Source: Laetmonice hystrix (taxonomy: Eukaryota). From it: 64,000 nucleotides of DNA. A model generated the notes under the pieces. It had not been told where the DNA came from and ran no database searches. It saw nothing but the letters and a program-made list of their open reading frames with translations. This document shows, in pieces, positions 1 through 64,000 of the stretch. Every line of letters starts with the position of its first letter. Position 1 is the stretch's first letter. Location of the stretch: the NCBI GenBank assembly GCA_965235115.1, contig OZ249436.1, positions 18,416,001-18,480,000 on the forward strand, read 5' to 3'. The translations under genes were made by a program, and so were the position numbers.

Positions 1-119
1 TATGGTTGTTGGTACTATTGTTAGCATTGGCAATGTTATTATTATAATGTTAACTGTTATCATTGATATTGTGATAATTATTATTATTATTGTTATTTTA
101 TTGTTATTTTATTGTTATT
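1..119. repeat. Degenerate (TTA/TTG)n low-complexity tract, left flank of the nested element stack
   Basis: Imperfect TTA/TTG/ATT triplets. A matching tract resumes at 17822. Confidence 0.85.
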
Positions 120-376
120 ATCCCATTTCCCTGACGGGGAAATGGGATTTTGATTTTGTATGGTTTCGTCTACACTATTATTATTATCCCATTTCCCTGA
201 CGGGGAAATGGGATTTTGATTTTGTATGGTTTCGTCTACACTATTATTATTATCCCATTTCCCTGACGGGGAAATGGGATTTTGATTTTGTATGGTTTCG
301 TCTACACTATTATTATTATTATCCCATTTCCCTGACGGGGAAATGGGATTTTGATTTTGTATGGTTTCGTCTACAC
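120..376 (+). mobile_element. Four stacked 5' heads of Helitron/Helentron-like family B
   Basis: Identical 56-bp units ATCCCATTTCCC-TGACG-GGGAAATGGGAT...CTACAC start at 120, 186, 252 and 321, separated by TAT/TTA runs. The same head precedes B bodies at 10509, 13421 and 14911. Confidence 0.85.
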
Positions 377-1101
377 TATTATTATCCCATTCCCCTGTAC
401 AGGGGAATGGGATTTTGAAGTTGTCGTGTTTGCGTGTACTTTATTATTATTATTATTATTATTGTGGTTGTAAGACAAGGGTCATATCTCAACAAGTTTT
501 CAGAATATCTCAATGAAACTTGGCCGAACCATAGATCATGGGCCTAAGAGCTCATATCATTTTGCGTCAAGTCATATGACATACCGTCATGACGTTATGA
601 CGTCATAAAGACGGTTTTTAAGGGCATGGAAGCCACCTCATCTTCGAGTACCAAGAGCATCTAGCCAAAAGTCATTCAAAGCAGGGCCTTAGCACTTAGG
701 GGGCAATAATTTTCTTCATCAGTTTGACCTCTGTCCTATGACCTGTCTGACTTGAAGGTCAAAACATAGATAACAGTCAAAATGTTTCTCCTCTTTCATT
801 TTTCGCAGACTCTTCTCCTGCTTTGGTTTATACCTTCTCCATATTGGGGCTGATCGACTGATGCCAAAATTTTTGAAATGTGACGTCATATGACCCAGTC
901 ACCTGACATCAAAATTTGGTTCTTTGGCCAGTGTACCAGAATTAAGTCATAGCTCAACCAGTTTTCGACCGATCCCAATGAAACTTCGTGTGCTTTAACA
1001 GGGTGGGATGCAGAGCCAAATTTATGCAAATTTTCTTCAATGACGTAACAGTGACGTCATCCACCTAATTAAAATAGGACTTCAGTAGTTAAATAGATGT
1101 G

Positions 1102-1189
1102 ATCCTCGATAGCTCAGTGGGTAATACACCCGACATAACGGCTGAAGATCATGGGTTCAATTCCCACCAAGGGCAGATCTTTTTTTTTT
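1102..1189 (+). promoter_or_regulatory. tRNA-derived Pol III-like module inside family A (repeated in each A body)
   Basis: A-box-like TAGCTCAGTGGG at 1110-1121, B-box GGTTCAATTCC at 1154-1164, T-run at 1180-1189. No clean cloverleaf. The 3' half is duplicated at ~1208-1270. Confidence 0.6.
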
Positions 1190-1710
1190 CGTTTTTCTTG
1201 TCACAAAGGCTGAAGATCATGGGTTCAATTCCCACCAAGGACAGATTTTTTTTTTCGTTTTTCTTGTCAGACAGTACAGCTCATCTCTTTAAATGCTTAG
1301 GAGGCCTAGGCAGGGGAAATGTTGTCATGTTTTTTTTTCTTTATTAATTTTTGATATAGAATTGGAGTACTGAGACAGTAGCGGTTTCTAACTCATTTTT
1401 CGAGTTATCTGGATGAAACTTGCAGTAAAAATTGACCACAGGAGGAATTCCTCGACTTATATAATAATACATCATGTGACACCATGACGTCATGAATACA
1501 TTATGAATAGTGCAACCTGGTACTGCACCAGGAAAAGCTATCCAGAATTCTTTTATGCCATCTTCGTGCCCCTTAGGGGTCTCTAAATGTTAAAATTCAT
1601 TTGACCTCTGACCTATGCCATTTGTCAGGTACAGATCACAGGTTTGGAAACAGTCAAAACTTTATTTATGTGGAAATGTTTTGACAAAATTGCTCACAAA
1701 ATTAAAACCA

Positions 1711-1915
1711 TTTTTTCTCTGGGGTTATGTGAAAACCAAGGTGTACACCAGTCCCCCAGGAACACTTGATGAACTTCGCAATCCCATAATCATAGCTTTT
1801 CAAGAAATTCTGCATGATATGGTAACCAGAGCAATCGAAAGTATGTGACGCCGAGCAGTGATCTGTGAAGGCAACCATGGATTCCATGTTGAAGAACTCT
1901 TTATGGAGGATTAAA
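1711..1915 (+). pseudogene. Tc1/mariner transposase C-terminal fragment captured in family A (copies at ~3304-3508 and ~9115-9320)
   Basis: Translates FFLWGYVKTKVYTSPPGTLDELRNPIIIAFQEILHDMVTRAIESM*RRAVICEGNHGFHVE, which resembles the region after the SPDL motif of Tc1/mariner transposases. It contains an in-frame stop. Confidence 0.75.
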
Positions 1916-2057
1916 TTCAGCAAAAATTACCCTTTGCATGCAAGAAATGCAATAAATGTTTTGTTTTAATTCTTAACCATCATGGAATTAACCATTAACA
2001 GGGAATGGGATCCATTGTTGCCTGCAACAAGCCTGACTAGTTATTATTATTATTATT

Positions 2058-3633
2058 GTGGTTGTAAGACAAGGGTCATATCTCAACAAGTTTTCAGAAT
2101 ATCTCAATGAAACTTGGCCGAACCATATATCATGGGCCTAAGAGCTCATATCATTTTGCGTCAAGTCATATGACATACCGTCATGACGTTATGACGTCAT
2201 AAAGACGGTTTTTAAGGGCATGGAAGCCACCTCATCTTCGAGTACCAAGAGCATCTAGCCAAAAGTCATTCAAAGCAGGGCCTTAGCACTTAGGGGGCAA
2301 TAATTTTCTTCATCAGTTTGACCTCTGTCCTATGACCTGTCTGACTTGAAGGTCAAAACATAGATAACAGTCAAAATGTTTCTCCTCTTTCATTTTTCGC
2401 AGACTCTTCTCCTGCTTTGGTTTATACCTTCTCCATATTGGGGCTGATCGACTGATGCCAAAATTTTTGAAATGTGACGTCATATGACCCAGTCACCTGA
2501 CATCAAAATTTGGTTCTTTGGCCAGTGTACCAGAATTAAGTCATAGCTCAACCAGTTTTCGACCGATCCCAATGAAACTTCGTGTGCTTTAACAGGGTGG
2601 GATGCAGAGCCAAATTTATGCAAATTTTCTTCAATGACGTAACAGTGACGTCATCCACCTAATTAAAATAGGACTTCAGTAGTTAAATAGATGTGATCCT
2701 CGATAGCTCAGTGGGTAATACACCCGACATAACGGCTGAAGATCATGGGTTCAATTCCCACCAAGGGCAGATCTTTTTTTTTTCGTTTTTCTTGTCACAA
2801 AGGCTGAAGATCATGGGTTCAATTCCCACCAAGGACAGATTTTTTTTTCGTTTTTCTTGTCAGACAGTACAGCTCATCTCTTTAAATGCTTAGGAGGCCT
2901 AGGCAGGGGAAATGTTGTCATGTTTTTTTTTCTTTATTAATTTTTGATATAGAATTGGAGTACTGAGACAGTAGCGGTTTCTAACTCATTTTTCGAGTTA
3001 TCTGGATGAAACTTGCAGTAAAAATTGACCACAGGAGGAATTCCTCGACTTATATAATAATACATCATGTGACACCATGATGTCATGAATACATTATGAA
3101 TAGTGCAACCTGGTACTGCACCAGGAAAAGCTATCCAGAATTCTTTTATGCCATCTTCGTGCCCCTTAGGGGTCTCTAAATGTTAAAATTCATTTGACCT
3201 CTGACCTATGCCATTTGTCAGGTACAGATCACAGGTTTGGAAACAGTCAAAACTTTATTTATGTGGAAATGTTTTGACAAAATTGCTCACAAAATTAAAA
3301 CCATTTTTTCTCTGGGGTTATGTGAAAACCAAGGTGTACACCAGTCCCCCAGGAACACTTGATGAACTTCGCAATCCCATAATCATAGCTTTTCAAGAAA
3401 TTCTGCATGATATGGTAACCAGAGCAATCGAAAGTATGTGACGCCGAGCAGTGATCTGTGGAGGCAACCATGGATTCCATGTTGAAGAACTCTTTATGGA
3501 GGATTAAATTCAGCAAAAATTACCCTTTGCATGCAAGAAATGCAATAAATGTTTTGTTTTAATTCTTAACCATCATGGAATTAACCATTAACAGGGAATG
3601 GGATCCATTGTTGCCTGCAACAAGCCTGACTAG
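2058..3633 (+). mobile_element. Family A body without an adjacent head
   Basis: Near-identical to 464-2040 (few SNPs). Preceded only by (TTA)n. Ends subTIR-hairpin-CTAG. Confidence 0.85.
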
Positions 3634-3638
3634 TTATT

Positions 3639-6600
3639 ATCCCATTCCCCTGTACAGGGGAATGGGATTTTGAAGTTGTCGTGTTTGCGTGTACTTTATT
3701 ATTATCCCTTCCCCCGATAGGGGAAGGGATCTTGAAATTGTCTGGTTTCGTCTTCCTTATTTTTATGCCTGTAGTAGTCGTGGTCGTCGTCGTAGTAGTA
3801 GTAGTAGTAAACCTATACGTATATCTCAGTCATTTTTGAAGATATCTCAATGAAACTTGGGATATGGCTTGACGGTGACAAACTCTGATCTCATGGTGCG
3901 TCATGACGTCACGTGACGTCACGTCATGACGTGATAACGTAAAACGTGTTTTGTGCATTAAAGGCATTTTTGAACCTTATCTTGGGAATTTCCAAAACCT
4001 GTTGTTGCTTTATAGTCAGGCAAGGTTGTTGCATAATTTGGACCCTTCATTTGACCTTTGACCTTTGAACTTAGGAAGACCTGGGTGCTAGCTCACAAAT
4101 CGCTTAAATCATATCTCCTTCCCCATTTTTTTATAAAATTTGACTATATTTGGCAGAAGCACTCTCTAGGGAGAGCTCCACTAGATTCCTGGGCGGCTAA
4201 GCGATTTGACCTATTTTGGCTGAACCACGTGACCTGAAAGTTTAGAACTTGGGCTTGACTTAGGTCATTTCGAAGATTCTGTGCTGTAACTCTTGAATGA
4301 TTTGAGACAGAGCCATAATTTTTAATGAACCTTAGAAAGTTTTATGTCTACTTTAATTAGGTACCATATTTTTTGTGCCACGTGAATTGTGACGTCATCT
4401 ACAACGTCATCTACAACGTAATCTCTTTCTTAATTTGGGGCACGTCTCAACTACGGGACAATAAGCTCAGCGTTTTAATATTTACACGGTGTGGACTTAA
4501 AATGTCTACTTTAAGATATTATAAATTTCAATTGGCGAAATATATAATTAACAATACGGAGATCAATTATATAAGAGAAGGTCGTGAAGAGAGACAGGCA
4601 ATTTGACCACTGATCAAGTGACCTAGAAACCTGGTTTCGTGAGTGATGTCAGGGCCTCGCTCGGTGTCCGCGTGAAGGGGGCCGACTGCGGACGCTGAGC
4701 CTATCGGCCTCTGTATTAATAAGTATCTAATATTTCTGCCTAAAACTATGGGGAGTACTTCAGGTACATATTTAGCTCAATGTCAGGCAACTTTGAAGAG
4801 AAGATTCCAAGTCTCGGAAGGGAACTCGCCATGTGAAGACCGAAGCTATTTACTAACAAATCTCAGCAATGGCGTTCTCCATAACGTTAGTAAGTCCACA
4901 CTGCAGACAGTGGCGTATATGCTGTATGTTTCGTCATTAAACGTGAAATATAGCTGTAAATTATCTGTAGCCAAATGACTGGCAATTATCAAGGGGAGAA
5001 ACATAATATTTTTCAAATTCAGGACTCTACTTCGAAAAAAAACATCAAAACGAAAACAGCAAATGACTTGATGGGGAATCGAACGCCAGACCTGTTGCAT
5101 ATTGAGCATACTCTTCTAAAGAGCTATTACGTTCTGTTGGATGCTACTGCTTTGAATTGCTACTGATGCCTGTCTTTGTAAATATTTAATGTAGACTTTT
5201 GCTTTGAAAGTCGATGTATAAATTAAACATTTATAGCTCCTTGTGTATAACGTTTGAATAAGTATGGCTGCGTTTTGGCTAAGGAAATGGCTAGAGTAAG
5301 AAATCAAAAACCCATCTCGTTAGCACACAATCAACCGTGGGGGGGGGGGGGGGGGGCGAAGTTTGACACCAGGTAGCAGCACGTCTCGACTATACACTGT
5401 CCTCACGCTAGGGGGCCGGGCCCTGGCGGCGGCAGATGGAGTGAGCAGTTCTAAGTATACTATACTATCCCTGACCCTGTTCCTTTGCCTCCATCGATGT
5501 TGTGAATAAACATATTGTATTGTATTGAATTGAGAATATCTGGGCCAGGGATGGTCACATATCAATATGTCGGCTAAATATCAGGGACCCCCTACCTTCC
5601 ACATCTATTGGGACTCACTCAATAGGCCTATTAAATATGAGGGACCCCCTACCTGCCGCATATCGCCCCTTTCTACCACATGGCGATATGTGGCAGCCCC
5701 TGACCCGGGCGAGGCGTGCTGCGACCTGGTGCTGAACATTGAAACTAGAGAAATGGCATGTGACCTAAATGGCATGTGACATTGAATTTGGATCATAGCC
5801 ATTTTTAAGAAACAAATGACTGTAACTCTGAAACCGTCTAAGATAGAGCCATGGTTACTACTGAACATGAATAGTAAGTCATAGATACTCTTTCAATTGA
5901 CACCAACATTTTTACCTATCGTGATGTATGAACTATGACGTCATAGTGACGTCATTCACATTTTCTAAGGTTTTCAGAGGTTTGTAACTCCTAAACGGTG
6001 CTAGATAAGACCATAGTTACTTATTTCATGAATAGATCTTATTATACCTCATCAGGATTTGTAAAATCGTGGAACCCCTCAAAACTCGCAATTTAAAATT
6101 AAATTTCTTAGCTTTTATTGAATTAAACACCTAGAAAAGGTTGAAAAATTGTTCCCGATCTATTTTATTTCAAACAAAGCTGGCTGGGGAAAAGGGGGGA
6201 CTGCCATCGAGGCAGGTTAAAATCAATTTACGATCTTTGTTTTGTCTAAACATGTACAAGTTCATATATGCAGGCCCGTATATAGGGTGGGGCACATTTT
6301 AAATTCAAATTCTGCTCTTTCAAATAACACCAACATTTACGTCATATGACGTGACGTCATGACGTAATTTGATGTTTTGGGAAGTACCTCATTGTACCAC
6401 ATTGTACCAGTCCCGTGATCAGTTAGAGAAACTTCATTCATAGCACCCAGCTTGCCTCTTGACGGGGAATCATTTTATTTATCAATTTGACCTCTGACCC
6501 TTGACATTCTTGAGATCTAGGTTACAGGTCAAAATGTGACTATTTCAATACTCCTCTCACAATTTTTGACAAATCGAGCCCAAATTGATACCAGGGAATC

Positions 6601-9444
6601 TCCATAGTATTCCCCAAAGGCCCGGGATTAGACTTGGTGTTGTGCCCTATTTTTAGCATACCACGTGACATCGGAATTGGGTCATAGCCATTGGCTGTAA
6701 CTCTGAAACCGTGTAAGATAGAGCCATGGTTACTATTGAACATGAATAGGAAGTCATATATGCTCTTTCAATTGACACCAAGATTTATGACGTCATGTGA
6801 CGTATAACGTCATAATGACGTCATCAGCATTTTCAGAGGCCTATAACTCTTAAACTGTGCTAGATAGGGCCATTGTTACTATTGAACACGAATAGGAACT
6901 CATAGATGCTCTTTCAAATGACACCAAGATTTACGTCATATGACCTGACGTCATGACGTAATTTGGTGTTTTGGGAAGTACCTCATTGTGCCTCATTGTA
7001 CCAGTCCCATGATCAGTTAGACAAAATTCATTCATAGCACTTAGCTTGCAACTTGAGAGGGAATAATTTTATTCAACAATTTGACCTCTGACCTTTGACC
7101 TTCTTGAAATCTAGGTTACAGCTCAAAATGTGACTAATTCGCCTCTCCTCCAACAAATTTTGACAAATCGAGCCCAAATTGATACCAGGGAATCTCCATG
7201 GGGTTTCCCAGATCCCCGGGATCAGACTAAGGGCTGGGCACTATTTTCAGCATACCATGTGACATCGAAATTGGGTCATATCCATTTTTGAGAAACAAAT
7301 GGCGGTAACTTTGAAACGGTGTAAGATAGAGCCATGGTTACTATTGAACATGAATAAGAAGTCATATATGCTCTTTCGAATGCCACCAACCTTTTTGACC
7401 TATCATCACGTATGACGTCATAATGACGTCATTGCCATTTTCTAAGGATTTTCAGAGGCCTGTAACTCCTAAACGGTGCTAGATACGATCATAGTTACTA
7501 TTGAACCCGAATAGGAACTCATAGATGCTCTTTTCAGTTACCAAGACTTATGACGTCGTGTGACGTATAACGTCATAATGACCTCATAATACACCAATGC
7601 CAGTTGTGCCATTGTTATAGCCATACTAATCGCCATGTCTGGTTTTGGCTAGGTACACGTCATGGCTAGGTACACGTCACGTAGTTGTACACGTCTTGGC
7701 TAGGTGCACGTCATGTAGATAAATGGGAAATGGGATCTGGTGTTGCCTAGCAACACCTATTGCCTCGTTATCATTATTTTTATTATTGCTTAATTGTTCC
7801 TCGTCATGGGAAGGGATCCCTGTATTGCTTTAGCAATCAGTCGGGCTAGTTATTATTATTATTATTGTGGTTGTAAGACAAGGGTCATATCTCAACAAGT
7901 TTTCAGAATATCTCAATGAAACTTGGCCGAACCATAGATCATGGGCCTAAGAGCTCATATCATTTTGCGTCAAGTCATATGACATACCGTCATGACGTTA
8001 TGACGTCATAAAGACGGTTTTTAAGGGCATGGAAGCCACCTCATCTTCGAGTACCAAGAGCATCTAGCCAAAAGTCATTCAAAGCAGGGCCTTAGCACTT
8101 AGGGGGCAATAATTTTCTTCATCAGTTTGACCTCTGTCCTATGACCTGTCTGACTTGAAGGTCAAAACATAGATAACAGTCAAAATGTTTCTCCTCTTTC
8201 ATTTTTCGCAGACTCTTCTCCTGCTTTGGTTTATACCTTCTCCATATTGGGGCTGATCGACTGATGCCAAAATTTTTGAAATGTGACGTCATATGACCCA
8301 GTCACCTGACATCAAAATTTGGTTCTTTGGCCAGTGTACCAGAATTAAGTCATAGCTCAACCAGTTTTCGACCGATCCCAATGAAACTTCGTGTGCTTTA
8401 ACAGGGTGGGATGCAGAGCCAAATTTATGCAAATTTTCTTCAATGACGTAACAGTGACGTCATCCACCTAATTAAAATAGGACTTCAGTAGTTAAATAGA
8501 TGTGATCCTCGATAGCTCAGTGGGTAATACACCCGACATAACGGCTGATGATCATGGGTTCAATTCCCACCAAGGGCAGATCTTTTTTTTTTCGTTTTTC
8601 TTGTCACAAAGGCTGAAGATCATGGGTTCAATTCCCACCAAGGACAGATTTTTTTTTTCGTTTTTCTTGTCAGACAGTACAGCTCATCTCTTTAAATGCT
8701 TAGGAGGCCTAGGCAGGGGAAATGTTGTCATGTTTTTTTTTTCTTTATTAATTTTTGATATAGAATTGGAGTACTGAGACAGTAGCGGTTTCTAACTCAT
8801 TTTTCGAGTTATCTGGATGAAACTTGCAGTAAAAATTGACCACAGGAGGAATTCCTCGACTTATATAATAATACATCATGTGACACCATGACGTCATGAA
8901 TACATTATGAATAGTGCAACCTGGTACTGCACCAGGAAAAGCTATCCAGAATTCTTTTATGCCATCTTCGTGCCCCTTAGGGGTCTCTAAATGTTAAAAT
9001 TCATTTGACCTCTGACCTATGCCATTTGTCAGGTACAGATCACAGGTTTGGAAACAGTCAAAACTTTATTTATGTGGAAATGTTTTGACAAAATTGCTCA
9101 CAAAATTAAAACCATTTTTTCTCTGGGGTTATGTGAAAACCAAGGTGTACACCAGTCCCCCAGGAACACTTGATGAACTTCGCAATCCCATAATCATAGC
9201 TTTTCAAGAAATTCTGCATGATATGGTAACCAGAGCAATCGAAAGTATGTGACGCCGAGCAGTGATCTGTGGAGGCAACCATGGATTCCATGTTGAAGAA
9301 CTCTTTATGGAGGATTAAATTCAGCAAAAATTACCCTTTGCATGCAAGAAATGCAATAAATGTTTTGTTTTAATTCTTAACCATCATGGAATTAACCATT
9401 AACAGGGAATGGGATCCATTGTTGCCTGCAACAAGCCTGACTAG
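3639..9444 (+). mobile_element. Family A element split by element C (head 3639-3695, body 7867-9444)
   Basis: The A head is followed by TTATTATT and then the C head. After C's CTAG (7849) the TTA tract resumes and runs into the A body, which ends CTAG at 9444. Confidence 0.85.
3704..7849 (+). mobile_element. Non-autonomous Helitron/Helentron-like element, family C (composite, ~4.1 kb)
   Basis: Head ATCCCTTCCCC-CGATA-GGGGAAGGGAT at 3704-3730, 3' subTIR GGGAAGGGAT at 7808-7817, hairpin ATTGCT-TT-AGCAAT, CTAG end. Internal imperfect repeats at ~5760-7600 resemble family D. Confidence 0.8.
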
Positions 9445-9455
9445 TTATTATTATT

Positions 9456-10497
9456 CCTGTTGTAAGACAAAGTGTATATCTCGGTCACTTTTTAAGATAG
9501 CAGGTTGAAACTTGCAGGGAGGGTTCATCATGGGATGAAGATCTGTGCATATGAAGCAGGACTTCATGCGACGTCATGTCTTGGTTTTATGACGTCTCAA
9601 ACACGTCACATGGAGCATCAATTTATCAACTCCCAACACAAAACTACTGTTACTTGGGGAAATATTGGTTATAGATCCTCTTCGTGGATGGTTCTCTAAG
9701 ATACTTGTTCCATAACTTGACCTTGGATCATTACCCTTTCTGAGATTCGGGTCAAAGGTCACAATATGGTTAAATCCTTACTACTCTCTCATTTTTTTGA
9801 AAATCTTGACTAAACCACTTCTGGATGTTCCTAGTGGATAGCTTAAAATTGTGGGGCCGTTGTTTAGCGATCGGACCTTTTTTCACTGAATCACGTGACA
9901 TCAAAGTTTGATTCTTTGGTCAGTTTACCAGAAATCGGTCATATCTCTGGCAGTTTTTAACAGATCTTAATGAAACTTGGTAGGCTTAAAGAGGATGGGA
10001 TGCTGAGCTAGATTTATGCAAACTTTTTTCTGTGACGTCACTCTTTTGTGTCATGAAGTCATCCACCTATTTCAAATAGGACCCAGGTACCTCTATACCC
10101 GTGAGTCTCAATAGCTGAGTGGGTAGCATGCCCGACCTAAAGGCTGGAGATCATCGGTTCGAATCCCACCAAGTACAAAAACTTTTTTCTCATTTTTCAG
10201 ACTCTGAAAACCAAAACACCACCAGGCAGGATATGAGGCCTTGTCACAGTCATAGTTATGAAATGTTTTGACATACATGGTTTTCAGAGATAATTTTCCC
10301 ATAACTTGACCTCTGTCAATTACCCTCTCTGAGATTTGGGACAAAGGTTCCAGGACTGACAGTAAAACCAAGATGGCAGAGTGGTAAGGCTATGGGCCAC
10401 TTTAGTTACTTGATAGCATACGAATGGCACCTGGCGTTTTCCTCATGACGTCCGGAGGAAATGGGATTAGTGTATTGCTTGCAATCATGATGTCTAG
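9456..10497 (+). mobile_element. Family B body, short form (single internal module), no adjacent head
   Basis: Starts CCTGTTGTAAGACAAAG after TTA. subTIR GGAAATGGGAT at 10457-10467, hairpin ATTGC-TT-GCAAT, ends TCTAG. Confidence 0.85.
10103..10188 (+). promoter_or_regulatory. tRNA-derived Pol III-like module inside family B (twice per long B body)
   Basis: A-box-like TAGCTGAGTGGG at 10112-10123, B-box GGTTCGAATCC at 10156-10166, T-run at 10183-10188. Confidence 0.6.
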
Positions 10498-10508
10498 TTA
10501 TTATTATT

Positions 10509-11994
10509 ATCCCATTTCCCTGACGGGGAAATGGGATTTTGATTTTGTATGGTTTCGTCTACACTATTATTATTATTATTATTATTCCTGTTGTAAGACA
10601 AAGTGTATATCTTGGTCAATTTTTAAGATAGCAGGTTGAAACTTGCAGGGAGGGTTCATCATGGGATGAAGATCTGTGCATATGAAGCAGGACTTCATGC
10701 GACGTCATGTCTTGGTTTTATGACGTCTCAAACACGTCACATGGAGCATCAATTTATCAACTCCCAACACAAAACTACTGTTACTTGGGGAAATATTGGT
10801 TATAGATCCTCTTCGTGGATGGTTCTCTAAGATACTTGTTCCATAACTTGACCTTGGATCATTACCCTTTCTGAGATTCGGGTCAAAGGTCACAATATGG
10901 TTAAATCCTTACTACTCTCTCATTTTTTTGAAAATCTTGACCAAACCACTTCTGGGTGTTCCTAGTGGATAGCTTAAAATTGTGGGGCCGTTGTTTAGCG
11001 ATCGGACCTTTTTTCACTGAATCACGTGACATCAAAGTTTGATTCTTTGGTCAGTTTACCAGAAATCGGTCATATCTCTGGCAGTTTTTAACAGATCTTA
11101 ATGAAACTTGGTAGGCTTAAAGAGGATGGGATGCTGAGCTAGATTTATGCAAACTTTTTTCTGTGACGTCACTCTTTTGTGTCATGAAGTCATCCACCTA
11201 TTTCAAATAGGACCCAGGTACCTCTATACCCGTGAGTCTCAATAGCTGAGTGGGTAGCATGCCCGACCTAAAGGCTGGAGATCATCGGTTCGAATCCCAC
11301 CAAGTACAAAAACTTTTTTCTCATTTTTCACACTCTGAAAACCAAAACACCACCAGGCAGGATATGAGGCCTTGTCACAGTCATAGTTATGAAATGTTTT
11401 GACATACATGGTTCTCAAAGATAAAGTTTACCAGAAATCGGTCATATCTCTGGCAGTTTTTAACAGATCTTAACGAAACTTAATAGGCTTAAAGAGGATG
11501 GGATGCTGAGCTAGATTTATGCAAACTTTTTTCTGTGACGTCACTCTTTTGTGTCATGACGTCATCCACCTATTTCAAATAGGACCTAGGTACCTCTACA
11601 AGCGTGAGTCTCAATAGCTGAGTTGGTAGCATGCCCGACCGGAGATCATGGGTTCGAATCCCACCAAATACGGAAATTTTTTTTTCTCATTTTTCAGACT
11701 CTGAATACCAAAACACCACCAGGCAGGATATGAGGCCTTGTCAAAATCATAGTTATGAAATATTTTGACATACATGGTTTTCAGAGATAATTTTCCCATA
11801 GCTTAACCTCTGTCAATTACCCTTTCTGAGATTTGGGACAAAGGTTCCAGGACTGACAGTAAAACCAAGATGGCAGAGTGGTAAGGCTATGGGCCACTTT
11901 AGTTACTTGATAGCATACGAATGGCACCTGGCGTTTTCCTCATGACGTCCGGAGGAAATGGGATTAGTGTATTGCTTGCAATCATGATGTCTAG
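10509..11994 (+). mobile_element. Family B complete copy (long form)
   Basis: Head at 10509, TTA pad, body from 10587 with a ~372-bp internal duplication (11053 and 11425), CTAG end. Confidence 0.85.
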
Positions 11995-12002
11995 TTATTA
12001 TT

Positions 12003-13418
12003 CCTGTTGTAAGACAAAGTGTATATCTCGGTCACTTTTTAAGATAGCAGGTTGAAACTTGCAGGGAGGGTTCATCATGGGATGAAGATCTGTGCATATG
12101 AAGCAGGACTTCATGCGACGTCATGTCTTGGTTTTATGACGTCTCAAACACGTCACATGGAGCATCAATTTATCAACTCCCAACACAAAACTACTGTTAC
12201 TTGGGGAAATATTGGTTATAGATCCTCTTCGTGGATGGTTCTCTAAGATACTTGTTCCATAACTTGACCTTGGATCATTACCCTTTCTGAGATTCGGGTC
12301 AAAGGTCACAATATGGTTAAATCCTTACTACTCTCTCATTTTTTTGAAAATCTTGACCAAACCACTTCTGGATGTTCCTGGTGGATAGCTTAAAATTGTG
12401 GGGCCGTTGTTTAGCGATCAGACCTTTTTTCACTGAATCACGTGACATCAAAGTTTGATTCTTTGGTCAGTTTACCAGAAATCGGTCATATCTCTGGCAG
12501 TTTTTAACAGATCTTAATGAAACTTGGTAGGCTTAAAGAGGATGGGATGCTGAGCTAGATTTATGCAAACTTTTTTCTGTGACGTCACTCTTTTGTGTCA
12601 TGAAGTCATCCACCTATTTCAAATAGGACCCAGGTACCTCTATACCCGTGAGTCTCAATAGCTGAGTGGGTAGCATGCCCGACCTAAAGGCTGGAGATCA
12701 TCGGTTCGAATCCTACCAAGTACAAAAGCTTTTTTCTCATTTGTCACACTCTGAAAACCAAAACACCACCAGGCAGGATATGAGGCCTTGTCACAGTCAT
12801 AGTTATGAAATGTTTTGACATACATGGTTCTCAAAGATAAAGTTTACCAGAAATCGGTCATATCTCTGGCAGTTTTTAACAGATCTTAACGAAACTTAAT
12901 AGGCTTAAAGAGGATGGGATGCTGAGCTAGATTTATGCAAACTTTTTTCTGTGACGTCACTCTTTTGTGTCATGACGTCATCCACCTATTTCAAATAGGA
13001 CCTAGGTACCTCTATACCCGTGAGTCTCAATAGCTGAGTGGGTAGCATGCCCGACCTAAAGGCCGGAGATCATGGGTTCGAATCCCACCAAATACGGAAA
13101 TTTTTTTTTCTCATTTTTCAGACTCTGAATACCAAAACACCACCAGGCAGGATATGAGGCCTTGTCAAAATCATAGTTATGAAATATTTTGACATACATT
13201 GTTTTCAGAGATAATTTTCCCATAACTTGACCTCTGTCAATTACCCTTTCTGAGATTTGGGACAAAGGTTCCAGGACTGACAGTAAAACCAAGATGGCAG
13301 AGTGGTAAGGCTATGGGCCACTTTAGTTACTTGATAGCATACGAATGGCACCTGGCGTTTTCCTCATGACGTCCGGAGGAAATGGGATTAGTGTATTGCT
13401 TGCAATCATGATGTCTAG
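12003..13418 (+). mobile_element. Family B body (long form), no adjacent head
   Basis: Near-identical to the other long B bodies. Ends CTAG. Confidence 0.85.
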
Positions 13419-13420
13419 TT

Positions 13421-14908
13421 ATCCCATTTCCCTGACGGGGAAATGGGATTTTGATTTTGTATGGTTTCGTCTACACTATTATTATTATTATTCCTGTTGT
13501 AAGACAAAGTGTATATCTCGGTCACTTTTTAAGATAGCAGGTTGAAACTTGCAGGGAGGGTTCATCATGGGATGAAGATCTGTGCATATGAAGCAGGACT
13601 TCATGCGACGTCATGTCTTGGTTTTATGACGTCTCAAACACGTCACATGGAGCATCAATTTATCAACTCCCAACACAAAACTACTGTTACTTGGGGAAAT
13701 ATTGGTTATAGATCCTCTTCGTGGATGGTTCTCTAAGATACTTGTTCCATAACTTGACCTTGGATCATTACCCTTTCTGAGATTCGGGTCAAAGGTCACA
13801 ATATGGTTAAATCCTTACTACTCTCTCATTTTTTTGAAAATCTTGACCAAACCACTTCTGGATGTTCCTGGTGGATAGCTTAAAATTGTGGGGCCGTTGT
13901 TTAGCGATCAGACCTTTTTTCACTGAATCACGTGACATCAAAGTTTGATTCTTTGGTCAGTTTACCAGAAATCGGTCATATCTCTGGCAGTTTTTAACAG
14001 ATCTTAATGAAACTTGGTAGGCTTAAAGAGGATGGGATGCTGAGCTAGATTTATGCAAACTTTTTTCTGTGACGTCACTCTTTTGTGTCATGAAGTCATC
14101 CACCTATTTCAAATAGGACCCAGGTACCTCTATACCCGTGAGTCTCAATAGCTGAGTGGGTAGCATGCCCGACCTAAAGGCTGGAGATCATCGGTTCGAA
14201 TCCTACCAAGTACAAAAGCTTTTTTCTCATTTGTCACACTCTGAAAACCAAAACACCACCAGGCAGGATATGAGGCCTTGTCACAGTCATAGTTATGAAA
14301 TGTTTTGACATACATGGTTCTCAAAGATAAAGTTTACCAGAAATCGGTCATATCTCTGGCAGTTTTTAACAGATCTTAACGAAACTTAATAGGCTTAAAG
14401 AGGATGGGATGCTGAGCTAGATTTATGCAAACTTTTTTCTGTGACGTCACTCTTTTGTGTCATGACGTCATCCACCTATTTCAAATAGGACCTAGGTACC
14501 TCTATACCCGTGAGTCTCAATAGCTGAGTGGGTAGCATGCCCGACCTAAAGGCCGGAGATCATGGGTTCGAATCCCACCAAATACGGAAATTTTTTTTTC
14601 TCATTTTTCAGACTCTGAATACCAAAACACCACCAGGCAGGATATGAGGCCTTGTCAAAATCATAGTTATGAAATATTTTGACATACATTGTTTTCAGAG
14701 ATAATTTTCCCATAACTTGACCTCTGTCAATTACCCTTTCTGAGATTTGGGACAAAGGTTCCAGGACTGACAGTAAAACCAAGATGGCAGAGTGGTAAGG
14801 CTATGGGCCACTTTAGTTACTTGATAGCATACGAATGGCACCTGGCGTTTTCCTCATGACGTCCGGAGGAAATGGGATTAGTGTATTGCTTGCAATCATG
14901 ATGTCTAG
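13421..14908 (+). mobile_element. Family B complete copy
   Basis: Head follows the previous CTAG-TT directly. Body appears identical to 12003-13418 (1490-bp period). Confidence 0.85.
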
Positions 14909-14910
14909 TT

Positions 14911-16397
14911 ATCCCATTTCCCTGACGGGGAAATGGGATTTTGATTTTGTATGGTTTCGTCTACACTATTATTATTATTATTCCTGTTGTAAGACAAAGT
15001 GTATATCTCGGTCACTTTTTAAGATAGCAGGTTGAAACTTGCAGGGAGGGTTCATCATGGGATGAAGATCTGTGCATATGAAGCAGGACTTCATGCGACG
15101 TCATGTCTTGGTTTTATGACGTCTCAAACACGTCACATGGAGCATCAATTTATCAACTCCCAACACAAAACTACTGTTACTTGGGGAAATATTGGTTATA
15201 GATCCTCTTCGTGGATGGTTCTCTAAGATACTTGTTCCATAACTTGACCTTGGATCATTACCCTTTCTGAGATTCGGGTCAAAGGTCACAATATGGTTAA
15301 ATCCTTACTACTCTCTCATTTTTTTGAAAATCTTGACCAAACTACTGCTGGATGTTCCTGGTGGATAGCTTAAAATTGTGGGGCCGTTGTTTAGCGATCG
15401 GACCTTTTTTCACTGAATCACGTGACATCAAAGTTTGATTTTTTGGTCATTTTACCAGAAATCGGTCATATCTCTGGCAGTTTTTAACAGATCTTAATGA
15501 AACTTGGTAGGCTTAAAGAGGATGGGATGCTGAGCTAGATTTATGCAAACTTTTTTCTGTGACGTCACTCTTTTGTGTCATGAAGTCATCCACCTATTTG
15601 TAATAGGACCTAGGTACCTCTACAAGCATGAGTCTCAATAGCTGAGTGGGTAGCATGCCCGACCTAAAGGCTGGAGATCATCGGTTCGAATCCCACCAAG
15701 TACAAAAACTTTTTTCTCATTTTTCACACTCTGAAAACCAAAACACCACCAGGCAGGATATGAGGCCTTGTCACAGTCATAGTTATGAAATGTTTTGACA
15801 TACATGGTTCTCAAAGATAAAGTTTACCAGAAATCGGTCATATCTCTGGCAGTTTTTAACAGATCTTAATGAAACTTAGTAGGCTTAAAGAGGATGGGAT
15901 GCTGAGCTAGATTTATGCAAACTTTTTTCTGTGACGTCACTCTTTTGTATCATGACGTCATCCACCTACTTTAAATAGGACCTAGGTACCTCTACAAGCA
16001 TGAGTCTCAATAGCTGAGTGGGTAGCATGCCCGACCTAAAGGCTGGAGTTCATGGGTTCGAATCCCACCAAATACAGAATTTTTTTTTCTCATTTTTCAG
16101 ACTCTGAATACCAAAACACCACCAGGCAGGATATGAGACCTTGTCAAAATCATAGTTATGAAATATTTTGACATACATGGTTTTCAGAGATAATTTTCCC
16201 ATAACTTGACCTCTGTCAATTACCCTTTCTGAGATTTGGGACAAAGGTTCCAGGACTGACAGTAAAACCAAGATGGCAGAGTGGTAAGGCTATGGGCCAC
16301 TTTAGTTACTTGATAGCATACGAATGGCACCTGGCGTTTTCCTCATGACGTCCGGAGGAAATGGGATTAGTGTATTGCTTGCAATCATGATGTCTAG
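14911..16397 (+). mobile_element. Family B complete copy
   Basis: Head, pad, long body with private SNPs, CTAG end. Confidence 0.85.
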
Positions 16398-16405
16398 TTA
16401 TTATT

Positions 16406-17821
16406 CCTGTTGTAAGACAAAGTGTATATCTCGGTCACTTTTTAAGATAGCAGGTTGAAACTTGCAGGGAGGGTTCATCATGGGATGAAGATCTGTGCAT
16501 ATGAAGCAGGACTTCATGCGACGTCATGTCTTGGTTTTATGACGTCTCAAACACGTCACATGGAGCATCAATTTATCAACTCCCAACACAAAACTACTGT
16601 TACTTGGGGAAATATTGGTTATAGATCCTCTTCGTGGATGGTTCTCTAAGATACTTGTTCCATAACTTGACCTTGGATCATTACCCTTTCTGAGATTCGG
16701 GTCAAAGGTCACAATATGGTTAAATCCTTACTACTCTCTCATTTTTTTGAAAATCTTGACCAAACCACTTCTGGATGTTCCTGGTGGATAGCTTAAAATT
16801 GTGGGGCCGTTGTTTAGCGATCGGACCTTTTTTCACTGAATCACGTGAGATCAAAGTTTGATTCTTTGGTCAGTTTACCAGAAATCGGTCATATCTCTGG
16901 CAGTTTTTAACAGATCTTAATAAAACTTGGTAGGCTTAAAGAGGATGGGATGCTGAGCTAGATTTATGCAAACTTTTTTCTGTGACGTCACTCTTTTGTG
17001 TCATGAAGTCATCCACCTATTTCAAATAGGACCCAGGTACCTCTATACCCGTGAGTCTCAATAGCTGAGTGGGTAGCATGCCCGACCTAAAGGGTGGAGA
17101 TCATGGGTTCGAATCCCACCAAGTACGAAAACTTTTTTCTCATTTTCCACACTCTGAAAACCAAAACACCACCAGGCAGGATATGAGGCCTTGTCACAGT
17201 CATAGTTATGAAATGTTTTGACATACATGGTTCTCAAAGATAAAGTTTACCAGAAATCGGTCATATCTCTGGCAGTTTTTAACAGATCTTAATGAAACTT
17301 AGTAGGCTTAAAGAGGATGGGATGCTGAGCTAGATTTATGCAAACTTCTTTCTGTGACGTCACTCTTTTGTGTCATGACGTCATCCACCTATTTCAAATA
17401 GGACCTAGGTACCTCTACAAGCGTGAGTCTCAATAGCTGAGTTTGTAGCATGCCCGATCTAAAGGCCGGACATCATGGGTTCGAATCCTACCAAATACGG
17501 AAATTTTATTTTCTCATTTTTCAGACTCTGAATACCAAAACACCCCCAGGCAGGATATGAGGCCTTGTCAAAATCATAGTTATGAAATATTTTGACATAC
17601 ATGGTTTTCAGAGATAATCTTCCCATAACTTGACCTCTGTCAATTACCCTTTCTGAGATTTGGGACAAAGTCTGGACGCCGGACAGTAAAACCAAGACGG
17701 CAGAGTGGTAAGGCTATGGGCCACTTTAGTTACTTGATAGCATACGAATGGCACCTGGCGTTTTCCTCATGACGTCCGGAGGAAATGGGATTAGTGTATT
17801 GCTTGCAATCATGATGTCTAG
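16406..17821 (+). mobile_element. Family B body (outermost, most diverged 3' part), no adjacent head
   Basis: Long body with more private substitutions at ~17440-17700. CTAG end abuts the host microsatellite. Confidence 0.85.
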
Positions 17822-17829
17822 TTATATTG

Positions 17830-17868
<39 letters not shown>

Positions 17869-17935
17869 TATTATTAATGTTGTTGTTATTATTATTAATA
17901 TTGTTAATATTGTTATTATTATTGTTATAATGTAA
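17822..17935. repeat. Degenerate (TTA/TTG)n tract, right flank of the stack
   Basis: Same composition as 1-119. Confidence 0.85.
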
Positions 17936-18604
17936 TAGCGGCACTTTCGTTAGGTGTTATTGTTGCGCTTGTATAATGAGGCTAATAGTGTGTCTCCCTT
18001 GTTTAGCATTATGGACTATGCAGGTGATCTATAGGTGCAATATGGTGTCATCTTGTACATTGGATGGGGTGGTTAGAAAACGTGCGGTAGCGGAGTCAGG
18101 GGTTCCAGCATTCTTGGTCAGTTACTCTGTCGAAGTCACCTGGTGGTTAGGTGGGTACTTGGTTAAGGTTTACGGTCACGGTGGCTGGCGAGAGGAGTGC
18201 GATATTGATCCATCTTCGGTGTAGGTATAACGATAATAGGGTCCCAAGACGTGACTCCTTATTAGGTCACTGCAAGGACAGGTCCTGCCATTTTGTCTCC
18301 AAGCCTCGATATGTCGGTGGGACTTCCCTCATACTATTACCTCTCAGTGTGATCAGTAGTATCAGGGATTGGTCTTTGATTGTAGCCTACTTAGGTATCC
18401 TGGTTTGGGGTCGGGGGGTTCACTGTAATCGGTGTAAATGTAGGCTTATGGCCCCGATACGTCATGAGATTCATGTGTGTGGGAGTTTGATGGTATTGCT
18501 TGAAAGGGAAAGTTGGCTATAGGCCTTTTCGTGTGATGCGGTTTGGGGGCCCTAATATGACACCAGAGAACAATGTTGGGAAGCTGGGTACCTGGCTATA
18601 CGGG

Positions 18605-20031
18605 GTAACTTGGCTGTCCTTTGCCTGAAGCTTCAGGGGGATTTGTCGACGGTTGGGACGGTAGTGTATCAAAAATTAGGTGCTGGTACTTATGTATGGT
18701 TATCGCCGGCGGAACATTGAGCCCGCAGCGCGGGGGAGAACCATCGACTTCAGCAACATTTTTCTCACAACGTTTTCCAGGCTTGTGGATCGGATACCTG
18801 CCGTTTAAGATACGGCTGATTGGGCCAGTGGTCGTCAGTCGCTTTTCGCCTTAACAGATCCGTCTCCCCTGGTTGGTGGTTGGGCCCGGGATGACGGTGT
18901 AACTTGACTGTCCTCTGCCTGAAGCTTCGGGGGGAATTTGTCGACGGTTGGGACGGTAGTGTATCGGAAATTAGATGCTGGTACTTATGTATGGTTATCC
19001 GGCGGAACATTAGTTCTCTCACCCGCAGCGCGGGGGAGAACCATCGACTTCAGCAACATTTTTCTCACAACGTTTTCCAGGCCTGTGGATTGGATACCTG
19101 CCGTTTAAGATACGGCTGATTGGGCCAGTGGTCGTCAGTCGCTTTTCGCCTGTACAGATCAGTCTGCCCTGGTTGGTGGTTGGGCCCGGGATGACTCGGG
19201 TCATCCGGTTGGCGCAGTCGGGCCCAAGAGGGTCCGGGAAGAAGCATTTTGAGCGTTATCATCAAAAGGGGTCTACAAGTAAATTGAATGTTCCTCTTCC
19301 CGCAGCCGCGGGGAGGACATCGGTCGCATAGGTTTAGAAGAGTCTATCGGTATTGGGTTGTCTGCTGTATGGTTTAAGGTTCTCTTACCCGAAGCTTCGG
19401 GAGAGGACCCGGGAGGTCTATGTAAATTTCTATGGTCACGGAAGTGGCAATGTGGAGAAATAAAAGTATCTACAGAAGGAAAACTTGGTGTTCGAGTTGT
19501 GTGGAACTGAAAGGCAGATTTCGAAAGACGAAATGGTGTTTCAATCCACACAACGAGCCAGTATTTAAATTAGGCAAGGGACGGCACTTCATGTAAATTA
19601 GTCCCCGTCCTTGACCTCTGGTGGAACTATAAAAGTTGGGGCTTGTTTAGTTGCGGCTTGAATTCATCGACGTCACGACGGGGATCTCAAGAGGTGGTTC
19701 GTTTACCCTCCTCCTCCCCATCTGCCTCCTGTGGTAATTGGCGCTGTCGGGCCCAAGAGGGTCCGGGAAGAAGCATTTTGAGCGTTATCATCAAAAAGGG
19801 TCTACAAGTAAATTGAATGTTCCTCTTCCCGCAGCCGCGGGGAGGACATCGGTCGCATAGGTTTATCGGTATTGCGTTGTCTGCTGTATGGTTTAGGGTT
19901 CTCTTACCCAGAGCTTCGGGAGAGGACCCGGGAGGTCTATGTAAATTTCTATGGTCACGGAAGTGGCAATGTGGAGAAATAAAAGTATCTACAGAAGGAA
20001 AATTTGGTGTTTGAGTTGTGTGGAATTGAAA
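18605..20031. repeat. Two pairs of ~290-bp imperfect direct repeats (X1 18605-18895, X2 18899-19195; Y1 19217-19512, Y2 19746-20031), origin unknown
   Basis: Direct sequence comparison. GC-richer than the surroundings. No recognisable protein. Confidence 0.75.
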
Positions 20032-20423
20032 TGTGTTTCTTGACTTCAGCAACTGAAAATTACATGACATTCATTTTATTGCTTAAAAAACGCAGGAGGA
20101 GAATAGGGACAGTCTATGAAAATTGAGTTCACCGTTTCATTTAGGCTTAATCTACGTTCCTCATTTTTTTTGCAAAACATAACTAAAGGTCTACCTACCT
20201 AAAAATCCTGCCAGAGCTCCAAATTATGACTCATTTATCTGAAAACCTAGATCTAGGCCTACACGAGGGTCTCCCCTCTCAAAACCTGTATTACCCGTAA
20301 CAAATGATGGCAAATCTGGTACAGTAATTTTAGGGACGGTTTGATCAGCCAGGCAGTTGCCAAGTGGCCTTATTGCAGCCTGTGTATTTGCGAATCTAGC
20401 TGGTATTAAGTTATGACGGAGCC

Positions 20424-20606
20424 CAGTGGCGTACCCATGGGGGTGCCTGGGGTGCTCAAGCACCCCCTCAATTTGCCCGATTTTGTGTGTGTGTGTGTGT
20501 GGGGGGGGGTTGTTTTTTGGTGCGCTTGTTGCCAATTTGCAGCGCCTACGATGTTGGTTATTTCCAGCACCCCCGGCACTGGGTCCAGTTTCTGGGTATG
20601 CCATTG
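20424..20606. mobile_element. CAG-ended MITE (hAT-like) with 5-bp TSD
   Basis: Imperfect TIR CAGTGGCGTACCCA / TGGGTATGCCATTG. GAGCC on both sides. Confidence 0.75.
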
Positions 20607-20699
20607 GAGCCTTATTAATGTATAGGCCTATGTCTGGACCTAACTAGGTCTATGTCATCAGCACCTGTAAAAATGAATAGAGGTAAAAACACAACAAAC

Positions 20700-20853
20700 C
20701 TGGTAGTTGAAGCCCGTCTGCTAACTCCTGCCATGCCTTTTCTTTCTTCCCCCTGTCGGCGTAGTCTGGACAAACAACATCAAAGAGGCAGGGCCTCTCA
20801 GACCACATTTGGATCAATTGATCCTCCTTCTCCACAGTCCAGTCATCCGCCAT
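20700..20853 (-). pseudogene. MADF/Myb-SANT domain exon, probably ORF1 of a PIF/Harbinger relic (~20640-21760)
   Basis: MADDWTVEKEDQLIQMWSERPCLFDVVCPDYADRGKKEKAWQELADGLQLP followed by a GT donor. No downstream exons found. Confidence 0.7.
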
Positions 20854-21703
20854 TTTGATATTTGTACGGATAATCACATGACAAGTATAGGGACCTCTGG
20901 TTGGTTGATCCAGTGGACACGTCATTGCGACGAGCGACGGCGATGGCTACACTTGTAGCAAGCAGAAAAACGCATTCGGGAATCCTCGGCCATATCTTCG
21001 AAAGTAGCCTCGGGTGAAATAGGCGCCATTTTGAGCATTGCATCGCGGGTACATTTAGCCGGGACTCTCGCCAGCATGGCAGTGCTTGCAGTATTTTCCC
21101 TGCATCAGGCATGGAAGCAACTAAAATAGGCCTCCAGTGCTTTCCCCATAGTCAGTGGGCAATATTACGAGAGTATCATGTTTATGATACAAGTAGTCGT
21201 ACCATCTGTCGTGGTGCTGTCGTTCATGGGCGCGGCCATATTGCTTCCCATAATTTGATAAATTACCGTATCACGCCCATTTAGGTAAATTAGGTAGTTC
21301 TTTTTCAGTTCAAACGTTCCCCTTCATACCACAAAATATATATTTGCACATACGATGCCAAGAAGCAGGTTTCAATAATGCACTACTTTCTGGATCGATG
21401 GGATATGACGGTTCACTCAGTGCCTCGCTACACAGGTCGATTTCGCCATGTATCTGGTTGCCAATGGCGCCCATTTCACCCGAGGGTATTTGCAGATATG
21501 ACGTCATATGCCCGAGGGAATCCCGAATGAGAAAAACGTTGCGATTCAGCTGCAACTGTCGTCGCAAAGAATGAACATGCTCATTCTTTGCAATCTCACG
21601 TTCCCACGGTCGCAACGAGTTTGCAACGGCCTTGCGATGGGCGACGGAGCCTGCTACACTATGCGATGCGACCGTGGGAAAGTGAAATCTCAACGTCATC
21701 GCA

Positions 21704-22570
21704 ATGGAATCGCCTAGCCAGCTTAAGAGAAACCTCACGGCCACTCGCTCGTTTCAGAGGTTGTTTCCAGCGTTGGTCGCCAGGGCTAATATGCTGAATA
21801 TGGGGGCACAGGCAATGCTTGTGGACTCACTACGGTTTCTGCAGGGAGTCAGAGATCTTACAAGGGGCGAACTTTCAGCCAATCTAGTCCCCACTAAAGT
21901 GCTTGAGACAGCACTGAACAATGGAACAGTGTTTATACTACGACGGTTTCCACACCATCAGGTAGCTTTTAAAGCTCCGGCGTATTACTATGACAATGTG
22001 GGGCCAGTTTTTTCGATGAAAGACAATCAGTTGGATATAATCATCAGAATACCATTGGCATCACAGCAACATTTGTTTTGTATATTTCATGTCCATGTTT
22101 TGCCCGTACCAATACACTTTGTTAACCAGTCTAGAGTGGACGCTACGCTCATTGAGAGTATTTAGCATGAGATCGCTGTGTCCATCGACAAAGCATTTAT
22201 TATTCCCCTGTCGGATCATGATTGGAAGGATTGTACGGGCGATGAAGTGCAGACGTGTCCGAACTTATGGTATATGCAATATATTGAGTCACAAACGTGC
22301 ATCACGGCACTCTTCAGGAATAATCCGGGGGAAATTACTAAGTTATGCGAGTCATCATATGTTATGAGGGCCTCCTTCCCGGAGAGGTTCTTCTATATCG
22401 GCCAAGGAATGGCAATTAATAGTGTGAAGGCCACCACGGTGAAAATAACGTATCGAAGAGAACAGACTGAATTGGTTCAACTCGCCCAGTTAGCCTTTTA
22501 CAGGCTGGGGTGTGATTGTGCCCTAAGCACGCAGGATACGTGGATACCTTACCAACTATATGGATGCAAC
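21704..22570 (+). pseudogene. Envelope/fusion glycoprotein-like (errantivirus env / baculovirus F-like) fragment of an LTR retroelement
   Basis: ORFs 21704 and 22178 are in the same frame, separated by one TAG at 22163-22165. Motifs GELSANLV..L..AL, YYY, IIIRIPL...F....LPVP and the Cys pattern C.G....CP...CITALF......C...CDC resemble Gypsy env proteins. Confidence 0.7.
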
Positions 22571-24962
22571 CAGCAACAATATTGGAGACGACAATATACA
22601 TTGCTTAGTCTAGGCATTTTCGCCTGGATGACATATCAAGTTACAAGGGAACGACGCCGTTCAGGATCGGCGCTTCAGATACACACAGGAGCCGAGGTTC
22701 ACACCATGCAGCAAACTGGGATTTATGAACTTTGCCTCGGATGTGGTATATTTGGCCAAGTTGCTATTCGGATTACGGGTCTGTCAGCTACGCTGACCCT
22801 TACTTGGGACACTACGCTCCAGGTCAGGGGATTCCTCTGGAGGAACATCGTGTGGCAGCTGCTATTCTTTCCTTGCCATATCACATTGGACACCCTTCTA
22901 GGATGTTGGTGTTAAGGTTCGACCAGGGGCCGGCTATACTGTAGTGCTGGTGGAGCCGGCCGATGCTGTGGCCGCCACGCGCCCTACCCCCTCTCAGGTC
23001 CGTCCTGCAGCAGGGGGGGGGGGTATAGATGAAGGCACGGACATGTGATACCACGGTGCAGACGAGGGCCGGTGAACATGGAGTGTTCTTAATTTATGAG
23101 TAGGTATACGCTGAGCTAGGAGTCAGCACGGGTATCAACATCGTTAACTGATGATAAGGGTGTGACAGGTTGATAGAAGGTGGAACCAGCTGTGAAGCGC
23201 TATGACCCGCCAGGGGTTTCAGTACTTTGGCTATGTGAACCTATAGGATTTTCATTAGTTTGGTTCTGTGTTGCTTAGAATTCTAGCCATCTAACGCTTG
23301 ACGTAACGGTTATCACGAACATTTCCGGATGGAACTGAACATGGTTGCTGCTGGTAAGGATGCCTCAGCCAATATATCTATACTTGGTGTGTTAATAGTT
23401 AGTTTTGAGCCGAGTGGCGATAAAGAGACGATGAACTTACCGAATTAGCCTACTGGAGTACCTTCTACGGACTGGGTTGGCTGTACGATTGGGATACGAA
23501 CTCATTCGCACGGATTTACGCATGAATATATATATCTCTTTAGGGCATGTAGATTGATAACTTTCAAAGAATGGATATACGAACTTTTAAAAGAAGGACG
23601 GTTTACAGATACGTTATATTTGTGAGGACCTGGTACGTTACTGCGTAACACATTCTCTTTTCGCATATACGTTGATTGACGGTTAGATAAGGTATAATAA
23701 CGATAGATCTAGAAATGATGTCCCAGCAGTATATAATGTTTCTGCTGCGTTGCATGCGTACATCATGTAGTTATCCCAAGTGCGTGCATACGGTATGATT
23801 AGTGATAGGGGTAAAAATCTTCCCCGGGTATGAAAATAATTACCTACGGAAATTATTTAATGGGGGACGCTGCAGGTTAACACACGTAGGACGGTCAGGA
23901 GTACACTCATTCTCACACTCGAGTCCTTTCGGCAATCTTCGTTCGTGCGAGGAAAGCACTCTCAGAGATTACATATCACTCACGGCCCGATTAGGAGCAT
24001 CCGCGCCACCTCACTCGTCACACTCGTCAATTACTACACCGTGGATACAAAGTAGTGCGTGCCGGTCGGCAAGATCGCTGATGTTGTTGAACAGGTCTTG
24101 AATTAAACTTACGCTGGTTGGCTGTCTTGAGCTTAACCGCCGCCGGTTTGACTGGTGTCATGCGGGAAGCCATGTCTTCCATGTACTGCGGTGAAACTAG
24201 TTCGCCCCGGTGTCCTCGTTACCCCCTGCGGTTTGCCCAGAGGCCCGTGCAGGATCTATGAGCGTTCATTTCAGCAAATGGGCGCGAATGTGAGCGTGGA
24301 GTAGACTGCCGGATAGATAGAGTATGAGGAGAACCGTTGGGGATAAAGCGTACGGAAAGAACCCGCAGAGTTAAAAATAGACAGGGGTCTGAGTCGGAGT
24401 TGAGACAGGGAACCCAGACGGGGCCCAGCTGGCGAGCAATAAAACATCTCTCAGGAGGAGAGTGGAGATTAGGTTACACCTGGAGAAGACGAGTGGATGG
24501 AATAGCGGGGGATGTAAGAGCGCAGGCAGGTAGATAGAATGGCGGGAAGAGCGAAGAAAATGTAAGAGTGCAGGCAGGTAGATAGAATGGCGGGAAGAGC
24601 GAAGAAAAGTAGAGGAAGCAGGTAGGAGGTAACAGCGTAGGCATGTAAATGGAACAGCGTAGGTATAAAAGGTAGCTACGGAGAACAGAGAGGGGAGAAC
24701 GGAGACAGAGCGAAGAGCGGCCAGCAACTAGAGAAGGAAATTTATCACAGTTCCAGCAACAATGCCACTTTCTGATTGGTCCACGCCCATGCGATATGAA
24801 GCCGTACTCGGTGACATCGCACCAAACGGGTAGGATGGGCCATCCTAGTAGTAGTCGTCGCGCCATCTGCCGGTCAAACAGGTCATTTTTCTATCCTACC
24901 GTTTTGGCTGCAGCGCCCTGTGCCTCGTTTTCATGGTGGCGTAGATCTATGCAAACACAGCA

Positions 24963-26434
24963 CAGGGGCGCCGCTGCCGGGGGGGACGGGGGGGGGGGGA
25001 CATGTCCCCCCCACTTTTGCTGGCGACCTAAAAAGGTCAAAGGCTCCTTGAAGTTGAAGCTAGGCCTAGATCTAATAGATAGATCTACAGGTCTTCTTAT
25101 ACTCCCTATGCCTAGCTTTTTGAGGTTAATTGCCCATGGGAGGCAAATTAAAGATAGATTTTCATCATTTTTAATCTTGGCCTTCGCAGGCCTAAGCCTA
25201 TGTCATGTGTTTAGGAGATAGGTCTGCTTTGCTGTTCTAAAATTAATATGGGCCTAACCGCGGCCTAGATCCCCTGCAGCTTCCCTGTGTACCTTAGTCC
25301 TACCACACTGGCGGATCCAGGGTAGGGGGTCACATAGGGTCTGGACCCCCCTAAAATATATATATTTCATGGCGCCCCTCCTGCCGTTCATGGCGCCTCA
25401 TGGCATTGTAGGGCTACATAAGACTCTTGACATCATTGGTCTTTAAATAGCTTTGTGCTCCAAAATGCATCAGATTTCACCAAATTACACCTTGAATTTG
25501 AAAAATTTCCGGGGGGCATGCCCCCGGACCCCCTAGCAAGGCTTTGTGCCTTCGGCGTTCGTACAGTCACATCGGTTGCGTCCCTAAAAACGTTGGCCCC
25601 CCTATTTGAAAAAGCTGGATCTGCCCCTGTACCATCTCTTGCTTAGCTCATAGACCTGAATATTCAGGTCAATCTTAAGCTCTAGGAAATCTAGGCCACG
25701 CTTTAATTATTGTCTGACAGCGTTAGGCCTGCGGCCGTCAACATTTTTCACCCCCATGTTGGGCCTTCCTATTTGATTTTGAAGAAAAAGACCTCATGCG
25801 TGAATGTATTCAAATAATGAGTGAGGTTTACCAATTTTTACTAGCCCTAGTGTGGTAGAATAGAAAGTGGCAAGTAGGATGGGGACGGTCTCTATTTTAT
25901 TTGGTAAAAGTGTGTTTTAGGCCTAATCGTCAACTTTTTTGGCTTCTGATAAATATTGCTTGATACTGTTTTTTGTGATGTCAACGGCCAGGTGGGGGCC
26001 ACCTAAAAAAATTTTTTAGCCTCGCTACGCTCGGCATGATTTCAATGTAACTGTACGTACTAATAGTATAATTCATCTTCACACAAAAAAGGAAGATTTA
26101 AGGGGAGGCAAGCCCCCTGATTAATCTCTCACTGATTAATACATTAATCTTGAGCAAAAGGTCGGCACCGAAAGCTCTTTAGTTTGATGCTGAGAAGCCG
26201 GGAAAGCCTTTTATATTCCCAAAGTCGGAGCCCCCCCCCCCTTCGGCGCGTGGCACCTTCTGACCCCCCCCCCCCCCCCCAAGAAAATCCTGGGTCCGCC
26301 CCTTGGGGGGGTGAATACACTGTTATTTTGCAATTCTTATGGTAGGCGCTACATAGGCCTAAATCTCGGGGGAAAGGTCAAACACCAAGATTGTCCCCCC
26401 CCCCCCCACTTTGAAATAGGCAGCGGCGCCCCTG
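24963..26434. mobile_element. CAG-ended MITE (hAT-like), 5-bp TSD
   Basis: Perfect 16-bp TIR CAGGGGCGCCGCTGCC. CAGCA on both sides. Confidence 0.8.
25306..25629. mobile_element. Nested CAG-type MITE, 5-bp TSD
   Basis: Imperfect TIR CACTGGCGGATCCAG / CTGGATCTGCCCCTG. TACCA on both sides. A truncated inverted relative lies at ~48917-49075. Confidence 0.75.
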
Positions 26435-26689
26435 CAGCACGATGGCAGCGAATGACTGCAAAACTTCTAAAAGGCGTTTTGCCTTTGATCAGTGATCACA
26501 TCTATAATGTGAGGGTTGGAACTGTGATAAAATCGTTGCCCCATGTTTGCTTTTACGAAGTACGGCGTATAACCTAGCCTTGGTTGGCCATACCACATTC
26601 GGGCTTCGCCCTCATGTGGTATGGCCAACCAAGGCTAGGTTATACTCCGTACTACGTAAGCAAACATGGGGTAACTGGTAATACGCCCC

Positions 26690-27142
26690 GAGTGATGGTT
26701 CAAGGGCTAGCGCGTCGGAGTAGTGCAGGAATCACTTAGATGATCTTTACGGTTGGAAACAGCTAGAGAGTTGGAGGCGAGGTCGGCAGATAGAAAGATT
26801 GAGGAGGAAATACGATCGTCAGAGAAGACAGTGAACGCTGTAGCCAGGAGGGACAAAAGGATTAACGACAGGTATTATTATAAGTTTATGGTGTACTTGG
26901 TGTACTTGGTGTACTTGGTGAACTTAGTCAATTACTGCGGATTATACGTATGCTTGGTCATGCACTTGGGAGTATTGTGGACTTGTGAAATAAATAGTTG
27001 AAATCTACCTGAACGTATTCAGATGTTGGATTCCTCAGCTCCACCTCCGTGAGGATAGGACGTTATCAATATAAGACTCTACTGATTTCCCTAAATCGAC
27101 TTCAGAAGCTAGCTACCCATTAATGTGTTGGGACTCGTTACA
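26690..27142 (+). mobile_element. Possible LTR fragment
   Basis: AATAAA at ~26988 and a TTACA end. No partner LTR or TSD found. Confidence 0.3.
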
Positions 27143-27341
27143 AGTACCTCTCGTAATTATCGAACAATTACTTAATAGTGGCGTAAGCATGGTGGAGAAT
27201 TACCCTAACGGCTATTCGACTAGCCTCCCCAAAAGGACTTAACAGGAGATACACAAACACCAAAAGAAAAGGACCAACAGAAGAGAAGACAGAAAACCCC
27301 CCAACGCAGAGGTTGCCTCCGTGCATCTCGTGTGGACACGC

Positions 27342-27765
27342 CCCTTATTTTGAGGTGGTGTCTGCAGGGCTGCCATGCTGCGATTCATTAAGACTGAATT
27401 TCCAGTGACTGTATGGGGGAAATCTGAGGTGCAATGCCATAGGTAGCAATGTAGCAATGTTAGCTCCGTTTTGCCATTATGTTTTGCCATCTAACCTTGT
27501 GTGCCAGTGCCACATGTAATCATATTGGATTATAAATGTCCCATCTGCTACATTATGTACAATTTGCAGCCCTTATTTTGAGGTGGTGTCTGCAGGGCTG
27601 CCATGCTGCGATTCATTAAGACTGAATTTCCAGTGACTGTATGGGGGAAATGTGAGGCGCAATGTAGCAATGTTTGCTCCGTTTTGCCATTATGTTTTGC
27701 CATCTAACCTTGTGTGCCAGTGCCACATGTAATCATATTGGATTATAAATGTCCCATCTTCTACA
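27342..27765. repeat. Tandem duplication, ~228-bp period
   Basis: CCCTTATTTTGAGGTGGTGTCTGCAGGG... starts at 27342 and 27570. Confidence 0.85.
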
Positions 27766-28828
27766 TATATGTGTACATACTGGAAAAGGACCTGTTTCAA
27801 ATGGTTAGATATATCAAACTAGGCTATGACGGTTTTTAAATGGTGTCGAAGGAGGTGTTCGAAGTACGGAAAATGATTTTATATTCTAATCTACTTTATA
27901 ATGATTTTGCCATTAATAAATAAAAGCACTTGGTCCAAGTGTGAAGTCTAAAGAGTTTTTGAATAAAAGTTCATTCACAAGAAAGGGCATATCAGCTAGA
28001 GGGGATGGAAAAGTCTAAGGCTTAGTCAAATTCTTAGTCAGTTTGACTGGGGGTTAGTCAGAAAAGCCTTAGAAAGTTCGGACAAAAAGGCACAGTCATG
28101 CTGACCAAGCTGAGATTAGAACACCAGTCGTCTTGACTAACTTTCCATTTTTTTTCTTGATATATGTGGCAGGTTCGCAAAATGTTTTATTTAACGCGAA
28201 AAAGACAATATGTATGAGGACAGGAGCCAATGGGTAGCCTCCTAATCGGGTTGTGCAGCTGGATGGCATCCAGATTCAATGGAAGTGTCAGATAAAGCAC
28301 CTGGGCAACATTGTGTGATCTAAGCCACAATCATGATATCAAAGCTAAGAGGGGTATTTTTATATCACAGGTAAACAACTTGAACAATAAGTTTAGTGGA
28401 CTGTCCTGCAATGTGCGTGGCAGACTTTTACAAACGTATTGCTGTACCTGGTATGGCTGCCAGACCTGGGATATAGGTTCGAAATTGGCCCTGCACATGA
28501 ACATTGAATGGAACAAGGCTGTCCGAAGAACGCTACGGATCCCATCTGACACGCATACATGTCTCTTGCCGTGCATATTACAAAGTGGGAACTTTAGTGA
28601 ACAGCACAAATCCCGAATCTCCAAATTCCTGAGTACTTTTATGAACTCTGAAAACCAACATATAAGGTTCATTGGTCTCAGAGCGTACATGTCCACATGT
28701 GGCCCACTGGGGGCGTAACCGGGTGAGGTGTGTGACCTCCGGCAGCCACTCAGGCCGCCAAACAATTAACCCTGATACATGTGCTCAAGCCCAGAGCATA
28801 AGGGAACTGTTACGACATTCGTGACAAT

Positions 28829-31590
28829 GGGCCATATGCATAAAAAGGAAGCAGATGCTTCTAGCAAAAGCAAAAAGTGAAAGCAATTGCTCCAAGCAAA
28901 AGGTAGAAGTAAAAGCATAAGCTTGATTTCATATGCATAACATTTTGCTTTTACTCAAAAGCAAATGCTCGTACTTGACAAACATTTCCTTATTTGCCAA
29001 CCATTAGCTTCTCGGTTCAGGAGACTCACTAAGGGTGATGCAACATTGTTGAAGGTGTGCAAGCGTTCCATGACAAAAATAGCTGTGGGCACTCGGTGCA
29101 GACAGTTCAATTTCATGTCACATTTTCCTCATAAAATCTTAATTCCTCACGATATGTCGATCATGCCTCATTCTGTCGATGCTGGTAGACTTTCCTCTTG
29201 CGACCCAACTGCCCTCAAAAGCAAATGCTCGTACTTGACAAACATTTCCTTATTTGCCAACCATTAGCTTCTCGGTTCAGGAGACTCACTAAGGGTGATG
29301 CAACATTGTTGAAGGTGTGCAAGCGTTCCATGACAAAAATAGCTGTGGGCACTCGGTGCAGACAGTTCAATTTCATGTCACATTTTCCTCATAAAATCTT
29401 AATTCCTCACGATATGTCGATCATGCCTCATTCTGTCGATGCTGGTAGACTTTCCTCTTGCGACCCAACTGCATAAAAGCTGCCATTTCCCTTGAAGTGA
29501 ATGACCACGTCTTGTCTAGTCAACAGTCAAGGTAGGTCTGGAGCTACCTTGAGATTCCTCAGTAAATGCTTGGAATGCTGGGCCAATTGCTCAGTTTTAT
29601 GCATATGATTTGAAGCAATTTCTTCATTTCAAGTAAAAGCATACCAAGTAATTATCCCATCCCCACGGAGGGGATGGGATTTTGAAATTGTAGTTGTGGG
29701 CTGTTGTTAGACACTATGTCTATCTCAGTCATTTTTCAAGATATCTCAACCAAACTTGGTACACATCTTGACCATGACGAAGTCTGGTCCCTCAATGAGT
29801 CATGACGTCACGTGACGTCACGTCATGACGTCAATTTTTTGGGGACATTGGGGGCCATTTTTAAAGTTCATATTGGGAATTTACAATATCTATCATGGAG
29901 TTTTGATCAGGCAAGGGTCCTGTCTCAAAGCGACCCTTCATTTGACCTTTGACCTTTGACCTTAGGGAGAACTGGCTCCTGGGTCAGAATCCTTTTGAAT
30001 CGCTACTCCTTCCCCATTTCTTTGTATAATTGGACAATATCTGGTAGTACCATACTACAACGAAAGGTTCAAACCCCACAAAGAGGGATTAGAGATTTGA
30101 CCTATATTCACTGAACCACGTGACATTAAAGTTTTGAATGGTGCCAATTTTAGATATCTATGGCTAAAACTCGAAGATGCTTGTCTATAAGGGCCATGTT
30201 TTTTATTGTACACAGATAGGAAGTGATATGCTCTTTCATTTGGCACCATAATTTTTAAGGGTTTACGCCCTATTTACTGAACCACGTGACCTGCAAGTTT
30301 AAAGTTAGGTCATTTGGAAGATTCCTGGCTGTAACTCTTGAAAGCTTTAAGGCAGAGCCATAATTGTTCATGAATTTTATGAAGGGCTTTTAACAACACA
30401 AAACATACAAAGAGGGATTAGCGATTTGACCTATATTTGCTGAACCACGTGACCTTAAAGTTTTCAACAGCGGTCAGTTTAGATATTTATGGGTATAACT
30501 TGTAAACGGTGTCAGATAGGGTCATAGTTACTATTGAACATGAATAGGAAGTCATATATGGGCTTTCATTTGACATCATTATTTTGTAGGTCACGTGACC
30601 TATGACGTCATAACGATGTCACCTATTTTCCCAGGGCCATAATTTTTAAATGGTTGAAGATACAGCCATAGTTACTCTGAAGCACCAATAGGAAGTCATA
30701 TATGCTCTTTCATTATGCACCCATATTTTTTCAGGTCACGTGACCTATGACGTCATACCTAGGTTACCTATATTTTTCAAGGGCTAATAACTTTTAAATG
30801 GTTGAAGATAGAGCCATAGTTACTATTAAACACGAATAGGAAGTCACATATCCTCTTTCGTTATACAACTTCATTTTCCAGGTCACGTGACCTATGACGT
30901 CATAAGAATGTCATTGGCATTTTCTCAGGGCTATAACTTGTAAATGGTTGAAGATTGAGCCATAGTTACTAGTAAACCCTCCTATGCAGTCATATATACA
31001 TGCTCTTCCATTATGCACCCATAATTTTCCAGTCAAGTGACCTATGACGTCATAGCAAGGTCGCCAATATTTTCCCAGGGCTACAACTTGTAAACGGTGC
31101 CAGATAGGGCCATAGTTACTATTGAACATGAATAGGAAGTCATATATGGTCTTTCATTTGGTACCATTGTTTTGTACGTCACGTGACCTATGACGTCATA
31201 AGGAGGTCACCTATTTCCTGGGCTATAACTTGTAAATGGTTGAAGATACAGACATAATTACTATGACGTCCTAAGGAGGTCATAAATATTCTCTCAGGGC
31301 TATAACTTGACACAACCTGGCACTTCACAAACACCACTGCCTATCACAGATGTGTCGGGAAGTGTCTGCCTTAAACGTAACTCTACTCAAACTCAATATC
31401 AGAAGGGACATGTCACCCCGGGGATGGGATCCATCGTGGTCTCGCCACGACATGACTAGTTACTTATTGCTTTTGCTAATAGTAGATGCTTTTTAGCAAA
31501 AGCTTTTACTAGGAGTTTATGCATACAGATGTGAGTAAGTGTTTGGATTTTCAAGTAAAAAGCATTTACTGTTTTTTATGCATATGGGCC
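28829..31590. mobile_element. PIF/Harbinger-like MITE with 3-bp TSD AAT; contains a 260-bp tandem duplication (28954/29214) and element D
   Basis: TIR GG(G/C)CCATATGCATAAAAA. AAT at 28826-28828 and 31591-31593. Confidence 0.8.
29654..31459 (+). mobile_element. Helitron/Helentron-like element, family D (solitary)
   Basis: Head ATCCCATCCCC-ACGGA-GGGGATGGGAT, subTIR GGGGATGGGAT at 31420-31430, hairpin TCGTGG-TCTCG-CCACGA, CTAG then TTA. Internal ~140-bp imperfect tandem repeats at ~30500-31310. Confidence 0.85.
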
Positions 31591-34500
31591 AATGTCAAAA
31601 CTCTGGCTGGGTTCGAGGCAGATGAAGTTCAAACTTTTTTAGATGAACTCTGCAGAAGGTGAACGCGCTTTCACCCTTTTTATCATAACTTAATTAACTA
31701 TAACTTCCTTTGTAAAATGATATAATACAACCTGTATAAGATTGTACATGTAAAAGCATTGTACGAATAAATACTATATATAGGGCCGAGATAGAACCCG
31801 GGCAGGGTAGCAGTCACTGGTGTATTTGTACTCGACGGTCCACGCATGGACTTGTGGGACCTGAGAGGGCCTGGCCAGTAGGCCCTATACTCCACGTGAA
31901 ATTCCAAGTGCTGTGGTATATATTGAACAGTATTTCCACGTCAAAGTTGCACTCGTCTCAGTAATCTTTGAAGAACTTTTGGATGTTTTTTCATTACTGA
32001 AATATGTGTACAGAGTGTACAGAGTGAAGCAGGATGGTCAGTAGTAGGCCTATATCAAAGCAGAGTAAAATATGGGTACATTTTATCTGCTACAGTTGCA
32101 CTGATGGAGACATTATTGCATGAAATTTGTTATATATTTGTACCTTTTCATATCTTCAAACGGTGAATATTTGAAAGGATTTTAGCATTTGATATAACTT
32201 GGGTGTCTATTTTGCATAAAAATAGAAATTCGTACATTTGACGTGTAAAATATCAGTTTTTGGCCAAACTCGGGGGTAAACGGAGCGTGTTACTGAAAAA
32301 GTTACCATGGTGACCCCTATTTTGTGTGTGTGCTGATAACGCAGCCTTTTGAAGAATTATCAACGTATTTTTTTGGTACACGATTTCCCGATCTGACTGC
32401 CGAAAATAAACTTTTCAGTTGAATTATATGTATCCTGAAAACACCCCAAAACCTGCATTTTTTTAATTCTTTGGTGTATTTTCATTAATCCATGTCTCCT
32501 GATTACACTCGTGTCGTCAAGTGATTTATATGAATAAATAAAAAAAATGAATTTATGTTGTGTTGGTTAGTCTACCTGATTTCCAAATGGGCCACAAGGT
32601 GACAGTGCTGTCACTCACAGGTTTTCATGGTGAACATATAAGTTTTTCATGTTTTTGTAAAGTAGAGATATAGATCTTTACTTCTACCAAATATCTAAGC
32701 ATTGTCAACGTCAGATCTAAAATGGCGCGATTGTCTTTAAAGACACTTCAGTAAACTCTTCAGATTGTTTATTTCCTCTTTAAAAGGGAAACAGGTTATA
32801 TGTATATGTAGGACATGCATAACGCTTCAAAAGGAAGACCCTAAGTCACCGTCAGTGATTAACCATTTCCCGACCTCTTACAATGATTTAAACATGTTAT
32901 GCATCAATAATAAGTGTATCATTGCGATGCCCTCTGATCCGACGCTGTAAATGCCTTTCTAAGGATTGATGGGAATACTTAAAAATCTGAGATGTCTGAC
33001 ACAATCAAACTTAAATGGTATTATTCTGCTTCTATGGTACAGGCTTTGACAGAAAGAAAATGTTTGGTATTGGTATTTGACTTGGAGACATACTTTGGGA
33101 CTGTTGGAGGGGTCTGTTGAACATTTATGTCTACCAGTTTGTTATGTCTAGATAACATGTTTTTGTCTGTTCTCGAAATGAAGAATGGGCCTACGTGGTT
33201 CATTTTCGGACCCACCAGCCGCCCAATAGTTCGCCATATAAATAAACTTTGCACACGGTCAGTATAAAGTTTCTGTAAGGTCCAATAATGACCATCGTTA
33301 TAACTTATAATTAATATCAGTGTTATCATTGGTAGTATCATAATTATCACTATTATGAATACACATATTCAATAAAAACTACACGCACAGATGAACCAAT
33401 AGGACCAAATTGTGTGGAGTGCGACACAACCACTTTCACACACTGAAGACGGTTAAACTGTCACACCATGCTTAATACCACTCTGTCTTAACATGAAAAA
33501 GTTTTGCACAGCAATTATACAAAGAGGGAAACCATGACCATGTTTCCTCCCAAAACTGGTTTCCCGGCTATCACGTTTTGTTTTGCTATGCATACTTCAA
33601 ATACCATACAATTGTGTTTGCACCATACTACACCGGATTGATGGCCCAAAACGGTCCTGCTATGGCCACAGCTTGCTTCCGTGGGCTCCATACAAAATGC
33701 TCAATACAAACTTAGAAGTGTAAAGTGGTTCAAGTTGAGCGAGGTATCAGCCTCTGTATCTAAGATACATCATTCAATTGTACTTTAATGCCCGCATATA
33801 TACCAGTAAGTGATACGTCATCAGGTGCAATAATATCTTTGTGGTATTCGCTATTAGGACTGGTACCCTCCCATTACATCACATTAATGGAGATAAAAAT
33901 TAGTTTATTTATTGAACGTGTATTTTATGAAATTGTAAAGTACATTACTCGGTTCACACCACTGTGCCTTCTAAAAGCTGAGCTCTTGTTTTCGTTACTC
34001 TCTAATCGGTATCAAACATAATATTTACAAACCAGGAAAGGTGGAAATGGGGGGGGGGGGGGGGTGCTCGCAAGCCTTCATCATTAGGTGGTCTGCTGTC
34101 GTTCAACCGACCAGCGGTGATGCGCGAGTTTCTCGATCAACATGACACTTCGGTGGTGGGGGTAGAGTTTGGGGGAGGGAACAACAATAAAAGTTGGTAA
34201 AATCTAAATGTGTCAAATCGACTGCATTTCTCACATCTCATCATTTTGAATACCTTGCATCTTCACAACTTACAGTCTAACAACTTTTCAGATATAGCAA
34301 CAGTTTGTAGACCTCCATCTTAACTCAATAACAGTCTCTGCTTAAACCACTAAATGTCCTTGCACATTGTACGTCAATTAGCGAACCTGTTTGTAAGGCA
34401 TGGCATCGCTTCACATCCTGTTAACTATATTACAGAATGGACAATGAGTACTTAAATATGCGCAGCTGATCAGCATAAGCTCGGCGAGCCAAGAAGTTTA

Positions 34501-36722
34501 CTATTCAATTAAACCTCAAAGAGAAACTAAGGGGCGAGAAGATAAGGTTCTCCCTAGATTCTACCGAAAGATTAAATTGTTGGATATTGTTCCTCTGGCC
34601 GATGTAACAACAGGGGCACCATGATTTGCAGATACGTAATCAAGACCCGCATACATGTGACGGGCGGTATCATTACACGGGGGCGTGGATCCTGGTCTTT
34701 TGGAATGAAAGAAAAAATGCAGGCACTAATGGGTCTTTGGTGTCTCCATCTCTTCAGCGTTTTCATAGCAATCATCACCGAACACATACAGCAGTGGCAG
34801 TAACCAGAGAAACTCACACCTTTACCGAGCAAACCTTGTTTGGCTTCTCACACTTGGAACAATCTCCGGTTGCTATCGCAAGCGACCAACCCTAGTATTT
34901 GGTACAGTAATCAAACTTTCAAATGTCGTCAGGCCCTCGTGCCTAGACTGCCGCGCGCCATTTGATCGTGCCTCTTTATCCCCAGCCTTTCACTTGTCTC
35001 ACACACATTTGGGCAGCGGGCAATTCAAAATTTCCGTGTCCAAGAGAATCTTGATGATATGCACCATGGGTGATCTGAGAAGGGCTCAACACAGAATGTG
35101 GCTGAATATATTTTGTTTGAAATTCATTTTGTGACGTATCTGGAGGTACCAATCCTTCAATAAAACAAAAGCATGCACAACGGTATATAACATAAAGCCC
35201 ATACCTATTCGAAGTCTTTGTGATGAAGTCTATAGTAGATAGCCTTCTGCTCTTAATTCTTTAAAAGTACCTGTTACATTAGTCAGCATCAGAATGATCT
35301 ATACAGGTTTTTCACGTGACATCACAGCCCTCGCGATACCCAAGGTTCTACCATTTTGGACGTATAGCTCCCTAGGTTACCAGTATTTGCCTATTACTAG
35401 CCAAACGTGTCAGTGTAAGAATTACTTTGACTCAGAATCCTGACTCAGAATCAGATTGCAACGACAGCTCCCCGGACTCTGTCCACAACCAACAGGCCAA
35501 ATAGATTCATATCTGAATGGTGTCAATTTGAAACTAAGATCCGTACACACGAGATGACCTACCTGTTTTTGTCCTATCTATTTTAGATTTTAAGAATTGG
35601 GGAAAATTGCAACTATTTCAGTTTTTTTTATACACCCTGTAGAGGGCACCCCTTCTATTGGACAGTCCCACAATCGGGAAATCAATTAACTCAACTATTG
35701 TAATTAACTCTACCATATTTTTGCATCAATTTGTGAGAGGGTGGGGGGGGGGGGGGGGGGGGGGGGCGAGTGGGAGTTGTGAGGAACAGAACATTATTAT
35801 CTCGACTGCCTATATGTTTTGCATTTCAGTGATTAATTTGGGTTTTTGCGTACAGGTGCATAGGCGATAAGTCCACTGAAGTGTACACTGCTAGTACCAC
35901 TGCTTTCCTCGCCCCGACAGGTATCACTGATATTACACCTATGATTTAGCTTAATTCAGCATTTAATATATTGATGAATAAGATTATAACACTTAGGGGT
36001 TAGGGATTATGCTGGTGAATTTGTCTTCTGTCAAGTTATTTTCTGCCGTCATCGGATGGCTTTCCTAAAGATGCCCTATATAGAAATTAGTAAAAGATCC
36101 AAGCCTAAAATATAAAATACGTACTAACAGCATTAAATTTGTTCCCTTTCAGTAAAGACAATCAGTGTGGAAGTGAAATGGATGGATACTTTGTCCGTAT
36201 CATACACAAACCAGTAGGTCTACCTCATCTAGTTTTTGGCAAAGACACTGTCAATACCGCTTAGGTTATATTGTATATTGACATGTATATATTATGTGTA
36301 ATATATGTATGACATGAAACAAGGTGTTCTTGCCGCATGCTAAGCACTATCAAATTATCATTCTTCATATCATATTTCTTAAGATTATTTGGTTGAGCAG
36401 AATACTGAAACGTGATTGGTCAGTTCTTCCGCGTAGAGCGGCCTGTATTGCATGGCAGCCTCGTTTTGAGGCATCCACCACTATGAGGTCACAATTAGAG
36501 CGCAGAGTTCGATCATGATGACATCACAATAAGTGAACCAAACAAGGCACAATCAGACTGCAGAGGCTTCAATCAGATGTAAACAAACATGTAGGCCTAT
36601 AGCTGTTCTGAGCGCCTTTAATTAAAATGTCATTGTTCTAACCTTTTTATCTGTTATAAATGTATATTTTATTCCAGGTGAGGTTTCCTTTTTCATGATG
36701 GACCAAAAGTCCAACTCGTCAC

Positions 36723-36849
36723 CCCATGTCTGATTACATAATACGGAAATATAGCTACATTGAGGTCACGTATCCCATTTGGAATTCGGCCTCATGGGAT
36801 ACGGGACCTAAAGGTAGTTATATTTCCGTATTATGTTATCAGACATGGG
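36723..36849. repeat. Long imperfect foldback hairpin, similar in design to 26539-26671
   Basis: CCCATGTCTGA...ATAATACGGAAATATA... pairs with ...TATATTTCCGTATTAT...TCAGACATGGG. Confidence 0.75.
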
Positions 36850-37532
36850 ATCAATAATAGTATTACAGGATTGGTACGTAATTGTTTTTCCCTGTCTCGC
36901 ACATCTGGCGCGGTAGTGCCTATGGCTTTGAGTGCAACTCTCTCTCTCACACGGCTAACAATCGCCTCAAGCAGGCATCCTCATACATTACTCATTCCGT
37001 ACATGTCCGTTCCAAACACAATACTTATCAATACAAGTTCCAAGGTAACCCTTTCGCCATTTCCAGGGTGATCAGCAATAACCACCGCACCAAATCATGT
37101 CCCTTATAGCGCACCGTAATGTCACACTTCCCACTTCCCTCCGCTCGCCGTAAAGTCATATGTAACGCACTGGTGCGCACCCTTACGTCCAGCGTAAGGT
37201 ACTTTTTCCGCTTAGTGTAAAGTCATACATAACGCAGATACACACCTTTACGCCCATCTTAAAGGACTTTCTTCAGCATACCTTATTGTCATACATGGCC
37301 TGCATTATTAGAACAGCTTACCAACAGTGCGTCATGGTTCGCTTTGGGTTTATAACAGCCGAGTATAACAAAAGAAAATATTTACTATTGTATGACAAAG
37401 AAGACATGGATTTATGTCAGTATACTTAGACTAAAAGTGTCTTTAAGCACATGGCAGTGACAAGATGCTAAAACGTAGGTCAATTCCAGCCGTGCTCACT
37501 CAAGCTTTTGTCCCGTAGATTACCCCTCTTTC

Positions 37533-38245
37533 CGGTAGCCTGAAAAAATGGCACCGAAAAAGAAAAGGCACAGGAAAAAAAGGCACAGGAAAAAATGGTA
37601 CCAAGTGTAGACTAGGAAAAAATGGCGCATATAATTAAAAGGCTCAAATTTGGTAGTTGTGGCATTTAATTTAACCTTATGACACACAGTTTTACTTCCC
37701 CCTCCGACGGAGGCAAGAACTGCCCCCCCCCTGGCGGAGGCAAGAAGGACTTCACCTCTGACGGAGGCAAAAAGGACTTCACGCTCTGACAGAGGCAAGG
37801 ACTTCCCCTCTGACAGAGGCAAGAACTCCCCCCTCTGCCGGACGCAAGAAGGACTTCACCATCTGACAGAAGCCCCATGTTGCTGGCCTTTTCACTTCGG
37901 GTATATACACGTATACCACGAGAACACTTCCCACCAGTCAGTACCTGCAACTGTTGTCTCCTCTTCTTAGCATGGAGGTCATCACCAGCAATAAAGGTGG
38001 GCAAAAGTTATGTCTTGATGGCTTTATGTACACCAAACAGTGGCAAAGACGTAATATCCGTTGGCGATGTGCACAGCGTTCCAAGTTCGGCTTCAAAGAT
38101 ATCTGAATTAAGGATATCATTCAAAAACCATTCCACAGTTTGCCTTATAATTTTTGACTAAAGAAATTACATTGTGCCATTTTCTCCTATCATGTACATT
38201 GCACCATTATTTCCTGTGCCCTTTTTTCCTGTGCCCTTTTTTTCC
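37533..38245 (+). mobile_element. MULE-like relic with a FLYWCH fragment
   Basis: Inverted subterminal repeats (AAAAGGCACAGG / CCTGTGCCCTTTT). 37972-38106 translates MEVITSNKGGQKLCLDGFMYTKQWQRRNIRWRCAQRSK. Confidence 0.65.
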
Positions 38246-38599
38246 TTCACTCATATTTCCCATCATTGATATATATTATTAAGTTCGCCGAAAGGTCACA
38301 TGGTTATTTAACCTTATATTACACAACGCGATCAAGGCACCCGCTCAGCAATAAAGGTTTCTTTTTGGCCTGTATTACCTACACATATTTTTAACCAACG
38401 TATGTGGAAGGGCGACATTATATTTCATGGTAAGGCTCCTTGATATTGGATTGTATTATTATCATGGATTGAGACAGATATTTGGTTTGCTTACAATATG
38501 TATAGACCTATAAGTACACAATCCATGTTGTGCATGTGAATGGGGCTTTATTGTGTAAGCCAAGGGATATCGAGGGTCGCCTCCGTTATCACAGTACCT

Positions 38600-38675
38600 G
38601 CCAGATTTCGCAGTGGTTAGAGCACGGGACCTTTGATAAAAAGGTTCTGGGTTCGAGCCCCGGCCGCGCCGAACT
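38600..38675 (+). mobile_element. tRNA-derived SINE head
   Basis: A-box-like CGCAGTGGTTAGAGC and B-box GGTTCGAGCCC. Degenerate stems. Confidence 0.55.
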
Positions 38676-39072
38676 TTCCTGCATAGCAGTACTGCCCGAC
38701 GCCAAGATAAACGACTCTTTAGTGGTTTCTAGTCAGTGACTGTTTAACCTAATCGACTCAGTCACACTGTGGTATCAGGCCAGTGACTGACGACCCCAAC
38801 CTGAGCGATGTCAAAGAACACTGCCCGAGTGCCATATAGACAGTCATCACAACAGTCTGACCATTTCCACCGATCTCGTCTCAGAGACACAAGCATGAAG
38901 CGACATTAGAGGAGCCGTCAATCCATTTAGGTTCACCAGGCCGTAACTATGAAGAACAGCCAAGTACAATTTTTCCCCCAACATTGCAAGTGTTCAAGTG
39001 TACAGAACAGCTGTCTAACTATTCCATTCATGCGCAGTCCGAGCACCCCAGTTTGAACAAACCCTATATACA

Positions 39073-39269
39073 CAGGGGTGTAGGCAGAACTGAGATATGG
39101 GTGGGGCGTGGGGGTTTCCGACTAAGATGGGGGGGGGGGGGGTTCCCAACCGTAATATTAGTAATTCATTTAGATCTATTTAGTTATTTAATTAGTTATT
39201 AATTATCTTTTTTGGGGAGGGGGGGGGGGGGGTCCGGGCAACCCGGAAACCCCCCTGGCTACACCCTTG
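39073..39269. mobile_element. CAG-type MITE, 5-bp TSD
   Basis: Imperfect TIR CAGGGGTGTAG / CTACACCCTTG. ATACA on both sides. Confidence 0.75.
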
Positions 39270-39599
39270 ATACATGTATACATTCTAGGTGTACTGTCAT
39301 TTGCTGGAGACGTATTTGGTTTTTATCTAAAATTCCTTCATCCAGCCATAGAAGAGTTTCCACATGCACTTGTCCCTAAGGAAAGGATATACATGGGATC
39401 AATGATACACAAGTGAATAACGTCGTCGTAATAAGGCACATCTAAAAAAAAGAGTGTTTCTTGTTATATTTTTACATTGAAGAAGCTTCCGCACTTACTT
39501 AACATGTTGCAAATGGGTATTTTAAGCCATGGATACCAATCAAAACCGCTTTAATTGGACTTTTCGCCAAATTGCTTCGGAAAGGTTTTCACACATTTA

Positions 39600-39885
39600 T
39601 TGCGACAAGAAACCGGCACATATCGCAGGACTATGATATTGCAGAAAGTAACTCAAATACAGGAGAATAAAAACACTGATCGTATTGATAGAAGAGAGGT
39701 TCCCACTCGACTCCATGACGCTGGTGTTTTACATATTCCTCAACCAAAAAGTGAGCTTTTTAAGAAATCCAAATATTACAATGCACCAGTCTCTTCAAAC
39801 AACTTGCCTGTCTATTTACGATCCATTAAAGATAGAAATGATTTCAAATAAGAAATTAAGAAACATTATATTCGAATGTTTTTAA
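39600..39885 (+). mobile_element. CR1/L2-like LINE 3' fragment
   Basis: ELFKKSKYYNAPVSSNNLPVYLRSIKDRNDFK resembles the F..S..Y.....WN.LP..IR.....FK tail of that group. Confidence 0.5.
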
Positions 39886-40645
39886 ATGACAACAGCAGAA
39901 ATGTCAATGCTTGGTTGTAGTAATGGTTGTTAGATCTACATACACACTCAATTATTGTAGGAACTGCTTTGACTCAGGGTTTTAAGTTGTGATGGCAGAT
40001 ATAGCCGAGTGGTTAGTCCTCGTTAAAGATGGTCAATAAAAAAAAACAAATAACAACCCAAAGTTTCCTTGCAGCGGGAATGTCAGCAGCTGCACACAGT
40101 AACGCACGAATGTGAATGCCGCTTGCGCAGTTTTGTGATGGTCTTTTAATATCTGGATTCCAGAGACCTTTGCGTTCCTCAACCAAGAGTCTAAAGAAGT
40201 TTTCCAGTGAAACGGGTTCCTTTTAGAATGCAGGTATTATTCCTCTCTCCTGTTTCAAACGCACCTCACGAGACAGGTTTTGTCCGCTGGGATTCTGTCC
40301 TGCCTTTTTGTCACCACCATGCATAGGGGTGCATACACAATCCCAGCGGACAAAATTCCAGGAGAAAATCCCGTAGGAGAAATATACTGGTATGAGGAAA
40401 GGAATAAGGAAACGAATGAAGTCCGATGCTGACAGATATGCAACAAAATGTATTTTTAAAATAAGGATATTTTCCGGTAATTATTTGCATTTTAAGAAAT
40501 TTGAAGACACCACACAGAGTAAGGAAATTTGTTCTCGGAAATACAGCTTAATTGCAAAGCTCTAATTAGTCCAGCTCTAATTAGGCGGTGATAATTAAAA
40601 GATATAAGATACGGAACTGTCCCTAAAAAGTACAATTACCGTGTA

Positions 40646-41419
40646 CAGTAGAACCTCACCTAACGACCACCTCAGAAATAAGACCACCTCAAAAATACGA
40701 CCACTTTTGAGCAGTCCCAAAATTATCCCTATATTTTCAATGTATTTAAGTTTCAGAAATACGACCACCTCGGAATTCACTTTTACGACCACTTATTTCA
40801 GTCCCAAATTGGATTCAACCTCACAATAACGACCAGTCAGTAACCAGATGGAGTGGCTGGCAGTGTTTATGTAGTTGTAAGACAATGGGAGGTGCGACTT
40901 GGATTAACAGACTTTCTGCCCACCTTGAGCCTAAATAACAGCAGTGTTTGTAGAGACTTTATGAACACAATGGGAGGTGCGACTTGGATTAATGGGCCGA
41001 GGTGTTTCTGTCCACCTATAGACCCTACTTGAGTCACTATAAACCGAGACTGATTTTTGTATTCCACACACTTGTTCCTGTTCATCCAACTCAGTCTTGT
41101 CATAGTTTTCAGTTATTCCCAAGTTTTAGAGTGTTTCAAGTTCGTCTTTCTCTTCATGCAAATAAACACTGGAAAAGGATAGAGGAGGACTATTATACAT
41201 GTATGTAAATGTAGGCCCATGAATCTTTGTCTATGGCATCCTTTACTGACATCATGCTGATATACCTATGAGCATCCCTAATCCAGGTTAAATGATAGGC
41301 CCCCCCCCTATACCCAAAACCCTTCTTAATCCAGGTCAAATTTCAGAATTACGACCATCTCAGAATTACGACCACTTTCGGCCAGTCCCTGAGGTGGTCG
41401 TATTTGTGAGGTTCTACTG
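40646..41419. mobile_element. Tc1/mariner (pogo/Tigger-like) MITE, TA TSD
   Basis: TA|CAGTAGAACCTCAC ... GTGAGGTTCTACTG|TA, with subterminal ACGACCAC repeats. Confidence 0.85.
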
Positions 41420-42896
41420 TATATTGCAATAAATTATAGAGCCATTAAGGAATATCACCACGTGACCAGGTGTTTCAAACAGCACTAAAAATGCCTTTAA
41501 TATAGGGTGTAGAAATTCAGCAAGATGCTTGCATTAGTAACTAATCAAACAGCCCACATGATCCAATTTAAATATGACTAATCCTATTAATCTGCTTTGA
41601 TATGTCATCATCTGACGTAGTCTCATCACCCTCTTCACTGTCCATAAAATCATATTTGTATATATTTCTATTATCATGACAAACCGCTTCTTTCTCAATG
41701 TCATCCCCAATAAAGACAATTAATTTTCATATCTTCATATCTCAGGTAAATGTGGGGCGTTGTCGGACGATTTGCATGCGGTGACGGCAAAAATCGCTTC
41801 TCGGGCGATTTGAACTATTGCCGGATTGTTGGACTGCTGCATGCCGGATAGTCGGATTGCCGTTTCCGTACGCATCTGTAGCCTACACATTCACTGGATT
41901 TCATTTGGCGACGTTTCTTGTCGCTGCCGCATTATCGTTATCGTTGCCCTTGCCGCAAAAACGCTACATGTGTACACAGCTTCTGCTGTGCTGCAAAAAC
42001 GCACGCTGAGCTTGCTGACCGGACCAGTCAGACCGGTGGTGCGTGACGACCTGTTGACTGACCAAAAGTTGTCCCTGTGTCAGGCTTGAATGAGCAGGGC
42101 TGGAATTGACCATACGCACCTTGGCGAAAATATCCTGCTATATCTAATTCCTCTGAGATGAACTGACCAGACCATTTTACTCTTGACACATTCATAAGCT
42201 ATATCTTCACATCGTATGGCACTACTATGCTAAAAGACACGCTTAAAGTATATCCTGACATTATAAATCCATGTTTTGTTTTGATACAGTAGTAAACATT
42301 TTCTTTTATTATACTCGGCTGTTATAAATCCAAAGGGAGCCATAATGCACTGCTGGTAAGCTGTTATAATGGTGCAGGTCATGTATGACAATAAGGTCTG
42401 CCGAAGGTAGTTCTTTAAGCATAAAGGTGAGTATCTGTGTGTTACATATGACTTTGCGCTAAGCGGAACAAAGTCCCTTACGCTCGACGTACATCAGTGC
42501 ACATCAGTGTGGAACATGACTTTACGGCAGAGGGATTTCCCTTACGCTGGGGGTAAGGTAGCAGGAAGTGTGACATTACGGGACATGATTTGGTGCAGTG
42601 AACATTAGTAATTAATAAATACTAGAGTAAAGTGTACTCTTCTCCTCCAAGAAGGTACTGAACAACTTAAATTTTTTTCTGCCTTATTCCAAAGCAGAAA
42701 TGTGCTGGTACATGTAAATGAACGGTGGGGTATACTGAAATATTACTTTAACCACCTGGCATCATAAGTCGGCATGTAAATTTCCAAAACAAAGTATTCT
42801 TATGTTTTGTTGTCTGTTTTTAAATTTCGCAAACTTCCCTGATAATTGGGACTTTGCTGAGAGCAAATCAAATTTGGAATTGCTATTCGGCGTTTA

Positions 42897-43552
42897 GGGT
42901 CGGACCATTTGATACGGGGGGGGGGAGCTATGGTTTGTATTCACAAATTCTCTTTTTTTCACTATGACCATTAATCAAACTATTTTCTCATTTCGACTAT
43001 ACTATATATTTTTTACATATGGAACAAACTATTTTTTAAAAAGTAGTTTGATGACCAGACTATTGTTTTTTTACCTGTGTTTGGTGAACAGATTATTTTT
43101 TCCAACAAGCCCGACATGGGACTCAAGCTCAACTGGCTTAACCTCGACATTGGTGGCATTTCCTTAATGTTATGTGAAAATCGAATTTGTCCGAGATATT
43201 GGTCATATGAACCCATGTAGAAATTCTCATTCAAATCCATCGCGATTTATTCCAGTTACTGTGCTGAAAAGAAATCCGAAGGACAACCAATGCGACGCCT
43301 GCTGACCTTACTTGCGGTGCATACATTTCGCTCATTATCGAACCAGATGAACTTATGTTCAAAGTTTTGTTGAAATCCATTAAGATTTGTTGCCGTTATC
43401 CCATTGAAACCAAATTGTTCGGACGGACGGCCATATGTGCAGGACGGCCGGACGGACGACGCACCATCACATAAGCTCGACTGGCTTCCAGCCAACAGAG
43501 CTAAAAAACCATAGCCCCCCCCCCTTCCCGCACGTATCAAATGGTCCGCCCC
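42897..43552. mobile_element. MITE, probably Harbinger-type, hosting a HINE
   Basis: TIR GGG(T/G)CGGACCATTTGATACG. Flanks TTA and ATA. Confidence 0.7.
43104..43508 (-). mobile_element. Classical Helentron-associated non-autonomous element (HINE/DINE-1-like); similar relics at ~50970-51307 and ~62250-62524
   Basis: Minus strand starts TTTTTTAGCTC with a 5' stem-loop and a (GTCC)-like microsatellite, has a 3' subTIR copy, and ends CTTGTT. Confidence 0.7.
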
Positions 43553-43786
43553 ATATCACTAAACCTTTGGACCTCAAAGTAACTCGACTTCTTACTAGAA
43601 TTTTACTTCAACAAGTGTCCGAAGTTCACAGCAGTTGTGTTTTCCTTTCACAGACTGTTAATCCATCCAGCTCTATGGCAGCTGAGTGTAGCATAGGTTT
43701 GTTGACCTTTATACTGTACGGATGTAATGTATGTGCACATACTGTGTTGTATATAACATATGTATGGATTCCCCTTACAAAATCTG

Positions 43787-43940
43787 GGCCCGGTTTCTCG
43801 AAAATACTTAAGTCTGAGTTTCACTCAACTTTACTCAACTCAGGAAATGGAGGATTCACATTGGCTAAAAACGTTCTTTTGAGTAGATTTGAGTGAAACT
43901 CAGACTTAAGTATACTTAAGTATGTTCGAGAAATCAGGCC
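43787..43940. mobile_element. Small palindromic Harbinger-like MITE
   Basis: GGCCCGGTTTCTCGAA...TTCGAGAAATCAGGCC with an internal inverted repeat TACTTAAGTCTGAGTTTCACTCAA. TSD not clear. Confidence 0.6.
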
Positions 43941-45413
43941 TTAGTCAAACATGTCTCAGGTCAGGTCAGGAACGTAATGACGAAAGTTTTGCAATGATGA
44001 GGCACATTATAGTTCTTTGAACTGTACGTGGATGGCTCATCTCTTAAATAGGCATAAATTCCATTATTTGGTATCTAATTATTTCACTGACCCCTCGTCC
44101 AAAGGGCTACCAATAAATTATGGCTTGGGTGGCCAAGGGTCAAAGGTCAATCTAGGTCTCCTGCAGATAAAGGTCAATCCAGACTTTTAAGATCTAACAT
44201 CAATGGTCCTGGGGACCAGTGGTCAGTGGGTCGTTCACACTGACCAACAGTATAACCTTGCATAGCATCTGAAGAAGAAAATGAGAGGGGAGAGAATGAC
44301 TAAAATAAGCAGCTGGTTGAGCCTTGTTGCCATGGGAACACCATGATATGACACAGTCTGTCAGCATCCCCAGGCTAGTTTCATGGCAGTCGGCCTGCTA
44401 GCCAGCTGGCCTGCCAGCCAGCCGGCCTGCCAGCCAGCCAGCCTACCTGCTGCCAGCCAGTTAAACACTGCTTCTTGGCCATTGCACTGAGATCAATACA
44501 TCTTTGGTGATGTCCGTTATGTTTTTTTCCTTAAATAGTTCTTCATGGTCAGCAATGACCACACCACTGGCGCCTGTTGGTGCAGGTGTACGGCATTGTG
44601 CCCGTCTCCATCCTGAGATAGGACCCTTGGCACATGGCCGTGGGTAGGGCTGGTAGGGGATGCGGTTGGCTGGCAGGGGCTGCCAGCAGCTGGCAGTGAC
44701 CGCCTGCTGGCCTTCCATCTGGCCCCTCTTTCCGAGTCTAGTGAGAGTCCTCTGGTCGGCAGCTGACGTGATCTGTACAATAATAATATACACGGTTTTC
44801 GCTTTAAGAATAATCGTTCAATAAATGATAAATAAAGTGCATGGTGAACACCCCCTTCTGTGTCTTGCTAAACCCATTCAAAAACTGTCCATCCATGGCA
44901 ATGATAAATATAATGTGTGTGTGTGTAAAACATTTTTGTCCACATTTTTCCAAACATCCATCCATCCATTCTCATTTTGGCTCCTTTGGAAAGGTTCCTT
45001 TGGGCCCATAAGCTCCTTGACCACAAAGTCCTAGTATTGGATCTCATCTTCAAACGACTTCAAGCTTCAATCCCTAACCATGTATGGAGCAGGGCTGTTT
45101 CCATGGAAACAAAACTTGCCGTTTCCTGCCGATGATCCACGTCATCAGTATCCCAGCAGCACCTTTTATGTCTACGCTGACCTGGCCACACTTTCCGCAA
45201 ACTGAACATTCACCTAACTTGCCTGCTAATGGTTTCATTGCCATGGCAACGGCTAGGTTGTCATGGACACTGCTCCAGTCAGTGAAGCGGAGGACAGCAG
45301 GTAATTGAGCAGGGGAAGGTGGAGGTGGGCGTGGCCAGCACAGAGTGGTACAAGCCACCAGCAGGGGTGGCCACAGCGACAGCAGCACGGTATGACAGCA
45401 CCCGCCCGCTCTG

Positions 45414-45488
45414 TCACGCGTCGCCCATGTAATGTTTCTTATGATTCGTCAACATTTCCGTCACCGTCACTAACTTCTTGATGAATGG
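45414..45488 (-). CDS. RASA1: RASA1-like last coding exon
   Basis: ttttacag|PFIKKLVTVTEMLTNHKKHYMGDA*. Confidence 0.85.
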   Translation of the reverse strand, partial: PFIKKLVTVTEMLTNHKKHYMGDA

Positions 45489-48400
45489 CTGTAAAAAAAC
45501 ACAGAATTCTATGCTTCAACAACTGTACTATCCTTCATATTGTTAACCCATATGTACTTTGCACATAAATATCATTGAGCAATTAAAAATAGACTGTTGG
45601 CCACTGAGCCTTGGCATTTTGAAGAAGTAATTTGAGAAGTCACAAAATATATTTTCCCAAGTTGTCGAAGAAAGGAAACAATGAATTGAACTCATGACAG
45701 CAACTTCCTGCATATCATGTTTGATTTAAAGATAAACCGGCGTCATAGGCCAAAAATTAAAAACAATACCAAAGTTCTAATTTTTTGTGTATAGCATAGT
45801 CATAGTATAAGCTTCAAAATAAAGCATTAAAAATGACAGGTCACCCTGCTAATTTTCGAGAAAATGACGGAGAAAAGATTGATCAATTTAACATAATTAG
45901 TCTGTTCGCTCTAAGAAGAGCTCGATCTCGGCCTCATTAAAGCTATTTACTTCATTTGGGGTAATACAGAACCACGTGGAATTTGGTCATATTCTTGAAT
46001 GACAGGCGGTGATGACTTGTGATACGCCAGCTGTGGGTAGACGGGAGGAGGGAGGCAGGTCAGAGCTTTAATGAGGCCGAGGTCGAGCTCTTCTTAGAGC
46101 GAACAGACTATAGGATTCAATGGGGATATAGACCTTCTGGGACGTTTTTATTTCCGTGGAACTACTTCTGCTATTAACATTCTTCCAAATTTTACATATA
46201 TTCATCTTAGGACAATATTGATCATTTTAAACGAGAGAAAAAGGTAGGTCACCGTTCTAATTTTTGATGTAGAGTGGAAAAGCTTCAATGCAAAAAACGG
46301 CTTTCATTAAGTTCAATGTTAAATTGACCAATCTTAACCCATCCTTTTCCCGAAAATGAGAATTAAAACCTATCATTTTTTATGGTTTATTTGAAAGCTT
46401 ATACTATGACTATGCTATACACAAAAAAATTGAACTTTGGTATTACTTTCACTTTTTTGAATATCACGCTAGTTTATTCCAATAGGAAATATCAGTACCG
46501 TTCTCTGCCACCAGATGTAGTGACCGTCCCACGCCGGTTTATCTTTAATACTACATTACAAAATAACTGTAATAAATGTAATCAGACACTCAATTAAGCA
46601 AGATCAAAAGGAAATTGATGCATTATAAACAAGCTTGTGAATCTTAGAGCCTCAACAAGACCAAGTCTAGTGTGGTTCTGTCGGCTGGTGAGCGGGCTGG
46701 GATCGACTCGCTAGCCGGTCTAGAATGCATTACCAGCCTGAGACAGCCACAGTACAACTGAATGAAAAAAGTTTCCAAAATGTAGGCTCGCACTAATCAA
46801 TGCTGCCTTGAAGTAAAAATTAATCTGCTGTGCCAATAAGACTTTAAAAGACCGAAACGCGATTTTTAGAGCACATCCTACATAGAACTATGTTTCTGGA
46901 AATGGACTACGCGACTTGGCTCCGCTTCCGACCAGATGGCAGTAATATTGTAGGCTAGAAATAGGACTAAGGGTCCTGTAGCTTACCAGCAAACAGTATT
47001 AGTTAATAAACTAAAAGGCATATGGGTCAATCCAGGTCAAATCATCAAATTTTCAGAAAAATTCCCGGGTGACCCGATTAGAATTCAACCATTTTTTGCA
47101 TACACGTACTACAACATATATTATGAACCCCTGCAAAATTTTAGGGCAAGATATCCAATAGTTTTGAAGATATGACCCTTTAAACATGCCTGGGAGGTGC
47201 GAATTTCGCGATCTTTTTTTCGCGCATTATTTTTCATGTCATGTTCAAGACCCTATAATCCAGAAGAAGTAGAGCTCTGAAATTTTCAGGATTGGTTCAT
47301 TTCACAGGCTACTATCAGGAGATATCAATCGATGCTTTTTATAGTTATTGACATGTGGTACAGATCAAGTCAGAAATCATGATTTCATCAATACGAATGT
47401 TTGCGAGCCAACTTTTGGCCACGAGCCAGACAAAAACGAACTGCTTAAATCCCTTGAAACTTTTCTGTGTACAGCATCTCGAGTACCCTGTCTACCAGTG
47501 TGTATAATATGAACTCTCTGTTGATTACAACTTTTGAGATATGGGCATCCCAATTCGTAACAAATGAAATAATAGTACAGTTTCAAGCACATTTTTCAAA
47601 AGGAGGGATAGGCCACTGAAGGTTTTGTGGCGGCTTTTTGTCTCGTTCCATTCGTTCTTCGTCACACTCCACTTCATCAAGAAAGACAAAGGTCAGTTCT
47701 CCAATGCTCCAATAGGTGGCTTAGCTGGCAGGTGGCAGCACTGCAGTGACCACATGTTTTGATGGCATGTTCAGAGTGATCTAGTGTGAACGTTTTAGGA
47801 CATCGCGAGTTATAGGATCTCAAAGTTTGAGTAAAATAACACAAAAGGACATAAAACCAGGCCAAAAGCTGTGCCCGAGATGTGCATCAATGTTGGGAAG
47901 CTGTGATAATATTCAATATTATCTGTTTGTATTACTGTATAATATGACGCGAATAGAAAAACACCTCTTTTTGAATTGTCAGTCAGTTACAGAAGACTTA
48001 AGCAAGGTGTGCTTGATATCAAAGGAAGGAGTAAATTTCACTCTTCCATTTGAGATGTAATACTTAACTGTACGACCTATTCCGCCTTTCGAAAAATGTG
48101 CTTAAAACTGTATTATAATTCTATTTTTTACGAATTGGGAGACTTCTTATTATACACACTAGTAGACAGGCTACTAGAGATGTTGTACACAGAGTGACAC
48201 GGGATTTAAGCAGTTTGTTTTTGCTTGGCACGTGGCCAAATGTGGGTTCGCAAACATTCGTATTGATGAAATCATGATTTTTGACTTGATCTGTATCACA
48301 TGTCAATTAATATAAAAAATATATGTTGATGTCTTCTGATAGCAGCCTGTGAGATGAATCAATACTAAAAATTTCAGAGCTCTACTTCTTCTGGATCAAA

Positions 48401-51400
48401 AGTTATAGGGTCTTGAACATGACATGAAAAATAACACGCAAAAAAAAGTTTGCGGAATTTGCACCCCCAGGCATGTTTAAAGGGCCATATCTTCAAAGCT
48501 ATTGGATATTTTGCCCTAAAATTTTGCAGCGCTTCATAACATATGCTGTAGTACATGTATGCAAAAAAATGGTTGAATTCTGGGGTCACCCGGGGACCCC
48601 TTGTTGAATTGACCTGGAATGACCCATATATTATTTATCTTGAGTTGTCAAGGTGCACAGCCCATCCAGCGGGATACCCCTTGAGCTCAGCAGACTTAAA
48701 CGATATTAGTATTAACAGTGCTGCCACACTTGATTTTACAAAAAAGTATCACTTTGTTTGAAAAAAAGTATCCAAATTGTCAAAAAAAAAAAAGTATAAA
48801 AAAAGTATCAACCGGCATCAAGTTACCCTGTTTGATATCTATTTGTTACCTTACTACCGGTAAGCTAATATTTCCTGCTTGTGAACAATGTTCTAGAGTG
48901 ATGTATGGTGTGTTGTCAGGGGCGGATCCAGCTTTTTCAAATAGGGGGGATCCAACGTTTTTAGGGGCGACACAGATGTGACTGTCTGAGCGCCGAAGGC
49001 ACGAACTCTGCAAGCGCCAAAGGCACGAAGGGAGAGATTTTCCCGTGACCAATCTCCCATAATGCAGAGGGGCTCACTCCAGTCATTCAGAAAACCTCGG
49101 CCCAACTTCCGGTTGCTTTGCTAGTTGTAGACTCGGACGTCGCAAGCCGTAGAGATATGACAGTGATTCCACGGGTTTGGGTACATCACAACTCGCGTAG
49201 TGTGCAACGGCGCAAAGTAGTTCATAGAATGTCGGTGTTCGGCCTAACGCGGGATTGTTCATCAGGAAAGATGGATAATTTCCAAAGATTTGCAGTCTCG
49301 ATCGTTCTTAGCAGCCGCGACACATTCAGTTTTGCAGTATTTATGAAATCATACGACTTTACTAGCTTGTATCAACATGAGAAATGACGTCATACGCCCA
49401 AAGGAATCCCGAGGGAATCCCAAGTGAGACAGCTCGTCCGTGGGACAAACGTTGACCTCCGTCTGACGATAAACAATGCCAATAGGAATGTAAACATCTA
49501 AAAAAGTATCTATAGAGACCTAAATAGATTTTCTCTGACGTCTAATCCACTTGTCAGAGGTATCAAGCGGAGATCTGTTTTTAAACAAGCCAGACACTGC
49601 TTGTCTTTCACCTTTGTCGGTGTGTCGGTCGTCGCCGTTTTGACCACGTTGTGTCACGTGATCCAACATGGTGACGACTGTGCGATGACTTTTTATGGGC
49701 AAAATTGGGCCCCTACGTGTTTAACCCTGTTTTTGCAAAGTCGGCCGTCCTGCGTGGTATCTGTAAAATTTAACGTACATCTAAATCCCGAAACAGAGAT
49801 TATACGAAGTGACATTCATCGTACAAGAGAAATACCTGATGAAATATTAGGAACTACATTTGCGGAGGGAGATCAACTATAGTCGCCAGTTGGTTGGCCA
49901 ATTTCGGGATGATTCGAAATACTTCGGCTAGGTTTCCGACTAGGTACTTCCATTCCAACATAGCAGCTGCAGATGATTTCTCTGAAGATTTGGAGGTTTG
50001 TCTGGCATCCTATTTTGATAGTTTGCGCCTTAAAAGTAAACAATCAAGAGTGCCTCAGGAGAATCGGGCAGCCATGATTCAAGCTTGGCCATGTTCCGCT
50101 GTCCCGGTCGGGGATTTCTTGGTCAGGTCAGGGGTCACTCAAACGGCAGTACCCAATGTGTGGCAGAGATTGAATGAAGGGAACGATCTCTGTCCGGAAG
50201 GTCCCGTGACGTCATACGACACTTCAGCCGTGTGCACGCACGATTATAGCCCTGCAAACATCCGGCTGTGCACAAGGTGTATTTCACAGGTGCTACAGCT
50301 AGCAAGTGAGCTGAGAGTTTGTTGTAGAGAGTAGGGCCTAAAAGGCCACACAGCCCTAATGACCCGATCGTCGGGCATAAACCAGCGGTGTCACCAACGT
50401 GAGTAAGGACGATTCTGTTGGCTCTTTATTTTCTTGGCCAGTCAGACAGATTACGATGTGATCGTCGGAAGATCAATGGCATTCAAAGCGGCTGATGAGA
50501 ACGTCGCATCGGGAATCCTGGCCACACAAGAAGCCAGCGGGCCTCCCGCTGAGCACTGCAGACGAGATCGTCCCGTCGTAGATGCTCAACATCCCCCATG
50601 TGTTGAATCCGTCGATGTGCGTCGGCTGCCCTGGCCACACAGATCGGGTCGGTCTGTGTGGCCAGGCTTATGTCTCTTCCTTTGTTAAAAGAGACGTCAG
50701 ATTCTTGTGGACTAATGGCAGCGTAGCCATGGCATTAGCTTGACAGAGTAGAGACTAGAGCGGCAACCCGACGAATACAATTTATGGGAAAAGCACAGTA
50801 TATACCGGTAGAAGTTGCATTCGAAATTGAAATAAAGGTCTTCATCCTCGAGGCATGGAAGATGCATAGTTGAAACTTTGAGAGCAATACCACGACGTCG
50901 ACGGTAAGGTGGCACTCTCACCTCAAACATTAGGCCCTTTGTCATATACTACTCGCAGTTACGCTAGGCAACATCTGAAAATTTCTAACTCCAGCCAGGG
51001 TTTCTGAAGTTTAGAGAAAAAACTACAGCATTCAAACTTACAGCAATCAAAGATCTTAATACACTGAGTAATTTAAAACCAAAATCTCAGAAATGCTGGA
51101 GCTGTTTTCGAGAAATGTGCGATTATGTGTTAAAAAGTGGTAAAAATAAAAATTTTGAAAATATATTTTTAAAAAACGGTCCGAGAGAATGCCCTAAGAA
51201 ATAACTATGCAAAATTTCAGAAAAGAATGTTGATAGTTATCGAGATCTAGCTAACGGCCGGACGCTGGATGCTACCCTATGACAATAGCTTAGCTGGTAA
51301 GCTAAAAACACAGGGCCTATTGGCTATGCAAGCTGCCCTCTGGTGGAATATGATGGCACAACTTTTTAGACATGTCCCTCAGGTTTTCTGAGATTGACAA

Positions 51401-54400
51401 TTTGAATCGGGCACCACATCACAGTCTCACTTCCGCCTATTCTTTACCATTGCCCCCGATGACGTCATCAGGGGAACTGGTCTTCAAAACGGCTTACACA
51501 CAGTTCACGTGCTTGTACAATAACTGCTCCTTTAAGTTTAACAACAATTAGACGTATCATCAAGATCTGGCCCTAAATTTCATGTTAATTTTGATGTCTG
51601 TTGGACATCAAAGAATAGCATCCTAAATTGGCTGAAATTATGGCACTATGTGAAAGCAGATTCAAAAAATATGTGAGAAAGTAGTTCCGATTCTACCAGG
51701 GGCCTGTTGCACTAATGGTGACATCCCCGCGACATTCCCGATTTGGGGACATCCCCACTCAAAGTGTGCCACTAACATGTCCCTCCCTGGGGACATCCCC
51801 AATTCAGGCAATGTTCATTTCAAGGACATTTTAGTGAAACGGGATGTCTCTGAATCGTGAATGCCTCCACTTTTGGATGTCCACGCTTAGTGAAACAGGC
51901 CAGGAGTCGTTCATTGGCGCCAGTGTTGGCTTACCTTTGTCTGTGAGAGTTTCTGTAGCTCGTCCAGGTGTGTGACACAGACTTGGTGGATAGTGGCCAG
52001 TGACCGGGCCAGGTCTGCAGCCGGGCAATCTGTCATTGTTGTCACCTCAGGCACATTCTGTCAAACCACCAAACACTTACCATCAAACAAATTAAAATGT
52101 ACTGGCTCCTTTTCTTATCGATTTTGGCCCAAAGTGGCTAAGAAAATTTTGTAATTTGAGGTGACAGAAGGTGAGCACTCACGGAAAATTCATCCAAGAA
52201 CTTTACCATCCGCTGTTTATTATCTCGGATGAAAGGATTGATAAATTCCATGGAGGGTTCCTGCGGGGCAAAACAATGTAAACCAACATTTAGATAGCAA
52301 AAAAATCTACATTATATACAATATTACAAAACAAGACCTCGTCATAGTCACAGCAATTATCTGTGGGTCTAGGAAGTATGCGCACTTTGTATTTTTCAGA
52401 TACAGTCCAGGTGAGAACGTCCCTGAAAGATGAGTCACAAAGAAACTGTCTTCATCCATCATTAATTTTGTGCTTATCTTGAAGTATTTTCGAGATATGA
52501 ATTGTCGAAAATGTCCCTGACTTTGAATTGATTGACCTCACAAGGTCACTCAATGTAAACGGAAATACACATGTAGTGACAAATGAAACTTAAGGTGGCT
52601 GCCTGGTTAAGAATGAAAGTCATGAAAAATCCACCAAACCGACTTTCCAAGATAGAAAAAGTGGTGTAGATTTCAAATGTCAAAGGAAAAATGGGGGTCT
52701 CAAACTACTTTTTGAGATAAACGCCTTGGAATGTTTTTTATGGCTGAGAAATTGGGAAAAATCATTTTTTCTGGGATACAATATGGATAGAAGTCAAACG
52801 CCACACTTTCAAAAAGCATACTAAGGACCCTGGTGCACACATTTATAGCACGATAAAACATATTTGTAAAGCAAAAAGGGGGAGAGGGAATGTAAGATGA
52901 ACAATTTTTTTAAATAATTTTTTTCAAGTTTTTTGTAAAGAAAAAGAGAAAAAGTCATGAAAAATCCACAAAACTGACTTTTCTAGATAGAAAAAGAATC
53001 ACTGAATCCAATTCTATAATAAAAATATGACCAAGGGTCCTGTAGCTTACCAGAAAATGGTATAGTTAATAAACTAAAAGGCACACATATTATTTATCTT
53101 GGTTTGTCGAGGGGCACAGCCCATCCAGCGGGATACCCCTTGAACTCAGCACAGACTAAAACGAATATTAATATTAATAGGACCTGACATAGAACTTTAT
53201 AGACTATGCCATAGTAGGGCCAGGAATCCCGTCTCCCTCGCTAGGTGTCCATCGGTCGATGAGAGAGACTGACTAGTTCCCTGCCGAGAGGAGAGATTCC
53301 CGCGACATATCAGGTGGAAGGGGGCTGCGCGGTCACCGCGCAGCCGCAGAAGAAGAATTTCTGACCATTGGCTAAAAGACTAGCAATAAATCTCATTACG
53401 TTATTAAGTTATGAGGTAAGGGAGCGTATGACCTTAATGGATTGTAAAACATGCTGGCGACCTCGGAACCGAGAGTAGACTCTAGGTCAGATATCACCGG
53501 AGATGTGATAGAAACTGTCACAGATTTGAAAAATACCAATTATTGCAGCTCATTTCGGATTTACTCTCACTCGGATATAGAAACCTGAAGAAACCTGTGG
53601 GAACGTTTGCAGGCGGGTTGACAAGAGGGGAGCCTGGCCCTGTCTGTTGTTGTTGTTTCACTAAAGTGACCGTCACCTTGGCCGGGTCAAGGGAAGTAGG
53701 CCATAATAACCTAGAAACATGCAGCGCACAGCGCCATCTCCCGCAAAAACGGCTGCTGCTCAAGGCTAATAATGCTCAGGGTTACTGCTAGGAAAATGCA
53801 TACAGCCAAACTTTAATGTCATTATCCCTCAAATTTTTATACAAGAAAACATTAAATGAATATCGGCAGGTAGATATATTGAGCTGCACGGTGTTAAAAA
53901 AACGGTCTGGGAGTAGATATTCTTCAATGTTACTATGATTTTGGAAAATTTTTAGAGAACTCTCATCCCTGAATACCTTTAATCCTTTTGGATGGTGAAA
54001 ACATATAAATTATGTCAAGAACTGGTTCTCAGCCGAGAACTTCACAGTACTGTTGTCACAAACCTTTGCTTCTGCCAAATTTGCAAGTTTGATGAGCGAA
54101 TTGGCCACCAGTTTGAGCGTCCGTACTGCCATCTGGGATGGCGCCTCTGCAAAGTTACAGTTAAACATGGCCCAACTAAAGTTAGCACAAGTTGACCCCT
54201 AACTATCCTAGAGCAGGGTTTCATACACCGCAGATCACAAAAAAAACCCCAGTCTATTCTATACTATTCCAGGCACCATGTTCATAAAATTCTAGGCTAT
54301 TCTGATGATTTTCTTATAATAAAATATTACGCTTTAAGCAATAAAATGTTTGCTAGTGTTCTTACTGAGTAATTTACACTTCACAGAAAACAGTTAATGT

Positions 54401-57400
54401 ACGAATCACTTAATCCACCAGAATAAATGTCCATATCATGTACTCGAACCTATATGAGAACATAAACTGGATGAAAAATAGGGCAGCCAGTGATATTTAA
54501 AGGGAAATGTGAGTGTTCAAAGCGCCCCCTAGTGAGTCATGTTGGTACCACTGGGGAAATGTGAGTACCGTATTCAAAGTGCCGCGTAGTGAGCTTTAAC
54601 AGAAAAATGTTTGGATTATTTATGCAGTCAAGTAGTTTGATTTAGAAATCAGTAGTATTTTTTAAACCATGAACCAAACTGTGTGCCAGAACCTGTCTAC
54701 TCCATTGAGTGCTATAGTTAAGACCCGTGTTTTACCAAGGCACTGACTGACTGTTTGGCATTTTTTTTAAACTATTAGTCCTGATCCACTTTATCTTGTC
54801 ACCGAGTTTCAGGAGAAAATCAGTGGTCGTTTTTTAACTATTAGTCAAAATGTCTGAAAAATCCCGTTTTTCCCAATGAAACCTATAGTAAAGACCCATT
54901 TTTTACGGAGGCCTGTATAAAAAAATCTAATTCAGTGACGTGATTTTTTTTTGTTTCTTTGTACTCCTAGGGATAAAGGCTATCCCCCATAAAAATATTC
55001 CAGTGGTTGATTCAAACACTCACATTTCCCTTTAAATAAGGAATTGGTAAACTTCCATGCTTATTTAGAAAATTATCACTGGTAAAATGCTTACCTGTTA
55101 TAAGATTAAACTGTTTAGGATTTAGAATGGCTAAACATAGCAATCGCAGAAAGATGAAACCACTGAAAACATAAGGAGGAAAGAAAATCCATATGAATGC
55201 ATACAGATATGGCATATCAACTCAAAAATGGTGTCTTGCATCTTGATTGGCAAATGCGTCACCATTTTTGTTGGGAGGGCGATCTAACAAAAAGTTTCCT
55301 TAATGATTTCAAACATTGGTACCCCTGATGCACTCACCAGTGAATAATCATCTACATTTCTAAACTGATGTGTATCAAGGACTCACAGATAAGGCTGACA
55401 ATGTTTCTTGGTTTTCCATTTGCAAAGATATATGGAATTTTAAACAAATTTACATCAATGTAAAATTCAGTTACAAAGACTACGAACAGTTCGGCAAAAA
55501 ATCACACACCTGACAACTCTAGTCTTCACTAAGGGGTCGTTCGGCCACTTGGTTTGCACTCTCTTTTGTAAGCACCCACAAATATATCGCAGCACCCTGT
55601 AAAGTAATATTTTTTCTGGATCTCAAATCTATTTTCAATAAAGACATCATAATAACTTCAAAAGAAATAAGAATTGTACAAAAAATTCAAATAAAATAGA
55701 AGCTCCATTTTCAGACTGATATTTATAAATATCTATTACCCTGTAAATTATTGCGTATGGTGCACACTCGTGTATAACACGCAGGGGATTTTTGGGGCCA
55801 AGACCCAGGAGGAAAAAAATTAGGCCCACTAATACCATCGTATTTAGCGGCTGAGACCCTAGGTGTGAACTGCTGCAGCCAGCTCCAGTCGTAGCGACAG
55901 TTAGCACGTCCAGCAGGTTCCCCACAGGTCACACATACAACGGTTGGTATTTACGGCAATAAAAGCCAAAGGGGGCTTGGCCACCTGTGGATGGAGCCAA
56001 CTGACCTCGTTTCTGACCCTGAAGATGAGAGCACTAATGAAGGGGCCTAGGTTTCAAGTTTATAACAAAGTATTTTAGAAATAAGCACTCAAAACACAAA
56101 CTAATGCCTTTATCAAATATATGCTCCTTGTATTTTTGGATACGTATTTCCAAGTGCTACTACAGCCAGTGACTCTCAAGCAAAAACCCTCCATTATTTT
56201 CAACTTTTGTCAGTCAAGATGTTCCAACCAGTGCAATCACCAATGGGTTTTGCTTAGACTCGTGTATAATACACACTGGATTTTCAGAGGCAAGTTTGGG
56301 GGCAAAAAGTGCACACTATACACGATAATTTACGGCTTATTGAAAATGTATAGCATGGTGATCTTTTTTTCACCCGGTCTTGATCCTCAAAATCTTGTTC
56401 ATCTGTCAACCACGAGAGGTTAAATTTGTTTTGTCCCAATCATAATTATCATAAAAATCTTTCCGAGAAAACGTTGAGGACAAAAGTAGAATGCTTGTCC
56501 GGGGTTCAGTCCACATTCGCCCGCCATCTCATGGATCCGCCAGGTGGCGCCCAATGTCGAGATATAGTTGTTGCCGAGGTTTACGTACATTGGACACGAT
56601 TCAGTAGATTGGAAGATCTGGTTGACTGTCTCGTTCAGTATACTGATGAGGTGCTTGGCATTCAGTTCAGCATCCATTGGGTTTTCCAAACAGGCAGGGT
56701 TCAACTGGAACATCCAAAAAGCATCCCTAATTTATATGTAAATACCTCAGTCAGGGGAAAATTATGCACAGTAATGCTAGCCTAGTTAGTACTACCCGAG
56801 AACTGTACCCGAGAACTGTGAATGAACAGATGCCACAGGCAATGGAACCTTGATGTTATACAAACGTATATCTGATGTTTGTTTAGAAAGTATGTTAACA
56901 CATATCTCAGTTCATCAAATTATATCAGTCTGGAAAATGAGCAATTTGATTAAGATAATGTTTTTTACTACTTCAGGCCTTGGATCACTGGTTGTGTATA
57001 ATTCATACCTATAGCCTTTAAAATCGAAACTAAGATGGCCTCTAGACACCTTCTAGCTCAAGTCTTTTAGGAGCCAAAGTTTTTTCGGGAGAGACTCGGT
57101 CTGGCCTACCTCACATGACTGTTTACTTTCCATTATCTTGTTGATGGTACCTTGCACGGCTGTTTGTACAAAGGCTGTTGCAGTCATCTTCATGTATTGG
57201 TCCATTAACGTGGTCGCCATTGTGGTCCCACGGAACAGTGTGGACGCAGACTCTAAATAACAGAATGCCCAAAAATCATCTCAAATTTCAAATGGAAGAA
57301 AAGAACTTAGCAGACACAGACACTTAAAGGGGCGAGCTCTGAGTTACTATTTTTAAACATAACACATACAAAGACATTACACCATAAAACCGGTCGGTAC

Positions 57401-60400
57401 ATAATTCCTTACACCTTAGGATGATATTTAATCATGCATAATTATCCAAGAAAAAGGTTCCAAAAATGTGTTTTTAAGTTTATATGGAATGTACCGGTAG
57501 TTTGGTTTCCAATTTGTTTTAGAGCAATTAGAAGGTCATTTCATAAATAAGATCCTTGATATGAAATACAGCGTTTGAATCTTTCAAACTTTGGAAAGGG
57601 TCCAATAGTGGCACATTATCTTTAATATCAAACATTATCCTAGGCCTAATTATTGAGATTTGTTTTGTCGGTATACAACCGATATATATGAGCATCAACA
57701 TGAAGATCGCGTAAAGTATTTTCAACAACAGGCTTCTCTAGAAATACTTTTTAATTTCAGAAACAATATTTGCAGGCTTCTGGAGATCAAAATCCCGCTC
57801 CCCATGGTGAAAATATGTAAAAGAAAGAAAGAAAAAAGTTAGGTAAATCTGAGTGAAATTTGACTGTTAGCTCCGACGCTCACTCAAGTTGAACGTGCCC
57901 CCGACCCCCTCCTCCTGAAGGGTGGCGGACGAAGGCAGGTGTGACATGCCGACAGTACTTGCAATCTCACTCTTTCAGGGCTCAATAACTTGGCATCTCT
58001 GAACACATTCCCAAACTTCTCACCCAGGATGAATTGTCGACACATGGACAACAGCTCTTCAACATTATTGAGCAGGTAGAGTCTATTTTTCCTTCTGTAG
58101 TAAGCAAGTTTTTTGCCTTTTAAGAATTACTGCATTAAAATAAAATTGGAAGAAATAGCAGCAAAAAAAAAAAAAATCCTGTCCATTCAGATTAAATGTA
58201 CTATGTAGTAGATGTTGAAATGAACCGATGCATAAATTGACAGTCTAGTGCAGTGGCAACTGTAAATGATTTAAATATTATTGTTGCATACTTTTTCAGG
58301 CCTGGATCAGCAAACCTGAGTGGGCACATGTTTCAGATGCTACCCATTCCTTGGCTTCAACAGTACACAAGTATGCTGCCTATCTTCAGAAGACAAACAC
58401 AGCAGTTAAAGAGAATCAGCGAAAGTCAGCTCCGGTGAGTGTAGCATGTCATGAATGCTGATCTTGTTCATAGAGTAAATAATGACTGATGATATATATT
58501 CCAGTAAATATTGCATCATTCAACAAAGGAATATAATATGATTGGTATAATATTAATGAAAATATAATTCAGTAAAGATGGGGCAGGGAGATCATCCGTG
58601 GGGGCACTTGGATTGGAAAGGCTAGGTGCCCGCAGGGCAGTCGGGTCAAAAAGTTAGTTTCGAGCCCTGCTTTGTCTCAAGATTCTCATCCCATTTGAAT
58701 CTGCATGACACAGACTTTGAGATTAAGATCAAGCAAGTGATGAAGCTACAGGTTTCCATCCTGCAGTTGGCAAAATAACAGTCTAGCAGCTGGCGTCTCA
58801 GATGAGTGAGCAGGAGATTGTGTGGGGGAAGAACTAAAAGCTAAAATACTAAGTAGTTATCGTACCACCACCTTCTTTGTCCATATCGATATCATTAAGG
58901 GTTCGCAGCAGGTGAGGCTCCTGCCGCTCGTTACGGAAGATCTGAAGCAACGATGTTGCCAAGGGAATACGATCGTTGCTACTTGTGCACACACTCGACA
59001 GCGCCAGCACCGTCTCCAAGTTTTTGGCCAAAAGTAACTTAAAAGGAGAACAACAAATGGAAGGAGTGACCTATGTGAAACATATTGAATCTTTACTTTT
59101 TGCAAAACATCAGTTCTCATTTCAGAATATACCCAGAATAAATTTCAGAAAATGCACTGGTTATCAATACAGCCCAATTTGCACTTTTCTTACCCTTTTA
59201 GGTCAACAAAGAAAGATCAATCAAGAGAGCTTATGGAGGGGTACCTCTTTTAAGCTTGTGTATTCCTTAAGCGGCATGATGACCTCATGCAGGAACCTGG
59301 CCTTGATCCTCATTGACCCAACGTCGCCCTTGTTGGTCAGGTTGACAGCCTGCAGAATGTGCCAGTCGTCTGTGGTCTGACCTGGCTGCAGGTCACTAAG
59401 ATTGACCTGTGTGTTAGCTGAAATGGTAAACACTTTAAACTTAACCTCTCATGGAAATCAACTGCAAAATCCACAGTTTGAGACTTTTCATCACACCCTG
59501 CTGACGGTATTCTGCACTAACTGCTCAGTTGTAGTAATCTACATACAAGAACAATAAGTAAGAGTTGAGTAAGAGTTCTGGGGACTGCTGCGTAAGTTTA
59601 ATTCAGTATTTTTGAGAATCATCGAGGTGCTGGCTCAGATGTGGTCAGTTTTTGGCGAAGACGGCCACGCCCCCTCCATGAAATACTCACCACTGATTGG
59701 TCATAAAATTCGGTCAAGGTGTATCTGGTCAGTAAAGGCGACTGATACGGGATTTCAAATATCCGTATCACACGCCTCCCTAACCAATCAATGAGCTTCG
59801 TTTAGAACTGTGCTCATACAGATTCCGTATCAGCACAGTAGCTTCAGCCAATCAGATTACTCTGTTCACCCCAATGGCGTAATAAAATCTAAACATTCTA
59901 TTTAATTTAGCCCATGCCGTCCTTAATCACATCGACTCAATTTAGCCCTGGTCTGGTAGTCTCGTCCCTGTTTAAATAGGCCACACCTTCCTCAATTGGG
60001 TGGTACAAATGCTCAGTGTTTATTGGCTGAAAAATTCGGCTAAACTATAACCTGGGTCAGTAAAGGCAACTGATACAGGTTTTAGAATATTTTTATTGTA
60101 AGCCTTTGACGACTTGCTCAGCCAATCTACTTGCCTAAACCAAAGTATACTGATACAGATTTTGTATCAGTAAAGTAGATCAACCAATCAGAATTGGCCA
60201 TTTGGTGAAATAGGGTAACAAACATATTTATCTTTAAGGGAATTTCAAAGACACAATGCATTTTTTTATGATGAACAAACAGAAGCAATTTAAATATGTT
60301 GTATATGAACACATTTCTGGTATACACTGTAGTTTGTTTTACTTACCTATTTCTGTGTCTTTTTTCTGTGTACGTTTTCCTTTGTTGTATATTGAAATTG

Positions 60401-62916
60401 TATAGGATTCAATATCGGGTGGAATGTCACTGCAAAATGATACGTATGCCATATCAGGAAAAGACTGCTGTTACATGTGTCGATATCTTACTTTTTACAT
60501 GACAAAAGTTGAAACACTATTTCAGTCTAATGTATGAATAGACGGCATGAGTATGATCACATTGAGCCGCATTTGCTGCTCTTACATAAGCTTTCAGCAA
60601 CACAAAATCCAATTAGGGAAAAATGTTAAAAAAGATTAAGCAAGTACAATTCAATGAAAGATTATTATTGTAATAAATACTCAAGCAGGAATTCCTCATC
60701 CCAGCACAGGTCTGGAGCCTCCTTGACTTGCGTTCGACACATCTTTACTTCATTCAATGAAACGATACAGTAACGCTGACCAACTTGCTTCACTGACAGG
60801 TTCCGAGCATCAAAAATGGTTATGTATAGGCTCCGTAGTTCAGTGATTGTGGGGAACATCAACTTGGGGATCTTTTTAGGTTGCGTATTTGTACAATATG
60901 GCTTCAACGCCATCGTCCAATTCTGAAAAAGAAGTAGGAAACACCACGTATTTTGAAGCACTCTGACTTTCCACAGAGATTTTTCCTATCAGGGTGACTG
61001 ATGACTTATTGTCTTTCTACCTTTCAATCTGTGCACTGGGGCAATAATTACAAACTTCAGCACGCACCTTGATATCATGCTAAAAAAATAAATATGCCGA
61101 AATGGAAAGGGGTAGAGATAAGGGGCAGAAAGAGTACCTGTTGGATCTTTTGTACCCGTATTTTGGGGTAGGGCGTATTTTGGGGTCGGTCATATCTCTG
61201 GCAGTTTTTAACATCTTAATGAAACCTGTTTTGCTTAAAGAGGGTGGAATAATAAGCCAAATATATGAAAATTTTCTCCTCTGACGTCACTGTTTCGTGT
61301 CATGACGTCATCCACCTAGTCTAGATAGGACTTTAGTACCTCCATCGGTGTGAGTCTCAATAGCTGAGTGGGTAACATACGAGACTGATAGGAAATCACG
61401 GGTTTGAATCCCACTAAGGCCAGGTATTTTTATCTGATATTTCGTATTGTAAATGGTCAAAATGCCAATTTTGATGGTTAAAAAGCCTATTGAGCTATAT
61501 ATATTTTCAATTTGATGGTGTGTCGTATGACCTAAGGCCAGTTAAAATTAATTTCTTGTTTTACATGACTCATTTTTGAAAATATTTGGGGGCAGGGTAT
61601 TTTATATTTTATATTTTGTTCGCGTGAAATATTGGGGAGCAGGACGGTATTTTATATTTTTTTGCCTGAAATAAGGGCGGACAAGGTTGGGTAGAATGAA
61701 CCTAAAACTTTTATTCAGGCCTTCCACAGAAAGATATCTTCGTATCTGAATATGCAAGATTAATCAATCTGTCTTGCATGTTCAGTGTTGCCAGAGCATG
61801 AGGAACTGGCTTGGGCTTATATTATAATAGATGGAAGGTGCATGGTGCACGCTTGTTTTGGGATAAAAAAAAGTGGCTTTTAAAAAAATATAAAATATAA
61901 AAAAAATCGAGGCAGTGCAGAAAATCGAGGCGGGCAGTCATGTAACGCAAGAAATAAAATTTTAACTGGCCTTTCAGTTTTCAACAGATCTTACTGAAAC
62001 TAATTGTGCTTAAAGTGGGTGCGATGTTGAGCCAAATTTATGAAAATGTTCTCCTCTGACATCCATGTTTTGTGTTATGACGTAATCCACCTATTTGAAA
62101 TAGGGAACTTATAAGGAGCTTAATACCGACATAACTGTGAGTCTCAATAGCTGAGTTGGTATAATATACCTGACTGATCGGCTGGAGAATCCTAATAAGT
62201 GCAGGTATTTTTGTGTGATATTGCCGAGAGTAAACGTCAAAATGCAACTCATATTTTGAGGCTCAGTGTCCCTATTGAGCGCATTTTTTTTAATGTGACG
62301 GTCAGTCATGTGACCTAAAAGTGCGGCTGTATGGCCTTTTACCAGAGGTTGATGGCTGCAGAGTGGCCATTTAAATGATATCAAAACATATGAAAAATAT
62401 ATAATATATGAAAATGATCGGACCACACATTTTTGAGATATCGCTGTCCACGTACGTACGTACATACAGATGGACGGACGGATGGTAATTTAGAAGCCCC
62501 CCCCCCCCCGGTTGGGGGCTAAAATCCAACACTTTTTAACGTCACTTTTGTTCACTAACCAACATCCTTAAGTGCATATTTGGCACTTTTCTAAAACTTT
62601 TAAACCACAGCCGCACCCTGCGCATTTTAAATTTGTGCTCTCCAAAATAAACTTTATAACATTCTATAAAATTTTCATATTCTTAGGGCATGTTCGTGGA
62701 GCCAAACAGCCCAACGACAGATCCATTTTCAGGAACTCCTTATTTAGCCTATAAAATACCATTGACATAAAACACCTTGTGACCCTTGTTCCCTCTGTTT
62801 TATCCCCCGTTCAAAACACTTGCAGGCTTACCTGAGCAAGATCAGAGTTGTCTGCACAGATGTAATACACGGACACGTGATTCAAGGCACGAAGCACCAA
62901 TTGGAAGCAGTTAGGC
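45414..62916 (-). CDS. RASA1: Ras GTPase-activating protein 1 (p120 RasGAP / vap-like), 3' 13 coding exons; 5' part lies beyond the window
   Basis: All 13 exons have GT-AG boundaries and compatible phases. The translation follows the RASA1 PH end, C2 and RasGAP domains to the stop codon. Confidence 0.92.
45730..46544. mobile_element. Kolobok-like non-autonomous element, TTAA TSD
   Basis: TTAA|AGATAAACCGGCG ... CGCCGGTTTATCT|TTAA, with long imperfect subterminal inverted repeats and an internal inverted repeat at 45898-46110. Confidence 0.75.
47024..48625. mobile_element. DNA transposon with ~570-bp TIRs and 4-bp TSD ATAT (Sola-like)
   Basis: ATAT|GGGTCAATCCAGGTCAA ... TTGACCTGGAATGACCC|ATAT. 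Internal KPGQKLCPRC remnant. An uninterrupted copy of the host repeat lies at ~53033-53180. Confidence 0.75.
49080..50667. mobile_element. Harbinger-like relic (one end visible)
   Basis: Ends TGTGTGGCCAGGC|TTA with internal CTGGCCACAC repeats. Shares GACGTCAT...CCCGAGGGAATCCC with ~21500. Confidence 0.4.
51701..51901. mobile_element. Harbinger-like MITE, 3-bp TSD AGG
   Basis: GGCCTGTTGCACTAA / TTAGTGAAACAGGCC, with internal GACATCCC repeats. Confidence 0.7.
51935..52057 (-). CDS. RASA1: RASA1-like exon
   Basis: NVPEVTTMTDCPAADLARSLATIHQVCVTHLDELQKLSQTK|gtaag. Confidence 0.9.
52183..52260 (-). CDS. RASA1: RASA1-like exon
   Basis: EPSMEFINPFIRDNKQRMVKFLDEFS|gtgag. Confidence 0.9.
54064..54146 (-). 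CDS. RASA1: RASA1-like exon (RasGAP domain)
   Basis: (E)APSQMAVRTLKLVANSLIKLANLAEAK|gtttg. Confidence 0.88.
54501..55031. mobile_element. Kolobok-like MITE, TTAA TSD, in a RASA1 intron
   Basis: TTAA|AGGGAAATGTGAGTGTT ... AACACTCACATTTCCCT|TTAA. Confidence 0.8.
55095..55162 (-). CDS. RASA1: RASA1-like exon (FLR motif)
   Basis: (S)GFIFLRLLCLAILNPKQFNLIT|gtaag. Confidence 0.92.
55510..55596 (-). CDS. RASA1: RASA1-like exon
   Basis: (M)VLRYICGCLQKRVQTKWPNDPLVKTRVV(S). Confidence 0.92.
56589..56704 (-). CDS. RASA1: RASA1-like exon
   Basis: LNPACLENPMDAELNAKHLISILNETVNQIFQSTESCP. Confidence 0.9.
57110..57252 (-). CDS. RASA1: RASA1-like exon (arginine finger)
   Basis: (E)SASTLFRGTTMATTLMDQYMKMTATAFVQTAVQGTINKIMESKQSCE; Arg codon at 57230-57232. 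Confidence 0.93.
58872..59037 (-). CDS. RASA1: RASA1-like exon
   Basis: LLLAKNLETVLALSSVCTSSNDRIPLATSLLQIFRNERQEPHLLRTLNDIDMDKE. Confidence 0.9.
59245..59417 (-). CDS. RASA1: RASA1-like exon (C2 end)
   Basis: (A)NTQVNLSDLQPGQTTDDWHILQAVNLTNKGDVGSMRIKARFLHEVIMPLKEYTSLKE. Confidence 0.92.
60347..60429 (-). CDS. RASA1: RASA1-like exon (C2)
   Basis: (D)DIPPDIESYTISIYNKGKRTQKKDTEI|gtaag. Confidence 0.9.
60681..60922 (-). CDS. RASA1: RASA1-like exon (PH end / C2 start)
   Basis: NWTMALKPYC...LRSLYITIFDARNL...YCIVSLNEVKMCRTQVKEAPDLCWDEEFLL. Confidence 0.92.
61185..62215 (+). mobile_element. Two old, diverged copies of the family B internal module (~61185-61430, ~61975-62215), with a TIR element between them (~61535-61972)
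   Basis: TCGGTCATATCTCTGGCAGTTTTTAACA..., TGACGTCATCCACCTA, GTGAGTCTCAATAGCTGAGT. TIR GGCCAGTTAAAATT / AATTTTAACTGGCC. Confidence 0.75.
62832..62916 (-). CDS. RASA1: RASA1-like exon (PH domain)
   Basis: PNCFQLVLRALNHVSVYYICADNSDLAQ|gtaag. Confidence 0.9.
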
Positions 62917-64000
62917 CTGAAAACATGCAGTGGTATAATGGCCTGCAAACATCTCTCTTAGTTTATTTGAACATCTGGACTTCTCGTTATCATAGATCAT
63001 TAAAGTTAATCCCTTATGAAGAGGGCTACTTTATTGATAGTGTATCCTTATGACATGATAATACATGTCCCCTTAGCTTAAATCTCTCAATGTGCACACT
63101 TTTCAATAAAAATTTTCAATAAACATACAGAGCTGTCAAATATCTGTCAATTGACCCCGTTATTGACCTTTGATCTCGTGACATGACGAAAGGGAAAGAG
63201 GCGAGCCAGTAACAGAGCACAGCAACAATGGTATCGGTAAGTGATGTTGGACTGGATGTTGGATGATGTGTTTTGTGATTTGAACCTTTAAATGTTATGA
63301 GCGGCTGTTTTCGAGCTGTGACCGATTTCGATATGCACCGAGTAGGCAGCCTATTTGGCCTTACTCTTAGGCTTAGCTTAGCGCTGCTGTCAAATGTTCG
63401 GGTTTTTAGCCCCACCTTGGCAAAGAATGAACAGAAATTTCATCCTCGGGTGCACTAAAACAACTGGACGACATGCGTATTCACCATTTCGCCTTTTTCT
63501 CTCACACTTTCTTTGGTAATAATACCACCACGACCATCAAGCTGGGAAACTCTCATAGGCCCTATGCTTTGACACCCGGTGGGCCGTCCCTTTCGCGACG
63601 TCACGAGTGATTATAGGTAGAATGGCCTGAAGTTTCTAAGTCAGTTAAGTATGTCATTTTCGCACTTTTCGGTAGGCAATAAATTTTAACAATGGTAAGT
63701 TAATATCTTTAAAACGCACAGAGAGGTGTCTTATAACATGATATAGGCTTCCCCGTTACCACAAAGGTATATACACTTTAGTATATCAGAGTCACATAAT
63801 AATATTATGTGACTCTGATATATTATATTATAGTGCTTCGAAGAATTTTCAACAAGGACCTAGATCCATAATTTCCTTAAAAATCAGTATGGTTGTGTAG
63901 AGAGGCCCCCTGTGTAAAAGATAAATTGTCAGATACACATCAAAAATAAAAGCGATGCCAAATCAACTGTACAGCATGACCATATTAGTCATGGTTACAG

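Follow-up and report, generated by a model that had tools for sequence, protein, structure and literature searches.

A 17.7-kb array of Helentron derivatives in Laetmonice hystrix, probably built by nested insertion into element-borne TTA repeats with later reshuffling

The window analysed here, a 64,000-nucleotide stretch of Laetmonice hystrix contig OZ249436.1, contains a 17.7-kb block (positions 120-17821) that consists of an array of small rolling-circle elements. We consider it probable, at roughly 80%, that three related families of non-autonomous Helentron derivatives (HINEs), A, B and C, make up this block, nested one within another. Nested insertion into (TTA)n tracts carried by the elements themselves is well supported as the process behind the array, and some reshuffling by unequal recombination, following repeated landing in the elements' own TTA repeats, is likely to have contributed to its present order. 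An earlier note on this DNA had drawn attention to the heads, tails and TTA junctions of the array, and our analysis confirms that these are real. Array structure is described throughout as it is read in the genome assembly.

Results

The elements share a single layout, namely 5'-TTA, a hairpin head (subTIR plus its inverted repeat), (TTA)~7, a body, a 3' subTIR, a short palindrome and CTAG-3'. In family B, TCCCATTTCC at the 5' head and GGAAATGGGA near the tail are reverse complements of each other, the latter beginning 40 nt before the 3' end, and families A, C, F and G show the same subTIR arrangement, each with its own sequence. The heads fold as single-stranded DNA hairpins with stems of 11-13 bp (-12.8 to -14.9 kcal/mol, z -4.2 to -6.9). 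None of 200 shuffles folds as well, and the stem sequence varies among A, B and C while the pairing is kept. Between the 3' subTIR and the end lies a palindrome, which reads TTGTTGCCTGCAACAA in A, ATTGCTTTAGCAAT in C and ATTGCTTCAGCAAT in F; that of B, ATTGCTTGCAAT, is visible in the sequence, with no stable fold predicted. Only two open reading frames of at least 90 aa occur in positions 1-18,000, one of 138 aa, whose first 40 codons (to position 119) lie in the host flank and whose remainder runs through the head stack, and one of 91 aa. Searches of the block for tRNAs and Rfam families returned zero matches.

Subterminal inverted repeats, a 5' hairpin, a 3' palindrome, TT insertion without target duplication and the non-coding nature of the elements together place them with the Helentrons and HINEs. 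The canonical Helitron (Helitron1) was considered as an alternative class, as TC...CTAG ends are present and an A^T cut is possible, but was rejected on the basis of the subterminal inverted repeats, the 5' hairpin and an endonuclease in relatives. The previous description of the elements as Helitron-like is therefore replaced by a Helentron/HINE assignment, with subterminal inverted repeats and a Rep/Hel/endonuclease partner.

Host sequence of the same kind lies on both sides of the block, as had been claimed. The left flank (1..119), a TTA/TTG-rich low-complexity sequence (TRF rows 16-121), holds the outermost element, B120, and a (TAT/TTA)n tract resumes on the right at 17822..17928 (TRF period 3, 35 copies); both are TTA/TTG-rich microsatellite. 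Heads and tails were located by comparing their sequences with the window by BLAST. B heads (55 nt) lie at 120, 186, 252, 321, 10509, 13421 and 14911, A heads at 384 and 3639, and a C head at 3706, with 100% identity within each type. Tails ending in CTAG are found at 2040, 3633 and 9444 for A, at 7849 for C, and at 10497, 11994, 13418, 14908, 16397 and 17821 for B. No further A, B or C head or tail was detected by BLAST anywhere else in the window.

When heads are read as opening and tails as closing brackets, the ten heads and ten tails stand in the order originally proposed, with depth reaching a maximum of 5 and returning to 0 at 17821. The junctions all lie in TTA, heads following TTATTA or CTAG+TTA and tails being followed by TTA. 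The claimed balance holds at 10:10 when types are ignored, but not by type. The presence of seven B heads with six B tails, and of two A heads with three A tails, forces head B321 onto the A-body at 2058-3633, the one type mismatch in the window. A single TTA-mediated deletion would explain this pairing.

All elements of the block lie on the forward strand. It opens with a head stack (120..438) of B heads at 120-174, 186-240, 252-306 and 321-375 and an A head at 384-438, each a hairpin with a 12-13-bp stem followed by a 25-nt tail (-12.8 and -14.9 kcal/mol, z -4.8 and -6.9). The five stacked heads are separated by (TTA)n spacers of 8-14 nt, and TRF reports a period of 66 with 5.2 copies at positions 110-453, in agreement with the minisatellite appearance described before. 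A-body 1 (464..2040) closes head A384 and ends with subTIR GGGAATGGGA, the palindrome TTGTTGCCTGCAACAA and CTAG, while A-body 2 (2058..3633), lacking an A head of its own, is given head B321 by the bracket parse. A further A element (3639..9444; head 3639-3693, body 7867-9444) carries within its (TTA)n a 4.1-kb C element (3706..7849; head 3706-3758, tail 7849), whose central repeats are ~150 bp long and TGACGTCA-rich. Among the three A-bodies of the window (a1, a2 and a3), just 6 internal columns vary.

The remainder of the block is formed by B elements. B-body 1 (9456..10497) is a short form of 1,042 nt with a single copy of the ~372-bp central repeat and closes B252. It is followed by a complete B element (10509..11994), comprising a head at 10509-10563, a 22-nt (TTA)n and a body at 10587-11994. 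B-body 3 (12003..13418) closes B186 and shows 0 mismatches to body 4 (13493-14908). The second copy of a tandem duplication occupies 13421..14982, with head B13421 and body 4 followed by head B14911 and its tract, and the tail-to-head junctions here, CTAG-TTA-TCCC, are precise end-to-end joins. B-body 5 (14983..16397) has its nearest relative at C2:2.55M, with 5 mismatches, and the outermost B-body 6 (16406..17821), which closes B120, has its nearest at C12:9.83M, with 3 mismatches. The nearest relatives of bodies 2, 5 and 6 all sit on other chromosomes.

The outermost insertions define the target. TTA precedes TCCC in 23 of 23 outermost insertions; the host bases before the insertion are T(-3) in 21/23, T(-2) in 14/23 and A(-1) in 18/23, and those after CTAG are T in 23/23 and then T in 22/23. 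The host target consensus is TTA^TT, that is, one microsatellite unit, and cut placements T^T and A^T both fit the 23 insertions. A paralogous empty site for locus L024 shows no target duplication and assigns the three extra nucleotides (TTA) to the element. The motif TTATT occurs at a density of ~4.1/kb in the non-array part of the window. Since insertion occurs without target duplication at TTA^TT, the (TTA)n behind every head amounts to a tandem array of the family's own target, on one strand only. All 94 of 94 A, B and C head and tail matches are co-oriented within their region (15 regions), which is to be expected, since the complementary strand, (TAA)n, contains no TT. That each insertion delivers a new target, as first suggested for this block, is borne out by the fresh ~22-nt tract found in eight of nine solitary B copies.

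These solitary copies, and the nests described below, come from a wider search in which the best 40 of 1,747 B candidates and the best 40 of 701 A candidates were scored, a ranking by match length that favours TTA-flanked copies. The nine solitary B copies have host flank on each side, unique in eight cases and a host TTA repeat in the ninth (L019). Among B head-body junction matches, 10/20 lie inside another element, in a sample biased to TTA-flanked matches, and A-body starts lack a preceding A head in 13 of 22 strong matches, with eight A heads lacking a following A body. More than a dozen loci on other contigs repeat the architecture of the window, and these have flanks that are unique and bodies of distinct variants. 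With a capital letter or H for a head and a small letter or b for a tail or body, the locus C1:37.11M reads B A a b between unique flanks and represents a clean heterotypic nest; C1:29.26M reads B B F' f' b B b b, C12:9.83M reads BBBbbBbb, and C12:19.70M reads G B B b b G G g G G g g g g g.

Autonomous relatives in one family carry the same kind of termini. Full length without stops was seen in 105/125 Helitron_like_N matches, with open frames of 899-3,634 codons. An F-type body of 19.3 kb contains one Rep open reading frame, with the domains DUF6570, Helitron_like_N, PIF1 and Exo_endo_phos. The string E F F B b b precedes this body, which has an F head with (TTA)n on one side and an F tail on the other; its end is formed by the F subTIR, a palindrome and CTAG, after which come (TTA)n and a second F body. 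Two F heads match two Rep copies 19,276 bp apart. An autonomous Rep/helicase/endonuclease element between the same kind of termini, as the earlier note had called for, was therefore found, for family F only, and the landing pad is common to several related families, including one with autonomous copies at another locus.

Discussion

The anatomy and target preference of these elements enable us to propose a model for growth of the array. In this model, a Helentron transposase would insert at TTA^TT without target duplication, and, whichever family the enzyme serves, its new copies would land, in the same orientation, in the (TTA)n behind a head. Each landing would split the resident copy, placing its head to the left and its body to the right, such that, with repeated landing, heads would pile up on the 5' side and bodies would follow one another in mirror order on the 3' side. 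Modules may be duplicated or lost when bodies, or TTA tracts, undergo unequal homologous exchange, and transposition starting from one head and stopping at a non-cognate tail could generate composites such as HHb or Hbb; both processes would blur the bracket balance. A mechanism of this kind presumably underlies the preference for element-borne tracts.

Bracket balance does not hold as a law for each locus, contrary to what had been anticipated, as heads and tails differ in number by one at 6/13 closed multi-element loci elsewhere: L028 (HHb), C2:2.55M (Hbb), three loci with HHbbb, and C12:19.70M (7:8). At two of the three HHbbb loci the additional body is no copy of a neighbouring one, and the two bodies at C2:2.55M are divergent. 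Parts of the array, or many HHbb-type units, might accordingly have arrived as composites, running from the outer head to the outer tail of a nest elsewhere. This would still require one nesting but fewer independent events, and we regard it as unlikely. L028 and C2:2.55M, both with unique flanks, cannot be simple nests, and a B head stands directly before an A head at at least four loci. Moreover, the 66-nt head offset of the window is shared with C13:2.48M, C12:19.70M, C8:19.07M and C1:29.26M, so some HHbb units could have moved ready-made rather than been nested in place. Chellapan et al. (PMC5148889), in the part of that paper used here, proposed the same route to Helitrons with two 5' termini. 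However, the HHbb loci differ in the subfamily combination of their inner and outer bodies, so they are not copies of one composite, and their microsatellite lengths vary in steps of 3. We infer that insertion took place in situ.

It is highly improbable that one element was expanded by slippage and unequal crossing-over, as in a satellite, with no nested transposition at all. Unequal exchange has clearly acted: positions 12003-13492 and 13493-14982 are identical at 1,490/1,490 nt, with the match extending a further 8 nt on the left and 360 nt on the right, C21:16.77M contains identical adjacent bodies, and C4:21.53M reaches 6:6 only via a 3.78-kb segmental duplication that adds two tails. In addition, the B heads are all identical, and the off-by-one loci are common. 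Against this, bodies within arrays are as divergent as those on other chromosomes (medians 2.05% within arrays, 63 pairs, versus 2.19% between arrays, 1,828 pairs; p = 0.15), and only 4/63 within-array pairs differ by three mismatches or fewer. This absence of local homogenisation led us to reject an ordinary minisatellite or satellite. Different families are also stacked with their tails in mirror order. In the five closed arrays with at least two head classes, 28/30 tails pair with a head of the subTIR class to which they belong, compared with a mean of 17.0 and a maximum of 27 in 20,000 permutations of the tail labels. The B A a b nest with unique flanks would be impossible by slippage, and satellite-like expansion as the main process is largely refuted.

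The proposed history of insertions into the (TTA)n of earlier copies thus stands in its main part, supported by nests, typed order and the independence of the bodies, but requires a correction: the perfect 1,490-bp identity means that the segment written 'B13421( B) B14911( B)', two of the ten supposed insertions, represents one insertion and a tandem duplication. The further expectation that inner copies would be younger than outer ones gave no signal, the median number of private substitutions being 3.0 in both groups (p = 0.62).

Very little probability attaches to the idea that head stacks arose by aberrant rolling-circle replication of a terminator-less circle and body stacks by 3'-end bypass, a model attributed to Xiong et al. 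2014 in the consulted section of a review (PMC12628747). L028 (HHb) has the shape that it predicts, and the CTAG-TTA-TCCC junctions are the joint expected of a circular intermediate. Nevertheless, a single circle can neither stack heads of different families nor give each head a divergent body in mirror order, and in the present sample bodies match most head stacks. An assembly artefact, whether a mis-join or a high-copy repeat expansion, is scarcely credible. The elements are high-copy and 98-100% alike, a perfect 1,490-bp repeat is something that an assembler can produce, and the sequencing runs found comprise short contigs only. However, the architecture recurs on other contigs with unique flanks and distinct bodies, and the window bodies lie 8-42 mismatches apart (bodies 3 and 4 being identical), which anchors the assembly.

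HINE/DINE-1-type elements are among the most abundant repeats of many invertebrate genomes, and we know of no agreed role for the microsatellite inside them. If the tract is the family's own target, this would provide one explanation for element clustering, many-5'-end arrays and the seeding of satellite-like arrays. It would also predict a self-limiting, low-damage amplification, as copies land in copies. We put forward only tentatively the broader proposal that the microsatellite is a portable target array (TTA^TT), kept as a preferred, strand-locked and harmless landing site for every family served, autonomous ones included. Recursive self-nesting might then be the primary source of 'multiple 5' termini' arrays, of composites formed by alternative head/tail choice and of TE-derived tandem repeats after unequal exchange. 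In practical terms, such loci will be mistaken by repeat annotators for a minisatellite with a 1.5-kb satellite; the true elements are recovered once heads and tails are parsed as brackets by subTIR class.

The element type and its proposed self-insertion are already known; use of the elements' own microsatellite as a reusable landing pad appears to be undescribed, and, as the earlier note had suspected, we found no description of recursive microsatellite landing-pad nesting in the literature. HINEs and DINE-1-like elements are non-autonomous partners of Helentrons (Thomas, Vadnagara & Pritham 2014, PMC4067079) and include Cg_HINE of the Pacific oyster (Vojvoda Zeljko et al. 2020, PMC7492417). 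On the portions of these two papers used here, they share with the array elements the 5' subTIR with its complementary inverted repeat, the microsatellite that comes after the left module, and the short palindrome downstream of the 3' subTIR. They also share TT insertion without target duplication, element-owned extra Ts at the ends, central tandem repeats and a Rep/Hel/endonuclease autonomous partner, possibly in opposite orientation. In the same portions the microsatellite is described as part of the structure, with no role assigned to it, and the word 'nested' is absent from the Cg_HINE text (PMC7492417). In the Laetmonice arrays, by contrast, the microsatellite motif is the target consensus TTA^TT and receives repeated same-strand insertions of several families.

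For FoHeli, a Helitron2-type element of Fusarium, self-insertion has been proposed to yield nested, composite and chimeric Helitrons (Chellapan et al. 2016, PMC5148889). A start at the outer 5' end and a stop at the first 3' end would there give an element with two 5' termini, a route that fits L028 (HHb). The part of that study drawn on here offers one nested example plus inferred cases, with no element-borne target tract, whereas nesting in the Laetmonice arrays reaches depth 5, is frequent and is strand-locked in a dedicated microsatellite. Truncated Helitron tandem arrays in which many 5' ends accompany a single 3' end (Xiong et al. 2014, as summarised in section 6 of PMC12628747) likewise resemble the Laetmonice arrays in their minisatellite-like 5'-end stacks. 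According to that summary, they are modelled as aberrant rolling-circle replication from one template, whereas the Laetmonice heads belong to different families and each have their own divergent body, in mirror order.

A simple repeat as preferred, strand-specific target also has parallels. Lepidopteran Helitron-like elements are said, after Coates et al. 2010, to disrupt (GAAA)n. MuTAnT targets TA microsatellites (PMC4486113), and Paramecium Helitrons have been proposed to enter telomeric repeats, creating internal same-polarity repeat blocks (PMC13085455). As far as the passages used from these sources extend, the target repeat is owned by the host in all three cases, whereas in Laetmonice it is carried by the transposon, so that each insertion renews it.

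Results

The array at window 120-17821 is assembled from units with the constant order TTA, hairpin head, (TTA)n, body, subterminal repeat, short palindrome and CTAG. In B, the head opens with 10 nt, TCCCATTTCC, that are the reverse complement of GGAAATGGGA, which starts 40 nt before the 3' end, and this complementarity between head and subterminal sequence is kept, with each family's own sequences, in families A and C of the window and in families F and G elsewhere in the genome. As single strands, the heads fold into hairpins with stems of 11-13 bp (-12.8 to -14.9 kcal/mol); none of 200 shuffled sequences folded as well. Only two ORFs of at least 90 aa lie in the array, one of which begins in the flank and crosses the head stack, and the array is without coding capacity. 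In the A bodies (window 1140-1269, 2734-2862 and 8543-8672) a tRNA-like 3' half (GGTTCAATTCCCACCAAGG...) is present as a 68-bp tandem duplication, which is followed by a T run. Searches of the array with ARAGORN and Rfam, which included the tRNA-like stretches of the bodies, returned no tRNA or Rfam matches.

The limits of the element could be defined at L024, a locus from the B search where a tandemly duplicated host sequence supplies a paralogous empty site. Insertion took place without target duplication, and three nucleotides (TTA, in some rotation) beyond TCCC...CTAG are the element's own, so that the CTAG-TTA-TCCC sequences at 13418/13421 and 14908/14911 in the window are precise end-to-end junctions. 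The host bases preceding 23 outermost insertions are T at -3 (21/23), T at -2 (14/23) and A at -1 (18/23), while CTAG is followed by T in all 23 and then by a second T in 22. These counts define a preferred site of TTA^TT, which is one period of the microsatellite that the elements themselves carry. Head and tail matches are co-oriented within their region in 94 of 94 cases across 15 regions, because the complementary (TAA)n strand offers no TT.

The subTIR, microsatellite, palindrome and TT insertion without duplication all match what has been published for HINEs, which are non-autonomous and depend on Helentrons as their partners. According to Thomas et al. 2014 (PMC4067079) and Vojvoda Zeljko et al. 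2020 (PMC7492417), a HINE has a subTIR next to its complementary inverted repeat, a left module that includes a microsatellite, and a 3' subTIR with a palindrome; it inserts at TT without duplication, the terminal Ts being part of the element.

To locate the heads and tails of the array, the window was searched by BLAST with the head and tail sequences that it contains. B heads lie at 120, 186, 252, 321, 10509, 13421 and 14911, A heads at 384 and 3639 and the single C head at 3706; CTAG ends of A tails lie at 2040, 3633 and 9444, of the C tail at 7849 and of B tails at 10497, 11994, 13418, 14908, 16397 and 17821. All are on the + strand with 100% identity within each type of head or tail, and there are no further A, B or C heads or tails in the window. 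The head stack is scored by Tandem Repeats Finder as a 66-bp minisatellite of 5.2 copies, and a host TTA/TTG-rich tract borders the block on both sides. The earlier note had read the locus as balanced brackets, each head opening and each body closing, with every junction in TTA. BLAST confirmed the ten heads and ten tails in the sequence given there, with nesting five levels deep that closes to zero at 17821, and each head is indeed preceded by TTATTA or CTAG+TTA and each tail followed by TTA. The balance holds for the total (10:10) but not by type, with seven B heads for six B tails and two A heads for three A tails, which leaves the B head at 321 with the A body at 2058-3633. It is plausible that a one-step deletion between two TTA tracts, an event reciprocal in kind to the duplication described below, produced exactly this mismatch, with the loss of one B body and the next A head. 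A chimeric element of B head and A body as its source gained no support from the single locus inspected, C1:37.11M, where the types of B A a b agree.

Window 12003-13492 and 13493-14982 are identical over all 1,490 nt, and the identity runs on beyond them, by 8 nt on the left and 360 nt on the right. This pattern is the mark of unequal homologous exchange between two bodies with a 368-nt identical stretch in common, and not of two separate insertions. Since this event adds one tail and one head, the count stays balanced. The flank of the array is present in three sequencing runs of one sample and study (shares 0.47-0.51), as short Logan contigs, matches to the joints being low-support repeat cross-matches; none of the listed pieces spans the array or shows an alternative haplotype. 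The assembly has only indirect support, in that an identical architecture is found again at many loci whose flanks are unique.

Beyond the window, a search with the B tail-head-body junction gave 1,747 candidates, of which 40 were scored, and heads and tails were parsed at the loci of the scored matches and in 20 extra 10-kb stretches. The resulting genome-wide test covers 15 regions and two match tables rather than a full census. The solitary head-pad-body copies anticipated by the earlier note were found: nine B copies have host flanks, unique in eight and a host TTA repeat at locus L019, and eight of the nine carry a 22-nt TTA tract. As for bracket balance per locus, which the earlier note proposed to test, seven of the 13 closed loci with more than one head or tail were balanced and six were off by one. 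With capitals for heads (H for head) and small letters for tails or bodies, the balanced loci comprise three HHbb loci, C1:37.11M, which has unique flanks, C1:29.26M (B B F' f' b B b b), C12:9.83M (BBBbbBbb) and C4:21.53M (6:6), although the equality at C4:21.53M offers no clean support because a 3.78-kb segmental duplication there added two tails. Those off by one are L028 (HHb) and C2:2.55M (Hbb, with two divergent bodies), both with unique flanks, three HHbbb loci, and C12:19.70M (G B B b b G G g G G g g g g g, 7:8).

Mixed stacks contain heads of at least seven classes. When the class of each tail was considered in the five closed arrays with at least two classes, using hand-transcribed strings, 28 of 30 tails closed a head of their own class; permutation of the tail labels within arrays gave a mean of 17.0 and a maximum of 27 of 30 in 20,000 trials.

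The frequency of nesting was gauged from the same matches and from an A-family search (701 candidates, 40 scored). Thirteen of 22 strong matches to the start of the A body, three of the 22 being the window's own, had no A head before them, and eight A heads, one from the window, had no A body behind them, indicating that most sampled A elements are split by an insert. Half of the B head-body junction matches (10/20) lay inside another element, a share that is an upper estimate since the ranking favors copies with TTA upstream. TTATT has a density of about 4.1 per kb in the 46 kb of window sequence that surrounds the array, where (TTA)3 is absent; a solitary B tract holds six TTATT-type sites. 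Element-borne tracts can thus make up no more than a minor share of all TTATT sites, so the preference for them is strong, whether it is directed at tandem TTA in general or at tracts beside a head hairpin.

An autonomous relative, for which the earlier note had called, was identified within F-type termini. Pfam Helitron_like_N has 125 matches in the genome (627 Mb, 35 contigs), of which 105 are full length with no internal stop, the open frames that hold them measuring 899-3,634 codons. One frame of 1,918 codons (its 5' side open in the stretch) contains DUF6570, Helitron_like_N, PIF1 helicase and Exo_endo_phos endonuclease, the domain set of a Helentron. It lies on the opposite strand in a body that directly follows the heads and tails E F F B b b. 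The end of this F body, 19.3 kb on, is formed by the F subTIR GGGGGATGGGA together with the palindrome ATTGCTTCAGCAAT and CTAG; beyond it come TTATTATTAT and the beginning of another F body. Two Rep copies are 19,276 bp apart, and with the second F body this matches the two F heads to the two Rep copies. The C tail of the window is very similar to the F tail of the Rep-bearing body. Long-frame Helitron_like_N matches also cluster at C5:29448625-29533159, with four copies about 27.9 kb apart and identical 2,855-codon open frames, and at C7:4651957-4694163, C8:29013615-29121429 and C12:28464136-29333985, which suggests tandem or nested arrays of autonomous Helentrons.

Other features were noted in the window. 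A solitary HINE with another head class (TTA-TCCCATCCCCACGGAGGGGATGGGA...) occupies 29652-31458 (+), with a C-like body start and central tandem repeats of about 150 bp (TRF 30494-31264, 5.3 copies); its tail consists of GGGGATGGGA, a palindrome and CTAG. Behind its head lies no TTA tract but a GTT-rich, degenerate stretch, and no element is nested in it, a single case whose contrast with the TTA-bearing copies is anecdotal. With 38 sites in the array (2.15 per kb), where it lies in bodies and central repeats of all three families, the CRE-like palindrome TGACGTCA reaches about seven times its density in window 17822-64000 (14 sites, 0.30 per kb). Sequences at 61186-61414 and 61975-62104, outside any recognized head/tail pair, have about 80% identity to the central repeat of the B body (about 372 bp) and could represent either an older relative or the origin of the captured repeat. 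Unrelated tandem duplications lie in the GC-richer region right of the array at 18600-19195 (300-bp unit, 2 copies, 91% identity) and 28954-29472 (260-bp unit, 2 copies, 100% identity).

Discussion

Insertion of these elements into the TTA pads of one another is real and frequent. The proposal of a nested insertion history is supported in part: brackets do not balance exactly as a rule, and some of the array is recombinational duplication.

Some HHbb units may have moved as ready packages, as the recurrence of the 66-nt head offset among loci hints. Against this, inner and outer bodies differ in their combination of subfamilies across loci, which argues that many nests arose independently. The summed TTA tract lengths across an insert (16-28, congruent modulo 3) fit in-register crossover and insertion alike. 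Slippage or unequal exchange as the main process is excluded by the typed mirror order (28/30) in combination with body divergence: the median is 2.05% within arrays (63 pairs) and 2.19% between arrays (1,828 pairs; p = 0.15), and only four of the 63 within-array pairs have three or fewer mismatches. In the window, bodies are 8-42 mismatches apart except for the identical third and fourth B bodies, and for the second, fifth and sixth B bodies the nearest relatives lie on other contigs. An origin by replication of one defective circle, a model attributed to Xiong et al. 2014 in section 6 of a review (PMC12628747), is excluded by the same order and divergence.

Nested insertion had been expected to leave inner copies younger than outer ones. 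No such signal emerged (median private substitutions 3.0 in head-adjacent bodies, n=31, and 3.0 in tail-adjacent bodies, n=25; p = 0.62), the families being too young for this test to measure an age difference. The other departures from balance fit two behaviors already known of Helitrons. One is local duplication, as at C21:16.77M, where the last two bodies are identical. The second is the mobilization of composites that start at one head and stop at a non-cognate tail, which would yield forms such as Hbb at C2:2.55M and HHb at L028. Chellapan et al. proposed such a start/stop route after self-insertion for Fusarium Helitrons with two 5' termini (PMC5148889).

Self-insertion, nested Helitrons and arrays with multiple 5' ends have already been published. 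Transposons that target a host microsatellite or repeat were reportedly described by Coates et al. in 2010. The element type and its microsatellite are likewise known (PMC4067079, PMC7492417), and so is the targeting of host microsatellites by MuTAnT (PMC4486113) and of telomeric repeats by Paramecium Helitrons (PMC13085455). In the Cg_HINE paper (PMC7492417) the word "nested" is absent, and the Donax paper does not settle what the microsatellite does (PMC3879986). In full-text searches of a literature collection with few subscription journals, we found no description of an element-borne microsatellite equal to its family's own target, of a renewable, strand-locked landing pad for several families including autonomous ones, or of an element microsatellite giving deep, mirror-ordered nests. 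That the microsatellite is maintained as a self-targeting safe harbor is a bold reading that we consider less likely than not. What appears to be new here, with earlier priority possible, is the use of an element-borne microsatellite as a reusable landing pad, set beside the host microsatellites and telomeric repeats targeted in the known systems.
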